From NCBI RefSeq assembly GCF_032191835.1, contig NC_083236.1, positions 70,680,001-70,744,000 of the forward strand: 64,000 bases of DNA, written 5' to 3'. The notes beneath the pieces are model-generated. The model saw nothing but the letters and a program-made list of their open reading frames with translations, did no database searches and was not told where the DNA came from. A program made the translations under genes and the position numbers. Shown piece after piece: positions 1 through 64,000 of this stretch; positions within the stretch are counted from its first letter, which is position 1, and each line of letters opens with the position of its first letter. Source of the DNA: Heteronotia binoei. Taxonomy: Eukaryota.

Positions 1-41
1 TTTCAACGTATATATTGTGAGTTGTAAGAGCACCCATGTGT

Positions 42-203
42 TAGGGTTGCCAATCCCCAGGTGGGGGCAGGGGAACTCCCATGTGATGGCCAGAACTCCC
101 TTCGGAGTCCAATCGTGCTTGTCACACCCTGGCCCCACCCCCAAAGTCTCTTGGCTCCGCTCCCAAAGTCCCCAGATATTTCTTGATTTGGACTTGGCAC
201 CCT
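42..203 (+). mobile_element. Internally deleted hAT MITE (TAGGGTTGCCA family)
   Basis: TAGGGTTGCCAATCCCCAGG left end joined directly to the right-end portion of the family. Confidence 0.7.
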
Positions 204-268
204 GACACAGCCTCCGCCCCACCCCAAGGGTGCTGGTTTCCGTGGCATGACCTTCCCAATCCCCACAG

Positions 269-3200
269 CGCGTGGTCGTGGAGATGAACCGCTTGGGCAT
301 GATGGCGGACCTGGCCCACGTCTCTGTGGAGACCATGAACGACGCCCTGAACGTCTCCAGAGCACCAGTCATCTTCAGCCACTCCTCGGCCTATGCCATC
401 TGCCACCACCGACGCAACGTGCCAGACGACGTGCTCCTCCGGGTGGTGAGCGAGGCCAGGGTGGGGCGGGGTGGCTCGTGGCAGAGGCACAGGGTGGTGG
501 TGGTGGGGGGGGGGGAGACTGGAGGATGAGAAGGCCAGGCAAAAGAAACCCCAGCTCTCTTCTCCTAGGGAGGCTTGACCCTCTTCAGCTGGCCTGCCTG
601 TTTCCTTTCTTTCTCCCAACTGAGGCAGCCATTCTTTATCTGCAGAGCTGCGCCCGACTACTGGCCCGTTCGGCCCCTCTCTTCTCTGGAGGTGGGGGAG
701 ATGCAAAGAAGATAAAACCCTCTCTTCATTAGAATGATTCAGGCAGCTTTTGATGGCTTGTTCAGGGACCGGCCAGGCTGGGTGGAATCAGGAGGAGAGG
801 TGGAGCCGGGTCTTGAAGGGAAATAGGACTGCCACTCCCGGGGGGGGGGGGGGCAGGGGATTCCACCAGTTTGAAGGCCCTCCCCCTGCTTCAGGGTTAT
901 CAGAAAGCAAGGGGGGGGGGGAATGTCTGCTGGGCACTCCATTATTCCCTATGGAGACCAGTTCCCATAGGGCAGAGGTGGCCAATGGTAGCTCTCCAGA
1001 TGTTTTTTGCCTACAACTCCCATCACCCCCAGCCAGATGGCTGGGGGTGATGGGAGTTGTAGGCAAAAAACATCTAGAGAGCTACCATTGGCCACCCCTG
1101 CCATAGGGTATAATGGTGAATTGATCTGCAGGTATCTGGGGCTCTGTAGGGGGCTGTTTTTTGAGGTAGAGGCACCAAACTTTCAGCATAGCATCTGATG
1201 ACTCTCCTCAAAACACCTACCAAATTTCAAAAGGATTGGACCAGGGGGTCCAATTTTATGAGCCCCCAAAAGGTGCTCCTATCCTTTATTATTCCAAATG
1301 GAGGGAAGGCATACAAAAGGAGCATGGTCCTGTTGAATGTGAGAGCCAGAACTCCCTTCAGAGTTCAATTGTGCTTGCCAGACCTTTGCTCCTGGCTCCA
1401 CCCCCAGAGTCCCCAGATATTTCTTGAGTCAGACTTGGCAATCCTAAAGGGAGAGGGGGCCATGCCCCCTCCTCTGCCTGAATGTGCCCCTCTGCCTCTC
1501 CTCCCAGAAAAAGACCCGTGGCCTCGTGATGGTCAACTTCTACAATGACTACGTGTCCTGCAGCTCTAAGGCCACCCTCAGCCAGGTCGCTGGTAAGTCA
1601 GGGAGCAGGGAAGGAGGTGGGGCAGGGCGGGGGGTGGGGAGAACTGAAGCATCCAGAGGACGTCTTGACCTCCTGCTGCTCCTTCCTTCAGATCACCTGG
1701 ACTACATCAAGCAAGTGGCTGGGGCTGAGGCGGTCGGACTTGGAGGAGATTATGATGGTGTCAGCAGGTATCTTGGGGAGGGGAGACAAGCTCTGCCTAA
1801 TAGCCAGCTCCCCACCCCACCCCCAGTGCACGGCTGGCCCGAGAGGCACTTGAGCCTGCAACAGGGGGCCGTGTTGCCTGGGGACAGCCTGCTGAAGGGC
1901 CACCCAGGACTGATGACAGGAAGGGCTGCTGTCATATTAGGATGGGGTGGAGTCGCTTTCTGTGGGCCCTGAAGGTCAGACCAGAAGCAGGTTGAAATTA
2001 AATCAGAAGAGTTTCTAGCTTATGGAGAGGGATGGTGGTTTAGCAGGTAGAGCATCTGCTTGGGAAGCAGAAGGTCCCAGGTTCAGTCCCCGGCATCTCC
2101 AACTAAAAAGGGTCCAGACAAATAGGTGTGAAAAACCTCAGCTTGAGACCCTGGAGAGCCATTGCCAGTCTGAGTAGACAAGACTGACTTTGACGGACGA
2201 AGGAGGGTCTGATTCAGTAGAAGGCAGCTTCATATGTTCAGTTATTAGGGGAGGGATGGTGGCTCAGTGGTAGAGCATCTGCTAGGGAAGCAGAAGGTCC
2301 CAGGTTCAGTCCCCGGCATCTCCAACTAAAAAGGGTCCAGACAAATAGGTGTGGAAAACCTCAGCTTGAGACCCTGGAGAGCCGCTGCCAGTCTGAGTAG
2401 ACAAGACTGACTTGGATGGACTGAGGGTCTGATTCAGTATAAGGCGGCTTTCTATGTTCATAACATTAGGAAGAACTTCCTGACACAGCAGTTCGTTTGG
2501 TGTAGTGGTTAAGTGCGTGGACAGCACCTTCTCTGTCCAGAACAGAGGGTCTGGTCTGCTCCCCACTGAGAAGCACGTCCATCCTCCATGAAACCAAAAC
2601 CGAAAGTCAAGTAGTGGTTAAGTGCATGGACTCTTATCTGGGAGAACCGGGTTTGATTTCCCACTCCTCCACTTGCACCTGCAGGAATGGCCTTGGGTCA
2701 GCCATAGCTCTGGCAGAGGTTGTCCTTGAAAGGGCAGCTGCTGTGAGAGCCCTCTCCAGCCCCACCCACCTCACAGGGTGTCTGTTGTGGGGGGAGAAGA
2801 CAGAGGAGATTGTGAGCCATTTTGAGTCTTTGATTCAGAGAGAAGGGCAGGGTATAAATCTGCAGTTCTTCAATTCTTCTTCCTCAGTGGAACAGGCTTC
2901 CTCCTGGGGAGGTGGTGGGCTCTCCTTCCTCGAAGGTTTTCAAGCAGAGGCTAGATGGCTATCTGACAGCAAGGCTGATCCTGTGAATGAGGCAGATCAA
3001 GAGAGGGAGGGCAGGAGGGGCTGCATCAGCGCTTAGTTCTTGTGGCCCTTTCTTACACACCCAGGGAAATGCTGATTCCCACTTTGGGGTCAGGCAGCAA
3101 TTTTTCTCTAGGACAGTCTGGCCAGGGATCCTGGAAGGGGTTTTTTTTTGCCATCTTCAGGGCATGGATCAAGTGTCATAGGCGGTGGGAGGTTTTTGTG

Positions 3201-4445
3201 AGTTTCCTGCATTGTGCAGGGGGTTGGACTTGATAACCTTGGAGATCCCTTCTAACTCTGACTCTAGGTAGTTCTGAGGGCTTACAGGGGCATAAGAACT
3301 GTCCTGAGGACAGACCCAAACTGCCAGGGGAGGGACTCCCAGCAGCCTCTCTTTCCTGGCCTCTCCAGCAGGGCCCACCCCCTGCTGAGCCTCCCATCTG
3401 TCCTTGTGATGGAAGCCCGTTGGGCGGACTCCGGGGGTGGGGGTCTTCCCCCCTCCTCCTGGGGCTCCCTGGGACAGGGCAAGGAAGACCGAGCTCTTGC
3501 TCCGGGGGCTTCACCTGGGTGTTCTCTGGTATCACAGAGTCCCGGTTGGCTTGGAGGATGTCTCCAAGTATCCAGACTTGATTGCAGAGCTGCTGCGGAG
3601 GAACTGGACGGAGAGTGAAGTGAGAGGCGCCCTGGCAGGCAACCTGCTGCGGGTTTTCCGGGAAGTGGAGCAGGTAAGGTGGAGATCAGCAGACACCAGC
3701 TGTGGGGTGCAGGGAGTGAGCGGCACAGGAGAGCCTTCATTAAGAACATAAGAGAAGCCCTGTTGGATCAGGCCAGTGGCCCCTCCAGCCCAACACTCTG
3801 GGTCACAGAAGAACATAAGAGAAGCCCTGTTGGATCAGGCCAGTGGCCCCTCCAGCCCAACACTCTGGGTCACAGAAGAACATAAGAGAAGCCCGGTTGG
3901 ATCAGGCCAGTGGCCCCTCCAGTCCAACACTCTGTGTCACATAAGAACATAAGAGAAGCCAAGTTGGATCAGGCCAGTGGCCCCTCCATTCCAACACTCT
4001 GTGTCACATAAGAACATAAGAGAAGCCCTGTTGGATCAGGCCAGTGGCCCCTCCAGTGCAACACTCTGTGTCACAGAAGAACATAAGAGAAGCCCTGTTG
4101 GATCAGGCCAATGGCCCTTCCAGCCCAACACTCTGTGTCACACAGGGGCCAAAAAACCCCAGGTTCCATCAGGAGGTCCACCAGCGGGGTCAGGGCACTA
4201 GAAGCCCTCCCAGCTTATTCATGCATAAACTGGCTCTGTTCTGCCCCCCTCCTCCCTTCTTCTCTTGGACTCGGAGCTGAGCCGCTGCAGCTCAAGACCC
4301 ATGCACTCTCCCCTCCCCCAACCCTGCTTACGACCCGGCTCTTTTCCTTCCCCAGGTGCGGGACAGGATGTCTTTGGAAGCTGTCTCCCCTGACGACGTG
4401 CCCATTGCATCTGAGGAGCTGCAGGGGTCATGCCGAACTCACTAG
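269..4445 (+). CDS. DPEP1: Dipeptidase 1 (renal membrane dipeptidase), last five coding exons; 5' exons lie before the window
   Basis: GT-AG exons 269-445, 1508-1592, 1692-1767, 3538-3673, 4356-4445 splice in frame: [36 protein letters not shown]|..[12 protein letters not shown]..|[18 protein letters not shown]|..[22 protein letters not shown]..|..GSCRTH*. Metal/catalytic motifs AHVS, FSHSS and GGDYDG are retained. Upstream neighbour of CHMP1A, as in human. Confidence 0.95.
824..1446 (+). mobile_element. hAT MITE (TAGGGTTGCCA family) with nested insertion
   Basis: Degenerate TIRs; 8-bp TSD AAGGGAAA/AAGGGAGA. Confidence 0.8.
973..1100. mobile_element. 128-bp palindromic hAT MITE
   Basis: 63-bp inverted arms (2 mismatches) with a 2-nt loop; perfect 8-bp TSD CCATAGGG (965-972, 1101-1108). 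Confidence 0.9.
2022..2460 (+). mobile_element. Tandem dimer of a tRNA-derived SINE with CR1-like tail
   Basis: Two ~215-bp copies with A-box (GGCTCAGTGG) and B-box-like (GGTTCAGTCCC) head and a ..TATGTTCA tail. Confidence 0.75.
2610..2882 (+). mobile_element. tRNA-derived SINE with L2-like tail (family present about 12 times in the window)
   Basis: Head GTAGTGGTTAAG, B-box GGTTTGATT, tail ..GGGTATAAATC plus (TCT)n. Confidence 0.8.
3742..4212 (-). repeat. Tandem array of six 67-bp CR1 3'-terminal units in the last DPEP1 intron
   Basis: Unit AAGAACATAAGAGAAGCC..GTCAC starts at 3742, 3809, 3876, 3943, 4010, 4077; the last runs into CR1 3' UTR body. Confidence 0.9.
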
Positions 4446-4627
4446 GGGGACACTCTGTCCCGGATTCGCCTGCTCTGCTGGCGCCCTTTCTCCTGCCTGA
4501 TGGCTGCTGTAGAAGCCCCCAAACTCACTAAGCCCCGGCTGAGCAGGTCATGCTGCAAAGCCAGCATCTGTTATAAGCCGCCCTGAGCCCTGCTACTTGC
4601 AGGGAAGGGTGGCCTAAAAATGTAATT

Positions 4628-4633
4628 AATAAA
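4628..4633 (+). terminator. Probable DPEP1 polyadenylation signal
   Basis: AATAAA about 180 nt after the stop codon. Confidence 0.6.
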
Positions 4634-4974
4634 ATCGCGTCTCACACCTCAGTCAACACTGTACCCCCTTTGCCCCCCCTCCCCACCTCTTGTGGTAGGA
4701 AACACAGAAAAACCAGCTGTCCTTCTGCTCCTATGCTGGATTTTTGATTGGGCCATGCGGGGGGGGGGGGGGGGGGAGTGTAAAAGAAAATATTGGCAGC
4801 CAAATCCAGTCATTGCCATTGTATTGTTTCCCTTCTGCATTGTCATGCTGCCTCCTTCTAAGGAGTTGTGGGCTCAGTCGAGTCTCTCTCCCAGTGCTTT
4901 TCTCCACTGCCACCCTGGGAGGAGGCTGGGCTGAAAGGTGACTGGCTCCAGGTGACCCAGAGAGCATCAAGGCC

Positions 4975-5278
4975 AAAATCTCCTTCCTTGGAGGTTCTTC
5001 AACAGAGGCTAGATGGCCATCTGACAGCAATGAGGATCCTGTGAATTAAGGGGGAGGTGTTTGTGAGTTTAGAGCGATTCCTCAGTGGAACAGGCTTCCT
5101 CCTTGGGAGGTGGTGGGCTCTCCTTCCTTGGAGGTTTCTCAACAGAGGCTAGACGGCCATCTGACAGCAATGAGGATCCTGTGAATTTAGGAGGAGGGGT
5201 TTGTGAGTTTCCTGCCTTGTGCAGGGGGTTGGACTCGATGACCCTGGAGGTCCCTTCTAACTCTAGGATTCTCTGATT
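4975..5278 (+). mobile_element. CR1 3' UTR fragments (two overlapping pieces)
   Basis: AGAGGCTAGATGGCCATCTGACAGCAATGAGGATCCTGTGAAT duplicated; ATTCT-type tail. Confidence 0.75.
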
Positions 5279-6274
5279 CTAAAGTGGGATTTGAACCCTC
5301 ATCTCTCCCCATGCCAACCTGATACAGGGTGTCTCCTCCCGGCCAAGACGCTCTCTCTCTTGGCCTAGCTGAGGTGGCAGGAGCTGCCTGGGGGTAGGGG
5401 CAGGGCTCTGGGTGGAAGCCCCCAGGCAGTGAGGCAGCTCCCAAGGCCCAGGGCTTTTTCTGGGGGGGGGGGGGGGATGAACTGCCACATAGCCTCCATT
5501 CTTGTCCTGCCCCCCCCCCCGTGTGCAGCTCCCCCACCTTTTGCTTGGCCCTCTCCCCCCCCACCCCCCGCTCCCTGGCACATGGGCCTCCCAACATCAC
5601 TGGGGAAGGCTGTGCAGGAAGCCATTGCTGGCAGGGACAGAAGGGGAAGCGCCCAGTGCCAGGGGAGACAAGGCAGAAGACACGGAGGCGGGGAGGCGAG
5701 GGGGAAAGGAGGGTCAGGAGCGGCTCACCTTCCAGGCTCAGGAGCTGGCAAGAAGCAGCCCAACGGCCTCCTCTCACTGGTGGCAAGGCAAGGCAGCCCC
5801 GTCTCCAGGCACAGACGGAGACGCCGAATGCCAGCCAGGCGTCCCGTTCCATGGGCTCCATCCAAGCATCCATCATTAGCTAATTAATTGGCTAATCAAG
5901 CGGCTCATTAGCAGCTTCCTCTGGCATTTCAGGAACAGCCTGTCTTTGCCAGCAGGCAGACAGCGGAAGGCACCTGGGCAAGCGGGGTGGGAGGGGGGAG
6001 TCAGCTTCCTGTTGTGTCGGCTGGCTGGCTGGCTGGGCGGGGGTGGGGGGAGGAGAGGACAGACAGAGATGGGGCTCTCCTTCTCTAGCAAGTGCTGTGA
6101 GCTCCTCAGCAAGGGGGCAGGAGAAGAAGATTCCCTGCTCAACAGCCAGCTGGCCTGGCAGCGCAGACCAGCCATGAGTGGCTCTCAGAACTGCCTGGGA
6201 GGAACCAAAGGGGGCTCCTGAGGCCCATCTGGAAGGTGCTCTCAAGTCACAGCCAACTCAGGTGAGGTTCTCAA

Positions 6275-6585
6275 GGCAAGAGTCATGCAGAGGCAGGTTG
6301 CCGCTGCCGGCCTCTGCGTAGCGACCCTGGACTTCCTTGGGGGTCTCCCATCCGAGTCCTAACCAGACCAGCCCTGCTTAGCTTCTGAGATCTGATAAGA
6401 TCAGGCTAGCCTGGGCCACCCCAGGTCAGGGCAAGAGACATCCAGAGGCGGTTGGCCCTTGCCTGCATCCGCGTTGCAACCCTGGACTTCCTTCATGGTC
6501 TCCCATCCACGTACAAACCAGGGCCGACCCTGTTTAGCGCCTGAGCTCTGATTAGACTGCCCTTGCCAGGGCTATGCGGGTCAGG
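6275..6585 (-). mobile_element. Two tandem 5S rRNA-derived SINE heads
   Basis: Reverse complement GATCTCAGAAGCTAAGCAGGGCTGGTCTGGTTAGGACTCGGATGGGAGACC resembles the 5S internal control region; diverged repeat with period about 155 bp. Confidence 0.75.
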
Positions 6586-6857
6586 GAACTGCTCCAGACA
6601 GCCCCCATTGCCGTGTAGGCAGGACACTCGAGGGCAATCCCTTGCATGGAACCCAGAGGCGTCGCAATAGAAGAGACTGCTTCTAGAGATCTTCCCAGCC
6701 CCGCCTGACCCTTTGGCAGTGTGCTAAGGCTGTTCACTTCTTGCCTGTTGCCTTGTGACCAAAGCCCCAGGGAGACCAGGTGTTTGGTTCTGCAGCCTTT
6801 CCTGCAACTCCTTTCCCCATTCAAAACACTCCTAAGGAACAACTCCTCCGCTGTGAC

Positions 6858-7005
6858 CAGTGTGCCCTCTAAGCTGAGTTAGTGTGAGCTCGCACAGATT
6901 TTTAGCCTCCAGCTCACACATTTTTGTCTCGGCTCAGGAAGGCTGGCCCCAGAGCACGCGAATTTCTGCAGCAGCTCACAAAGTAGAATTTTAGCTCCCA
7001 AGACT
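6858..7005. mobile_element. Probable hAT MITE fragment
   Basis: Starts CAGTGTGCCCTCTAAGCTGAG, a hAT-like terminus; right end not resolved. Confidence 0.45.
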
Positions 7006-7032
7006 CCACAGCTTAAAGGGAGTCTTGGCTGC

Positions 7033-8017
7033 GACTATAATAATAATAATACTTTTTATTTGTATCCCGCCCTCCCCGCCCGTGCAGGCTCAGGGCAGCT
7101 CACAACATACGAATGTAATATACAATAAACCCATACATAGTAATTACAATTACAATTATAAGATCATCATTAAATCATTAACAACTTGTATTAAAATTAA
7201 CATTATGGTGCTATAACTTAGGTCTTCAATAAAATTCAGTGGCTAAAACATGTCCAGCGAAACTTTCTTGGCTCGGTATTAGGTGAAGGCTATTTTGAAG
7301 AGGTAGGTCTTACAGGCCCTGCGGAATTGGTCTAAACATCGCAGGGCCTGTACCTCCTCCGGGAGTTGATTCCACAGCAGTGGAGCTGCAGTGGAGAAGG
7401 CCCGATCCCGGGTGGTCTTCAGTCTGGCCTCACTTGGCCCAGGGATATTCAGCTGGTTCTTTCCAGCTGACCTCAACGCTCTCTGGGGCTCATATGGGGA
7501 GAGACGGTCCCTCAAGTAGGCAGGTCCTCGGCCATATAGGGCTTTAAAGGTGATAACCAGCACTTTGTAATGGACTCAGTACACCACTGGCAGCCAGTGC
7601 AGTCCGCGCAGCCCCGGCTGAATGTGCTCCCATCTTGGGAATCCCAACAGCAGCCTAGCCGCCGCGTTCTGCACCAGCTGCAGCCGCCGAGTTCGGCACA
7701 AGGGCAGCCCCATGTAGAGGGCGTTACAGTAGTCCAGTCTCGAGGTGACCGTAGCATGGATCACCGTTGCTAGGTCCCGGCGCTCCAGGAAGGGGGCCGA
7801 CTGCTTCGTCCGTCGAAGGTGAAAGAACGCGGACTTGGCAGTGGCCGCTATCTGTGCCTCCATTGACAGTGAAGGCTCCAGAAGAACCCCCAAGCTCTTG
7901 ACCCTGGGGGTTCAGCAGCACACGTCAAAAAACGGAAGGGGGATTTCCCTTCCCGGGGCACCGCGGTCCAAGCAAAGGACCTCTGTCTTTGTTGGATTCA
8001 ACTTCAGCCCACTCTGA
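7033..8017 (-). mobile_element. L2 LINE 3' fragment (ORF2 C-terminus plus tail)
   Basis: HATVTSRLDYCNALY..LQLVQNAAARLL..LHWLP..FKALYG..RAFSTAAPLLWNQLP; (TAA)n-type tail near 7035. Confidence 0.9.
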
Positions 8018-8541
8018 ACTGGTTTCCAACTGCATCTCCTCGTTGTGGTGAGTCTGGTGCTTCTGTAAGAATGTGTTAACTGCAGCAGCCACATTGCCTG
8101 TTTCCCTCATGGGTGCCAGTCTTCATGGGCCAGTTCTCACCCCTTGACAAGACTGGTGTTGCGGATACTGGGGCAGCCTTGCCCCCAAGGCCAGCTTTCT
8201 GGTCAGATTCATTCCACAGCATCTGTGCAAGGCTTCCGTCTCCTCAGTGAGCCAAATTCACACGTGCCCTGCTGGCCCTATAATGCCTGCCGTGAGTGGC
8301 TTTGAGGGAAGGTGCTTTAAAATGCACGTGAAACAGGTTTCCGAACTGTGCACAAGGCCATGGAGAAAGGGAGGCCAACAGGTGCGTTTTAGGCTCCTGT
8401 GCACGTAACAAAAATGTCTGTTGGGCTTGTCTGTGGCATCGTTAGGGGGAAGGAGCCCTCCAGTGGCCAAAGCAATCAGTGCAAAAAACATCAGAGCCCA
8501 GTGGCACCTTGAAGACCAAGAAAGTTATATTCTGGGGATAC

Positions 8542-8932
8542 AAGAAGATGTTGGATTTATATCCCGCCCTCCACTCCGAAGAGTCTCAGAGCGGCTCACA
8601 ATCTCCTTTCCCTTCCTCCCCCACAACAGACACCCTGTGAGGTAGATGAAGATATTGGATTTATATCCCGCCCTACACTCCGAAGAGTCTCAGAGCGGCT
8701 CACAATCTCCTTTCCCTTCCTCCCCCACAACAGACACCCTGTGAGGTGGGTGGGGCTGGAGAGGGCTCTCACAGCAGCTGCCCTTTCAAGGACAACCTCT
8801 GCCAGAGCTATGGCTGACCCAAGGCCATTCCAGCAGGTGCAAGTGGAGGAGTGGGGAATCAAACCCGGTTCTCCCAGATAAGAGTCTGCACACTTAGCCA
8901 CTACACCAAACTGACTCTCTACAGACATAACC
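8542..8932 (-). mobile_element. tRNA-SINE (L2-tail family) with duplicated 3' end
   Basis: Tail segment repeated at 8542-8645 and from 8646; head ends CCACTACACCAAACTG. Confidence 0.85.
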
Positions 8933-9330
8933 ACTACACCAAACAACAGAATAAAACTTTTTTGATCTTAAAGGTGCCACTGAACTCAAACTTAGTTCTG
9001 CTGCTTCAGAACCACACAGCTGCCCACCTGCAAAAAATGTATCTCCTAACTTTGATGGCGGGCAGGGGGGAGACTGTGACAACAGCTCTGCCCCCTAATA
9101 AGACTCCACCCATGTTGGTCTTGGAATGCAAAAGTGTCTGTTCTCATCTGATACACCCAACACCAGAGTGAAAACTTCCAAGCAGGGCTGGACGGACCAA
9201 TGCTCTGGAAACTGCAGTTCAGGACAAGAATTATGGACTAATGGGGGAACAAGTTAAACATAACCCCTGATATTCTGTTGTAGATTCCCTCCTGCCTTCT
9301 CCAGTTCTCAGCTGACTCGGGGGCAGGGAT

Positions 9331-10625
9331 AAAAACATACGAGAAGCCATGTTGGATCAGGCCAATGGCCCCTCCAGTCCAACACTCTGTGTCACATAAG
9401 AACATAAGAGAAGCCCTGTTGGATCAGGCCAATGGCCCCTCTAGTCCAACACTGTGTGTCACATAAGAACATAAGAGAAGCCATGTTGGAGCAGGCCAAT
9501 GGCCCCTCCAGTCCAACACTCTGTGTCACATAAGAACATCAGAAAAGCCCTGTTGGATCAGGCCAATGGCCCCTCTAGTCCAACACTGTGTCACATAAGA
9601 ACGTAAGAGAAGCCCTGTTGGATCAGGCCAATGGCCCCTCTAGTCAAACACTCTGTGTCACATAAGAACATAAGAGAAGCCATGTTGGATCAGGCCAATG
9701 GCCCCTCCAGTCCAACACTCTGTGTCACATAAGAACATAAGAGAAGCCATGTTGAATCAGGCCAATGGCCCCTCCAGTCCAACACTCTGTGTCACATAAG
9801 AACATAAGAGAAGCCATGTTGGATCAGGCCAATGGCCCCTCCAGTCCAACACTCTGTGTCACATAAGAACATAAGAGAAGCCATGTTGGATCAGGCCAAT
9901 GGCCCCTCCAGTCCAACACTCTGTGTCACATAAGAACATAAGAGAAGCCATGTTGGATCAGGCCAATGGCCCCTCCAGTCCAACACTCTGTGTCACATAA
10001 GAACATAAGAGAAGCCATGTTGGATCAGGCCAATGGCCCCTCCAGTCCAACACTCTGTGTCACATAAGAACATAAGAGAAGCCATGTTGGATCAGGCCAA
10101 TGGCCCCTCCAGTCCAACACTCTGTGTCACATAAGAACATAAGAGAAGCCATGTTGGATCAGGCCAATGGCCCATCCAGTCCAACACTCTGTGTCACACA
10201 GTAGCAAAAAAACAAAAAAGGTGCCATCAGGAGGTCCACCAGTGGGGCCAGGAAACTAGAAGCCCTCCCACTGTTGCCTTCCCCAAGCACTAAGAAGACA
10301 GAGCATCACTGCCCCAGACTTAAGAACATAAGAGAAGCCATGTTAGATCAGGCCAGTGGCCCATCCAGCTCAACACTCTGTGCCAAACAGTGGCCAAAAA
10401 ACCCAGATGCCATCAGGAGATCCACCAGTGGGGCCAGAACTCCAGAAGCCCTCCCACTGTGCCCCCCCCCCCCGCAAGCACCAAGAGTACAGAGCATCAC
10501 TTGCCCCAGCCACAGTTCCAACAATATGCTGTGGCTTATAGCCACTGATGGACCTCTGCTCCAGATGTTTATCCAATCCCCTATGTAAAGCCAGGGGATA
10601 TGTAAGCCTTCATGCCACCAGTGGT
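9331..10625 (-). repeat. Array of thirteen 67-bp CR1 3'-terminal units, plus a fourteenth unit and CR1 3' UTR body
   Basis: Unit starts 9331, 9398, 9465, 9532, 9597, 9664, 9731, 9798, 9865, 9932, 9999, 10066, 10133, then 10322; units 8-12 appear identical. Confidence 0.92.
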
Positions 10626-10641
10626 TTCCAGACAGTATTCA

Positions 10642-10647
10642 TTTATT
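10642..10647 (-). terminator. Candidate CHMP1A polyadenylation signal
   Basis: TTTATT on + (AATAAA on -) about 1.2 kb past the stop, at the end of the unique sequence just before the CR1 remnant. Confidence 0.45.
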
Positions 10648-11858
10648 TAAAACAACGTCAAGGAATTAACAGTACTTGGTTTAATTCTTTAAAAAAAAGA
10701 GAGAGAGAAGGCAAACCAGAACACAGGACCCCAAGAGTTGGAGGACATGCCTTCCATTGACCGAGAAGGCCTTTGATACATGCTTCCCCCAGATCTTTAC
10801 AGCAGGAAGGGGAGACGGAGGAGCAGGAAAGGTACAAGGCCCTTGAGAAATTGAAAAGGGGGGGGGGGTCAAAAGAGAGCAATAATAGCCTCTTTTCAGA
10901 TCCCAGCAAGAGACTTTCATCCCCCCTTTCCAGCCCTCTGCCTTAAGTCCTGCTTTACAGGGCTGACCTCTTGAGCAGGTTGCTTCTCAGTGCTGCTTGG
11001 GCAGAACGGAGCATGGCAGCCGCGTCCAGGATCAGTGCTCGAAGCCATCCAGCAACCTCTGCTTCGAGGCCCCAAGTCTTTTTGACAACAGCAGGGATGT
11101 CTGGGAAGAGGCAGAGAAGTCTCTCTAGCAGCAGAGGCCTCAGGAAATGGGCCAAAGCCAACCTGCATGCAGGGAGGCCTGCTGGGGAAAGCGGAGGAGG
11201 GCCTCAAACCCAGCTGATGGGAGTTCCAGGGAGGGGTGGGTGCGGAGGCAGCAGAGGGTGAGTGCATCAATAACAAAGGTCACTTGACGGTGCTTGTCAA
11301 TCCAAGGGAGGGAGCAGAGGTGCTGCCAAAGGGGGTCTGGGGAGCACATCTCATCTACTGGCAGGCCTGACCCCCGGGAGCCACAAAAGGAGGAGCGCCA
11401 TGCCATGCCTGCCTCTACACACGCAGGCAGCAGTGTGGATCGGGACCCTGCTCCTTTTCAGAATGCACGCAAGCTCATTCTTGCAAGGGCCACGTTTGAA
11501 TTCGTTTGCAAGGGTCCTGGGATCCGATTCCTCCAACCCCCAAACCCAAGAATGTGACCCAAAACCCAGACTGAAAGGAGAGTCTCTGGAACAAAAAACA
11601 ACCCTGCAAAGTGTCCCCCCCCCCCCCGCTTACATGTAGGCAAGCCTGCCACCGCCTCTGCCGCTTCAGAGAGGAGCTGAGCAATCATCCCGAAATGGGG
11701 GGAGGCATTTAGTGATGGTCTTGCCACGTGCCCACAGAGTGGGGGACCAGTCCAAAGAGGAGGAGGAGGGGGGAACAGAAGGCCAGGGGTCTCTTACAGA
11801 GACCCCACAAATCATACATGGCCGAGGCAGAAGCAGCACTTCCTAGGAGCGAGGGAGG

Positions 11859-22355
<10,497 letters not shown>

Positions 22356-22531
22356 CCTGGCCGGAGTCTCGCCGCTTCCCTTTTCTTCCCAGGACTTCCG
22401 GGTTCCCTTTCAGCCCACTTCCGGGTCGCCTCGCGCATGACGTCAACCCGTCGCCTTCTGGAGGAAGAGGCGGCGGTCACGTGGCCGGGCCTGGCAGGCC
22501 TCTGCTGCGGGTCGAGCGCCAAGCGGTCGCT

Positions 22532-22565
22532 ATGGTGACGGCAGGGCCGACAAGGGGCCTCTCAG
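22532..22565 (+). CDS. SPATA33: Putative first coding exon of SPATA33 (MVTAGPTRGLS)
   Basis: Starts MVT like human SPATA33 and sits at the syntenic position. No GT donor occurs before the in-frame TAG at 22568; only CAG|GCTAGG is available. Confidence 0.4.
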
Positions 22566-22567
22566 GC

Positions 22568-23033
22568 TAGGGTTGCCAATCCCCAGGTGGGGGCAGGGGA
22601 TCCCCCGGTTTGGGGTCATCGGAAAGGGTGGGTGGGAAACGTCTGCTGGGCACTCCATTATTCCCTATGGAGACTGATTCCCATAGGGTATAGTGAAGAA
22701 TCGATCTGTGGCTATCTGGAGGGCCTGGTTTTTGAGGTAGAGGCACCACATTTTCAGCCTAGCATCTTGTGCCTCTCCTCAAAACACCCTCCAAGTTTCA
22801 AAATGATTGGACCAGGGGGTCCAAATGTATGAGCCCCCAAAGAAGGTGCCTCTATCCTTCATTATTTCCAATGGAGGGAAGGCATTTAAAAGGTGTGCAG
22901 TCCCTTTAAATGTGATGGCCCTTTGGAGTTCAGTTGTGCTGGTCACAACCTTGTTCCTGCCCCCCCCCCCCCCCAGTCTCCTGGCTCCACGACAAACTCC
23001 CCGATATTTTTTTTATTGGACTTGGCAACCCTA
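22568..23033 (+). mobile_element. hAT MITE (TAGGGTTGCCA family) abutting SPATA33 exon 1
   Basis: TIRs TAGGGTTGCCAA / TTGGCAACCCTA; degenerate TSD TCTCAGGC/CGTCAGGG. Confidence 0.85.
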
Positions 23034-24323
23034 CGTCAGGGGGGAAGGGGCGGTCTGCGTGTTGTTTTGTTCCGGGAGGAGGAAGCCTGGAGGGGAGCTG
23101 CCCTCACCACCCATCGATGCTGCTGTAAGACAAGCAGAGTGAGTCCCGCTGCGGAGGCACCTTCAAACAGATGCCTGGCACCTTCACACGTGCATACAGA
23201 CACATGTATCCTGTAACTGCCAACAGCAGCCCGGGACGGCGAGAGGCCAGTTTAATCAAAAAAGTCATTCGTCATAGGCGCCTGAAGGTGATGGTAGCTG
23301 GACCCCCGTGTTTTGTTTTGTGTTGCTTGCAGGCTGACACAGCTGCCCGTCAGAAAAAGTCAAATGCATCAAGGATGAGAACAGAACAGAAGTTGCATTA
23401 AAGCATCATGGGCCCAACTGGCAGGGCAAGGAATCAAAACACACGCTCGGTTGCAGGCAAAGCCATCTCCACCTTACATTTCCATCCCAGGAAATGTAAT
23501 GTAAATCCCATCTCCCCTGTACTGCTCTCACAACAACCTTGTGGGGCTGATTAACCCCTGCAAGAATTGAGAACCGGGCTGTGGAATGCTGAAGTGGCAC
23601 AATGGATTAGAGCTGCTCTTCTGGGAATGTTCCCTATGCCAGAACACCCTGCAAGCATAAAACAAGCACAAAAAGCCAAGAAAGGGACTGCCAGTCTTCT
23701 GACTACAGGGAGCTATTTAATGCACAGCACTCAAAAATGAAATCCACCGCTTGGCAGACTGGAAAGAAGGGCTATGGAATTCAGGGAGTCCCTTGACTTG
23801 TTCTGTGCTTTGCAGTGCTTAGCTTGAGTCTCTCCCAACATTCTTGCACCATCCAAGCCATTCTAAGAAAAGTGCCAAAAAGACACTTTAAAAACACTTT
23901 AAGAGCAACTACAGTGGACAGCAAGTTGCCTTCGGTTGTGCAAAATCTCTGAAAATTGCCAATCGCTGCTTAACTATGACACTCACAAGGTGGCCTCACT
24001 TTCTCTTGGTCCGGTATGGTTTGTGAGATGGTTTGAAAGATGTAAGTATTATGTTTTAAAACATACTAATCTGCCAATTAAAAAAAAAAAGTCAAATATA
24101 ACCCATCCTGAGCCTTTTGGAGGGCAAGGCTGAAATACACCAACTGGGAGCTGAGCCCAGGATGAACAGGCGAGAGAAATCTGTACTTCCTGACAGGTTC
24201 CAGGAGGAAAGCCCGGAACTGCTTTGTAGTGCTAATATCACTCAGAGAAAGGAAACAGAAATAGCTCTTGCGTGACATGACCCACTCTAGCTAGAGATCC
24301 CCTGCCTTGACAATAGCTTAGAA

Positions 24324-24571
24324 CAGGGGTGGCCAAACTTGCTTAATGTAGGAGCCACATAGAATAAACAGATGTTTGAGAGCTGGAAGGAAGGCAGTCA
24401 GACAGACAAATAGATGGGGGAGGGAGGAGGGGGAGACAGGTGGAAAGAAAGCAACTTTAATTTTAAATGCCTTCTCCAAGCTGGCTGACGGGGCAGTGGG
24501 GGCTTCAAGAGCCACACAGTATGTGTGAAAGAGCCATGTGTGGCTCCCGAGCTACAGTTTGGCCACCCCTG
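24324..24571. mobile_element. hAT MITE
   Basis: TIRs CAGGGGTGGCCAAACT / AGTTTGGCCACCCCTG; TSD GCTTAGAA/ACTTAGAA. Confidence 0.85.
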
Positions 24572-25379
24572 ACTTAGAATAAATTTCCCTGGCTCAGCTT
24601 TTCCATTTCAATCCTGTTAGAGTTAATTCTGTGGGAAGGAGCCCCATGACTTTGAAGGGGGCAGCCCAGCCCCCGGGGCCTGAAGCCATCCTGGCCCTTC
24701 CCCATTGAGAGACCCCAGGCTTTCCAGATGGAGGAACAGATGAGAGGGTGTGTCCGGGGTCTTCCTTGAGCCGAGGTCCCTCTTTGGGCAGCAGCATGTG
24801 GTGTGCAGTTTCTTTGATGATGATGGCGCTGCTTGGTGCTGAGTCACAAAAGGACCCAAGCAGTGCCACAAGATGTAGCAGTGCCAATGAAGGGGGGGGG
24901 CAAGGGCTGTTGGCTCACCTATGGGGCGGTCTCACAGCAAACAGGACGACGGGGCAGGAGGTAAAGCATTCTCATTCCTCTTAACAAAGGGATGCTGCGG
25001 AAGGCTAAAAGCTGGCATGAGCGAGGCCAGGCTGGGAGGAAATCTCAAGAGTCAGGGCCTTTGGGTTTGGTGAGCAGCTTCCACTGCAAGCACCCTCACT
25101 TAGAGAAGGCCTGGCCTTGGACTGTCTGGCACCCTAGGCAAGGCTAACCTCTGGCACCCTCCCTCCCCCCGCCTTCACTGATAACATCACCGAGTCACAT
25201 GGGGAGCACCCAATCAGGCGTCCCCAGAAGGCCAGCGCCCTCGGAAATCACCCACTTTGCCCAGTGGCAGCGCCAGCCCTGGCTTGAAGGCTTGGGGTGA
25301 AATATGAAGCATGCTTTCCCACAGAGATCCGGGGGAGAGACTTTTCGGTAAACATGCTGCAGACCAGGATAGCTGAGAT

Positions 25380-26682
25380 ATTAGCCACAGCGTATTATTG
25401 GAACTCTCTGTCTGGGGCAGGGATGCTCTGTCTTCTTGGTGCTTGGGGGGCACAGTGGGAGGGCTTCTAGTGTCCTGGCTCCACTGGTGAATCGCCAGTG
25501 GCACCTGGGTTTTTTGGCCACTGTGTGACACAGAGTGTTGGACTGAATGGGCCATTGGCCTGATCCAACATGGCTTCTCTTATGTTCTTATGTCTGGGGC
25601 AGGGATGCTCTGTATTCTTGGTGCTTGTGGGGGGGAACAGTGGGAGGGCTTCTAGTGTCCTGGCCCCACTGGTGGACCTCCTGATGGCACCTGGGTTTTT
25701 TGCCACTGTGTGACACAGAGTGTTGTACTGGATGGGCCATTGGCCTGATCCAACAGGGCTTCTCTTATGTTCTTCTGTGACACAGAGTGTTGGACTGGAG
25801 GGGCCATTGGCCTGATCCAACAGGGCTTCGCTTATGTTCTTACGTCTGGGGCAGGGATGCTCTGTATTCTTGGTGCTTGTGGGGGGGGCACAGTGGGAGG
25901 GCTTCTAGTGTCCTGGCCCCACTGGTGGACCTCCTGATGGCACCTGGGTTTTTTGCCACTGTGTGACACAGAGTGTTGTACTGGATGGGCCATTGGCCTG
26001 ATCCAACAGGGCTTCTCTTCTGTTCTTGCAGTGATGCTCTGTATTCTTGGTGCTTGGGGGGCAGTGGGAGGGCTTCTAGTGTCCTGGCTCCACTGGTGAA
26101 CCGCCAGTGGCACCTTGGGTTTTTGGCCACTGTGTGACACAGAGTGTTGGACTGGATGGGCTGCTGGCCTGATCCAACAGGGCTTCTCTTCTGTTCTTGC
26201 AGTGATGCTCTGTATTCTTGGTGCTTGGGGGGCAGTGGGAGGGCTTCTAGTGTCCTGGCTCCACTGGTGAACCGCCAGTGGCACCTTGGGTTTTTGACCA
26301 CTGTGTGACACAGAGTGTTGGACTGGATGGGCTGCTGGCCTGATCCAACATGGCTTCTCTTATGTTCTTCTGTGACACAGAGTGTTGGACTGGATGGGCC
26401 GCTGGCCTGATCCAACATGGCTTCTCTTATGTTCTTCTGTGACACAGAGTGTTGGACTGGAGGGGCCATTGGCCTGATCCAACAGGGCTTCTCTTATGTT
26501 CTTATGTGACACAGAGTGTTGGACTGGATGGGCTGCTGGCCTGATCTACATGGCTTCTCTTATGTTCTTATGTGACACAGAGTGTTGGACTGGATGGGCT
26601 GCTGGCCTGATCCAACATGGCTTCTCTTATGTTCTTCTGTGACACAGAGTGTTGGACTGGATGGGCTGCTGGCCTGATCCAA
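25380..26682 (+). repeat. Compound array of CR1 3' ends (67-bp and ~175-185-bp units)
   Basis: Reverse complement of the 67-bp unit; about five long units interleaved with or followed by five to six short units. Confidence 0.88.
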
Positions 26683-27694
26683 TCTTTTCTTACGTAGATG
26701 CAGCTTTTTGGGAGGATGAAAGGCTAAGACAAAAGAGAATTCCCAGACTTTTTAGGGTTTGGGGCCCTTTTCTAAATGTCAGAGATCAGTTTTGGCTTTG
26801 CGCTCTTCTTTTCATCATCCTTACTGCTTGGGTCTTTCAGGCAGCAGGTGTTTCAAGTTTCAGGTATGCTGGATCAGGCCTAGATCTCAAGCAATAGTGC
26901 AGGTGGTGAGCCTGCCTGTGGACTGGACTGCTCAGCAATCAATTTCCTGTTCTATATTAGTTCCAGTATCCTAGAATCTGGAGCAGCCCCAGGCCAGGTT
27001 TTATCATGTATAAGCTGGCTGGAGGAATGACTGAGGACCTTGTGTTCCTTCCTTCATTTTTTTTCTGAATAAGGTTACTACATGTTTATTAAAGAAATCG
27101 TGAGCATCTTCCCAAAGTATTGCAGCATCTTGCAGGTTCCAGTCTGTAGGAGCAGGCCCATCCGAATGACAAAACAAACACAGAATGCCTGCCAATAGAA
27201 AAATAGAATTCTTTTGCCTGGTGCTTCACTTTCTGTGGAGGGATTTATTTTTAAAATGATGCAGCACTCCATCATGCCAGCCCCCACAAGTATTCTGAAG
27301 AAGAATAGCAGAAGTCTAGAGCCCTGTGCACAGAGTGGTAAAGCTGCAGTACTGCAGTCCTAAGCTCTGCTCGTGACCTGAGTTCAATCCTGGCAGAAGC
27401 CCAAGGTTGACTCAGCCTTCCATCCTTCTGAGGTCAGTAAAATGAGTCCCCAGCTTGCTGGGGGGAAAGTGCAGATGACTGGGGAAGGCAGTGGCAAACC
27501 ACCCCGTAAAAAGTCTGCCGTGAAAACACTGTGAAAGCAGCGTCACCCCAGAGTGGGAAACGACTGGTGCTTGCACAGAGGACTCCCTTTAACTTTATAG
27601 CTCAGACACCGATGGATCACTTTACCATCTCTTTGTGGGGAACTAAGGCTCAGAGTAGCTGGAGCTCATCAGGATGCAGCCAGTCCTAGCCCTG

Positions 27695-27845
27695 ACCTGA
27701 ATAGCCCAGGCAAGCCTCACCTTGTCAGATTTTGGAAGCTAAGCAGAGTCGACCCTGGCAAGTACTTGGCTGAGAGGACTCCAAGGAACACCAGCAGTCA
27801 GGAGGCGGGGGCAGGCTTTATTCAGCCACCTTTCTGAATATCCTC
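27695..27845 (+). mobile_element. 5S rRNA-derived SINE, degenerate
   Basis: CAGATTTTGGAAGCTAAGCAGAGTCGACCCTGGCAAGTACTTGG resembles 5S box A through box C. Confidence 0.65.
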
Positions 27846-28239
27846 CATTCCCCAAGTAGGGGTCAATCTCCAGAGGTTGCCATGACTTCCAGGTGCATGT
27901 ACACAGACAAAAACAAAAATCCCAGGATGCAGCCGTCATACCAGTCACTGCTAACTGCTGTGCCAGATCAGTCACCTGGACCAGTATCACAGTTGTTGTG
28001 AGAAGGGGCAATCTTAGAGTTGCCAGCTCGGGCTTAGGAAATGTGTGAAGCTTTGAGGATAGAGCCTGAGGCCTGCAGAATCTGAGGGACGGAGAGAGCC
28101 CTGTGGGGATGTGATTCTGTACAGTTTGTCCTCCAAAGGTGGAACCGATTGCCTGGAGATTGCCTTGTAATTGCTGGAGATCTCCAGCCACCACCTGGAG
28201 GCTGAGCAACACACAGCAACTGCAGCGGAGATAGAGCAG

Positions 28240-28992
28240 CACACAAGAAAACACTGCATATAATACTTATACACTATATATTCATGCTTTTAAATATATA
28301 TATATTTTCTGTCAAATGTACTAGCTTGTAACATAACCTGCGCTTGAAATAACAAATTACTTATACCAGCCACATACGCTCCAAAACAGATATCTTAAAG
28401 GCTCGGTCCTTCAACAAACAGTCCTTAAAAGAGACAGCTGCTCACCCAATGTACTTGGTTGATCCAACGGACTTGCAACATGAAGAGAATGAAGCCGTCT
28501 TCTAAATGAATGCTGAGGTATTTTGAGCCAAAAGAAGAAAATATCTCAAATGGAGGTACAGGAAGTCCTTCGAAGCAAGAGCGCTGACTTGAAAATAGAT
28601 AGAACTGTAGCCTGTAGCGCAACATTCCAGACGTAACTGTAGCCTGATGAAGTCTTCAAAAGAAACGTGTGTGTAAAGCTAGGCAGCATGTTGCCACTGG
28701 GCTCTACCTGAAGAGCTCTCTGCTGCTCCTTTGAAGGACTTCCTGTGCCTCCATTTGAGAGTCTTTCTTCTTTTGGCTCAAAAGTCCATTGGATCAACCA
28801 GAGTACATTGGGTGAGCAGCTGTCTCTTTCAAGGACCGAGCCTTTAAGATATTTGTTTTGGAGCCTATGTGGCTGGTATTTGTTATTTCAAGCGCAGTTT
28901 ATGTTACAAGCCAGTACAGAAAATAATATATTTAAAAAGTAAAGTATGAATATATAGTGTGTTAAGTATTATATGCAGTGTTTTCTTGTGTG
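28240..28992. repeat. ~750-bp foldback (long inverted repeat)
   Basis: Arms at about 28240-28575 and 28730-28992 are reverse complements with indels. Confidence 0.85.
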
Positions 28993-30387
28993 TTGTGCCA
29001 CCTAGAGGTTGGCAACTTTAGGCCCCTTGGAAGCAGCACTGCTGTCCAGCTCCCCTAGAGAAAATGGGTGTTCTGGAGGATGGACTCTGACATTATACCA
29101 GGTCCCTCCCCAGGCTCTGATTGCAAGATCGCCAAGTATTTCTCATCCAGGAGTTGACAACCATAGCTCCTCAGTTGTGCTGAGTTCATCAGTTGTATAA
29201 GTCTTCTAGACTGAGAACCAATTTGGTGTAGTGGTTAAGTGTGCGGATTCTTATCTGGAAGAACCAGGTTTGATTCCCCACTCCTCCACTTGCAGCTGCT
29301 GGAATAGCCTTGGGTCAGCCATAGCTCTTGCAGAGCTGTCCTTGAAAGGGGCAGCTTCTGGGATATCTCTCTCAGCCCCACCTGCCTCACAGGGTGTCTG
29401 TTGTGGGAGAGGAAGATAAAGGAGATTGTGAGCCGCTCTGAGATTCGGAGTAGAGGGTAGGATATAAATCCAATATCATCATCATTCCAAGGAGTGATGG
29501 TGCTTCCTCTGTATTGTGAGAAAAGGAAAGGCCCCTCATGCAAGCACCAGTCGCTTCCGACTCTGGGGTGACGTTGCTTCCACAACGTTTTCATGGCAGA
29601 CTTTTTAACGGGGTGGTTTGCCATTGCCTTTCCCAGTCATCTACGCTTTCCCCCCCAGCAAGCTGGGGACTCCTTTGACCGATCTCGGAAGGATGGAAGG
29701 CTGAACCAACCTCGAGCCGGCTACCTGAAAACCCAGCTTCCACCGAGGATTGAACTCAGGCCGTGAGCAGAGCTTAGGACCGCCGCTTGAACACTGTGTG
29801 CTACGGGGCTAGTGTCTGTATTGTGAAGGGTGCCCCAAATGTTATTAACAGATTACACTATCAAATGAGATGCTGGTGGGTAGCTGTGCTGGTCTGAAGC
29901 AGCAGCATAAAGTTAGAGTCCAGTGGCACCTTTCAGACCAGCAGAGTTTTATTCCAGGCATGAGCTCGTGTGTTTGTGCACCGGAAAGCTCATACCTCGA
30001 ATAAAACTTAGTTGCCACAGGACTCTTTTCTGCACCATCAAGTGTGCAACTACAAAGCGTTCAGAGCAGACTCTGAAAAGGATGGCTGGAAAAGGGTTAT
30101 CATTAGGCCTCTTCTTAATAGATTAATGGAGAAAAAAGTCTAACAACAACTAGACGCCCCCATCCCCATATTCTGCACTGAGAAGAGGTGGGGTGGGGGG
30201 GCTTACTGGGGGCTTTTCTGGATGCTTGTCTAGAGAAAACCTTGGATTGCTACAGAGGGCTCTTCTGGTATAAGAAAGCACAAGAAAGGGAGAGAAGAGG
30301 AACGTTGTCTCTTCTTTCTGCTCTTTCTTTTTCACACAGGGATAGATACTGGCAAGATTAAAGATTCCAAGCCACAAGTCAAACCGG

Positions 30388-30446
30388 ACCAGAATGCACA
30401 CGCGCACCAGAATGCACACGCGCACCAGAATGCACACGCACACCAG
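30388..30446. repeat. 18-bp tandem repeat x3
   Basis: ACCAGAATGCACACGCGC at 30388, 30406, 30424. Confidence 0.85.
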
Positions 30447-30774
30447 GGCTTCTCCCAGGCCTCCACATCCAGGCCAAGAAAGTCACTGGCACATTCTGGT
30501 CATTTAGAAGGTAAGTGTCAATTGCATGTTCTCAAGCACAGACCCCTTTAAGGCCCTTTGTGCATCTGACAAAAGAGAGCAATTGCTTGGGGAGGGCTGT
30601 GGTTGAGTGGTAGAGCATCTGCTTGGTATGCAGAAGGTCCCAGGTCCCAGGAGTAGCCTTGCTGCTGGTCTTTCCACTTTCCCCTCTCCCCTCCCCTAAC
30701 ACAGCGTGCACAGCAAGGGGGGTGGGTGTTAGCTTGTGGAACTCAAGGCAGCTTATAGCATCAAGAGCCCAGGG

Positions 30775-31236
30775 TAGGGTTGCCAAGTCCAACTCAAATA
30801 TCTGGGGACTTTGGGGGTGGAGCCAGAAGCAAGGGTGTGACAAGCATGATTGAACTTTGAAGGGAGCTCTGGCAAGCACATTTACGGAGACTGCACACCT
30901 CTTAAATGCTTTCCCTCGACTGGAAATAATGAAGGAGAGGGGCACCTTCTTTGGGGACTCTTAGAATTGGACCCCTGGTCCAGAAACTTGGGGGTTGTTT
31001 TGAGGAGAGGCACTGGATGCTATACTGAAAACTTGGTTTCTCTAGCTAAAAAGAACCAGTCCCACTCCCCTAGAGCCCCAGATACCTGCAGATTAATCTT
31101 CCATTATACCCTATGGGAATTGGTCTCCATAGGGTATAATGGAGTGCCCAGCAGACATTTCCCTCCCCCCAACCACCGCTTTCTGATAACCCTGAAGTGG
31201 GAGGAGGGCCTGCGAACTGGGGGATCCCTGGCTGCA
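30775..31236 (-). mobile_element. hAT MITE (TAGGGTTGCCA family)
   Basis: TAGGGTTGCCAAGTCC end; other end decayed; possible TSD GCCCAGGG/GCCCTGGG. Confidence 0.75.
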
Positions 31237-31532
31237 GCCCTGGGGCAGAGGGCTTGCTGCTCCAGCCATGACTGCTCCTCTCCTCTGGCTCTTTGCTCTG
31301 AGTGAAGGACTACATTGCCATCCATTCATCCCACAGGTTAATGTTCCAGGCACTGGACTGCCTGCTGTAGGTGGGCTCGGTTGACTAGAATGCCAGAAAA
31401 AGGTGGTTCCTGTTTTTAGATTCCTCACTTAGGCATTTTAATTTTTGTAGTCTTTTAATCTGTATTTTGCAATCTGTAGAGAAGTGGACTTAATTTTCTA
31501 AACATATGACAGTCTTCGTGTGAAACTAAAGC

Positions 31533-31910
31533 ATAAGAACGTAAGAGAAGCCATGTTGGATCAGGCCAATGGCCCATCCATTCCAACACTCTGTCACACA
31601 GTGGCCAAGAAAAAAACAGGCACCATCAGGAGGTCCACCAGTGGGGCCAGGACACTAGAAGCCCTCCCACTGTGCCCCCCCAACACCAAGAATACAGAGC
31701 ATCCCTGCCCCAGACAGAGAGTTCCGTCTACATCTTGTGGCTAATAGCCACTGATGGCCCTCTGCTCCATATGTTGATCCAATCCCTTCTTGAAGCTGGC
31801 AATGCTTGTAGCTGCCACCACCTCCTGTGGCAGTGAATTCCACATGTTAATCACCCTTTGGGTGAAGAAGGACTTCCTTCTATCAGTTCTAACCCGACTG
31901 CTCAGCAAAC
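31533..31910 (-). mobile_element. CR1 3' end, single-unit form of the 67-bp array family
   Basis: Minus strand encodes VRTDRRKSFFTQRVINMWNSLPQEVVAA (CR1 ORF2 end), followed by 3' UTR and a TTCTTATG tail. Confidence 0.85.
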
Positions 31911-33510
31911 CTAGTCTGACCTTGGGTGGCTCGTAGAGGTGCTGATCTGGAGGTCAGAAACTGTTCTCAGGTTTTTGAGGTGGGGGGAGCCCAGCCAAGA
32001 TTTGAGGAAGGAATTCTTTATGATAATGTTACGTGGCAGGGTGAAGTCTCATCTGGGACCCTCATCTCTGCTACAAGCTCACATGGTCGCTTCAGGCAAG
32101 CCCCCTTTTCTCCACCTCCGCCCCCCAGCCTCACTACAATATCCTTTGTAAGGATTACCAACAAATTTATGTTTGTAAGCTGCTCTGAACATTTGGAAAA
32201 GCTGTGCAAATGTTAAGCATCCTTATACTAAACAGCCAAGAGATGACTCAGATGCAGATCAAAAAATCTGTTAAGGGGGACTAGCCCCAGCTGCAATTGA
32301 GGGTTCTGCAAGGCCAGGGGAAATGCTAGCAAAATCTAGTTTGTTAAAAATAAATTGGGAGGGAAAGCACCAGAAATGTAAAGAGCCTGCATACACATAC
32401 ACTGCAAGCAGGAGGGGGGGGGAGAGTTTTGGCAATATCTTAGGTTGCCGTAGCAACCCAGCATGGCACCTGACAGCAGAGCTCTGCTTCAAACCACTGG
32501 AGGAGAAAAAAGGTAAAGTAGTCCCTGTGCAAGCACCAGTCGCTCGTTTCCAACTCTGGGGCGACGCTGCTTGCGCAACATTTTCATGGCAGACTTTTTA
32601 CGGGGTGGTTTGCCATTGCCTTCCCCAGTCTTCTACACTTTCCCCCCAGGAAGCTGGGGACTCATTTTACCGACCTCGGAAGGATGGGCGGCTGAGTCAA
32701 CCTTGAGCCGGCTACCTGAACCCAGCTTCCACTGAGATCAAACTCAGGTTGTGAGCAGAGCTCGGACTGCAGTACTGCAGCTTTACCACTCTGCGCCACG
32801 GGCCTCTTCTGCTGGAGGAGAAGAAGAGGGCAAAAGCAAAGTCAGGAAATGGAGGCAGTGGGGAGATGGGGAGGGAGAAGAGGAAATGGCTCAAAGGGGG
32901 AGTTAAATTTTACCTCCCATCTGAAAGGCCCCATGTGTGAATAGAAATGTAGACATTTCTTTTCTTGTATTCTTACAGTCCTTAGTCATTCTCACATCAA
33001 TGCTGCAACAATGTCTTTAATGTAAGAGGGAAGCTGCATATCTCCCTGACACACATGCTTGGAACTGGTGATTTTGTTGTAAAGCTCTTGCAAAGCTCTT
33101 TGAGGCTCACTTCCAAAAGTAGAAGCAAGAAGTTTTTGCTTTCCGGTGCTGTTGAGAAGATGTGAAGCAGCTTCTTCACCTGGGAGGCGGCTGTGGTTCA
33201 GTCCCCAGCAGGTGAAAGGATCAGGTGATGTGAAAGGCCTCAGCCTGACTCCCTGGAGAGCTGCTGCCGGTCTCGAGGAAAGGATACTGACTTTGATGGA
33301 CTGACAGTCTGGGGAAGCATAAGGCAGCTTCCTCGACAGGGGGATGGGGTGGGAAGGTGTTCAGTCGCGGCTTGTCTCCTTTTACACAGTAAGCACCAGG
33401 ACGCATGCCAGCACTGTCTGCGCCGGTCTTACATTCCTGAGACAGCAAGAAGCAGAAGGTTCTGTTCCTCTGTCGGCAGATGTGCATTTCCCTTTCTCCC
33501 TTTCCTGCAG

Positions 33511-33710
33511 CACCCGTTGATAAACCTGGGAAGAAGAAAAGGATTATTCCTAAAATCGTTGTCAGTGGGCCTTCCAACGAACAGCTGACCATTGACGACG
33601 AACTCCCTGAGACTAGAACCATCCGAGATACAGAAGACTACGGCCCATACACGGTGCACTCAAGACCCAGCACGATAGATGCCTATAAGACCACCAAAGG
33701 AGAGCAGTGA
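33511..33710 (+). CDS. SPATA33: SPATA33 terminal coding exon
   Basis: Polypyrimidine-CAG acceptor at 33510. Encodes ..KKKRIIPKIVVSGPSNE..RTIRDTEDYGPYTVHSRPSTIDAY..*, matching the human PQIIIT..RTIREPEDWGPY..H..PST.DAY block. AATAAA at 33779-33784. Confidence 0.9.
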
Positions 33711-34755
33711 TTGTCAGCCAGGCTTATGGTTACAGGCCCTACCAAAGCAAGCCAGAAGCGCAGTCCTCGTCCCCTCTCAATAAATGGGAATCCACCCCAA
33801 TGTATCTTTCCTGGTGTGACTGTCCCCCCCGTAACTGCTGTGCCTGCAGGTGGAGGAAGAGGAAGGGGCAGAGCGTAGCCAGATATAAATGCGGGAGCAA
33901 GATATTCAGTTCCAAATAAATATGTTTAGTAAACGCTTTATGATTCCCAGTTGATAACAAAGCAGCGTTTTCATGGATGCATTCATAATGTTGGGGCAGG
34001 GGGCACTTCTGAGAGGTGAGGTCCAGTCCAGGCACACAGCCACGTTTTAAGGTGCCCACCTAACAATCCCGAACAACACCTCAAACCCTTGCCTTGGGAA
34101 AGACGAAGAAGAAGACTGCAGATTTATACCTTGCCCTTCTCTCTGAATCAGAGACTCAGAGCGGCTTACAATCTCCTATATCTTCTCCCTCCACAACAGA
34201 CACCCTGTGAGGTGGGTGGGGCTGAGAAGGCTCCCACAGCAGCTGCCCTTTCAAGGACAACCTTTGCCAGAACTCTGGCTGACCCAAGGCCATTCCAGCA
34301 GCTGAAAGTGGAGGAGTGGGGGATCAAACCCGGTTCTCCCAGATAAGAGTCCACACACTTAGCCACTACACCAAACTGTCAAATGGGATCCTGGAAACTC
34401 ATCAGTGGGTGGATGCCACTTTGGTGATCCCTGTTCCTGAGACATCATCTTTACCCGTTTTTGAGAGCCAGTGTGCTAAGGCAGTTAAGCGTGTCAGACT
34501 AGGGTCTGAAAGATCAAAGTTCACATTGCCACTCCTGGAAGCTTCCAGGGTAACCTCTGGTCAGTCACAGACTCTCAACCTAGCCTCCTCAGGGCTGTTG
34601 TGAATGTAAAATGGAGGACAGGAGTACAGTGTAAGCCCTTTGGGCCCACAATGGGGAGGAGAGGTGAAAAAAGAAAAAACGATATGTGCCAGTGCTGCAA
34701 TCCTGTAGTTGGGGATTTGCATTTGTAACACCCTCTAGGGACTGTCTGACAGAGC

Positions 34756-35150
34756 ATTAGAATCATAGAGTTGAAAGGGACCTCCAGGGTCATCTAGTCC
34801 AACCCCTGGTCCAATGTAGGAAATTCACAAATACCTCCCTCTAAATTCACAGGATCTGCATTGCTGTCAGATGGCCATCTAGCCTCTGTTTCAAAACCTC
34901 CAAGGAAGGAGAGCCCACCACCTCCCGAGGAAGCCTGTTCCACTGAGGAACTGTTTTAACGGTCCACAAGTTCTTCCTAATGTTGAGCCAGAAACCCTTT
35001 TATTTCAACCCGTTGGTTCTGGTCCTACCTTCTGGGGTCACAGAAAACAATTCTGCCCCATCCTCTATAGGACAGCCCTTCAAGTATTTGAAGATGGTGA
35101 TCCTATCACCTCTCAGCTGCCTCCTCTCCAGGCTAAACATACCCAGCTCC
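34756..35150 (-). mobile_element. CR1 3' fragment
   Basis: AGAATCATAGAGTTGAAAGGGACC tail, same family as 19503-20388. Confidence 0.85.
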
Positions 35151-36340
35151 TTTCATTTTCTCAGAACTGATGTACCTTTCAAACACCTTTTTAAAGGGGA
35201 AACAAGCTTCTGTGTTGCTATAGTAACCAGGGACAGTATGGCAAGCAAGCTCGCCTCTCTAAGAACCAGGAATGTTCCTTAGGAAATCTGAAAGATCTTT
35301 GGAGTTCTACCTGTTTTCTGTGTGCCACTGCATGCCTCCAAAGAGCAATCCCCAGCTCCTGCCTCATCTCCCCACCTCCACCTTGGGCAGCAAGGGTGCT
35401 TTCCTCCAAGGCTGGCACTGCCAGAGTGGTACAGCAGTTCGGGTGTCAAACTAGGACCTGGGAGACCGAAATTCAACTGCCTGGTCTGCTCTGCTCACGC
35501 AGTAACCTTGGGTTAGTTCGGCCTAGTCTGCTTCACAGGGCTGTTGTGAACATAACTGGAGAACAGTGTGCTAGGGTTGCCAACCCTCAGATGGGGCCTG
35601 GAGATCTCCCGCTTTTACAAGTGATCTCCAACTGGCAGAGATCCACTCCCCTGGAGAAAATGGCTGCCTGGAAGGGTGGACTCTGGCTTTGCCCCCTGCT
35701 GAGGCCCCTCCCCAAACCCCGCCCTCTCCCAGATCCATCCCCAAAAGTCTCCAGGTATTTTCCAACCCAGACCTAGCAACCATACCATTGGAAGAAGAAG
35801 AAGAAGAAGATATTGGATTTATATCCCGCCCTCCACTCCGAAGAGTCTCAGAGCGGCTCACAATCTCCTTTACCTTCCTCCCCCACAACAAACACCCTGT
35901 GAGGTGGGTGGGGCTGGAGAGGGCTCTCCCAGCAGCTGCCCTTTCAAGGACAACTTCTGCCAGAGCTATGGCTGACCCAAGGCCATTCCTGCAGGTGCAA
36001 GTGGAGGAGTGGGGAATCAAACCCGGTTCTCCCAGATAAGAGTCCGCTTAACACACTTAACCACTACACCAAACTGGCTCTCTCTGGAGGGAAAGGTGAA
36101 TAAATAAACCAACTCGTGCAGCAATCCTGTGCGGATCTGAACTTGTAAAATTCATTTTCTCGGTCTCCATGTACATTTCAGATGGTTTTTTTAAAAGGGG
36201 GGGAATAAGGTGTGTTGCCATAGTAACCAGGGTAAACATTTCATCTCTATGAGGATCCCAAAACTCCAATTCTTGCCTTATTCCCTCCCCCCCCCCCCAG
36301 TGTCATCTCGCTGGTACGGCTCCCCTCCTCCATTTCCACC

Positions 36341-37334
36341 TAGGGTTGCCAAGTCCAATTCAAAAAATATCTGGGGACTTTGGGGTGGAGCCAGGAGAAA
36401 GGTTGTGACAAGCACCGTTCAGCTCCAAAGAGAGTTCTGGCCATCACATTTAAAGGGACCGCACTCCTTTTAAATGCCTTCCCTCCATTGGAAATAATGA
36501 ACGACAGGGGTACCTTCTTTGGGGACTCATAGAATTGGACCCCCTGGCCCAATTTTTTTGAAACCTGCAGGGTGTTTGGAAGAGATGCACTGGATGCTAT
36601 GCTGCAAATTCAGTGCCTCTACCTCAAAAAGCAGCTTCCCCAGAGCCCTAGATACTCATGGATCAATTTTCCATTATACCCTATAGGAATCGGTCTCCAT
36701 AGGGCATAACAGAGCGTCCAGCAGACATTTCCATCCCCCCCCGCCCCCCCCCCCCCGCTTCCTAATGACCCTGAAGCGGGGAGAGGGCTTCCAACCCGGG
36801 GGATCCCCTGTCCTCACCTAGGGTTGCTAATCCCCAGATGGGGGCAGGGGATCCCCCGGTTTGGAGACCCTCCCCCTGCTTCAGGGTCGTCAGAAAGCGG
36901 GGGGAGGGGAGGGAAATGTCTGCTGGGAACTCTGCTATTCCCTATGGAGATTTATTCCCACAGAAAATCATGGAGAATTGATCCGCGGGTATCTGAGGCT
37001 CTGGGGGGGCTGTTTTTTGGGGTAGAGGCGCCAAATTTTCAGTACAACATCTAGTGCCTCTCCCCAAAATACCCTCCAAGTTTCAAAAAGATTGGACCAA
37101 GGGGTCCAATTCTATGAGCCCCAAAAGAAGGTGCCCCTATCCTTCATGATTTCCTATGGAAGGAAGGAACTGAAAAGGTGCTGTCCCTTTAAATGTGATG
37201 GCCAGAACTCCCTTTGGAGCTCAATGATGTTTCTGGCTCCACCCCTAATGTCTCCTGGCTCCACCCCCAAAGACCCCGATATTTCTTAAATTGGACTTGG
37301 CAACCCTACCCTCACCTGGGGATTGGCAACTCTA
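36341..37334. mobile_element. Nested pair of TAGGGTTGCCA-family hAT MITEs
   Basis: Outer 36341-37334, TSD TTTCCACC/TTTCCAGC; inner inverted copy 36819-37308, TSD TCCTCACC/CCCTCACC. Confidence 0.85.
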
Positions 37335-37369
37335 TTTCCAGCCCCGCCCCCCCTATTTTGGAACCAAAG

Positions 37370-37500
37370 CCGCGCGTAGCAACCGTTGCTAGGAGTTCGC
37401 GGAGGGGAGGGAAGCCGTACGGCGCCTGCGCGGAAGTGCGCGCGCATGCGCATTGACCGCATGTGGAAGGACAAGTTGGTCCGCGACTTTGGAAAGCGTC
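37370..37500 (+). promoter_or_regulatory. CDK10 CpG promoter
   Basis: CpG-rich, directly upstream of the ATG. ETS CGGAAGTG at 37431-37438; NRF1-type GCGCATGCGC at 37442-37451; palindrome TAGCAAC-C-GTTGCTA at 37377-37391. Confidence 0.75.
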
Positions 37501-44196
<6,696 letters not shown>

Positions 44197-44929
44197 GCCT
44201 CTTGTATGGCATGCAGAAGTGGCACAGCACATGCACGTGGGGCAAAATTTGCCTCAGAAGGAGCCGGAGCCTGTCACGGGCGGAAGAGAACCCTCCCCTG
44301 CTGTCTGGGGCTTCCCGAATGTCTCGGGGTTTCTAGGAACAGACAGAAGGATAACCTCACTGGATGCCAGCCGGCATCCTCTTGCTGGGTTTCCCTGGAC
44401 ACTGATCAGCAGGGCGCGACGGTGCCAGCCGCAGCACTGACAAGTGGATGGATCCTGCCCCTAAGCACATAACCGCACTTCACCATGAGCCATTCCTGCT
44501 GGCCACTGGGAAGTATTATATGGCCAGGCTATTCATTAGGTTACTTTGCGCAGTGGAAGGCTTTCTCAGGTGACATCCAGAGTTCTGGCTCTGAACCGTG
44601 CACCCTGCACAGCAGTATTGGAAACCATAGACAATGCAGGCAGCCAGTGCCTAGCCTGTCTCCCACAAATATGTCTAATCCCATTCAAGCCTATCTCCAG
44701 ACCTGGTGGCAATAGATACCATAAATTATGTGTTGTATGAAACTGCTTCCTTATGTCTGTGCTCAGTGCTTATTCTCCAGCTTTGTGGGTGATCCCGCAT
44801 CCAAGTATTATGGGAGAAGAGAAATTCCTATTTTCGTATTTGCTGACTCTCCCACACCTCTCAAACATAGTTCTAAAAACCTTCCTCATCTCAGTCATCT
44901 CCTCTCCCCTCCAAAAAACTGGAATCCCA

Positions 44930-45790
44930 GACCCTTCAGCCTTTTCACTAGGCAGCGTGCTTGGTGCCTTTAATTGCTTTTGTGTGCTTCCCCCTCGCTT
45001 AGGCTGCATTTCCAGTTCCATGAATCCTTTCCAAGAAGGGATGCTGCAATTATGCATAGTATTCCAAATATAGCAGTACCGTAGATCTATCTATACAAAG
45101 GGTGCTACTCTACTGGCTATTTTAGCGAAGAGTCTGGCTTTCTCACTCCCATCAACATTTTCATCTAGTTTTCCTCTGCAGCCTCAATTTCGCTCTCCCT
45201 TTCTGTCTCCACTACTTCAGACCCCTATCAGGGTATACTTAAAGTTAAGGGCTCTGTGCCCCAATCACTTCACACTGGCTTGCACTGCACCTCCTTTGCC
45301 ATGATACCTCTCATTCACCCAGCAGGGAGAGATCCTTTTGGAGTGTTTCACAAAGTTTTTTGTTTTTGCTGTACTGAATAATTCAATGTTAACCTGCAAA
45401 CCTGGCAGCTGCACTTCATACCCCAAACACCAGACCCTTTAAGGAGCTAAAAGAGCACAGTCTCCACTGTAAGGCCTGCTGGTTGCTCCTCACCTCTGCT
45501 TCTTGTTGTAACAAGCTATTAATTGATGACAGAACTCATCTTGCTATTCCACAAGTGCTAAATTTATTAATGGACCTTTGGTGAGAGACTTTTGTCAGGG
45601 TTTTTTGGTAAGCCCAAATAAATGCCTACCATCTCACTCTTATCCATATACTTATTAATCTTCTCAACAAACTCAGAATGCAGGTGAGGCAGACTTTCCC
45701 TTTGCAGAAGCCATGTTGATTCTTGCCCTGCAAGGCTTGTCCTTCCGTATGTGTGACATTTCACTTTCTGGTCCAGGTTTCCCCTAAACA
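44930..45790 (-). mobile_element. Old, degenerate CR1 ORF2 (RT) remnant
   Basis: LHSEFVEKINKYMDKSEMVGIYL resembles the CR1 RT segment (EF.E.V...VD....VD.VYLDF); many disruptions. Confidence 0.55.
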
Positions 45791-47796
45791 CCTTCAGCAG
45801 TGCTCCTCCTATGGTGGTTTTATTGATTTCTCTAGATAGTGCCCCCATTGCACTTTTTAGAAGCTCTTTGATAAAATATGGGTTAGAAACTCACACTAAA
45901 TTTCTGACAGCCAAATTCTGCCCCCACACAAACTCCCCCCCCCCCCCCCCAGGTAAACATTTCTTTCTGGCTCCAGCGAAATCATGGCACCCAGACACAT
46001 ACTTCCTAGGCACGGAAAAACTTTACATTTTGAAAACAACTTGGAAATACCGAGTTCTGACAAAAATATTCCAAGTGTTGGCAAATAAGCCTCGCACAGA
46101 AAATGAAGGCAAGTCAGCAAGAGGCACAGGGGCAGAGGCCGGAGCCTGCCCAACTGCAGCTCATTTTCCCTTCCCTTTCGAACGGACAGATGAGAGATGA
46201 CAAGAGAACTGCCCCTAACTCTGGGAGAAGCTGCAGGAATGCCCCATGATTGTCAAAGCAGCCGCTTTTCTGAGCACCAGCTGGGGGCCTGACTCCCCCC
46301 ACTGCAGCTCTCACGCGCAGGAGAACATGGGGCTACTTGTCAGCTCTCTCTGCAGCCCCCCCCCCCAATAATTTTGCAAGAAAGGCAATGGAGTCACAAC
46401 CAAGGACTTCTGCTGCTGCCGTGAGTCCTGTGAATGGAGGGAGGGTGTGAAAGTTGCTTCTCAGCTGGAGAAACAGACTCTGGCTGCCGAGGAAGCAGTC
46501 CTAGAAAGAGCCTCCCTCCCACCCAGCCATTGCACTTCTGCCCACTCAGGATGGGAGCTGGAGCTTTGCATCTGCAGCAGGCCCTGTTTGGGTGGGGAGG
46601 CGTCAGGCAGGGCTCGCAGCCCTCTTCCTAACACCATCCCGGCCCTCTTGCCCCACGATGTCCCTGCCCTGTCCAGATCAAAGGGTTGAAACGCCCAGCC
46701 TCCACACTGCCTGCTCCGTATCTTAGCAACCAATTCAAGCGGTAAAAAGCCACCCCCTTGAAACCCACCTCTTCGCCTGCCTGCCTGCTGATAATGCATT
46801 TTGTGGGCAACAGGAGATGGGGGTTGTTTCTGGACAGCCAGAACAGCAAGACTGGGAGCTGGTGTCAGATTCTGGTGCCCCCCTGTGTGAGTCTGTGGTA
46901 GGCAAGGCTCTCCAGCTTCCCCTGCTATCTTCTGGCATTTTCAGAACTACCTTGGAGATGGCCACTGCAGCAAATCGATTCTTTACTCTTCTGGTTTTCC
47001 TGTCCAGTTACAGAACTATCAAACACTCTGGTAGACAACCACTGGGCTTTTTTAAATGAGAATTTCAGCTCAAGATGAAAGTCCTTTTGCAGAAATTCTC
47101 CACTGACCCCCACATGGGGGGGGATAGCTAGGGAATCTGCCAGTTTCTTTTTAGTGTATTTCTCATTGTACTTTCTGCCAGATGTGGAACAAACGGCTGC
47201 CTTCTTGCACAACAACCAAGGCTGAGGGCCTCCTTTGAGAGTTATGTCATCAGACTACAACCAACATGAAGAACAACTGCCCCCATCCCCCCAAACCAGA
47301 GGAAGCCCCTCGATTTAGAGGAAGGGTCCCTTAGCCTCCCCTCTAATCTTGTGGCATCTCCACCCATTCCATGTAGGCAAGCAGAGCCTACCCCCTGGGG
47401 CGTTAGGATGTCTCTCGGCAAAACATTTGCACTCTGAAGGTGCAGAAGATGGACTTGGGCAAGCAGCCCCTCCCCCCAACTCCTGCTTGTTGAGAAGCAA
47501 GTGGAGCTCAGTGGGCTGGAGGGGTCCAGCAGGGTCACCGTGGGCGGGAGCAGCTTGCCCAATGAGCCTTCTGGATTCTCACCATGAAGCACCAGATTTT
47601 GGCACACATGAGAGGAAAGGAAATTCATCCAAAGAAGTGCCCACCTGTCCTCTTCCTTCCACATATTTTCAAACAGAGTTAGGCGAAGTCCCCTCGGGCT
47701 GAAAGGACGAGAGAGCCAAGCAGGAAGGATGAAAAGCGGGTTTAGTGGGGGCAGGCCCAGGTGTGCCCTCCCCCTCCCATGGCAGGCTCCGCCCTC

Positions 47797-49251
47797 CTAC
47801 AAGAGCTTGTCCACCTCTGTCCGCTGCAGCCAGAGGCGCTGCTGCTTCTCGCTCTGCAGCTCTTCGACGTGGTGGGCGCTGCGACAGTGCTGGGCCATCT
47901 CGCAGCCGCTGCCATGCAGCAAGCGGCAGCTGCCGCAGCAGGAGGAAGGGAGCGCCCCCGGGAGCAGGCACGAGTGCAGATGGTAGCGGGGAGGCTCTGG
48001 GCCCATCACTCCTGAGACCAGCCCCTGAGCTCGCCGCAGGCCCAAGGGACTCAGCTGGGGACTCCGTGGCTGCCTGGCAGAAGGAGAGGCTGGGCTACTG
48101 GGGCTGCGCGGCTGAGGGCTGGAGCTGCCGTAGTGGGGGATGGGGGACAGGAACTGGCTTCCCGGCTGCACGGGGCTGGAGTCTGTGTCACTCAGCCTGC
48201 TGAGCTCCCGCCGCAAGGAGATGAAGGAGAAGGAGGTCTCCAGATCAGGCCCTTCGGAGGCCATGAGCCCATTCCCATAGGGCTGCTCCAGGCCAGGCCC
48301 CCACAGCTTGCTCCTGCCCTCCGGGAGGCCCTGGGGGCTCCTGGCATGCAGTTCCTTGCTCCTCAGCCTGGGGCTGCAGCTGCTGCGCTCATAGGGGGCA
48401 GGCTGATGCAGAGGCGGCAGCCTGGATCCTGGAGGCTCGCCATAACGGTTCGGCTCCTCGGGGCTCTCCCCATATAAGTCGACCCCATCGGCTGGCTCTG
48501 TGCAGAAGTCTTTGCCCCTGGGCCAACGAGCCAGGCTCTGCAGCTGGGCCACGCAGCCCTCCAGGCCGCCCCTGACCTCCCGGCGGGCCTGCAGCAGCTC
48601 TTCCGAGGAGATGCCACAGAGCTCTGTCTCCTCCACGATCTTGCCTAGGATTTCGCACTCCACCCGGGCGGCAAAGAAGCTGCAGGCGACGCGGAGGAGG
48701 CCGGCTCCCGGTGGCAGCTGAGAAATCACCAGGTGGAGGTTGTCTCTCTGGACATAGCCCATCCGGTGGAAACTCCTGGCGATGTCGGCCTCAGACAGCA
48801 CTCCTTGGAGGACGTGCACGTAGACGCCTGAGAAGGTCTGCAAAGGGAGACACCTGTCAGCCCCCCCCATGAGATGAGACAGAAGGACAGCCTGCTCTTA
48901 TGCCCACCCCCCCCAACTCCCAATAGCCCCAGCAGCGCTCACTTTTATGGTGCTAAATTCTTTCCGCCAGGGGAAGAAGTAGAGATTGACAGCCGCCAGC
49001 TCCAATACTTCAAAGGCTCTGCAGAGATTCTGGAGGGCCACGCCCAGGTCCAACTGTCCCCGCAGGGCCCCCGCGATCATGGCAAAGGTGTCTTCCCCTT
49101 GCAAGGCGCAGTGCAGCTCCGGCTCCTCCAGCAGCTGGCGCCACAGCACCTGTTTCAGGGAGGAGTCCGCGCACACGCCCATGTGGCCCCTGCGGAAGTC
49201 CCTCTCCAAGCAGCGCCGGTATTCCTCCTGCAGCGCAGCACCGGGATTCAT
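47797..49251 (-). CDS. SPATA2L: Spermatogenesis-associated 2-like (PUB domain plus C-terminal Cys/His zinc-finger-like region), 449 aa
   Basis: Exons 48943-49251 and 47797-48837, GT-AG. EYRRCLERDFRRG..AFEVLELAAVNLYFFPWRKEFSTIK|TFSGVYVHVL..FSFISLRRELSR..HSCLLPGALPSSCCGSC..RLWLQR matches SPATA2L. Confidence 0.95.
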
Positions 49252-52054
49252 CCTGCAGCAAAACAAAGGCCGAGGCCTGAGACCCTTCCTCTGCAGAACC
49301 TCAGCGGCATCCCACCTTCCCACAGCCTTTCAAGCCAGCGCTGCACACAGATAGGAAAGGGACCAGCGCACCATTTAGGCACAGCCACAGAGCACACGGC
49401 GACAAGCAGGCCTGTAGCCACTGGGAGGAAGGCCTTTGGGGGTCCCGCCCCTGACTTCTGGGTGAGGGCCCCCCAACTTGGGAGCCCCAACCGGCAGCCT
49501 CTGCTCCCCACCACCGCCTCCAACCTTCCTACAATCCAAATCATGCCGGAGAGAAGGCAAGAGCGGCCACTGGCCTTCCCTGCGTGGTTTATAGGCTGCT
49601 CCTGCCACCTCGCAGAGTGGTCAAGCAGCAGTACTGCAGTTTGAACTCTGCTCACGACCTGAGTTCTATCTCAGCGGAAGCTGGTTCAGGTAGCCGGCCC
49701 AAGGTTGACTCAGCCTTCCATCCTTCCAAGGTTGGTAAAATGAGTAGCCAGCTTGCAGGGGGGAAAGTGTAGATGACTGGTGAAGGCAATGGCAAATCAC
49801 CCCGTAAAAAGTCTGCTGTGAAAACATCACCCCAGAGTCGGAAACGACTGGTGCTTGCACAGGGAACCTTTCCTTTTCTGCCACCTCTCCTGTGTGATTT
49901 GGATTGGGGGAGGCCCTCAAGCCTTAGCAGCAGCGGAGAGCAGAAGCCACAGCCTCCACCACAGCTTGAAGGCCGCCCCCCTAAAATGATCCAAATCACA
50001 CTGGAGGGCTGGCAGAAGCATCTACAGCCTCCCGCCAACCAGCTGGTTGACAGGGGCTTTAAATGGCATGGAGAGGCCAGTGGGATGCTTCTGCCAGCCC
50101 TCCCGCGTGATCTGAATTGTTGGCAGGGGTGGCTTTTAAGCTACGGCCAGGACGGAAGGTGTGAGGGGGCACAGATGTTATTTAGGTGAGAGGAGGCTTT
50201 TTAAAAAATTCAGGTGCCCCCTGCTCCCTCCCACTACCTAAAAAATCCTAACTATGGCCCTAAAAAGGTCAAGGTAGTCCCCTGTGCAACCACCAGTCAT
50301 TTTCGACTCTGGGGTGATGTTGCTTTCACAATGTTTTCACAGCAGACTTTTGACGGGGCGGTTTGCCATTGCCTTCCCCAGACATCTACGCTTCCCACCC
50401 CCCCACCAAGCTGGGTACTCATTTTACCAACCTCGGAAGGATGGAAGGCTGAGTCAGCCTCGAGCCGGCTCCCTGAACCCAGCTTCCACCGGGATCGAAC
50501 TCAGATCATGAGCAGAGCTTAGGACTGCAGTACTGCAGCTTTACCACTCTGCACCCCGGGGCTCTGCATCACGGGGCTACGGCCCTGGTGACAAGTAAAT
50601 CCAAATCCAGTCCTTAAAAGTCTTCTAACCTAAACGACATCCCTGAAGCAAGCAGCACATGCAGAGGGAGGGCACCTTGCAGACCTGTTGCTACTTTCTG
50701 TGCACTATGCTCGGCACACCGAGCTTTTAAAATTCACTAAAAACATTAATTAGTCACCTTTCTCCCATACAGAGCTCAAAGTAACTTGCAGTATATAAAC
50801 AAAAGACATAAAATAACAATTCAGGCCTGTTGAAGACTGACAGTGAGGGGGCCAGGTGCACCTCCCTGGGAGGCTGTTCTACGATCATGGAGCTGCCACT
50901 GAGAAGGCCCTCTCTCATGCGCCCACCAGATGAGCAGCTCCGTTTGGAGGGACAGTCAAGAGAGCCTCTCTCTGCTGTCTTTACTCCAGGGCAGGAATAT
51001 ATGGGAGAAGAGGGCCTTTCGGTCTGCACAGAGCAACGTGGTGGCACAGGCAGGGGGCAGCCCATGCAGCAAGCAGGGAGACCTTGCTGCACACACAAGC
51101 TCTGTGGCTGGACCACTCTGCAAGGCCCCTGCTGACCTTCAGCAGCCACAAGAATCCAAACATTCCCTTTTGTTTCATAAAGGCCCAGGTCATCCAGTTC
51201 TCCATGACACTTCAGGAGTGTGAAGCTCATACTGGAGGACACCTCCACAGTCACCATTGTCATGTTCACCCAAGCAGTTGCAGCCCCACATTTGCTCAGC
51301 TGTCCTCCCATTTGTTTCCCCAAGTGATGGCTTATTTTCATTCTTCTAAAACTTCCAACACAACTGCAACCCCTGCAGTCTGGAGCTATTAGTCATTCAA
51401 CCGACCTGCATGTTGGGGCCCAAACTGGCTTGCTTTCCTCTTCATTTCCCGCCCCCTTTTTCCTTTGGAGATTGAGTTGTAAGCTCAACTTTGGAGATGT
51501 TTCTCCCCCCTTTTTCTTTTGGAGATGTTACTTTGAGTTGTAAACCACTCTGAACGTGGTGGGCAAAATGGTGGAATGCAAATGTACCAAATATGTAAAG
51601 ATTCAGCAGCTTATTTGCTTGAGATGGCAAGTGAGTGGTAACCCCGGCCTTTCAGCCTCACCTGAGACCCACCGTGGTGTACTGGCTAAAGTGCTGGAGT
51701 GAGATCTGGGAGAGCCAGGTTCGAATCTCCACTCTGGCACAAAAGTTCGCTGGGTGGCCTCGGGCCCATCACACTCTCAGCCTAGCCCACCTCACAGGAC
51801 TGTTGTGAAGGTAAAACAAAGGTGAGAAGAATGGTGTGGGCTGCTTTGGCTCCCCACTGAAGAGAAATGCAGGGAATAAGTGAAGTAAGTAAGATCTATA
51901 CCACCATCCCTTCGCATGCTCTGAGGAAATGAGAAAGCTGCCGGTTTTGCTATAGGCTGATGGGACTTTGTCTCAAACAAAAGTCTCCCCCCCCCCCCCC
52001 GATCCAGCCACAGCAGGCGAGGGAAGGGGGGCTTGCTCAACTGGTTATCTCTCC

Positions 52055-52270
52055 ACATATGAAGCTGAAGCTGCCTTCTACTTTATCAGACCCTCTTTAG
52101 TCCATCAAAGCCAGTCTTGTCAATCAGACTGGCAGCGGCTCTCAAGGGACTCAAGCTGAGGTTGTCCACGCCTACTTGCCTGGACCCTTTTCAGTTGGAG
52201 ATGCCGGGGATTGAACCTGGGACCTTCTGCTTCCCAAGCGGATGCTCTACCACTAAGCCACCATCCCTTA
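52055..52270 (-). mobile_element. tRNA-derived SINE with CR1-like tail
   Basis: Same family as 2022-2460. Confidence 0.75.
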
Positions 52271-52602
52271 CTTCCTCTTGCACCCAGGTGGGACCAGGAG
52301 GGAGAGAGGGAACCCAGCAGCCAGCCTGGGAGGGGGGAACTTCCCTGCTTGACCCCCGCCCACCTCCGCAGTCCTTCATGGCCGCATCGCACAGTTGGTT
52401 TGGGGTGGAGGGTGTTCCAGCCTGGCTTTTTGTGGTCTTCTTCCGAGGCAACCAAGTAAGGAGCTCCCAGCTCCTGGGCAGGCTCCCAAAATCCGTGGTG
52501 GCTGCATGAAGGCAGGCAAAGCAAAGCCCCCCAGGGAAGCCAAGGGGGCCCCGTCTGGGCAAGGGCAAGCGTTGTGGTGGGGGGACAGGCCGGCTCCCTT
52601 CT

Positions 52603-53285
52603 CATAGAATCACAGAGTTGGAAGGGACCTCCAGGGTCATCTAGTACAACCCCCTTCACAAGGCAGGAAACTCACAAACACCTCCCCCTAAATTCACAAG
52701 ATCTTCATTGCTGTCAGATGGCCATCTAGCCTCTGTTTAAAAACCTCCAAGGAAGGAGAGCCCATCACCTCCCGAGGAAGCCTGTTCTACTGAGGAATCG
52801 CTCTAACCGTCAGGAAGTTCTTCCTAATGTTGAGCTAGAAACTCTTTTGATTTAATTTCAACCCACTGATTCTGGTCCTAACTTCTGGGGCCACAGAAAA
52901 CAATTCCACCCCATCCTCTCTATGACAGCCCTTCAAGTCCTTGAAGATGGTGATCCTATCACCTCTCAGCTGCCTCCTCTCCAGGCTAAACATGCCCAGC
53001 TCCTTCAACCTTCCCTCGTAGGATTTGGTCTCCATCTTCGTCGTCCTCCTCCGGACCCCTTCCAGCTTGTCTAGATCCTTCTTAAAATGTGGTGCTCAAA
53101 ACTGAACACAAGACTCCAGGTGAGGTCTTACCAGAGCAGAATAAAGCAATATCACTACTTTTCACGATCTGCACACTAGACTTCTGTTGATACAGCCCAG
53201 AATCGCATTGGCCTTTTTAGCTGCTGCATCACACTGCTGACTCATGCTCAGCGTATGGTCCACTAAGACCCTTTTCGCACAGACT
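52603..53285 (-). mobile_element. CR1 LINE 3' fragment
   Basis: METKSYEGRLKELGMFSLERRQLRGD..FKDLKGC..LFSVA; ATTCT tail. Confidence 0.88.
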
Positions 53286-53329
53286 ACTGCAATACTTCTC
53301 ATACTCCGCCGCCCGGGGAGCCTTGCTAG

Positions 53330-53850
53330 GGGCTTCTCCCTACAGAAGAGGCCAGCGGAGGGCCGGCACCGGCGGAACCTCCTGCCACAGGACCCCTGCG
53401 GCCACTTCAGCCCCGCCTCCCAGAGCAGAGCGGCGCGGCGCCCCTGGCAACCGAGGAGGGGGGGGGAGAGAGCGAGAGACGCACCTGGGGCACGTGACCG
53501 GCCGCTGACGTCACACTCGCCTTCAAGGGGGGCGCCTCGCCGGAGCCCGGCCGCTCCGCCGCCAGCCCCTGGCTCTCCTCTCCGTCTCGCCTCCGCTCGG
53601 CCGCCGTCACTTCCGGTCCCACTTGGCTCCGCCCCCGAGTGCTACGTCACGCGCCCGGGCATTAACCCGTTCCGCGCCACCTCTCTCCATGGGATCCCGG
53701 AGGCGCCTCACGGAGCATGCGCGGCTCGGAGGAGTCGCCTGGGCGGGAAGTTGGCGTGCGCACGTGCAGGCGGCAGGCTGGAAGCCCCGCCCCCGAAAGA
53801 GCGTTGCCAACCTCCCGGTGGGGCTTGCAGATCTCCTAGCGGAGATGAGT
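53330..53850. promoter_or_regulatory. CpG island containing the likely non-coding first exon/promoter of SPATA2L, divergent to the SDR-like gene
   Basis: Minus-strand donor CAG|GTGCGT at 53485/53484; E-box CACGTGAC 53491-53498; CRE TGACGTCA 53506-53513; ETS ACTTCCGG 53609-53616; GC boxes. Confidence 0.7.
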
Positions 53851-53900
53851 TCCCCTGGAGAAAGGGCCCGCATAGGTGGGTGGGTTCTAAGGGCTGTGGT

Positions 53901-54375
53901 TAGGGTTGCCAATCCCCAGGTGGGGGCAGGGTTTGGAGGCCCTCCCCCCGCTTCAGGGTCATCAGAAGGCAATGGTGGGGAGGAAAATGCCTGCTACACA
54001 CTCCATTATTCCCTATGGAGACTGATCCCCGTAGTAGGGTACAATGGAGAATTCATCCGTGAGTATCTGGGGCTCCATTGGGCTGTTTTTGAGGTAGAGG
54101 CACTACACTTACAGCATGGCATCCGGTGCCTCTCCTCAAAACACTCTCCAAGTTTCAAAAAGATTGGCCCAGGGGGTCCAAATCTATGAGCCCCCAAAGA
54201 AGGTGCCCCTATCCTCCATGATTTCCAATGGAGGGAAGGCATTTAAAAGGTGTGCTGTCCCTTTAATGTGATGGCCTGAACTCCCTTTGGAGTTCAGTTA
54301 TGTTCATCGCAACCTTGCTTCTGGATCCACCCCCAAAGTCCCCAGATAGTTTTTGAATTGGACTTGGCAACCCTA
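53901..54375 (+). mobile_element. hAT MITE (TAGGGTTGCCA family), full length
   Basis: TIRs TAGGGTTGCCAA / TTGGCAACCCTA; perfect TSD GCTGTGGT (53893-53900, 54376-54383). Confidence 0.92.
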
Positions 54376-55262
54376 GCTGTGGTCCTTCCTTCATCCCTGC
54401 TCCCTAGATCTCCGACGTTTCCCATCCAGGGGATGGCAGCCATATTTCCCAAGGAGCATTTTTACCCAGAAATAAAGCATTTCATGCACAACTGCTGGTT
54501 GTGGGGAGGGAGAAACATTCCTGCACACCTTGAGCACAAGCTGCCAGATCTTCCACAGGGACCAGGTGCTGGGGGGGGTGCGATCCCCCATCACCTCCTC
54601 AAAGCTGGACCCTCCTGAGCATGCTGGACCCAATCCTGCCACATCTGTCTGTGGCTTGTAAGACGACACTGTTTCAGGGAGCATTTAACTGCAATGCTGA
54701 CCACCGGCACCAAGACGCTAGATCCAATGGATGCTTAAGATCATTAAATACCATCTTAAATCTGTATTTAAACTAGCACCAAATTATTTTTAAACTGTTT
54801 AATGCTTTTAATGTAAATGTTTTTTATTGTAAGTAATGTATTGTGGGCTGCCCTGAGCCTGCTTTGGCAGGGAGGGCGGGATATAAATCCAAATACATAA
54901 ATAGAGAAGCTCCTTTTGAGCTATTCTGACAAAAGATGTACTGCGGCCCTCTGCAAGCCCTGCGGTCATTTCATTTCGCCCAGAGAAGCGGAGCTGACAG
55001 CAAAGGAAAGAGCAGCCTGCCCTCCTGCCTTTGTGTCTGCCACTCTCTGGGGGACCAACACAGCATCCGTCTGCCCAAGTCCTGAGGCCAGCAGAAGGGG
55101 AGAGGGGAGGGCAGGGGAAGGGTGGTGGGTGTGCCTTGGAGGTGGAGCTCTCAGAGGCTTGCCCTGTTTCTTCTCCTGCCTGGGATCTGCTGCCCCACTT
55201 TCCAACAGTGGCCCTCTCCTGAGCAGAGGGATCTCTCGCTCGTTCTCTCTCTGCTTTCTGGG

Positions 55263-58200
55263 ATGTCTGTATCTGAGCGGGTGGCGGTGGTGCTGGGGGG
55301 AGCTGGCACAGTGGGCTCGGGGATTGTCAAGTCGCTGCTGGAGAAAGGTAAGGACCATTTTGTCAAAACGCTTCTCTCCAGACAGGGCTTGGTCTGGTGA
55401 AGAGTGTGTGGATGCAGGTGCAAAAGATGTGCAAACACTTCCTGTGTTCATCACAGGCCCCACCTGTCTCGCACCAGCTGGCTTTCTTTGTCATCCTGCA
55501 GTCGGCCAGCTGTTTCTGCAAAAAGGTGCTGGAGCTTGGCAGCTCTGAGCCTCTGACCTCAGATGATTGTGTGTTTCCATGTGTTGGAGGACTCACTGTG
55601 GCCAGTGTATGGGCACATTCCTAGAGGCATTCTGCTCTGTTCCAACTCCCTCCCCCCACCCCACCCCCAGAAAAAGCTGGTCTTGATCCTCTACCCATCT
55701 TTACAGGCTTCCAGGTTGCCGTTATCTCCCGGGATGGAGAGAGACTGGAGAAACTCAAACAGTTCTTGTCGCCATCACTCCAGAACCGCTTGCACACCCT
55801 CGTGGGGGATGTGGGTAAGGGCTTGTGCCATTGCTGCTAGGTGGGCAGTGGCAGGCAGGCAGCTTTGTCTGTGGTAAAGAGAGCCCCCTGGCTCACAAGC
55901 ACATTTGGGGGGGAGGGATTGGGGAGGCAGGCATGGGTGGGCTGGGCACCAGCAGGGCACTCAGCCAGCCTGTTGCCCACCCATGCCTGCTTCCCATTCC
56001 ATGTTGTGGTTTGGAGTTGGCCGCCGGAGGGGGCGTTGTGGGCGGGTAAACACAAAACTGGAGGGCACTTCCTAATTGGGATTTCCAAGCAGTTCCCCTT
56101 GAAATCCAGGCAGTTTTGTAAAGAAGATTATGCCCCATTGTTGCAAAGTACAGTGTATCAAATGGCCACTCCCCCTTTTCAGTAGCACCTAATAATTTAG
56201 ATGTCTAAATACAATATCATGAAGATAAGTGTGAATGCAAAAACAACTATTGAATTGGGAGAAATCTTTTAATTTTCTTGAATTTCAGATAAGTCCAGTG
56301 AACACCTTCCTAGCCAGAGCAGGTTTCAGGTTGTGCCCTCCTCTTTATCAGACTTCAAGCCCTGAGGGCTCCATGGAGGAAAGCAGATTCATGGGGGCAG
56401 GAGCTGCTTCTAAACAGAGGCTAGACGGCCATCTGACAGCAATGAGGATCCTGTGAATTTAGGGGGAGGTGTTTGTGAGTTTCCTGCATTGTGTAGGGGG
56501 TTGAACTAGATGACCCTGGAGGTCCCTTCCAACTCTATTATTCTTGTCTAGAGCCCCTCAGCCAATGGGCTGATGTGGGAATCGTGTCCCCAGAGCAGAT
56601 ATACGTGCCCTCCCGTGGATGTAGAAAGGGGGAAATTTGTCTCAAAGATGAACTGGCACTGTTTCTGCCCAAATCTCTGCTGTTCCTCCCTCTCCGTGGG
56701 AGATGCGGGTGAAGGCAGTGGAATGTCTTCCCTCCAGGTTCTGAAGAGGGAGCCGAAGCAGCCAGAGAGGTGATCCTGAAGACCCTGGGGAAGGTGACAG
56801 ATGTGGTGTCCTGCCTGGGCTTCAGCTGGTGGCAAGAGGGGCCACCCCACACCCAGTCACTGGAGGAACTGCAGCGGGTGAGAAGGGGGCAAGGCGAGGG
56901 GGGGTGCTGCTCATCCTCAGGCAGAGGGGGTCAGTGGGGAGGGCTGAGCCTCGGAGCTAAGAATCTCTGGTCCACATTCTGTCCTGCAAAGCTGGTGGGG
57001 GGCAGGGGCTGCCCATCTGCAGGGCTGGCATTTCCTGGAGGAGGAGTCAGAGCTCTGCCTCAGAGATGCTTCCACCTGGGGAGCACTTACACCCCACACC
57101 TGGCTCCCCCCTCCCCACAGGTCTTGGACATGCTGCTTTTCAGCACCTTCACTTCCTGGAAGGCTTTCTTCCCCCTAGTCCGGGACAACCCCAGCGGCTC
57201 CTACACCCTCATCACAGGTGAGAAGAAGATGATATTGGATTTATATCCTGCCCTATACTCTGAATCTGAGTCTCAGAGAAGCTTACAGTCTCCTTTATCT
57301 GCTTCCCCCACAACAGACACGCTGTGAGATAGGTGGGGCTGAAAGAGCTCTGACAGAAACTGCCCTTTCAGGGACAGCTCTGCCAGATCTAGGGCTGACC
57401 CAAGGTCATTCCAGCAGCTGCAAGTGGGGGAGTGGGGAATCAAACCCCGTTCTCCCAGATAAGAGAGCTCTGGCTGACCCAAGGCCATTCCAGCAGGTGC
57501 AAGTGGAGGAGTGGGGAATCACACCTGGTTCTCCCAGATAAGAGAGCTCTGGCTGACCCAAGGCCATCCCAGCAGCTGCAAGTGGAGGAGGGGGGAATCA
57601 AACCCAGTTCTCCCAGATAAGAGAGCTCTGGCTGACCCAAGGCCATTCCAGCAGCTGCAAGTGGAGGAGTGGGGAATCAAACCCCGTTCTCCCAGATAAG
57701 AGAACTCTGGCTGACCCAAGGCCATTCCAGCAGCTGCAAGTGGAGGAGTGGGGAATCAAACCCCATTCTCCCAGATAAGAATCTGCGCACTGAACCACTA
57801 CACCAAACTGGCTCATCTCACCAAATAGACATGTTCAGAGATGCTCATCGCTTTCCACACGCAGGAACTAAATTGGTGTGTTCTGTCACTGCATGCCTGG
57901 ACACATGAGCAGGGAAGTGCCACTCCGCAGCTGGAACGGAGAGGGCAGCTGCAAGCCCTGTGCCCTCGGGCTGGGGCGGAGCACGTTGATGGCACGGACT
58001 GAATGGCATGCTATCGAGTGACAAAGGGGAGAGGATCCATCTCCCACTCGCTCATCACTGTGCCCTCTTTCCAAAAAGTAACAGTTGGGCACTGAGCCTG
58101 CCTCGGCAGGGAGGGCGGGGAATAAATAAAAATTTATTATTATTATTATCTCCATTCCAGGAGGGGCTGGGGAGCGTCTCCTGCTGCCAGGCACTGGTTT

Positions 58201-59634
58201 CCTGACCCTGGGGGCAGCAGGGGCTCTGGCCTTCTGCCGGGTGCTGCGCGAGGAGTACCCAGAGATTCCCTGCAAACTGAATGAGGTCAGTGGTGAGCCT
58301 GAGTCGGCCTTGAGGGGTTGGGTGGGTTTCCTTTCCTGGTCTTTTCAATGTTTGCAGGATGCTTCAGGTGTCTTCGTCCTGCTAGAAACGACAAAAGGCA
58401 TGGGGGGGGGGCGGTCCCCAGCCAGACTCAGTTAAGGCTGCTGCATCCAAGGAGCTCATGATGTGCTGAGTGCTCTCAAATTCAGCCTCCCCCCACCATG
58501 ACTGTTGAAGACACAGGAAGGAAGCTGACTTCTACGGAATCTTGGCCCATCCAAGTCAGCTTTGTCTACTCAGACTGGCAGCAGCTCTCCAGGGTTTCAG
58601 GCAGAGAGAGGTCTTTCCCATCACCACCTAGCTTAGGGGTGTCGAACGCATTTGTTATGAGGGCCGAAATTGATATAAATGAGACCTTGCCGGGCCAGGC
58701 CATATGCATACCTATTCAAGATTAGGTAGCAGAGATATAAACTTTATAACGGACACAAACAAACACAATTAAATGTTTTTTTAAAAAAAAAATTAAAACA
58801 TGCTTAAAACATTAGCACTCGTTGGTCTTAAAGATGCTTTCTTTGTATTTCTCCCATGGGATCCGGGGAACTGGGCAAAGGAAGCTCTGGCTCTTTCCTT
58901 CCCTCCCCAGGGGACCTGGAAGGGGAGGAGCCTCAGCCAATAGAAGGAAGAGAGGCTTGGCTCAGTAGTCTACTGGGCAATTGAGCAAGCTTTGCAAAGC
59001 AAGCAGCAATGCAGAATGAAGCAAGAGAGAGGGAGAAGGAAGCAGATAAGAGTCAGTTGCTCGGGGGCCTGATTCAGGCCCCGGGCTGGTCCTTTTTAAC
59101 TGGAGCAGATAAGAGTCAGTTGCTCAGGGGCCTGATTCAGGCCCTGGGCTGGTCCTTTTTAACTGGAGCGTTTGCCGAGGATTGAACCCAGGACTTTTGC
59201 ATGCCAAGGAGAGGCTGTTCCCCTGAGTCACAGCTGCTTCCTCTGAGGAAATTTGCTGGGGGAGGCAAATGTCATTTCAGCCCCCCCCCCCCCCCGGGGG
59301 GACTGAAGGTTTTTCTGGCTTTAAGAAAACAGCCGCTCTAATATACAGTGGGTTGGTCCCACTAAGCCGCAGCTACAAGAAGGATGGGGGGTTTGCAGGT
59401 CTCAGAGTCTCTCCGGCCCAGTTGGCATCCCCCCTCCTTTGTGTGCCCCTGCAGGTGAAGATTAACATGGGGGTGACAACACCAGAGCGCCTGGGCCGCC
59501 CGGGCTACGTGAGCCACCTGGAGGTGGGCGAGGCAGTGGCCTCCCTGGTGGAGAAGAGGCGCGTCTCCCATGCGGTGTTGACTGCTGGCTCACCTGCCGA
59601 CCTCAGGACCCTCACCATGGAAGGGCAACTGTGA
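55263..59634 (+). CDS. Uncharacterised atypical SDR/Rossmann-fold protein, 244 aa
   Basis: Six GT-AG exons 55263-55347, 55707-55814, 56738-56877, 57121-57217, 58161-58285, 59455-59634 (735 nt) splice with consistent phases and no stops. N-terminal VAVVLGGAGTVGSGIVKSL dinucleotide-binding motif, LVGDVG, DVVSCLG, SYTLITGGAG. Candidate AATAAA at 60930-60935. Confidence 0.88.
57223..57812 (-). repeat. tRNA-SINE containing a 5x79-bp internal tandem array (SDR intron 4)
   Basis: Units start 57385, 57464, 57543, 57622, 57701. Confidence 0.9.
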
Positions 59635-60211
59635 GGAGGCATCACTCCCCCTCACCCAGAGGGCTCTGCAGCAGCACCCACCCCTCCTGACCCTCCTGCT
59701 GATCCTCCCTCAGACCTTGGGGCTGGGCCAAGTTGGGGCTGTCTGGTTCTCTGCCCTCGAGGGTCCCTTCTCCCCAGCTGTAGCACCGAGGCAGGGACTC
59801 ACAGTCGGAAAGGTGCATGAACAACTCAGGAAAACGAGCAAGAGACACGACTTCAGTTTGGAGCAAGGACAGGCTAGAGTGGGAGGGGGGAGAGAGCTGG
59901 GACAGTCTGATCGCCCCTTCCTCATTCCCCTCAGGGATTCATTGCCCCCAATCCCCCACCCTGTTTACAGGGCTAGCTAGTGATGTTGTATCCAGGTTGC
60001 CCCAGGAGCTGTAAAAAGAAGCGCAGCGTTCAGCTTGCTTGCTTTCCCAGTAGTTAGGGGGAAGAAGAAAGGCCAGGCAAGATGCCAGAGAACCCACACA
60101 GCTGGCACAAATAGCTCTGTTCCTAGCAGCAACGGTGAGAAAGGAGCCCCCCCCCCACTTTACTCCAGAAAAGGAGTGTGGTTGGTTTTCTTTCTGTTGA
60201 AGTTGTCATAT

Positions 60212-60648
60212 AATGAACCTCTGAAGCTGCCTTCTACTGAATCAGACCCTGGGTCCATCAAAGTCAGCATTGTCTACTCAGACTGGCAGCGGCTCTCCAG
60301 GGTCTCAAGCTGAGGTTATTCACACCTATTTGCCTGGACCCTTTTTAGTTGGAGATGCCGGGGATTGAACCTGGGACCTTCTGCTTACCAAGCAGATGAT
60401 CTACCACTGAGCCACCATCCCTCCCCAAATATGAACATAAGAAGCCGCCTTCTACTGAATCAGACCCCCCTGGGTCCATCAAAGTCAGTATTGTCTACTC
60501 AGACAGGCAGCAGCTCTCCAGGGTCTTCAGCTGAGGTTTTTCATGCCTACTTGCCTGGACCCTTTTGAATTGGAGATGCCGGGGATTGAACCTGGGACCT
60601 TCTGCTTCCCAAGCAGATAATCAACCACTGAGCCACCGTCCCTCCCCA
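60212..60648 (-). mobile_element. Tandem dimer of the tRNA-SINE with CR1-like tail
   Basis: Two consecutive copies; reverse complement of the 2022-2460 family. Confidence 0.78.
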
Positions 60649-62271
60649 AATGTCAGTAATGACCAGCCAGACAAAGCTGCATTTCAATGAGGCCCCTCTC
60701 CAGCCGGTCTTCACTTGCACCTCGGGTGGATCCATGCCTTTCTGTATTGCCCTAGCCCCGAGCAATGCACTGTACTCCCAGGCCTCCCCCGGACACCCCC
60801 TCCCCCCCAGTCTTTCTCTGTTCCAGGGCTGTGGCAGGTGGCCCCTCAAGCGTGGAAGGGGCAGGATCTCTTGAGAGTCCTGGTGTAGCACCTCTTCCGT
60901 TCCCCTGGTCATGTTATTCTGCACCAGTTAATAAACGTTTCCTGCTATTTCATGGACCCTGCCTACTCTCTCTTGTGGGTTTTTGCAGAGCTGGGTGGAC
61001 ACTGCTTGCGGGGGGTGGGGGAACATCTGCAGGTGGCATTTCGGGGCAAGGGGGGGAGTGTTGGCAAAGAGGAACATCTTTGTAAGCATTTAACAGCTTT
61101 AAAAGATATTGGGTTTATATCCTGCCCTATACTCAGAATCTCAGAGCAGTCACAATCTCCTTTATTTCCTTCCCCCACAACAGAAACCCTGTGAGGTGAG
61201 TGTGGCTGCCCTTTCAAGGATAGAGTCTCGGAGCAGCCTACAATCTCCTTTCCCTTCCTCCCCCGCAACAGACACCCTGTGAGGTGGGTAGGGCAGAGAG
61301 CTCTGACAGAAGCTGCCCTTTCAAGGACAACACCTACGAGAGCTATGGCTGACCCAAGGCCATTCCAACAGCTGCAGGTGGAGGAGTGGGGAATCAAATC
61401 TGATTCTCCCAGATAAGAGCCTGTGCACTTAACCACTACACCAAACGGGCTCTTACCCAGACTTGGCACTGCAGCAGTTTACATGCACGCGTCCAGCAAC
61501 AGTTGTCCAAAGAAGTGGCTGCAGAGACTGACAAAAAGCTCCTCTCCTGCCGCCACCAATTTCCAGAGTCTTGAAGGCGCTCCTGGGTTCTGGCTCTTTT
61601 TCCACCGCTTCAGACAAAGACGGCTGCCTACCTTGATTGATCTACAGCAACCCATCTCAGTCACTCTGGGGGCAGTCAGAGAAATACAGGAGGTCTGGAG
61701 ACTGTTCTCATCCAGGCTCCCTGGCGTGCTTAATCCTTGCCCCCCCCCCCGCCCAGAAAGTACGTGCCTTTGGGCAGGGAAGGGAAGAGTGTGAGAATGA
61801 GAAGCATCCCAGCTCTGGAGCCAGTGGCCCAGACAGGAGGGTAAGTGGCAGCGTGGGGAGGGGCGGAAGAAACACAGGAGGCAGATTCTTCTTCAGGAAT
61901 TTCCTCTTTAGAACACTGCCATGATTCATGCACCCGGAGGCATTTGGAGCCTACTGGGTCACTCAGCAAAGGCAATCTCCAGTACGGGGGAGTGGTCAGG
62001 CTGCCAGACCCTCTGGCCCTGGAAGCTCATTGGTTGACTCTGGGCCAGTTGCATCCTTCAGCCTCACCTACCTCAAAGGGTCGTTGTTTGAGATAAAACA
62101 GAGGGAGAACACTGCAAACCACTTTAGGGGCATTCTACCGGGGGGGGGGGGGAGCGGAGGGCCCAAATTAAATAAACATCACAGTTCTTGTTTTTCAAGA
62201 TGCCGCTGTTGTTAGTTAATTGCAGCTTCTTTCTTGGCTTTTATCTTTTGAAAAACCCTAATTCTAGGAAA

Positions 62272-62571
62272 AGAGCCCTGTGGTGCAGAGTGTTAAAGCT
62301 GCAGTACTGCAGTCCCAAGCTCTGCTCACGACCTGAGTTCAATCCCCGGTGGAAGCTGGGTTTTCAGGTAACCAGCTTGAGGTTGACTCAGCCTTCCATC
62401 CTTCCGAGGTCAGTAAAACAAGTACCTGGCTTGCAAATGGGAAAGTGTAAATGACTGGGGAAGGCAAGGACAAACCACCCCATAAAAAGTCTGCCGTGAA
62501 AACATCGTGATGTGACGTCACACCAGAGTTGGAAGCGACTGGTACATGCACAGGGGACTACTCTTTACCTT
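62272..62571 (+). mobile_element. Sauria-SINE-like element with long TSD
   Basis: TAATTCTAGGAAA duplicated at 62259-62271 and 62572-62584. Confidence 0.85.
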
Positions 62572-64000
62572 TAATTCTAGGAAAGCATTCTTCCAGCTCC
62601 AGACCTTGATTTAACCTGTCCTCTGCTCTTCTTCTTCAGGAATTTCCTCTTTAGAACACTGCCATGATTCATGCACCCGGAGGCCCACAAGCTCTGTTAT
62701 TTCCTTCTCCCCTTTCCCCTTTCCAAGGCCCACAAGCTCTGTTATTTCCTTCTCCCCTTTCCCCTCTTCAGCTCTGCTGCTGGTTCCCTGCCTCCTGTGC
62801 TGTCAATGCCTCCCCCCCCCCCACTAACAGCAGGCCTGGCACGGAACCCAACTTATCCTTAGCTGTACAGGCTGCAAAGTTTCCCCCCAAAAGGTGGGGA
62901 AAGGCCACAGCAGTGGTTGCTGGGAATGCTCCAGGGAGCCACAAAAAGCGAGGGACTCCCAGTGGGCACGTGGGTCACTACCTTCCAGGAATAGTTTCCC
63001 AAAATGCAACGAATCAGCTTTCTTTTAAAGACCAGGCTCCTCAAGCTTATGTTGCCTTAAGAGGAAAAGGGGGCAGCTGGCAGAAAAAGCGCTTCTTCCC
63101 ATCCCAACCCCCCATTCCCACAGAACAGATTCTGGGGCAGGCTGCAGACATGGCCTTTATTATGGACTTGCCTCAAGAGTGAAGAGGATACAGGTCAGGC
63201 AGGGAAGCGTCACAGGGCCGGAGAACACACCGCAGCTGCTGGCTCTTCACCGCTTCCCAGAAGGGGCCAGCAGCAGCTTCTGCTTCCGCTTCCCAGCTCT
63301 CAGCACTGCTGAGTCTGGGCACGTGGAGGACACCCGGTCCTTTCCCCTGCTGTGGCCCAGGCAGGCAGCACAAGGCCTCCCCCCAGAGTCAAGCGGCATT
63401 CCCGCATAACATGGCACGGGGGACTCCAGGTGCCATTTGGCTCAACAGCAATTCCGGGACATTTCCAGCGGCATCGCAAATTCATTCAGTGTGGACAAGG
63501 TCCTTTGCTTTTCAAATGATGCAAATTCTCACTAGGAGCCCTCCTCTCCCAGCCCCGCCCCACAAATCCAGCCACCATCTTCAGTATTTGTTCACAAAAC
63601 AGCGTCTGTAGCCCCCACACAGTTTCAGAGAAGGCGAATGAGCAGAGAACACCACATTCTTCCTTGTGAGTGTCTGTGCATTTTCTCTCTCCTCCACACA
63701 CAGTCCAGAGAGCCACTGCAGTGTGGCAGTTCTGGTGCCAGACACGGCTCTGCGACAGCCCCCTTCAGCTCCCCACACAGCCTAGAAGCTTGGGGGGGGG
63801 GTTACCTGGGGCCAGTCTCAAACACTTCACCTAGTCTACCTCACAGGCTGAGTGGAGAACGGTGGCCTCCACTGGGAAGACAAGGGGGGAACCAATACAG
63901 TAAATAATAAATAAAAGTGTTGCCTTCTGGGCCAGCCGTCTCCCCCCTAGCTCTCGGCTTCCCACAGACAACTCCCAGTGTCAAGTGCAGGGCAGCAGGA

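What the first reader, a model, noticed from the sequence alone, without database searches (positions are those of the whole stretch)
4443..4512. DPEP1 stops at a conserved Tyr just before the GPI signal: predicted anchor-less, secreted dipeptidase
Seen: the last exon reads ..[11 protein letters not shown]. Known: human DPEP1 continues GSCRTHYGYSS (GPI omega Ser) plus a hydrophobic tail, and the Cys in SCRTH forms the inter-subunit disulfide. Seen: restoring one C (TA[C]GGGGGA) gives [18 protein letters not shown], and a third frame carries WLL-TAG at 4501-4512, which looks like the fossil of a hydrophobic GPI signal broken by frameshifts. The metal/catalytic motifs and the dimer Cys in the visible exons are intact. 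Inference: a lineage-specific switch from brush-border GPI ectoenzyme to soluble secreted dimer, or a recent loss-of-anchor allele. The lesion borders a G5 run, so an assembly error is possible, although one indel alone does not restore a terminal hydrophobic tail.
Basis: partly seen in the sequence, partly recalled or inferred. Interest (0 to 1): 0.72.

Follow-up and report, generated by a model that had tools for sequence, protein, structure and literature searches.

The report
Gecko DPEP1 lost its GPI anchor signal
In Bynoe's gecko the kidney/gut enzyme dipeptidase 1 ends at a stop codon just before the tail that normally gives it a lipid (GPI) anchor, and that tail has decayed. The enzyme is otherwise intact and probably leaves the cell as a soluble protein; two Gekko species and a skink gene copy carry a stop at the same codon.

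Summary
Observation confirmed. The window is identical to the Heteronotia binoei reference assembly (GCA_032191835.1). It holds the last five exons of the true DPEP1 orthologue, with CHMP1A-like and SPATA2L-like neighbours.

- **The stop.** The last exon ends ...[11 protein letters not shown] at 4443-4445. Nearly all other amniote DPEP1 models recovered continue with YGY, a short spacer and a hydrophobic tail.
- **The old tail.** The former GPI signal is still recognisable up to the ancestral stop at 4510-4512. It carries three more indels (11, 2 and 1 nt), so no frame gives a hydrophobic C-terminus.
- **Assembly error.** No single base error could restore an anchor signal.
- **The rest of the gene.** It is intact, with all zinc ligands, the dimer Cys and a signal peptide. 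It is under purifying selection (dN/dS 0.12 against Gekko).
- **Other lineages.** Gekko japonicus and G. kuhli, from independent assemblies, have TAG at the same codon after a 39-nt duplication. A tandem DPEP1 copy in Tiliqua scincoides has TAA there.

Best reading: a real, old loss of the anchor signal giving a secreted soluble dipeptidase. This is a new variant of a known kind, of moderate interest.

The parts
269..445 (+). DPEP1 exon holding the two His zinc ligands (LAHVS and FSHSS motifs; His215 and His236 of the 385-aa model)
   Evidence: Pfam PF01244 E=1.4e-24, profile positions 166-221. Best solved-structure matches are Dipeptidase 1 chains. Splice sites read.
1508..1592 (+). DPEP1 exon ([15 protein letters not shown]...QVA, ends in phase 1)
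   Evidence: Pfam PF01244 positions 224-251. ag/gt boundaries read.
1692..1767 (+). DPEP1 exon ([24 protein letters not shown])
   Evidence: Pfam PF01244 positions 253-275. Boundaries read.
3538..3673 (+). Penultimate DPEP1 exon ([23 protein letters not shown]...EVEQ)
   Evidence: Pfam PF01244 positions 279-319, the end of the domain. Boundaries read.
4356..4442 (+). Coding part of the last exon, 29 codons ending ...LQGSCRTH. The Cys codon at 4431-4433 corresponds to the inter-subunit disulfide Cys.
   Evidence: It is 100% identical to the end of the NCBI H. binoei DPEP1 model P0286. The Cys column is invariant in 17 species.
4443..4445 (+). Derived stop codon TAG, replacing the Tyr codon (TAC or TAT) found in other DPEP1 genes
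   Evidence: DNA alignment A1. Tyr is nearly invariant in the protein alignment.
4446..4498 (+). Remnant of the omega-site, spacer and hydrophobic-tail coding sequence, now 3' UTR. The old frame is recognisable from 4445 as ...VPDSPALLAPFLLP. Relative to Paroedura there are gaps of 11 nt after 4454, 2 nt after 4467 and 1 nt after 4498.
   Evidence: (8 of 9 identity to the Euleptes tail).
4501..4512 (+). Remnant of the last three codons (WLL) and the ancestral stop TAG (4510-4512), out of frame with both the coding sequence and the preceding remnant
   Evidence: The TGG/CTG/CTG/TAG block is conserved in all five gecko sequences. WLL-stop is the end of the Paroedura, Euleptes and Eublepharis proteins.
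4628..4633 (+). AATAAA, the likely polyadenylation signal of the gene, about 185 nt after the stop
   Evidence: Read directly. Its use was not tested because no RNA data were available.

Best explanation
Heteronotia binoei DPEP1 has really lost its C-terminal GPI-attachment signal.

Shown here:
- The Tyr codon that follows Cys-Arg-Thr-His/Arg in other vertebrates became TAG through a C-to-G change.
- The 67 nt that once encoded the omega site, spacer and hydrophobic tail have since decayed through three further indels.
- The gene still encodes an N-terminal signal peptide, all five zinc ligands and the dimer Cys.
- The gene evolves under purifying selection.

Inferred mechanism: the protein enters the ER, folds and forms the disulfide-linked dimer. 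With no hydrophobic C-terminal signal, GPI transamidase cannot act on it, so it leaves the cell as a soluble secreted enzyme rather than staying on the brush-border or endothelial surface.

The change is old rather than a private allele. It is either shared with Gekko (about even odds) or arose in parallel. A stop at the same codon also arose in a skink paralogue.
For: Identity of the locus:
- The window matches GCA_032191835.1 with 0 mismatches over 7445 nt.
- Orthology is supported by M19 exons, Snf7/CHMP1A-like exons and a SPATA2 PUB-like ORF as neighbours, and placement among gecko DPEP1 in the tree.

How unusual the end is:
- Of 168 long DPEP1-type hits, 155 pass a crude hydrophobic-tail test and 5 more pass on inspection.
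- Paroedura, Euleptes, Sphaerodactylus and Eublepharis all keep the YGY, spacer and tail ending GWLL, GCLL or AWLL.

The lesions:
- The DNA alignment shows TAG aligned to TAC/TAT, plus gaps of 11, 2 and 1 nt before the conserved ancestral TAG.
- No frame gives a terminal hydrophobic stretch.

The gene is otherwise functional:
- H37, D39, E142, H215, H236 and C382 of the 385-aa model are invariant columns.
- dN/dS against G. japonicus is 0.116 over 290 codons, with dS 0.38.

Parallels:
- G. japonicus (GCA_001447785.1) and G. kuhli (GCA_051903775.1) both read TAG GGG at the homologous codon of the second copy of a 39-nt duplication. G. kuhli also has a further 2-nt deletion downstream.
- The upstream tandem copy in Tiliqua scincoides reads TAA GGG TAC CCT, also with downstream decay.
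Against: - The only H. binoei evidence is one assembly, and the NCBI model derives from it.
- Secretion, activity and dimerisation are not tested.
- No GPI predictor was available. The tail test is a simple hydropathy rule.
- An unannotated alternative 3' exon cannot be formally excluded without transcripts.
- Whether the Gekko and Heteronotia stops are one event is unresolved. The Tiliqua case shows that this codon can be hit independently.
- The G. kuhli protein carries the submitter's flag UNVERIFIED_CONTAM, although its locus aligns to G. japonicus over 15 kb at 83% identity.
Confidence: 0.75

Rival explanations
1. Assembly or sequencing error, or a rare allele of the sequenced animal. On this reading the species normally makes GPI-anchored DPEP1.
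For: The stop borders a G5 run.
Against: At least three separate base-level changes within 60 nt would be needed: the TAG and two frame changes. The TAG aligns as a substitution, not a homopolymer length change. Reading TAC alone, or adding one C, still gives no terminal hydrophobic tail. Two Gekko assemblies made years apart carry the same-codon TAG.
Confidence: 0.08
2. An alternative terminal exon or splice form supplies a GPI signal, so both soluble and anchored forms exist.
For: Transcripts were not available.
Against: In all vertebrate DPEP1 sequences seen, the GPI signal lies in the same exon directly after CRT-YGY. tblastn with gecko tails finds no second copy in the window or in L005. 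The only weak hit, at 6277-6327, is chance similarity inside a 155-nt repeat. A scan from 4300 to 13000 for stop-terminated hydrophobic tails found one candidate near 8020-8066, with an in-frame stop 17 codons upstream and no homology. Only one H. binoei DPEP1 model appeared in the searches.
Confidence: 0.06
3. The gene is dying. On this reading the stop is the first step of pseudogenisation, not a switch to a working soluble enzyme.
For: Loss of a conserved targeting signal could abolish function where it matters.
Against: The 385-codon frame is intact, every invariant column of 17 species is kept including the zinc ligands, and dN/dS is 0.12 against Gekko over a dS of 0.38. The 3' remnant meanwhile accumulated three indels, so the body has been kept intact while the tail decayed.
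Confidence: 0.04
4. Stop-codon readthrough of TAG-GGG yields some anchored protein.
For: In G. japonicus the 26 codons after the TAG are still in frame and end in a tail-like LFLLAGWLL-stop.
Against: In H. binoei, G. kuhli and the Tiliqua copy the downstream sequence is frameshifted, so readthrough could not give a tail there. No readthrough signal was tested.
Confidence: 0.02

Closest known systems
Mammalian renal membrane dipeptidase DPEP1 (solved chains 1ITQ/1ITU, 9H0B)
   Same: Peptidase M19 domain, the same zinc-ligand residues, the same Cys near the C-terminus, and an orthologous locus next to CHMP1A.
   Different: The mammalian enzyme is a textbook GPI-anchored ectoenzyme (reviewed with DPEP1 as the worked example in PMC10569057). 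The gecko protein stops 5 residues before the position where the 369-residue solved chain ends and has no hydrophobic tail.
DPEP1 of other geckos (Paroedura picta, Euleptes europaea, Sphaerodactylus townsendi, Eublepharis macularius)
   Same: 83-87% identical proteins with the same exon structure and the same last-exon sequence up to CRT.
   Different: These keep YGYP, a spacer and a hydrophobic tail ending GWLL, GCLL or AWLL. H. binoei has only frameshifted remnants of it.
DPEP1 models of Gekko japonicus and Gekko kuhli (398 aa)
   Same: The closest relatives sampled (90-91% identity; clade support 85/86). They also lack the hydrophobic tail and stop at a TAG GGG that corresponds to the same Tyr codon.
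   Different: Gekko has a 39-nt tandem duplication, so 13 extra residues (YGYSASASADQ.C) precede the stop. The three H. binoei indels are not shared.
Upstream tandem DPEP1-like copy of Tiliqua scincoides (386 aa)
   Same: The same Tyr codon is turned into a stop (TAA) with a decaying GPI-signal remnant downstream.
   Different: It is an extra paralogue. The neighbouring 412-aa copy keeps the anchor signal, so the skink retains an anchored enzyme. No second copy was seen for H. binoei.
Soluble microbial M19 dipeptidases (e.g. Streptomyces 3ID7, fungal GliJ 5LWZ)
   Same: The same fold family, naturally without any lipid anchor.
   Different: Distant homologues (E 1e-14 to 1e-19 on one exon), not secreted vertebrate ectoenzymes.

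Membership tests
Peptidase family M19 / vertebrate DPEP1 orthologue | Peptidase_M19 domain | tested here: met
   The four exons hit PF01244 at consecutive profile positions 166-319. The full NCBI model P0286 carries PF01244.
Peptidase family M19 / vertebrate DPEP1 orthologue | Binuclear zinc ligands (His20, Asp22, Glu125, His198, His219 in mature human numbering; numbering from general knowledge of the solved structure) | tested here: met
   H37, D39, E142, H215 and H236 of P0286 (offset 17) are invariant columns in 17 species.
Peptidase family M19 / vertebrate DPEP1 orthologue | Orthologous position and phylogenetic placement (DPEP1 rather than DPEP2 or DPEP3) | tested here: met
   Best hits are all named dipeptidase 1. 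The protein nests in the gecko DPEP1 clade. CHMP1A-like (Snf7) exons and a SPATA2 PUB-like ORF lie downstream. That this matches the human 16q24.3 gene order is from memory.
Peptidase family M19 / vertebrate DPEP1 orthologue | C-terminal Cys forming the inter-subunit disulfide | tested here: met
   The Cys codon at 4431-4433 is an invariant column, C382. Formation of the disulfide itself is not testable here.
GPI-anchored proteins | Cleavable N-terminal signal peptide | tested here: inconclusive
   P0286 starts with a 17-residue hydrophobic leader ending CSA, aligned with the leaders of other DPEP1 proteins. No signal-peptide predictor was available.
GPI-anchored proteins | C-terminal signal: small omega residue, polar spacer, then a hydrophobic stretch reaching the C-terminus | tested here: not met
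   The protein ends one residue after CRT. The last 12 residues have mean hydropathy -1.07, against more than 1.2 in 155 of 168 relatives. No frame after the stop ends in a hydrophobic stretch.
GPI-anchored proteins | Release by PI-PLC or detergent-phase partitioning | not testable with these tools
   This is a bench assay.

The most novel reading that the evidence does not exclude
The switch from GPI-anchored to secreted DPEP1 happened once, before Heteronotia and Gekko split, and has been maintained for tens of millions of years in an Indo-Australasian gekkonid clade. The same Tyr codon was hit again in a skink paralogue. This one-step-from-stop codon, just after the dimer Cys, would then act as a recurrent evolutionary switch between surface-bound and soluble forms of a conserved ectoenzyme. 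Tissue retention of glutathione and leukotriene dipeptide processing would change, and any role that needs the enzyme tethered to the cell surface would be lost.
Probability: 0.35. Interest if true: 0.62.

Novelty: new variant of a known kind. Interest (0 to 1): 0.5.

Why it matters
DPEP1 is one of the classic GPI-anchored brush-border enzymes. Every characterised vertebrate form is membrane-bound, and some proposed roles (from general knowledge: a neutrophil adhesion receptor on endothelium) depend on surface tethering rather than catalysis.

A natural orthologue that keeps the catalytic body under selection but has lost the anchor signal is useful in two ways:
- It is a ready-made test of which DPEP1 functions need the anchor.
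- It is a clean example of a change in protein localisation caused by a single nonsense substitution followed by decay of the orphaned signal.

The recurrence of a stop at the same codon in Gekko and in a skink duplicate suggests that this route is easy and tolerated.

The finding also matters for annotation. The short gecko models are probably correct and should not be repaired.

Tried and rejected
- **Reads and RNA.** Nothing replaces this test.
- **Independent gecko fragments.** A word search with the C-terminal 156 residues of the H. binoei model, aimed at Logan-derived gecko fragments, found none. The best hits were 72-80% identical non-gecko pieces.
Rejected as less parsimonious, because TAG GGG GAC ACT aligns codon for codon with TAC GGG TAC CCT.
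- **A duplicated last exon.** A tblastn hit of the Paroedura tail at 6277-6327 looked like one, but it is chance similarity inside a 155-nt tandem repeat and has a stop.
- **A downstream hydrophobic tail.** A scan from 4300 to 13000 gave one candidate near 8020-8066 with no homology and an upstream in-frame stop.
- **Readthrough.** The idea came from the in-frame remnant in G. japonicus. It was rejected as a general explanation because the remnant is frameshifted in H. binoei, G. kuhli and the Tiliqua copy.
- **Literature.** No paper holds both 'gecko' and 'DPEP1'. A search for soluble or secreted membrane dipeptidase gave only general GPI reviews.
- **Shared or parallel stop with Gekko.** This could not be settled. 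The three H. binoei indels are not shared, and the flanking codons are uninformative.
- **Joined exon model.** Exons were searched one by one by reference, and the full-length comparisons used the NCBI model returned by the search tool.
- **Human protein.** A human DPEP1 protein appeared in one hit list and was not used further.

Full report
**What is at the coordinates.**
The sequence at 4350-4451 reads ccccag|GTG CGG GAC ... TCA TGC CGA ACT CAC TAG GGG GAC. After the acceptor at 4355 the frame gives 29 codons, [29 protein letters not shown], and then TAG at 4443-4445.

Four more exons lie upstream at 269-445, 1508-1592, 1692-1767 and 3538-3673, with ag/gt boundaries. Searched one by one by reference, they hit Pfam Peptidase_M19 at consecutive profile positions 166-221, 224-251, 253-275 and 279-319. 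Exon 269-445 finds solved Dipeptidase 1 chains best.

The last exon aligns to residues 345-364 of the 369-residue human renal dipeptidase chain. The gecko protein therefore stops five residues before that chain's end.

**Where the window comes from.**
A profile-free search with exon 269-445 gave full-length DPEP representatives. Word searches seeded with two of them returned named vertebrate DPEP1 proteins.

One of these, 'dipeptidase 1 [Heteronotia binoei]' (P0286, 385 aa), is identical to all window exons and ends ...LQGSCRTH. Its genomic locus in GCA_032191835.1 (chromosome CM063338.1) overlaps the window over 7445 nt with no mismatch. The window is therefore Bynoe's gecko, and the NCBI model is not independent evidence.

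Downstream on the minus strand lie Snf7/CHMP1A-like exons at about 13-19 kb and a SPATA2 PUB-like ORF at 47800-48897. From memory, this matches the human DPEP1 neighbourhood. Together with the tree, it makes this the true DPEP1 orthologue.

**How unusual the end is.**
In a 17-species alignment, the Cys-Arg-Thr is invariant and the following Tyr-Gly-Tyr nearly so. Of the 168 long DPEP1-type proteins listed pass a crude test (at least 18 residues after CRT, hydrophobic last 12 residues). Five of the 13 exceptions plainly have tails on inspection.

Four non-gekkonid or Afro-Malagasy geckos (Eublepharis, Euleptes, Sphaerodactylus, Paroedura) all continue YGYP, spacer, L-P-A-L/V..., and end GWLL, GCLL or AWLL.

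The tail-less amniote entries are:
- H. binoei;
- Gekko japonicus and G. kuhli (both 398 aa, ending YGYSASASADQ.C);
- one of two tandem copies in Tiliqua scincoides (386 aa, ending CRSRR);
- an odd Crotalus adamanteus model;
- one Logan fragment.

**DNA anatomy of the lesion.**
I fetched the loci of G. japonicus, G. kuhli, Paroedura and Eublepharis. I aligned their last exon and 3' region to window 4340-4660.

- **The stop is a substitution.** H. binoei CAC TAG GGG GAC ACT lines up codon for codon with C.C TAC/TAT GGG TAC CCT. The stop is a C-to-G change in the Tyr codon, not a missing C next to the G run.
- **Three further indels.** Relative to Paroedura there is an 11-nt gap after 4454, a 2-nt gap after 4467 and a 1-nt gap after 4498. 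That is 14 nt in all, so the old tail is split over two frames.
- **The ancestral end survives.** The block TGG CTG CTG TAG AAGCCCCC is conserved in all five species, and the ancestral stop is at 4510-4512.
- **The remnant is homologous.** PALLAPFLL (4469-4495) matches the Euleptes tail at 8 of 9 residues.

**Error or real?**
The internal evidence is still strong.

- Reading TAC instead of TAG gives a 46-residue polar extension ending KPP.
- Only the stop change plus two further frame corrections would give a tail.
- Three independent base-level errors within 60 nt of a chromosome-level reference are very unlikely, and none of them is a long homopolymer.

The pattern is what one expects when a stop codon frees the downstream sequence from selection.

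**The rest of the gene works.**
P0286 has a hydrophobic leader aligned with the signal peptides of its relatives. It keeps every column that is invariant across the 17 species. These include H37, D39, E142, H215 and H236 (the five zinc ligands at offset 17 from mature human numbering) and C382.

I paired codons exon by exon without joining them. dN/dS against G. japonicus is 0.116 over 290 codons (dN 0.044, dS 0.38). Against G. kuhli it is 0.117. The catalytic body has been held by selection while the tail decayed, so this is not a pseudogene.

**Distribution.**
A protein tree of the mature body places Heteronotia with the two Gekko species (85/86 support) inside Gekkonidae, with Paroedura outside that group (90/89). 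More non-coding sequence aligns between H. binoei and Gekko than between H. binoei and Paroedura.

Both Gekko assemblies (2015 and 2025) carry a 39-nt tandem duplication of the YGY-spacer segment. The second copy begins TAG GGG, which is the same codon and the same change as in H. binoei.
- In G. japonicus the 26 codons after it are still in frame and end LFLLAGWLL-stop.
- In G. kuhli a 2-nt deletion has broken them.

In Tiliqua the upstream tandem copy reads CGC CGC TAA GGG TAC CCT GAC AGT. This is again the same Tyr codon, followed by a recognisable but decayed signal. The next gene downstream (412 aa) keeps the anchor signal.

There are therefore two readings:
- One old event shared by Gekko and Heteronotia, plus one in the skink copy.
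- Three parallel events.

The H. binoei indels are not shared with Gekko, and I could not decide between the two readings.

The number of indels gives only a rough indication of age. There are three in H. binoei, one in G. kuhli and none in G. japonicus, over about 70 nt, with dS about 0.19 per lineage. This is compatible with neutrality for roughly the time since that split.

**Mechanism.**
- Shown: signal peptide-like leader, intact M19 body, dimer Cys, no C-terminal hydrophobic signal.
- Inferred from established knowledge of GPI attachment: without that signal the transamidase cannot act, and a lumenal protein with no other anchor is secreted.

The solved soluble chains that end near this point show that the body does not need the tail to fold. 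I therefore expect a soluble, disulfide-linked, active dipeptidase in tubular or intestinal lumen or in plasma, instead of a brush-border ectoenzyme.

Earlier notes of this scan (unchecked) report intact GPI-type ends in other genes of this genome and a working PIGM copy. If correct, the loss is specific to this gene rather than to the pathway or the assembly.

**Known or new.**
DPEP1 is treated as a model GPI-anchored protein (PMC10569057). No paper in the library mentions gecko together with DPEP1. The short models exist in NCBI, but I found no discussion of them in the papers searched.

I class this as a new variant of a known kind. It is of moderate interest, and more so if the change proves to be one ancient, maintained switch.

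**Limits.**
- No reads or RNA.
- No GPI predictor.
- No additional gekkonid genomes were reachable with these tools.
- The Gekko kuhli entry carries a submitter flag (UNVERIFIED_CONTAM), although its locus is clearly a Gekko sequence.
- The window's exons were never joined for a search.

Noticed in passing
L001:14700-14810 and L002:14210-14320: Both Gekko species carry a 39-nt tandem duplication of the YGY-spacer coding segment of DPEP1, with an internal GCCAGT repeat. The second copy starts with TAG. In G. japonicus the old GPI signal after that stop is still in frame.
   Followed up: partly
L006:10001-19309 and L006:25829-29309: Tiliqua scincoides has two tandem DPEP1 genes downstream of a sulfotransferase gene. 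The upstream copy (386 aa) has TAA at the same Tyr codon and a decayed signal. The downstream copy (412 aa) keeps the anchor signal.
   Followed up: partly
P0278 (Sphaerodactylus townsendi DPEP1), C-terminal 45 residues: The spacer before the hydrophobic tail is expanded by repeated D-P-D-N/S-G-D units. The same short segment is therefore prone to tandem duplication in a second gecko lineage.
   Followed up: no
P0283 (Crotalus adamanteus DPEP1 model): The model departs from other snakes right after CRTR (HGLSQEAC...) and runs 67 polar residues with no hydrophobic tail. This may be a frameshift, an alternative 3' end or an annotation artefact at the same spot.
   Followed up: no
window 3742-4142: Six copies of a 67-nt tandem repeat (95% matches) fill much of the last DPEP1 intron. 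Related units recur at about 10205-10585 and 25217-26493, so this is a dispersed repeat family that forms local arrays.
   Followed up: no
window 13175-18912 (-): Exons of a CHMP1A-like gene (one Snf7 domain hit; C-terminal exon ending ...[12 protein letters not shown]) lie tail to tail with DPEP1.
   Followed up: partly
window 47800-48897 (-): A 366-codon open frame with a SPATA2 PUB-like domain, probably the large coding exon of SPATA2L.
   Followed up: partly
window 4758-4776 and 500-520: Long G runs (about 19 G at 4758-4776) lie close to the gene. Such runs are the places where length errors would be expected, unlike the G5 run at the stop.
   Followed up: no

What the first reader, a model, noticed from the sequence alone, without database searches (positions are those of the whole stretch)
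55263..59634. Intact six-exon atypical SDR-fold gene lacking the catalytic YxxxK, absent from the human locus
Seen: six canonical exons splice into MSVSERVAVVLGGAGTVGSGIVKSLLEKGFQVAVISRDGERLEKLKQFLSPSLQNRLHTLVGDVGSEEGAEAAREVILKTLGKVTDVVSCLGFSWWQEGPPHTQSLEELQRVLDMLLFSTFTSWKAFFPLVRDNPSGSYTLITGGAGERLLLPGTGFLTLGAAGALAFCRVLREEYPEIPCKLNEVKINMGVTTPERLGRPGYVSHLEVGEAVASLVEKRRVSHAVLTAGSPADLRTLTMEGQL. Known: classical SDRs have a Gly-rich motif, an NNAG motif and an Asn-Ser-Tyr-Lys tetrad, and human SPATA2L is followed directly by VPS9D1. Inference: the Gly-rich motif and beta3 'GDV' are kept, and 'ISR' at the end of beta2 hints at NADP(H). NNAG is replaced by SCLG, the Ser site by TGG and YxxxK by PGTGFLTLG. 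This could be a non-catalytic NAD(P) sensor (NmrA-like) or an enzyme with different chemistry, lost in mammals. Intact frame despite TE-filled introns implies selection.
Basis: partly seen in the sequence, partly recalled or inferred. Interest (0 to 1): 0.75.

Follow-up and report, generated by a model that had tools for sequence, protein, structure and literature searches.

The report
Conserved SDR-fold gene without catalytic residues
This is a real, selected six-exon gecko gene for a small NADP-binding-type protein that has lost every classical catalytic residue; the family is annotated but unstudied from sharks to marsupials, has bacterial relatives, and no annotated protein turned up in placental mammals or birds.

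Summary
Six GT-AG exons at 55263-59634 (+) encode the stated protein. Each exon matches, in order, the 243-aa Gekko kuhli orthologue, which lies between SPATA2L and VPS9D1. Exon-wise dN/dS against it is 0.17, and all 70 family-invariant residues are kept.

The gene is already annotated, under placeholder names only, in sharks, ray-finned fish (zebrafish si:dkey-238o13.4), lungfish, amphibians, turtles, alligator, lizards, platypus and marsupials. No placental or bird protein was found. "Lost in mammals" must therefore be narrowed.

It is a classical SDR fold (Pfam adh_short; AlphaFold pLDDT 88). The Gly-rich motif and an NADP-type Arg after strand 2 are kept. The Asn-Ser-Tyr-Lys tetrad is replaced by Thr(Met here)-Gly-Phe-Gly. 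The same loss, plus a shared SLG-x-WWQ motif, marks a large older clade that includes bacteria. That clade has no solved structure, no dedicated model in Pfam or NCBIfam, and no functional paper in the held library.

The function is inferred, not shown. Classical dehydrogenase chemistry is ruled out. I lean slightly to an NADP(H)-binding regulator over a non-canonical reductase.

The joined protein was never built.

The parts
55263..55347 (+). Exon 1 (codons 1-28 plus the first base of Gly29); ATG at 55263
   Evidence: 28/28 residues identical to Gekko kuhli P0001; donor GT
55296..55322 (+). Gly-rich dinucleotide-binding motif G12-G-A-G-T-V-G-S-G20
   Evidence: these positions are invariant in 42 orthologues
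55707..55814 (+). Exon 2 (codons 29-65, split codons at both ends)
   Evidence: AG/GT borders
55727..55732 (+). Ser36-Arg37 at the end of strand 2, the NADP 2'-phosphate position
   Evidence: aligned with the Arg of the NADP-dependent SDRs 1yxm, 1vl8 and 3l77; Arg in 109 of 119 clade representatives
56738..56877 (+). Exon 3 (codons 65-111)
56809..56835 (+). S-C-L-G in place of NNAG, followed by F-S-W-W-Q, the clade's signature loop
   Evidence: W95 in 88 and W96 in 87 of 119 clade representatives; aligned with bacterial 'SLG-GWWQG'
57121..57217 (+). Exon 4 (codons 112-143 plus the first base of Gly144). Met115 (57130-57132) sits at the tetrad Asn site. Gly144, at the catalytic Ser site, is the split codon 57217 + 58161-58162
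   Evidence: the Ser site is Gly in 109 of 119 representatives
58161..58285 (+). Exon 5 (codons 144-185)
   Evidence: 40/41 residues identical to P0001
58187..58213 (+). P-G-T-G-F-L-T-L-G: Phe157 (58199-58201) at the catalytic Tyr site and Gly161 (58211-58213) at the Lys site
   Evidence: alignment to 3l77; all invariant; no Tyr at this site in any of 119 representatives
59455..59634 (+). Exon 6 (59 codons plus TGA). It carries one extra Arg codon (59497-59499) relative to the orthologues read

Best explanation
Shown: this is the gekkotan orthologue of an annotated but uncharacterised jawed-vertebrate gene (zebrafish si:dkey-238o13.4; 'uncharacterized protein LOC...' elsewhere). It lies head-to-head with SPATA2L and is under purifying selection. 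It encodes a protein of about 244 aa with a classical short-chain dehydrogenase/reductase (SDR) fold. The cofactor-side motifs are kept: GGAGxVGxG, Ser-Arg after strand 2 (the NADP type), and GDV. The whole Asn-Ser-Tyr-Lys catalytic tetrad is replaced, by Thr (Met in this window), Gly, Phe and Gly. The family belongs to an old clade, with bacterial, algal, sponge and tunicate members, defined by the same loss and by a conserved SLG-x-WWQ loop and a PGxG loop around the former active site.

Inferred: the protein still binds NADP(H) but cannot run the classical SDR proton relay, so it is not an ordinary alcohol/ketone dehydrogenase. My committed reading, at about 40%, is a non-dehydrogenase NADP(H)-binding protein that reports or uses cofactor occupancy through protein contacts, functionally like HSCARG or NmrA. 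The reason is that nearly the whole sequence is frozen across 42 orthologues from chimaera to marsupial (79% mean column identity), and no replacement acid/base residue is evident at the site. A non-canonical NADPH-dependent reductase is almost as likely, at about 35%.
For: Gene model and orthology: with the same exon borders in opossum and shark. Synteny is SPATA2 / SDR / VPS9 in Gekko kuhli and kinase / SPATA2 / SDR in an opossum, and the window is colinear with the Gekko locus. Selection: dN 0.045, dS 0.268, ratio 0.17 over 240 codons; 70 invariant columns, all kept in the window. Fold: adh_short at 56.4 bits against a cut-off of 26.6; AlphaFold2 pLDDT 87.7 and pTM 0.89; Foldseek TM about 0.75-0.78 to classical SDRs. 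Tetrad loss. Wider clade: 2484 hits, 504 of them at E<=1e-10; hhalign of the vertebrate profile against the bacterial profile gives 100% probability, E 1e-47, over 231 columns. Arg37 is kept in 109 of 119 representatives, which argues that NADP(H) binding matters. Spliced mRNA exists for an orthologue: a 1046-nt Logan contig carries an uninterrupted CDS. The gene appears in fish RNA-seq tables (PMC4556936, PMC5752677). Precedent for an NADPH sensor on an SDR-type fold: HSCARG (titles and abstracts of PMC4690889 and PMC3602244, listed).
Against: There is no experimental datum on cofactor binding, partners or activity for any member. The clade is common in bacteria as a stand-alone gene without a conserved partner, which is more typical of enzymes than of sensors. 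The most conserved clade-wide motifs (WWQ, Gly144, PGxG, Ser/Thr159) line the former active site, which also fits catalysis or small-ligand binding. The Lys that normally anchors the nicotinamide ribose is missing, so even cofactor binding is only inferred. The structure model is of the Gekko kuhli orthologue, not of the window's own joined protein.
Confidence: 0.4

Rival explanations
1. It is a non-canonical NADPH-dependent reductase. Hydride is transferred from NADPH to a substrate that needs no Tyr/Lys acid-base pair, for example a planar or activated acceptor such as a flavin, quinone, bilin or enoyl-thioester. The substrate would be held in a widened hydrophobic/aromatic pocket made by Gly144, Phe157, Gly161 and the Trp-Trp loop. 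From my own knowledge, BLVRB works this way without a Tyr-Lys dyad.
For: The triad-less clade is widespread in bacteria as single genes. Active-site-proximal motifs are the ones conserved across the whole clade. The NADP-type Arg37 is conserved. One bacterial member sits in a MarR / SDR-like / FMN-reductase gene row and another lies near OsmC, which are weak hints of redox-stress chemistry. The loops at residues 91-100 and 146-153 are modelled with low confidence, as substrate-ordered loops often are.
Against: No polar catalytic candidate is conserved clade-wide at the site. The bacterial contexts are inconsistent across the five members looked up, seven contigs in all. No solved or characterised member exists. 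The very high whole-sequence conservation in vertebrates is unusual for a small-molecule SDR enzyme; that judgement is my inference.
Confidence: 0.35
2. It is a catalytically dead structural subunit that pairs with an active SDR in a hetero-oligomer, as in BbsC/BbsD, the petunia benzaldehyde synthase beta subunit, or the HSD17B8/CBR4 complex.
For: Helices E and F, which form the usual SDR dimer interface, are among the most invariant stretches (residues 121-131 and 156-168). Inactive SDR subunits are documented (PMC13418739 and the references in it).
Against: No second SDR gene lies next to it in the gecko, in the stretch of the opossum locus fetched, or in any of the five bacterial members' neighbourhoods. 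A pure scaffold would not need the conserved NADP-type Arg37. Documented dead subunits usually keep most of the tetrad, for example PhBS-beta, which lost only Lys.
Confidence: 0.1
3. It is a decaying or non-functional gene, or an annotation artefact, in this genome.
For: This window has Met at the near-invariant position 115 and one extra Arg codon in exon 6. Expression in this species is unverified.
Against: The frame is intact, all splice sites are canonical, dN/dS is 0.17, and all 70 invariant residues are kept. Met115 is also seen in the skink Lerista.
Confidence: 0.03

Closest known systems
Vertebrate orthologue group of zebrafish si:dkey-238o13.4 (NCBI 'uncharacterized protein LOC...'; auto-named 'peroxisomal trans-2-enoyl-CoA reductase-like', 'HSD17B14' or 'L-fucose dehydrogenase-like' in some species)
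   Same: 65-97% identity, about 243 aa, the same six-exon structure and the same SPATA2L neighbour. The window's gene is a member.
   Different: Very little. This copy has one extra Arg codon in exon 6, Met at position 115, and the gecko-shared changes S90C, G98E and F141L. The borrowed enzyme names are similarity labels and no function has been tested. Only two papers in the held library mention the gene, both in differential-expression tables.
Classical SDR enzymes (Pfam PF00106 adh_short), e.g. PECR 1yxm, HSD17B14 1yde, Thermococcus ADH 3l77, gluconate 5-dehydrogenase 1vl8
   Same: The fold, the length, the Gly-rich motif, the Arg after strand 2 as in NADP-dependent members, and the general helix E and strand 6 patterns.
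   Different: About 20-24% identity only. NNAG becomes SCLG, and the Asn-Ser-Tyr-Lys tetrad is entirely replaced. The sequence match to PECR ends at residue 138, before the active site. The C-terminus (-GQL here; -GKL, -GKI, -GKV or -KNL elsewhere) is not a conserved SKL-type peroxisomal signal; the definition of that signal is from my own knowledge.
NmrA / HSCARG (NMRAL1) NADP(H)-sensing atypical SDRs
   Same: A Rossmann NAD(P)-binding domain without the catalytic Tyr. This is the working model for how a triad-less SDR can act, namely cofactor-dependent protein interactions (papers listed).
   Different: Not the same family. The Pfam NmrA score is below threshold and covers only the N-terminal Rossmann start. 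This protein is a 243-aa classical-type SDR, not a roughly 300-aa two-domain protein.
BLVRB (flavin / biliverdin-IX-beta reductase), an SDR-type reductase without the Tyr-Lys dyad (from my own knowledge, not tested here)
   Same: An NADPH-type Rossmann protein that would catalyse hydride transfer without the classical dyad.
   Different: No detectable specific sequence relationship was seen. It does not appear among the PDB sequence or fold hits listed.
Inactive SDR subunits of hetero-oligomers (BbsC, PhBS-beta, HSD17B8 in the KAR complex)
   Same: An SDR fold with a crippled catalytic set.
   Different: Those usually lose one residue and sit beside or bind an active paralogue. Here all four residues are gone and no partner gene is adjacent.

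Membership tests
SDR superfamily, classical type (Pfam PF00106 adh_short) | Profile match above the curated threshold | tested here: met
   The orthologue P0001 scores 56.4 bits against a cut-off of 26.6, and the shark and wombat orthologues also pass. Single exons of the window are too short to score.
SDR superfamily, classical type (Pfam PF00106 adh_short) | Rossmann fold of about 250 aa with an N-terminal Gly-rich motif | tested here: met
   The AlphaFold2 model has pLDDT 87.7 with the beta-alpha-beta order. Foldseek gives TM 0.73-0.78 to classical SDRs. The motif lies at 55296-55322.
SDR superfamily, classical type (Pfam PF00106 adh_short) | Asn-Ser-Tyr-Lys catalytic tetrad (YxxxK) | tested here: not met
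   These positions map to Thr115 (Met in the window), Gly144, Phe157 and Gly161. The Pfam match ends at profile position 140 of 195.
SDR superfamily, classical type (Pfam PF00106 adh_short) | NNAG motif after strand 4 | tested here: not met
   It reads S-C-L-G here and S-S-L-G in most orthologues.
Vertebrate si:dkey-238o13.4 orthologue group | High full-length identity, shared exon structure, and a position next to SPATA2L | tested here: met
   There are six exon-wise HSPs to P0001 and 221 of 240 aligned codons are identical in amino acid. Exon borders are the same in opossum and shark. Synteny is shown.
NmrA-like family (Pfam PF05368) | Profile match above the curated threshold over the two-domain, roughly 300-aa architecture | tested here: not met
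   Scores are 16.8-23.9 bits against a cut-off of 27, and only residues 6-47 or 6-89 match.
NmrA-like family (Pfam PF05368) | NAD(P) binding with no catalytic Tyr, and regulation through a protein partner | not testable with these tools
   The absence of Tyr is shown. Cofactor binding and partner binding need experiments.
Peroxisomal trans-2-enoyl-CoA reductase (PECR), the name NCBI gives some orthologues | Full-length similarity including the active site | tested here: not met
   The best PDB sequence hit is 1yxm, but it covers only residues 6-138 at E 1e-10 and shows 21-24% identity by fold alignment.
Peroxisomal trans-2-enoyl-CoA reductase (PECR), the name NCBI gives some orthologues | C-terminal peroxisomal targeting tripeptide | tested here: inconclusive
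   The window ends -GQL and orthologues end -GKL, -GKI, -GKV, -KNL or -GEL. This is not a conserved SKL-type signal, but weak variants cannot be excluded from sequence alone.
Inactive SDR subunits of hetero-oligomers | An active SDR partner, usually encoded next to it, and a hetero-oligomeric assembly | tested here: inconclusive
   No adjacent SDR gene is seen in the gecko locus, the fetched part of the opossum locus, or five bacterial members' neighbourhoods. Assembly state cannot be tested here.
Triad-less 'SLG-x-WWQ' SDR clade (defined here; no dedicated model found in Pfam or NCBIfam) | Gly at the Ser site, no Tyr or Lys, Arg37, Trp-Trp after SLG, and full-length profile homology | tested here: met
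   Residue counts over 119 representatives are. hhalign of A1 against A2 gives 100% probability and E 1e-47. No NCBIfam model reaches its cut-off and no PDB member exists.

The most novel reading that the evidence does not exclude
The SLG-x-WWQ, triad-less SDR clade is a functionally new class of NADP(H)-binding protein. It would be either a redox-state reader or a reductase with an acid/base-free mechanism in a Trp-lined pocket. It has been kept almost unchanged in jawed vertebrates for over 400 million years, and its annotated protein is independently missing from placental mammals and from birds. If so, a nearly invariant vertebrate protein with no human counterpart has gone unstudied.
Probability: 0.3. 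Interest if true: 0.65.

Novelty: new variant of a known kind. Interest (0 to 1): 0.45.

Why it matters
The gene as such is not new, because it is annotated in many genomes. What is new is the reading. It belongs to an unusually well conserved vertebrate protein family (79% mean column identity from chimaera to wombat) that is an SDR by fold but has none of the SDR catalytic residues. It also shares that state and a Trp-Trp signature with many bacterial proteins. No paper in the held library, solved structure or curated model addresses it. Because no placental protein is annotated, it has escaped the human- and mouse-centred literature. The family is easy to test in zebrafish or Xenopus. Such work could add a case to the short list of SDR-fold cofactor sensors or non-canonical reductases. 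The apparent parallel loss in birds and placentals is a small evolutionary puzzle.

Tried and rejected
1. Pfam on single exons gave only sub-threshold noise (Epimerase 12 bits, SRC-1, TMEM61), because the exons are too short. The contiguous exon 3-intron 3-exon 4 reference solved this in the word search.

3. Bacterial gene neighbourhoods as a clue to function gave no recurrent partner across five members (seven contigs). The neighbours were MarR + FMN reductase; OsmC; DsbA / DUF1275 / DinB; MFS; and GH1 + ECF sigma.

With the single protein P0173 it returned only its own Bacteroidota MAG and one distant hit.

5. Multi-domain relatives (HECT-SDR and SDR-ankyrin in sponge-like models; a double SDR in Spirogloea) look like merged gene models or tandem SDRs and gave no functional hint.

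6. A relocated Tyr/Lys pair was considered, since Tyr139, Tyr176, Lys125 and Lys182 are invariant. By alignment they sit at generic structural positions: the start of strand 5, the end of helix F, the helix E 'K/R-x-x-x-P' pattern, and the 'R' of IRVN. So I rejected it as unsupported, but without model coordinates this is inference.

7. A peroxisomal (PECR-like) reading was rejected (see the membership test).

8. Read-through of intron 3 (243 nt, open in frame) as a coding insertion was rejected, because the Gekko kuhli intron is 214 nt, which is not a multiple of three.

9. Literature searches by zebrafish name and by six LOC identifiers found no functional study.
Full report
**Method limits**

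- Searches used single exons by reference.
- They also used the contiguous stretch window:56740-57216, which is exon 3, intron 3 (which happens to be open in frame) and exon 4.
- Database orthologues, mainly Gekko kuhli P0001, served as proxies.
- The structure model is therefore of P0001, not of the window's own product.
- No human sequence was fetched or compared.

**1. The observation**

The sequence shows an ATG at 55263 and six exons: 55263-55347, 55707-55814, 56738-56877, 57121-57217, 58161-58285 and 59455-59634.
- The stop is TGA at 59632-59634.
- Every intron is GT...AG.
- tblastn of the 243-aa Gekko kuhli protein P0001 against the whole window gives six HSPs on exactly these exons, in order, covering residues 1-243. 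Nothing comparable occurs elsewhere in the window.

The model is correct.

**2. What it is**

A word search with the 159-aa contiguous reference found 116 relatives. They are full-length proteins of about 243 aa carrying Pfam adh_short.
- Taxa: geckos (97% and 94% identity over the matched part), turtles, lizards, tuatara, frogs, salamanders, lungfish, coelacanth, bichir, gar, bowfin, many teleosts, sharks, rays, chimaera and marsupials.
- A second search with the wombat protein added platypus (79%) and alligator (75%).
- That search showed no placental mammal and no bird among the best 120 of 201 hits. By identity, such orthologues should have ranked near the top.
- Source names are placeholders ('uncharacterized protein', 'si:dkey-238o13.4') or borrowed enzyme names ('peroxisomal trans-2-enoyl-CoA reductase-like', '17-beta-HSD 14', 'L-fucose dehydrogenase-like').

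Synteny and gene structure are conserved.
- In Gekko kuhli the gene lies between a SPATA2-family gene (minus strand) and a VPS9-domain gene (minus strand).
- In an opossum it follows a protein kinase gene and the SPATA2-family gene.
- The window is colinear with the Gekko locus from 44282 to 63927 and ends just before VPS9D1.
- SPATA2L is visible in the window as minus-strand ORFs at 47797-48870 and 48898-49323.
- Exon borders fall at the same residues in shark and opossum.

**3. Selection**

Forty-two orthologues align with 79% mean column identity and 70 invariant columns. All 70 are kept in the window.

Exon-wise Nei-Gojobori counts against Gekko kuhli were summed without joining sequences:

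| Measure | Value |
|---|---|
| Codons compared | 240 |
| Synonymous differences / sites | 43.2 / 191.7 |
| Non-synonymous differences / sites | 22.8 / 528.3 |
| dS | 0.268 |
| dN | 0.045 |
| dN/dS | 0.17 |

The gene is under purifying selection.

Evidence for splicing and expression comes from relatives only.
- A 1046-nt Logan contig carries an uninterrupted orthologous CDS, which shows that spliced mRNA exists in another species.
- The zebrafish and trout gene appears in liver and brain RNA-seq tables (PMC4556936, PMC5752677).

**4. Anatomy of the protein**

Pfam adh_short matches P0001 at 56.4 bits, but only over profile positions 1-140 of 195.

The AlphaFold2 model has pLDDT 87.7 and pTM 0.89. 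Its weak spots are residues 91-100 and 146-153.

Foldseek places it among classical SDRs at TM 0.73-0.78 and about 20% identity. The top hits are Q9HYA2, PECR, HSD17B14 and gluconate 5-dehydrogenase.

The family profile was aligned to solved SDRs, and the assignments below also draw.

| Classical SDR feature | This family (P0001 numbering) |
|---|---|
| Gly-rich motif | G12-G20, kept |
| Arg after strand 2 | Arg37, aligned with the Arg of the NADP-dependent enzymes 1yxm, 1vl8 and 3l77 |
| DV after strand 3 | Asp63-Val64, kept |
| NNAG | S-S/C-L-G |
| Tetrad Asn | Thr115 (Met in this window and in Lerista) |
| Catalytic Ser | Gly144 |
| Catalytic Tyr | Phe157 |
| Catalytic Lys | Gly161 |

**5. 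A wider clade**

An exhaustive profile search found 2484 relatives at E<=0.001, 504 at E<=1e-10 and 37 at E<=1e-30.
- Beyond the vertebrate cluster there are full-length matches from a tunicate, a sponge, a streptophyte alga, unnamed eukaryotic transcriptomes and many metagenome contigs.
- At least one of these is from a Bacteroidota MAG.
- The vertebrate and bacterial profiles align over 231 columns at 100% probability and E 1e-47.

Residue counts among the 119 representatives that cover the sites:

| Position | Residue found |
|---|---|
| Ser site | Gly in 109 |
| Tyr site | Never Tyr (Leu, Pro, Phe or Met) |
| Lys site | Mostly Ala or Gly (Lys in 5) |
| Arg37 | Kept in 109 |
| Trp95 / Trp96 | Kept in 88 / 87 |

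The catalytic loss is therefore ancient, not specific to this vertebrate family, and it comes with its own signature ('SLG-x-WWQ', 'PGxG').

No NCBIfam model reaches its cut-off. No solved structure belongs to the clade.

**6. How it may work**

What is shown: an SDR fold, retained cofactor-side motifs, no classical proton relay, and strong constraint.

What is inferred: NADP(H) is still bound, since Arg37 is conserved clade-wide, and the remodelled pocket is the functional site.

Two readings remain close.
- I lean at about 40% to a non-dehydrogenase NADP(H)-binding regulator or sensor, working like HSCARG or NmrA. The reasons are that nearly the whole vertebrate sequence is frozen and that no substitute acid/base residue is apparent.
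- A non-canonical NADPH reductase is about 35% likely. This fits the stand-alone bacterial distribution and the conservation of loops near the former active site.
- A dead scaffold subunit is less likely, at about 10%. No partner SDR lies nearby in any locus examined.
- A decaying gene is all but excluded.

**7. Comparison with the known, and novelty**

By membership the protein is a classical-type SDR that fails the family's catalytic criteria. It is not an NmrA-family member and not PECR.

The gene's existence is already annotated. The held literature has only two incidental mentions.

I rate it a new variant of a known kind, namely triad-less SDR-fold proteins. Interest is moderate: a highly conserved vertebrate protein with no annotated placental or bird counterpart and no known function.

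**8.

- It is retained in monotremes and marsupials.
- It also lacks an annotated protein in birds.
- It is not NmrA-like by family.
- TE-rich introns are not evidence of selection.

Noticed in passing
window 56878-57120: Intron 3 is 243 nt and open in the exon frame, so ORF callers read straight through it. This gives the ORF at 56770-57327 and the Logan 'proteins' P0008, P0021 and P0026. In Gekko kuhli the intron is 214 nt, so the open frame is a coincidence.
   Followed up: yes
window 57393-57780 (intron 4); further copies e.g. 8648-8920, 12232-12837, 13710-14258, 29213-29480, 34121-34378, 35806-36084, 42822-43026, 61223-61453: An interspersed repeat contains a 79-bp unit repeated 4.9 times at 94% identity. 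The same element occurs many times in the window and in the Gekko kuhli locus. It is probably a squamate SINE with a tandemly amplified core.
   Followed up: partly
window 59041-59169 (intron 5): A 63-bp unit is repeated twice at 96% identity.
   Followed up: no
window 53500-54000: This is the most GC-rich 500-bp bin (0.69) within 49000-60500. It lies between the minus-strand SPATA2L ORFs and the plus-strand SDR gene, and is conserved with Gekko kuhli at L001 7638-8035. It may be the SPATA2L promoter / first-exon CpG island, or a shared divergent promoter.
   Followed up: no
window 59497-59499: There is one extra Arg codon (GGC CGC CCG GGC) relative to the fourteen orthologues read, giving ...ERLGRPGY... 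where P0001 and P0002 have EHLGPGY and most others ERLGPGY.
   Followed up: yes
L001 (Gekko kuhli CM122951.1) 10001-13417: The NCBI protein name carries the tag 'UNVERIFIED_CONTAM'. Yet the gene has five introns and sits in a 69-Mb chromosome between SPATA2L and VPS9D1. It is not a contaminant.
   Followed up: partly
Proteins P0054/P0080 (Albula), P0085/P0096 (Gymnothorax), P0068/P0107 (Anguilla anguilla / A. rostrata), P0078/P0281 (Megalops): Two distinct full-length entries appear in Albula and Gymnothorax, a full and a shorter one in Megalops, and one in each of two Anguilla species. These elopomorph fishes may have kept two paralogues of the family.
   Followed up: no
Proteins P0131, P0146 (sponge-like), P0121 (Spirogloea): The triad-less SDR domain appears fused to a HECT fragment, to ankyrin repeats, or to a second classical SDR domain. 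The first two are probably merged gene models.
   Followed up: partly
L004 5517-7347 (metagenome contig): A bacterial clade member sits in a same-strand row of MarR regulator, triad-less SDR, FMN reductase and a small ORF. This is the only context that hints at redox-stress chemistry, and it was not repeated in the other four members looked up.
   Followed up: partly
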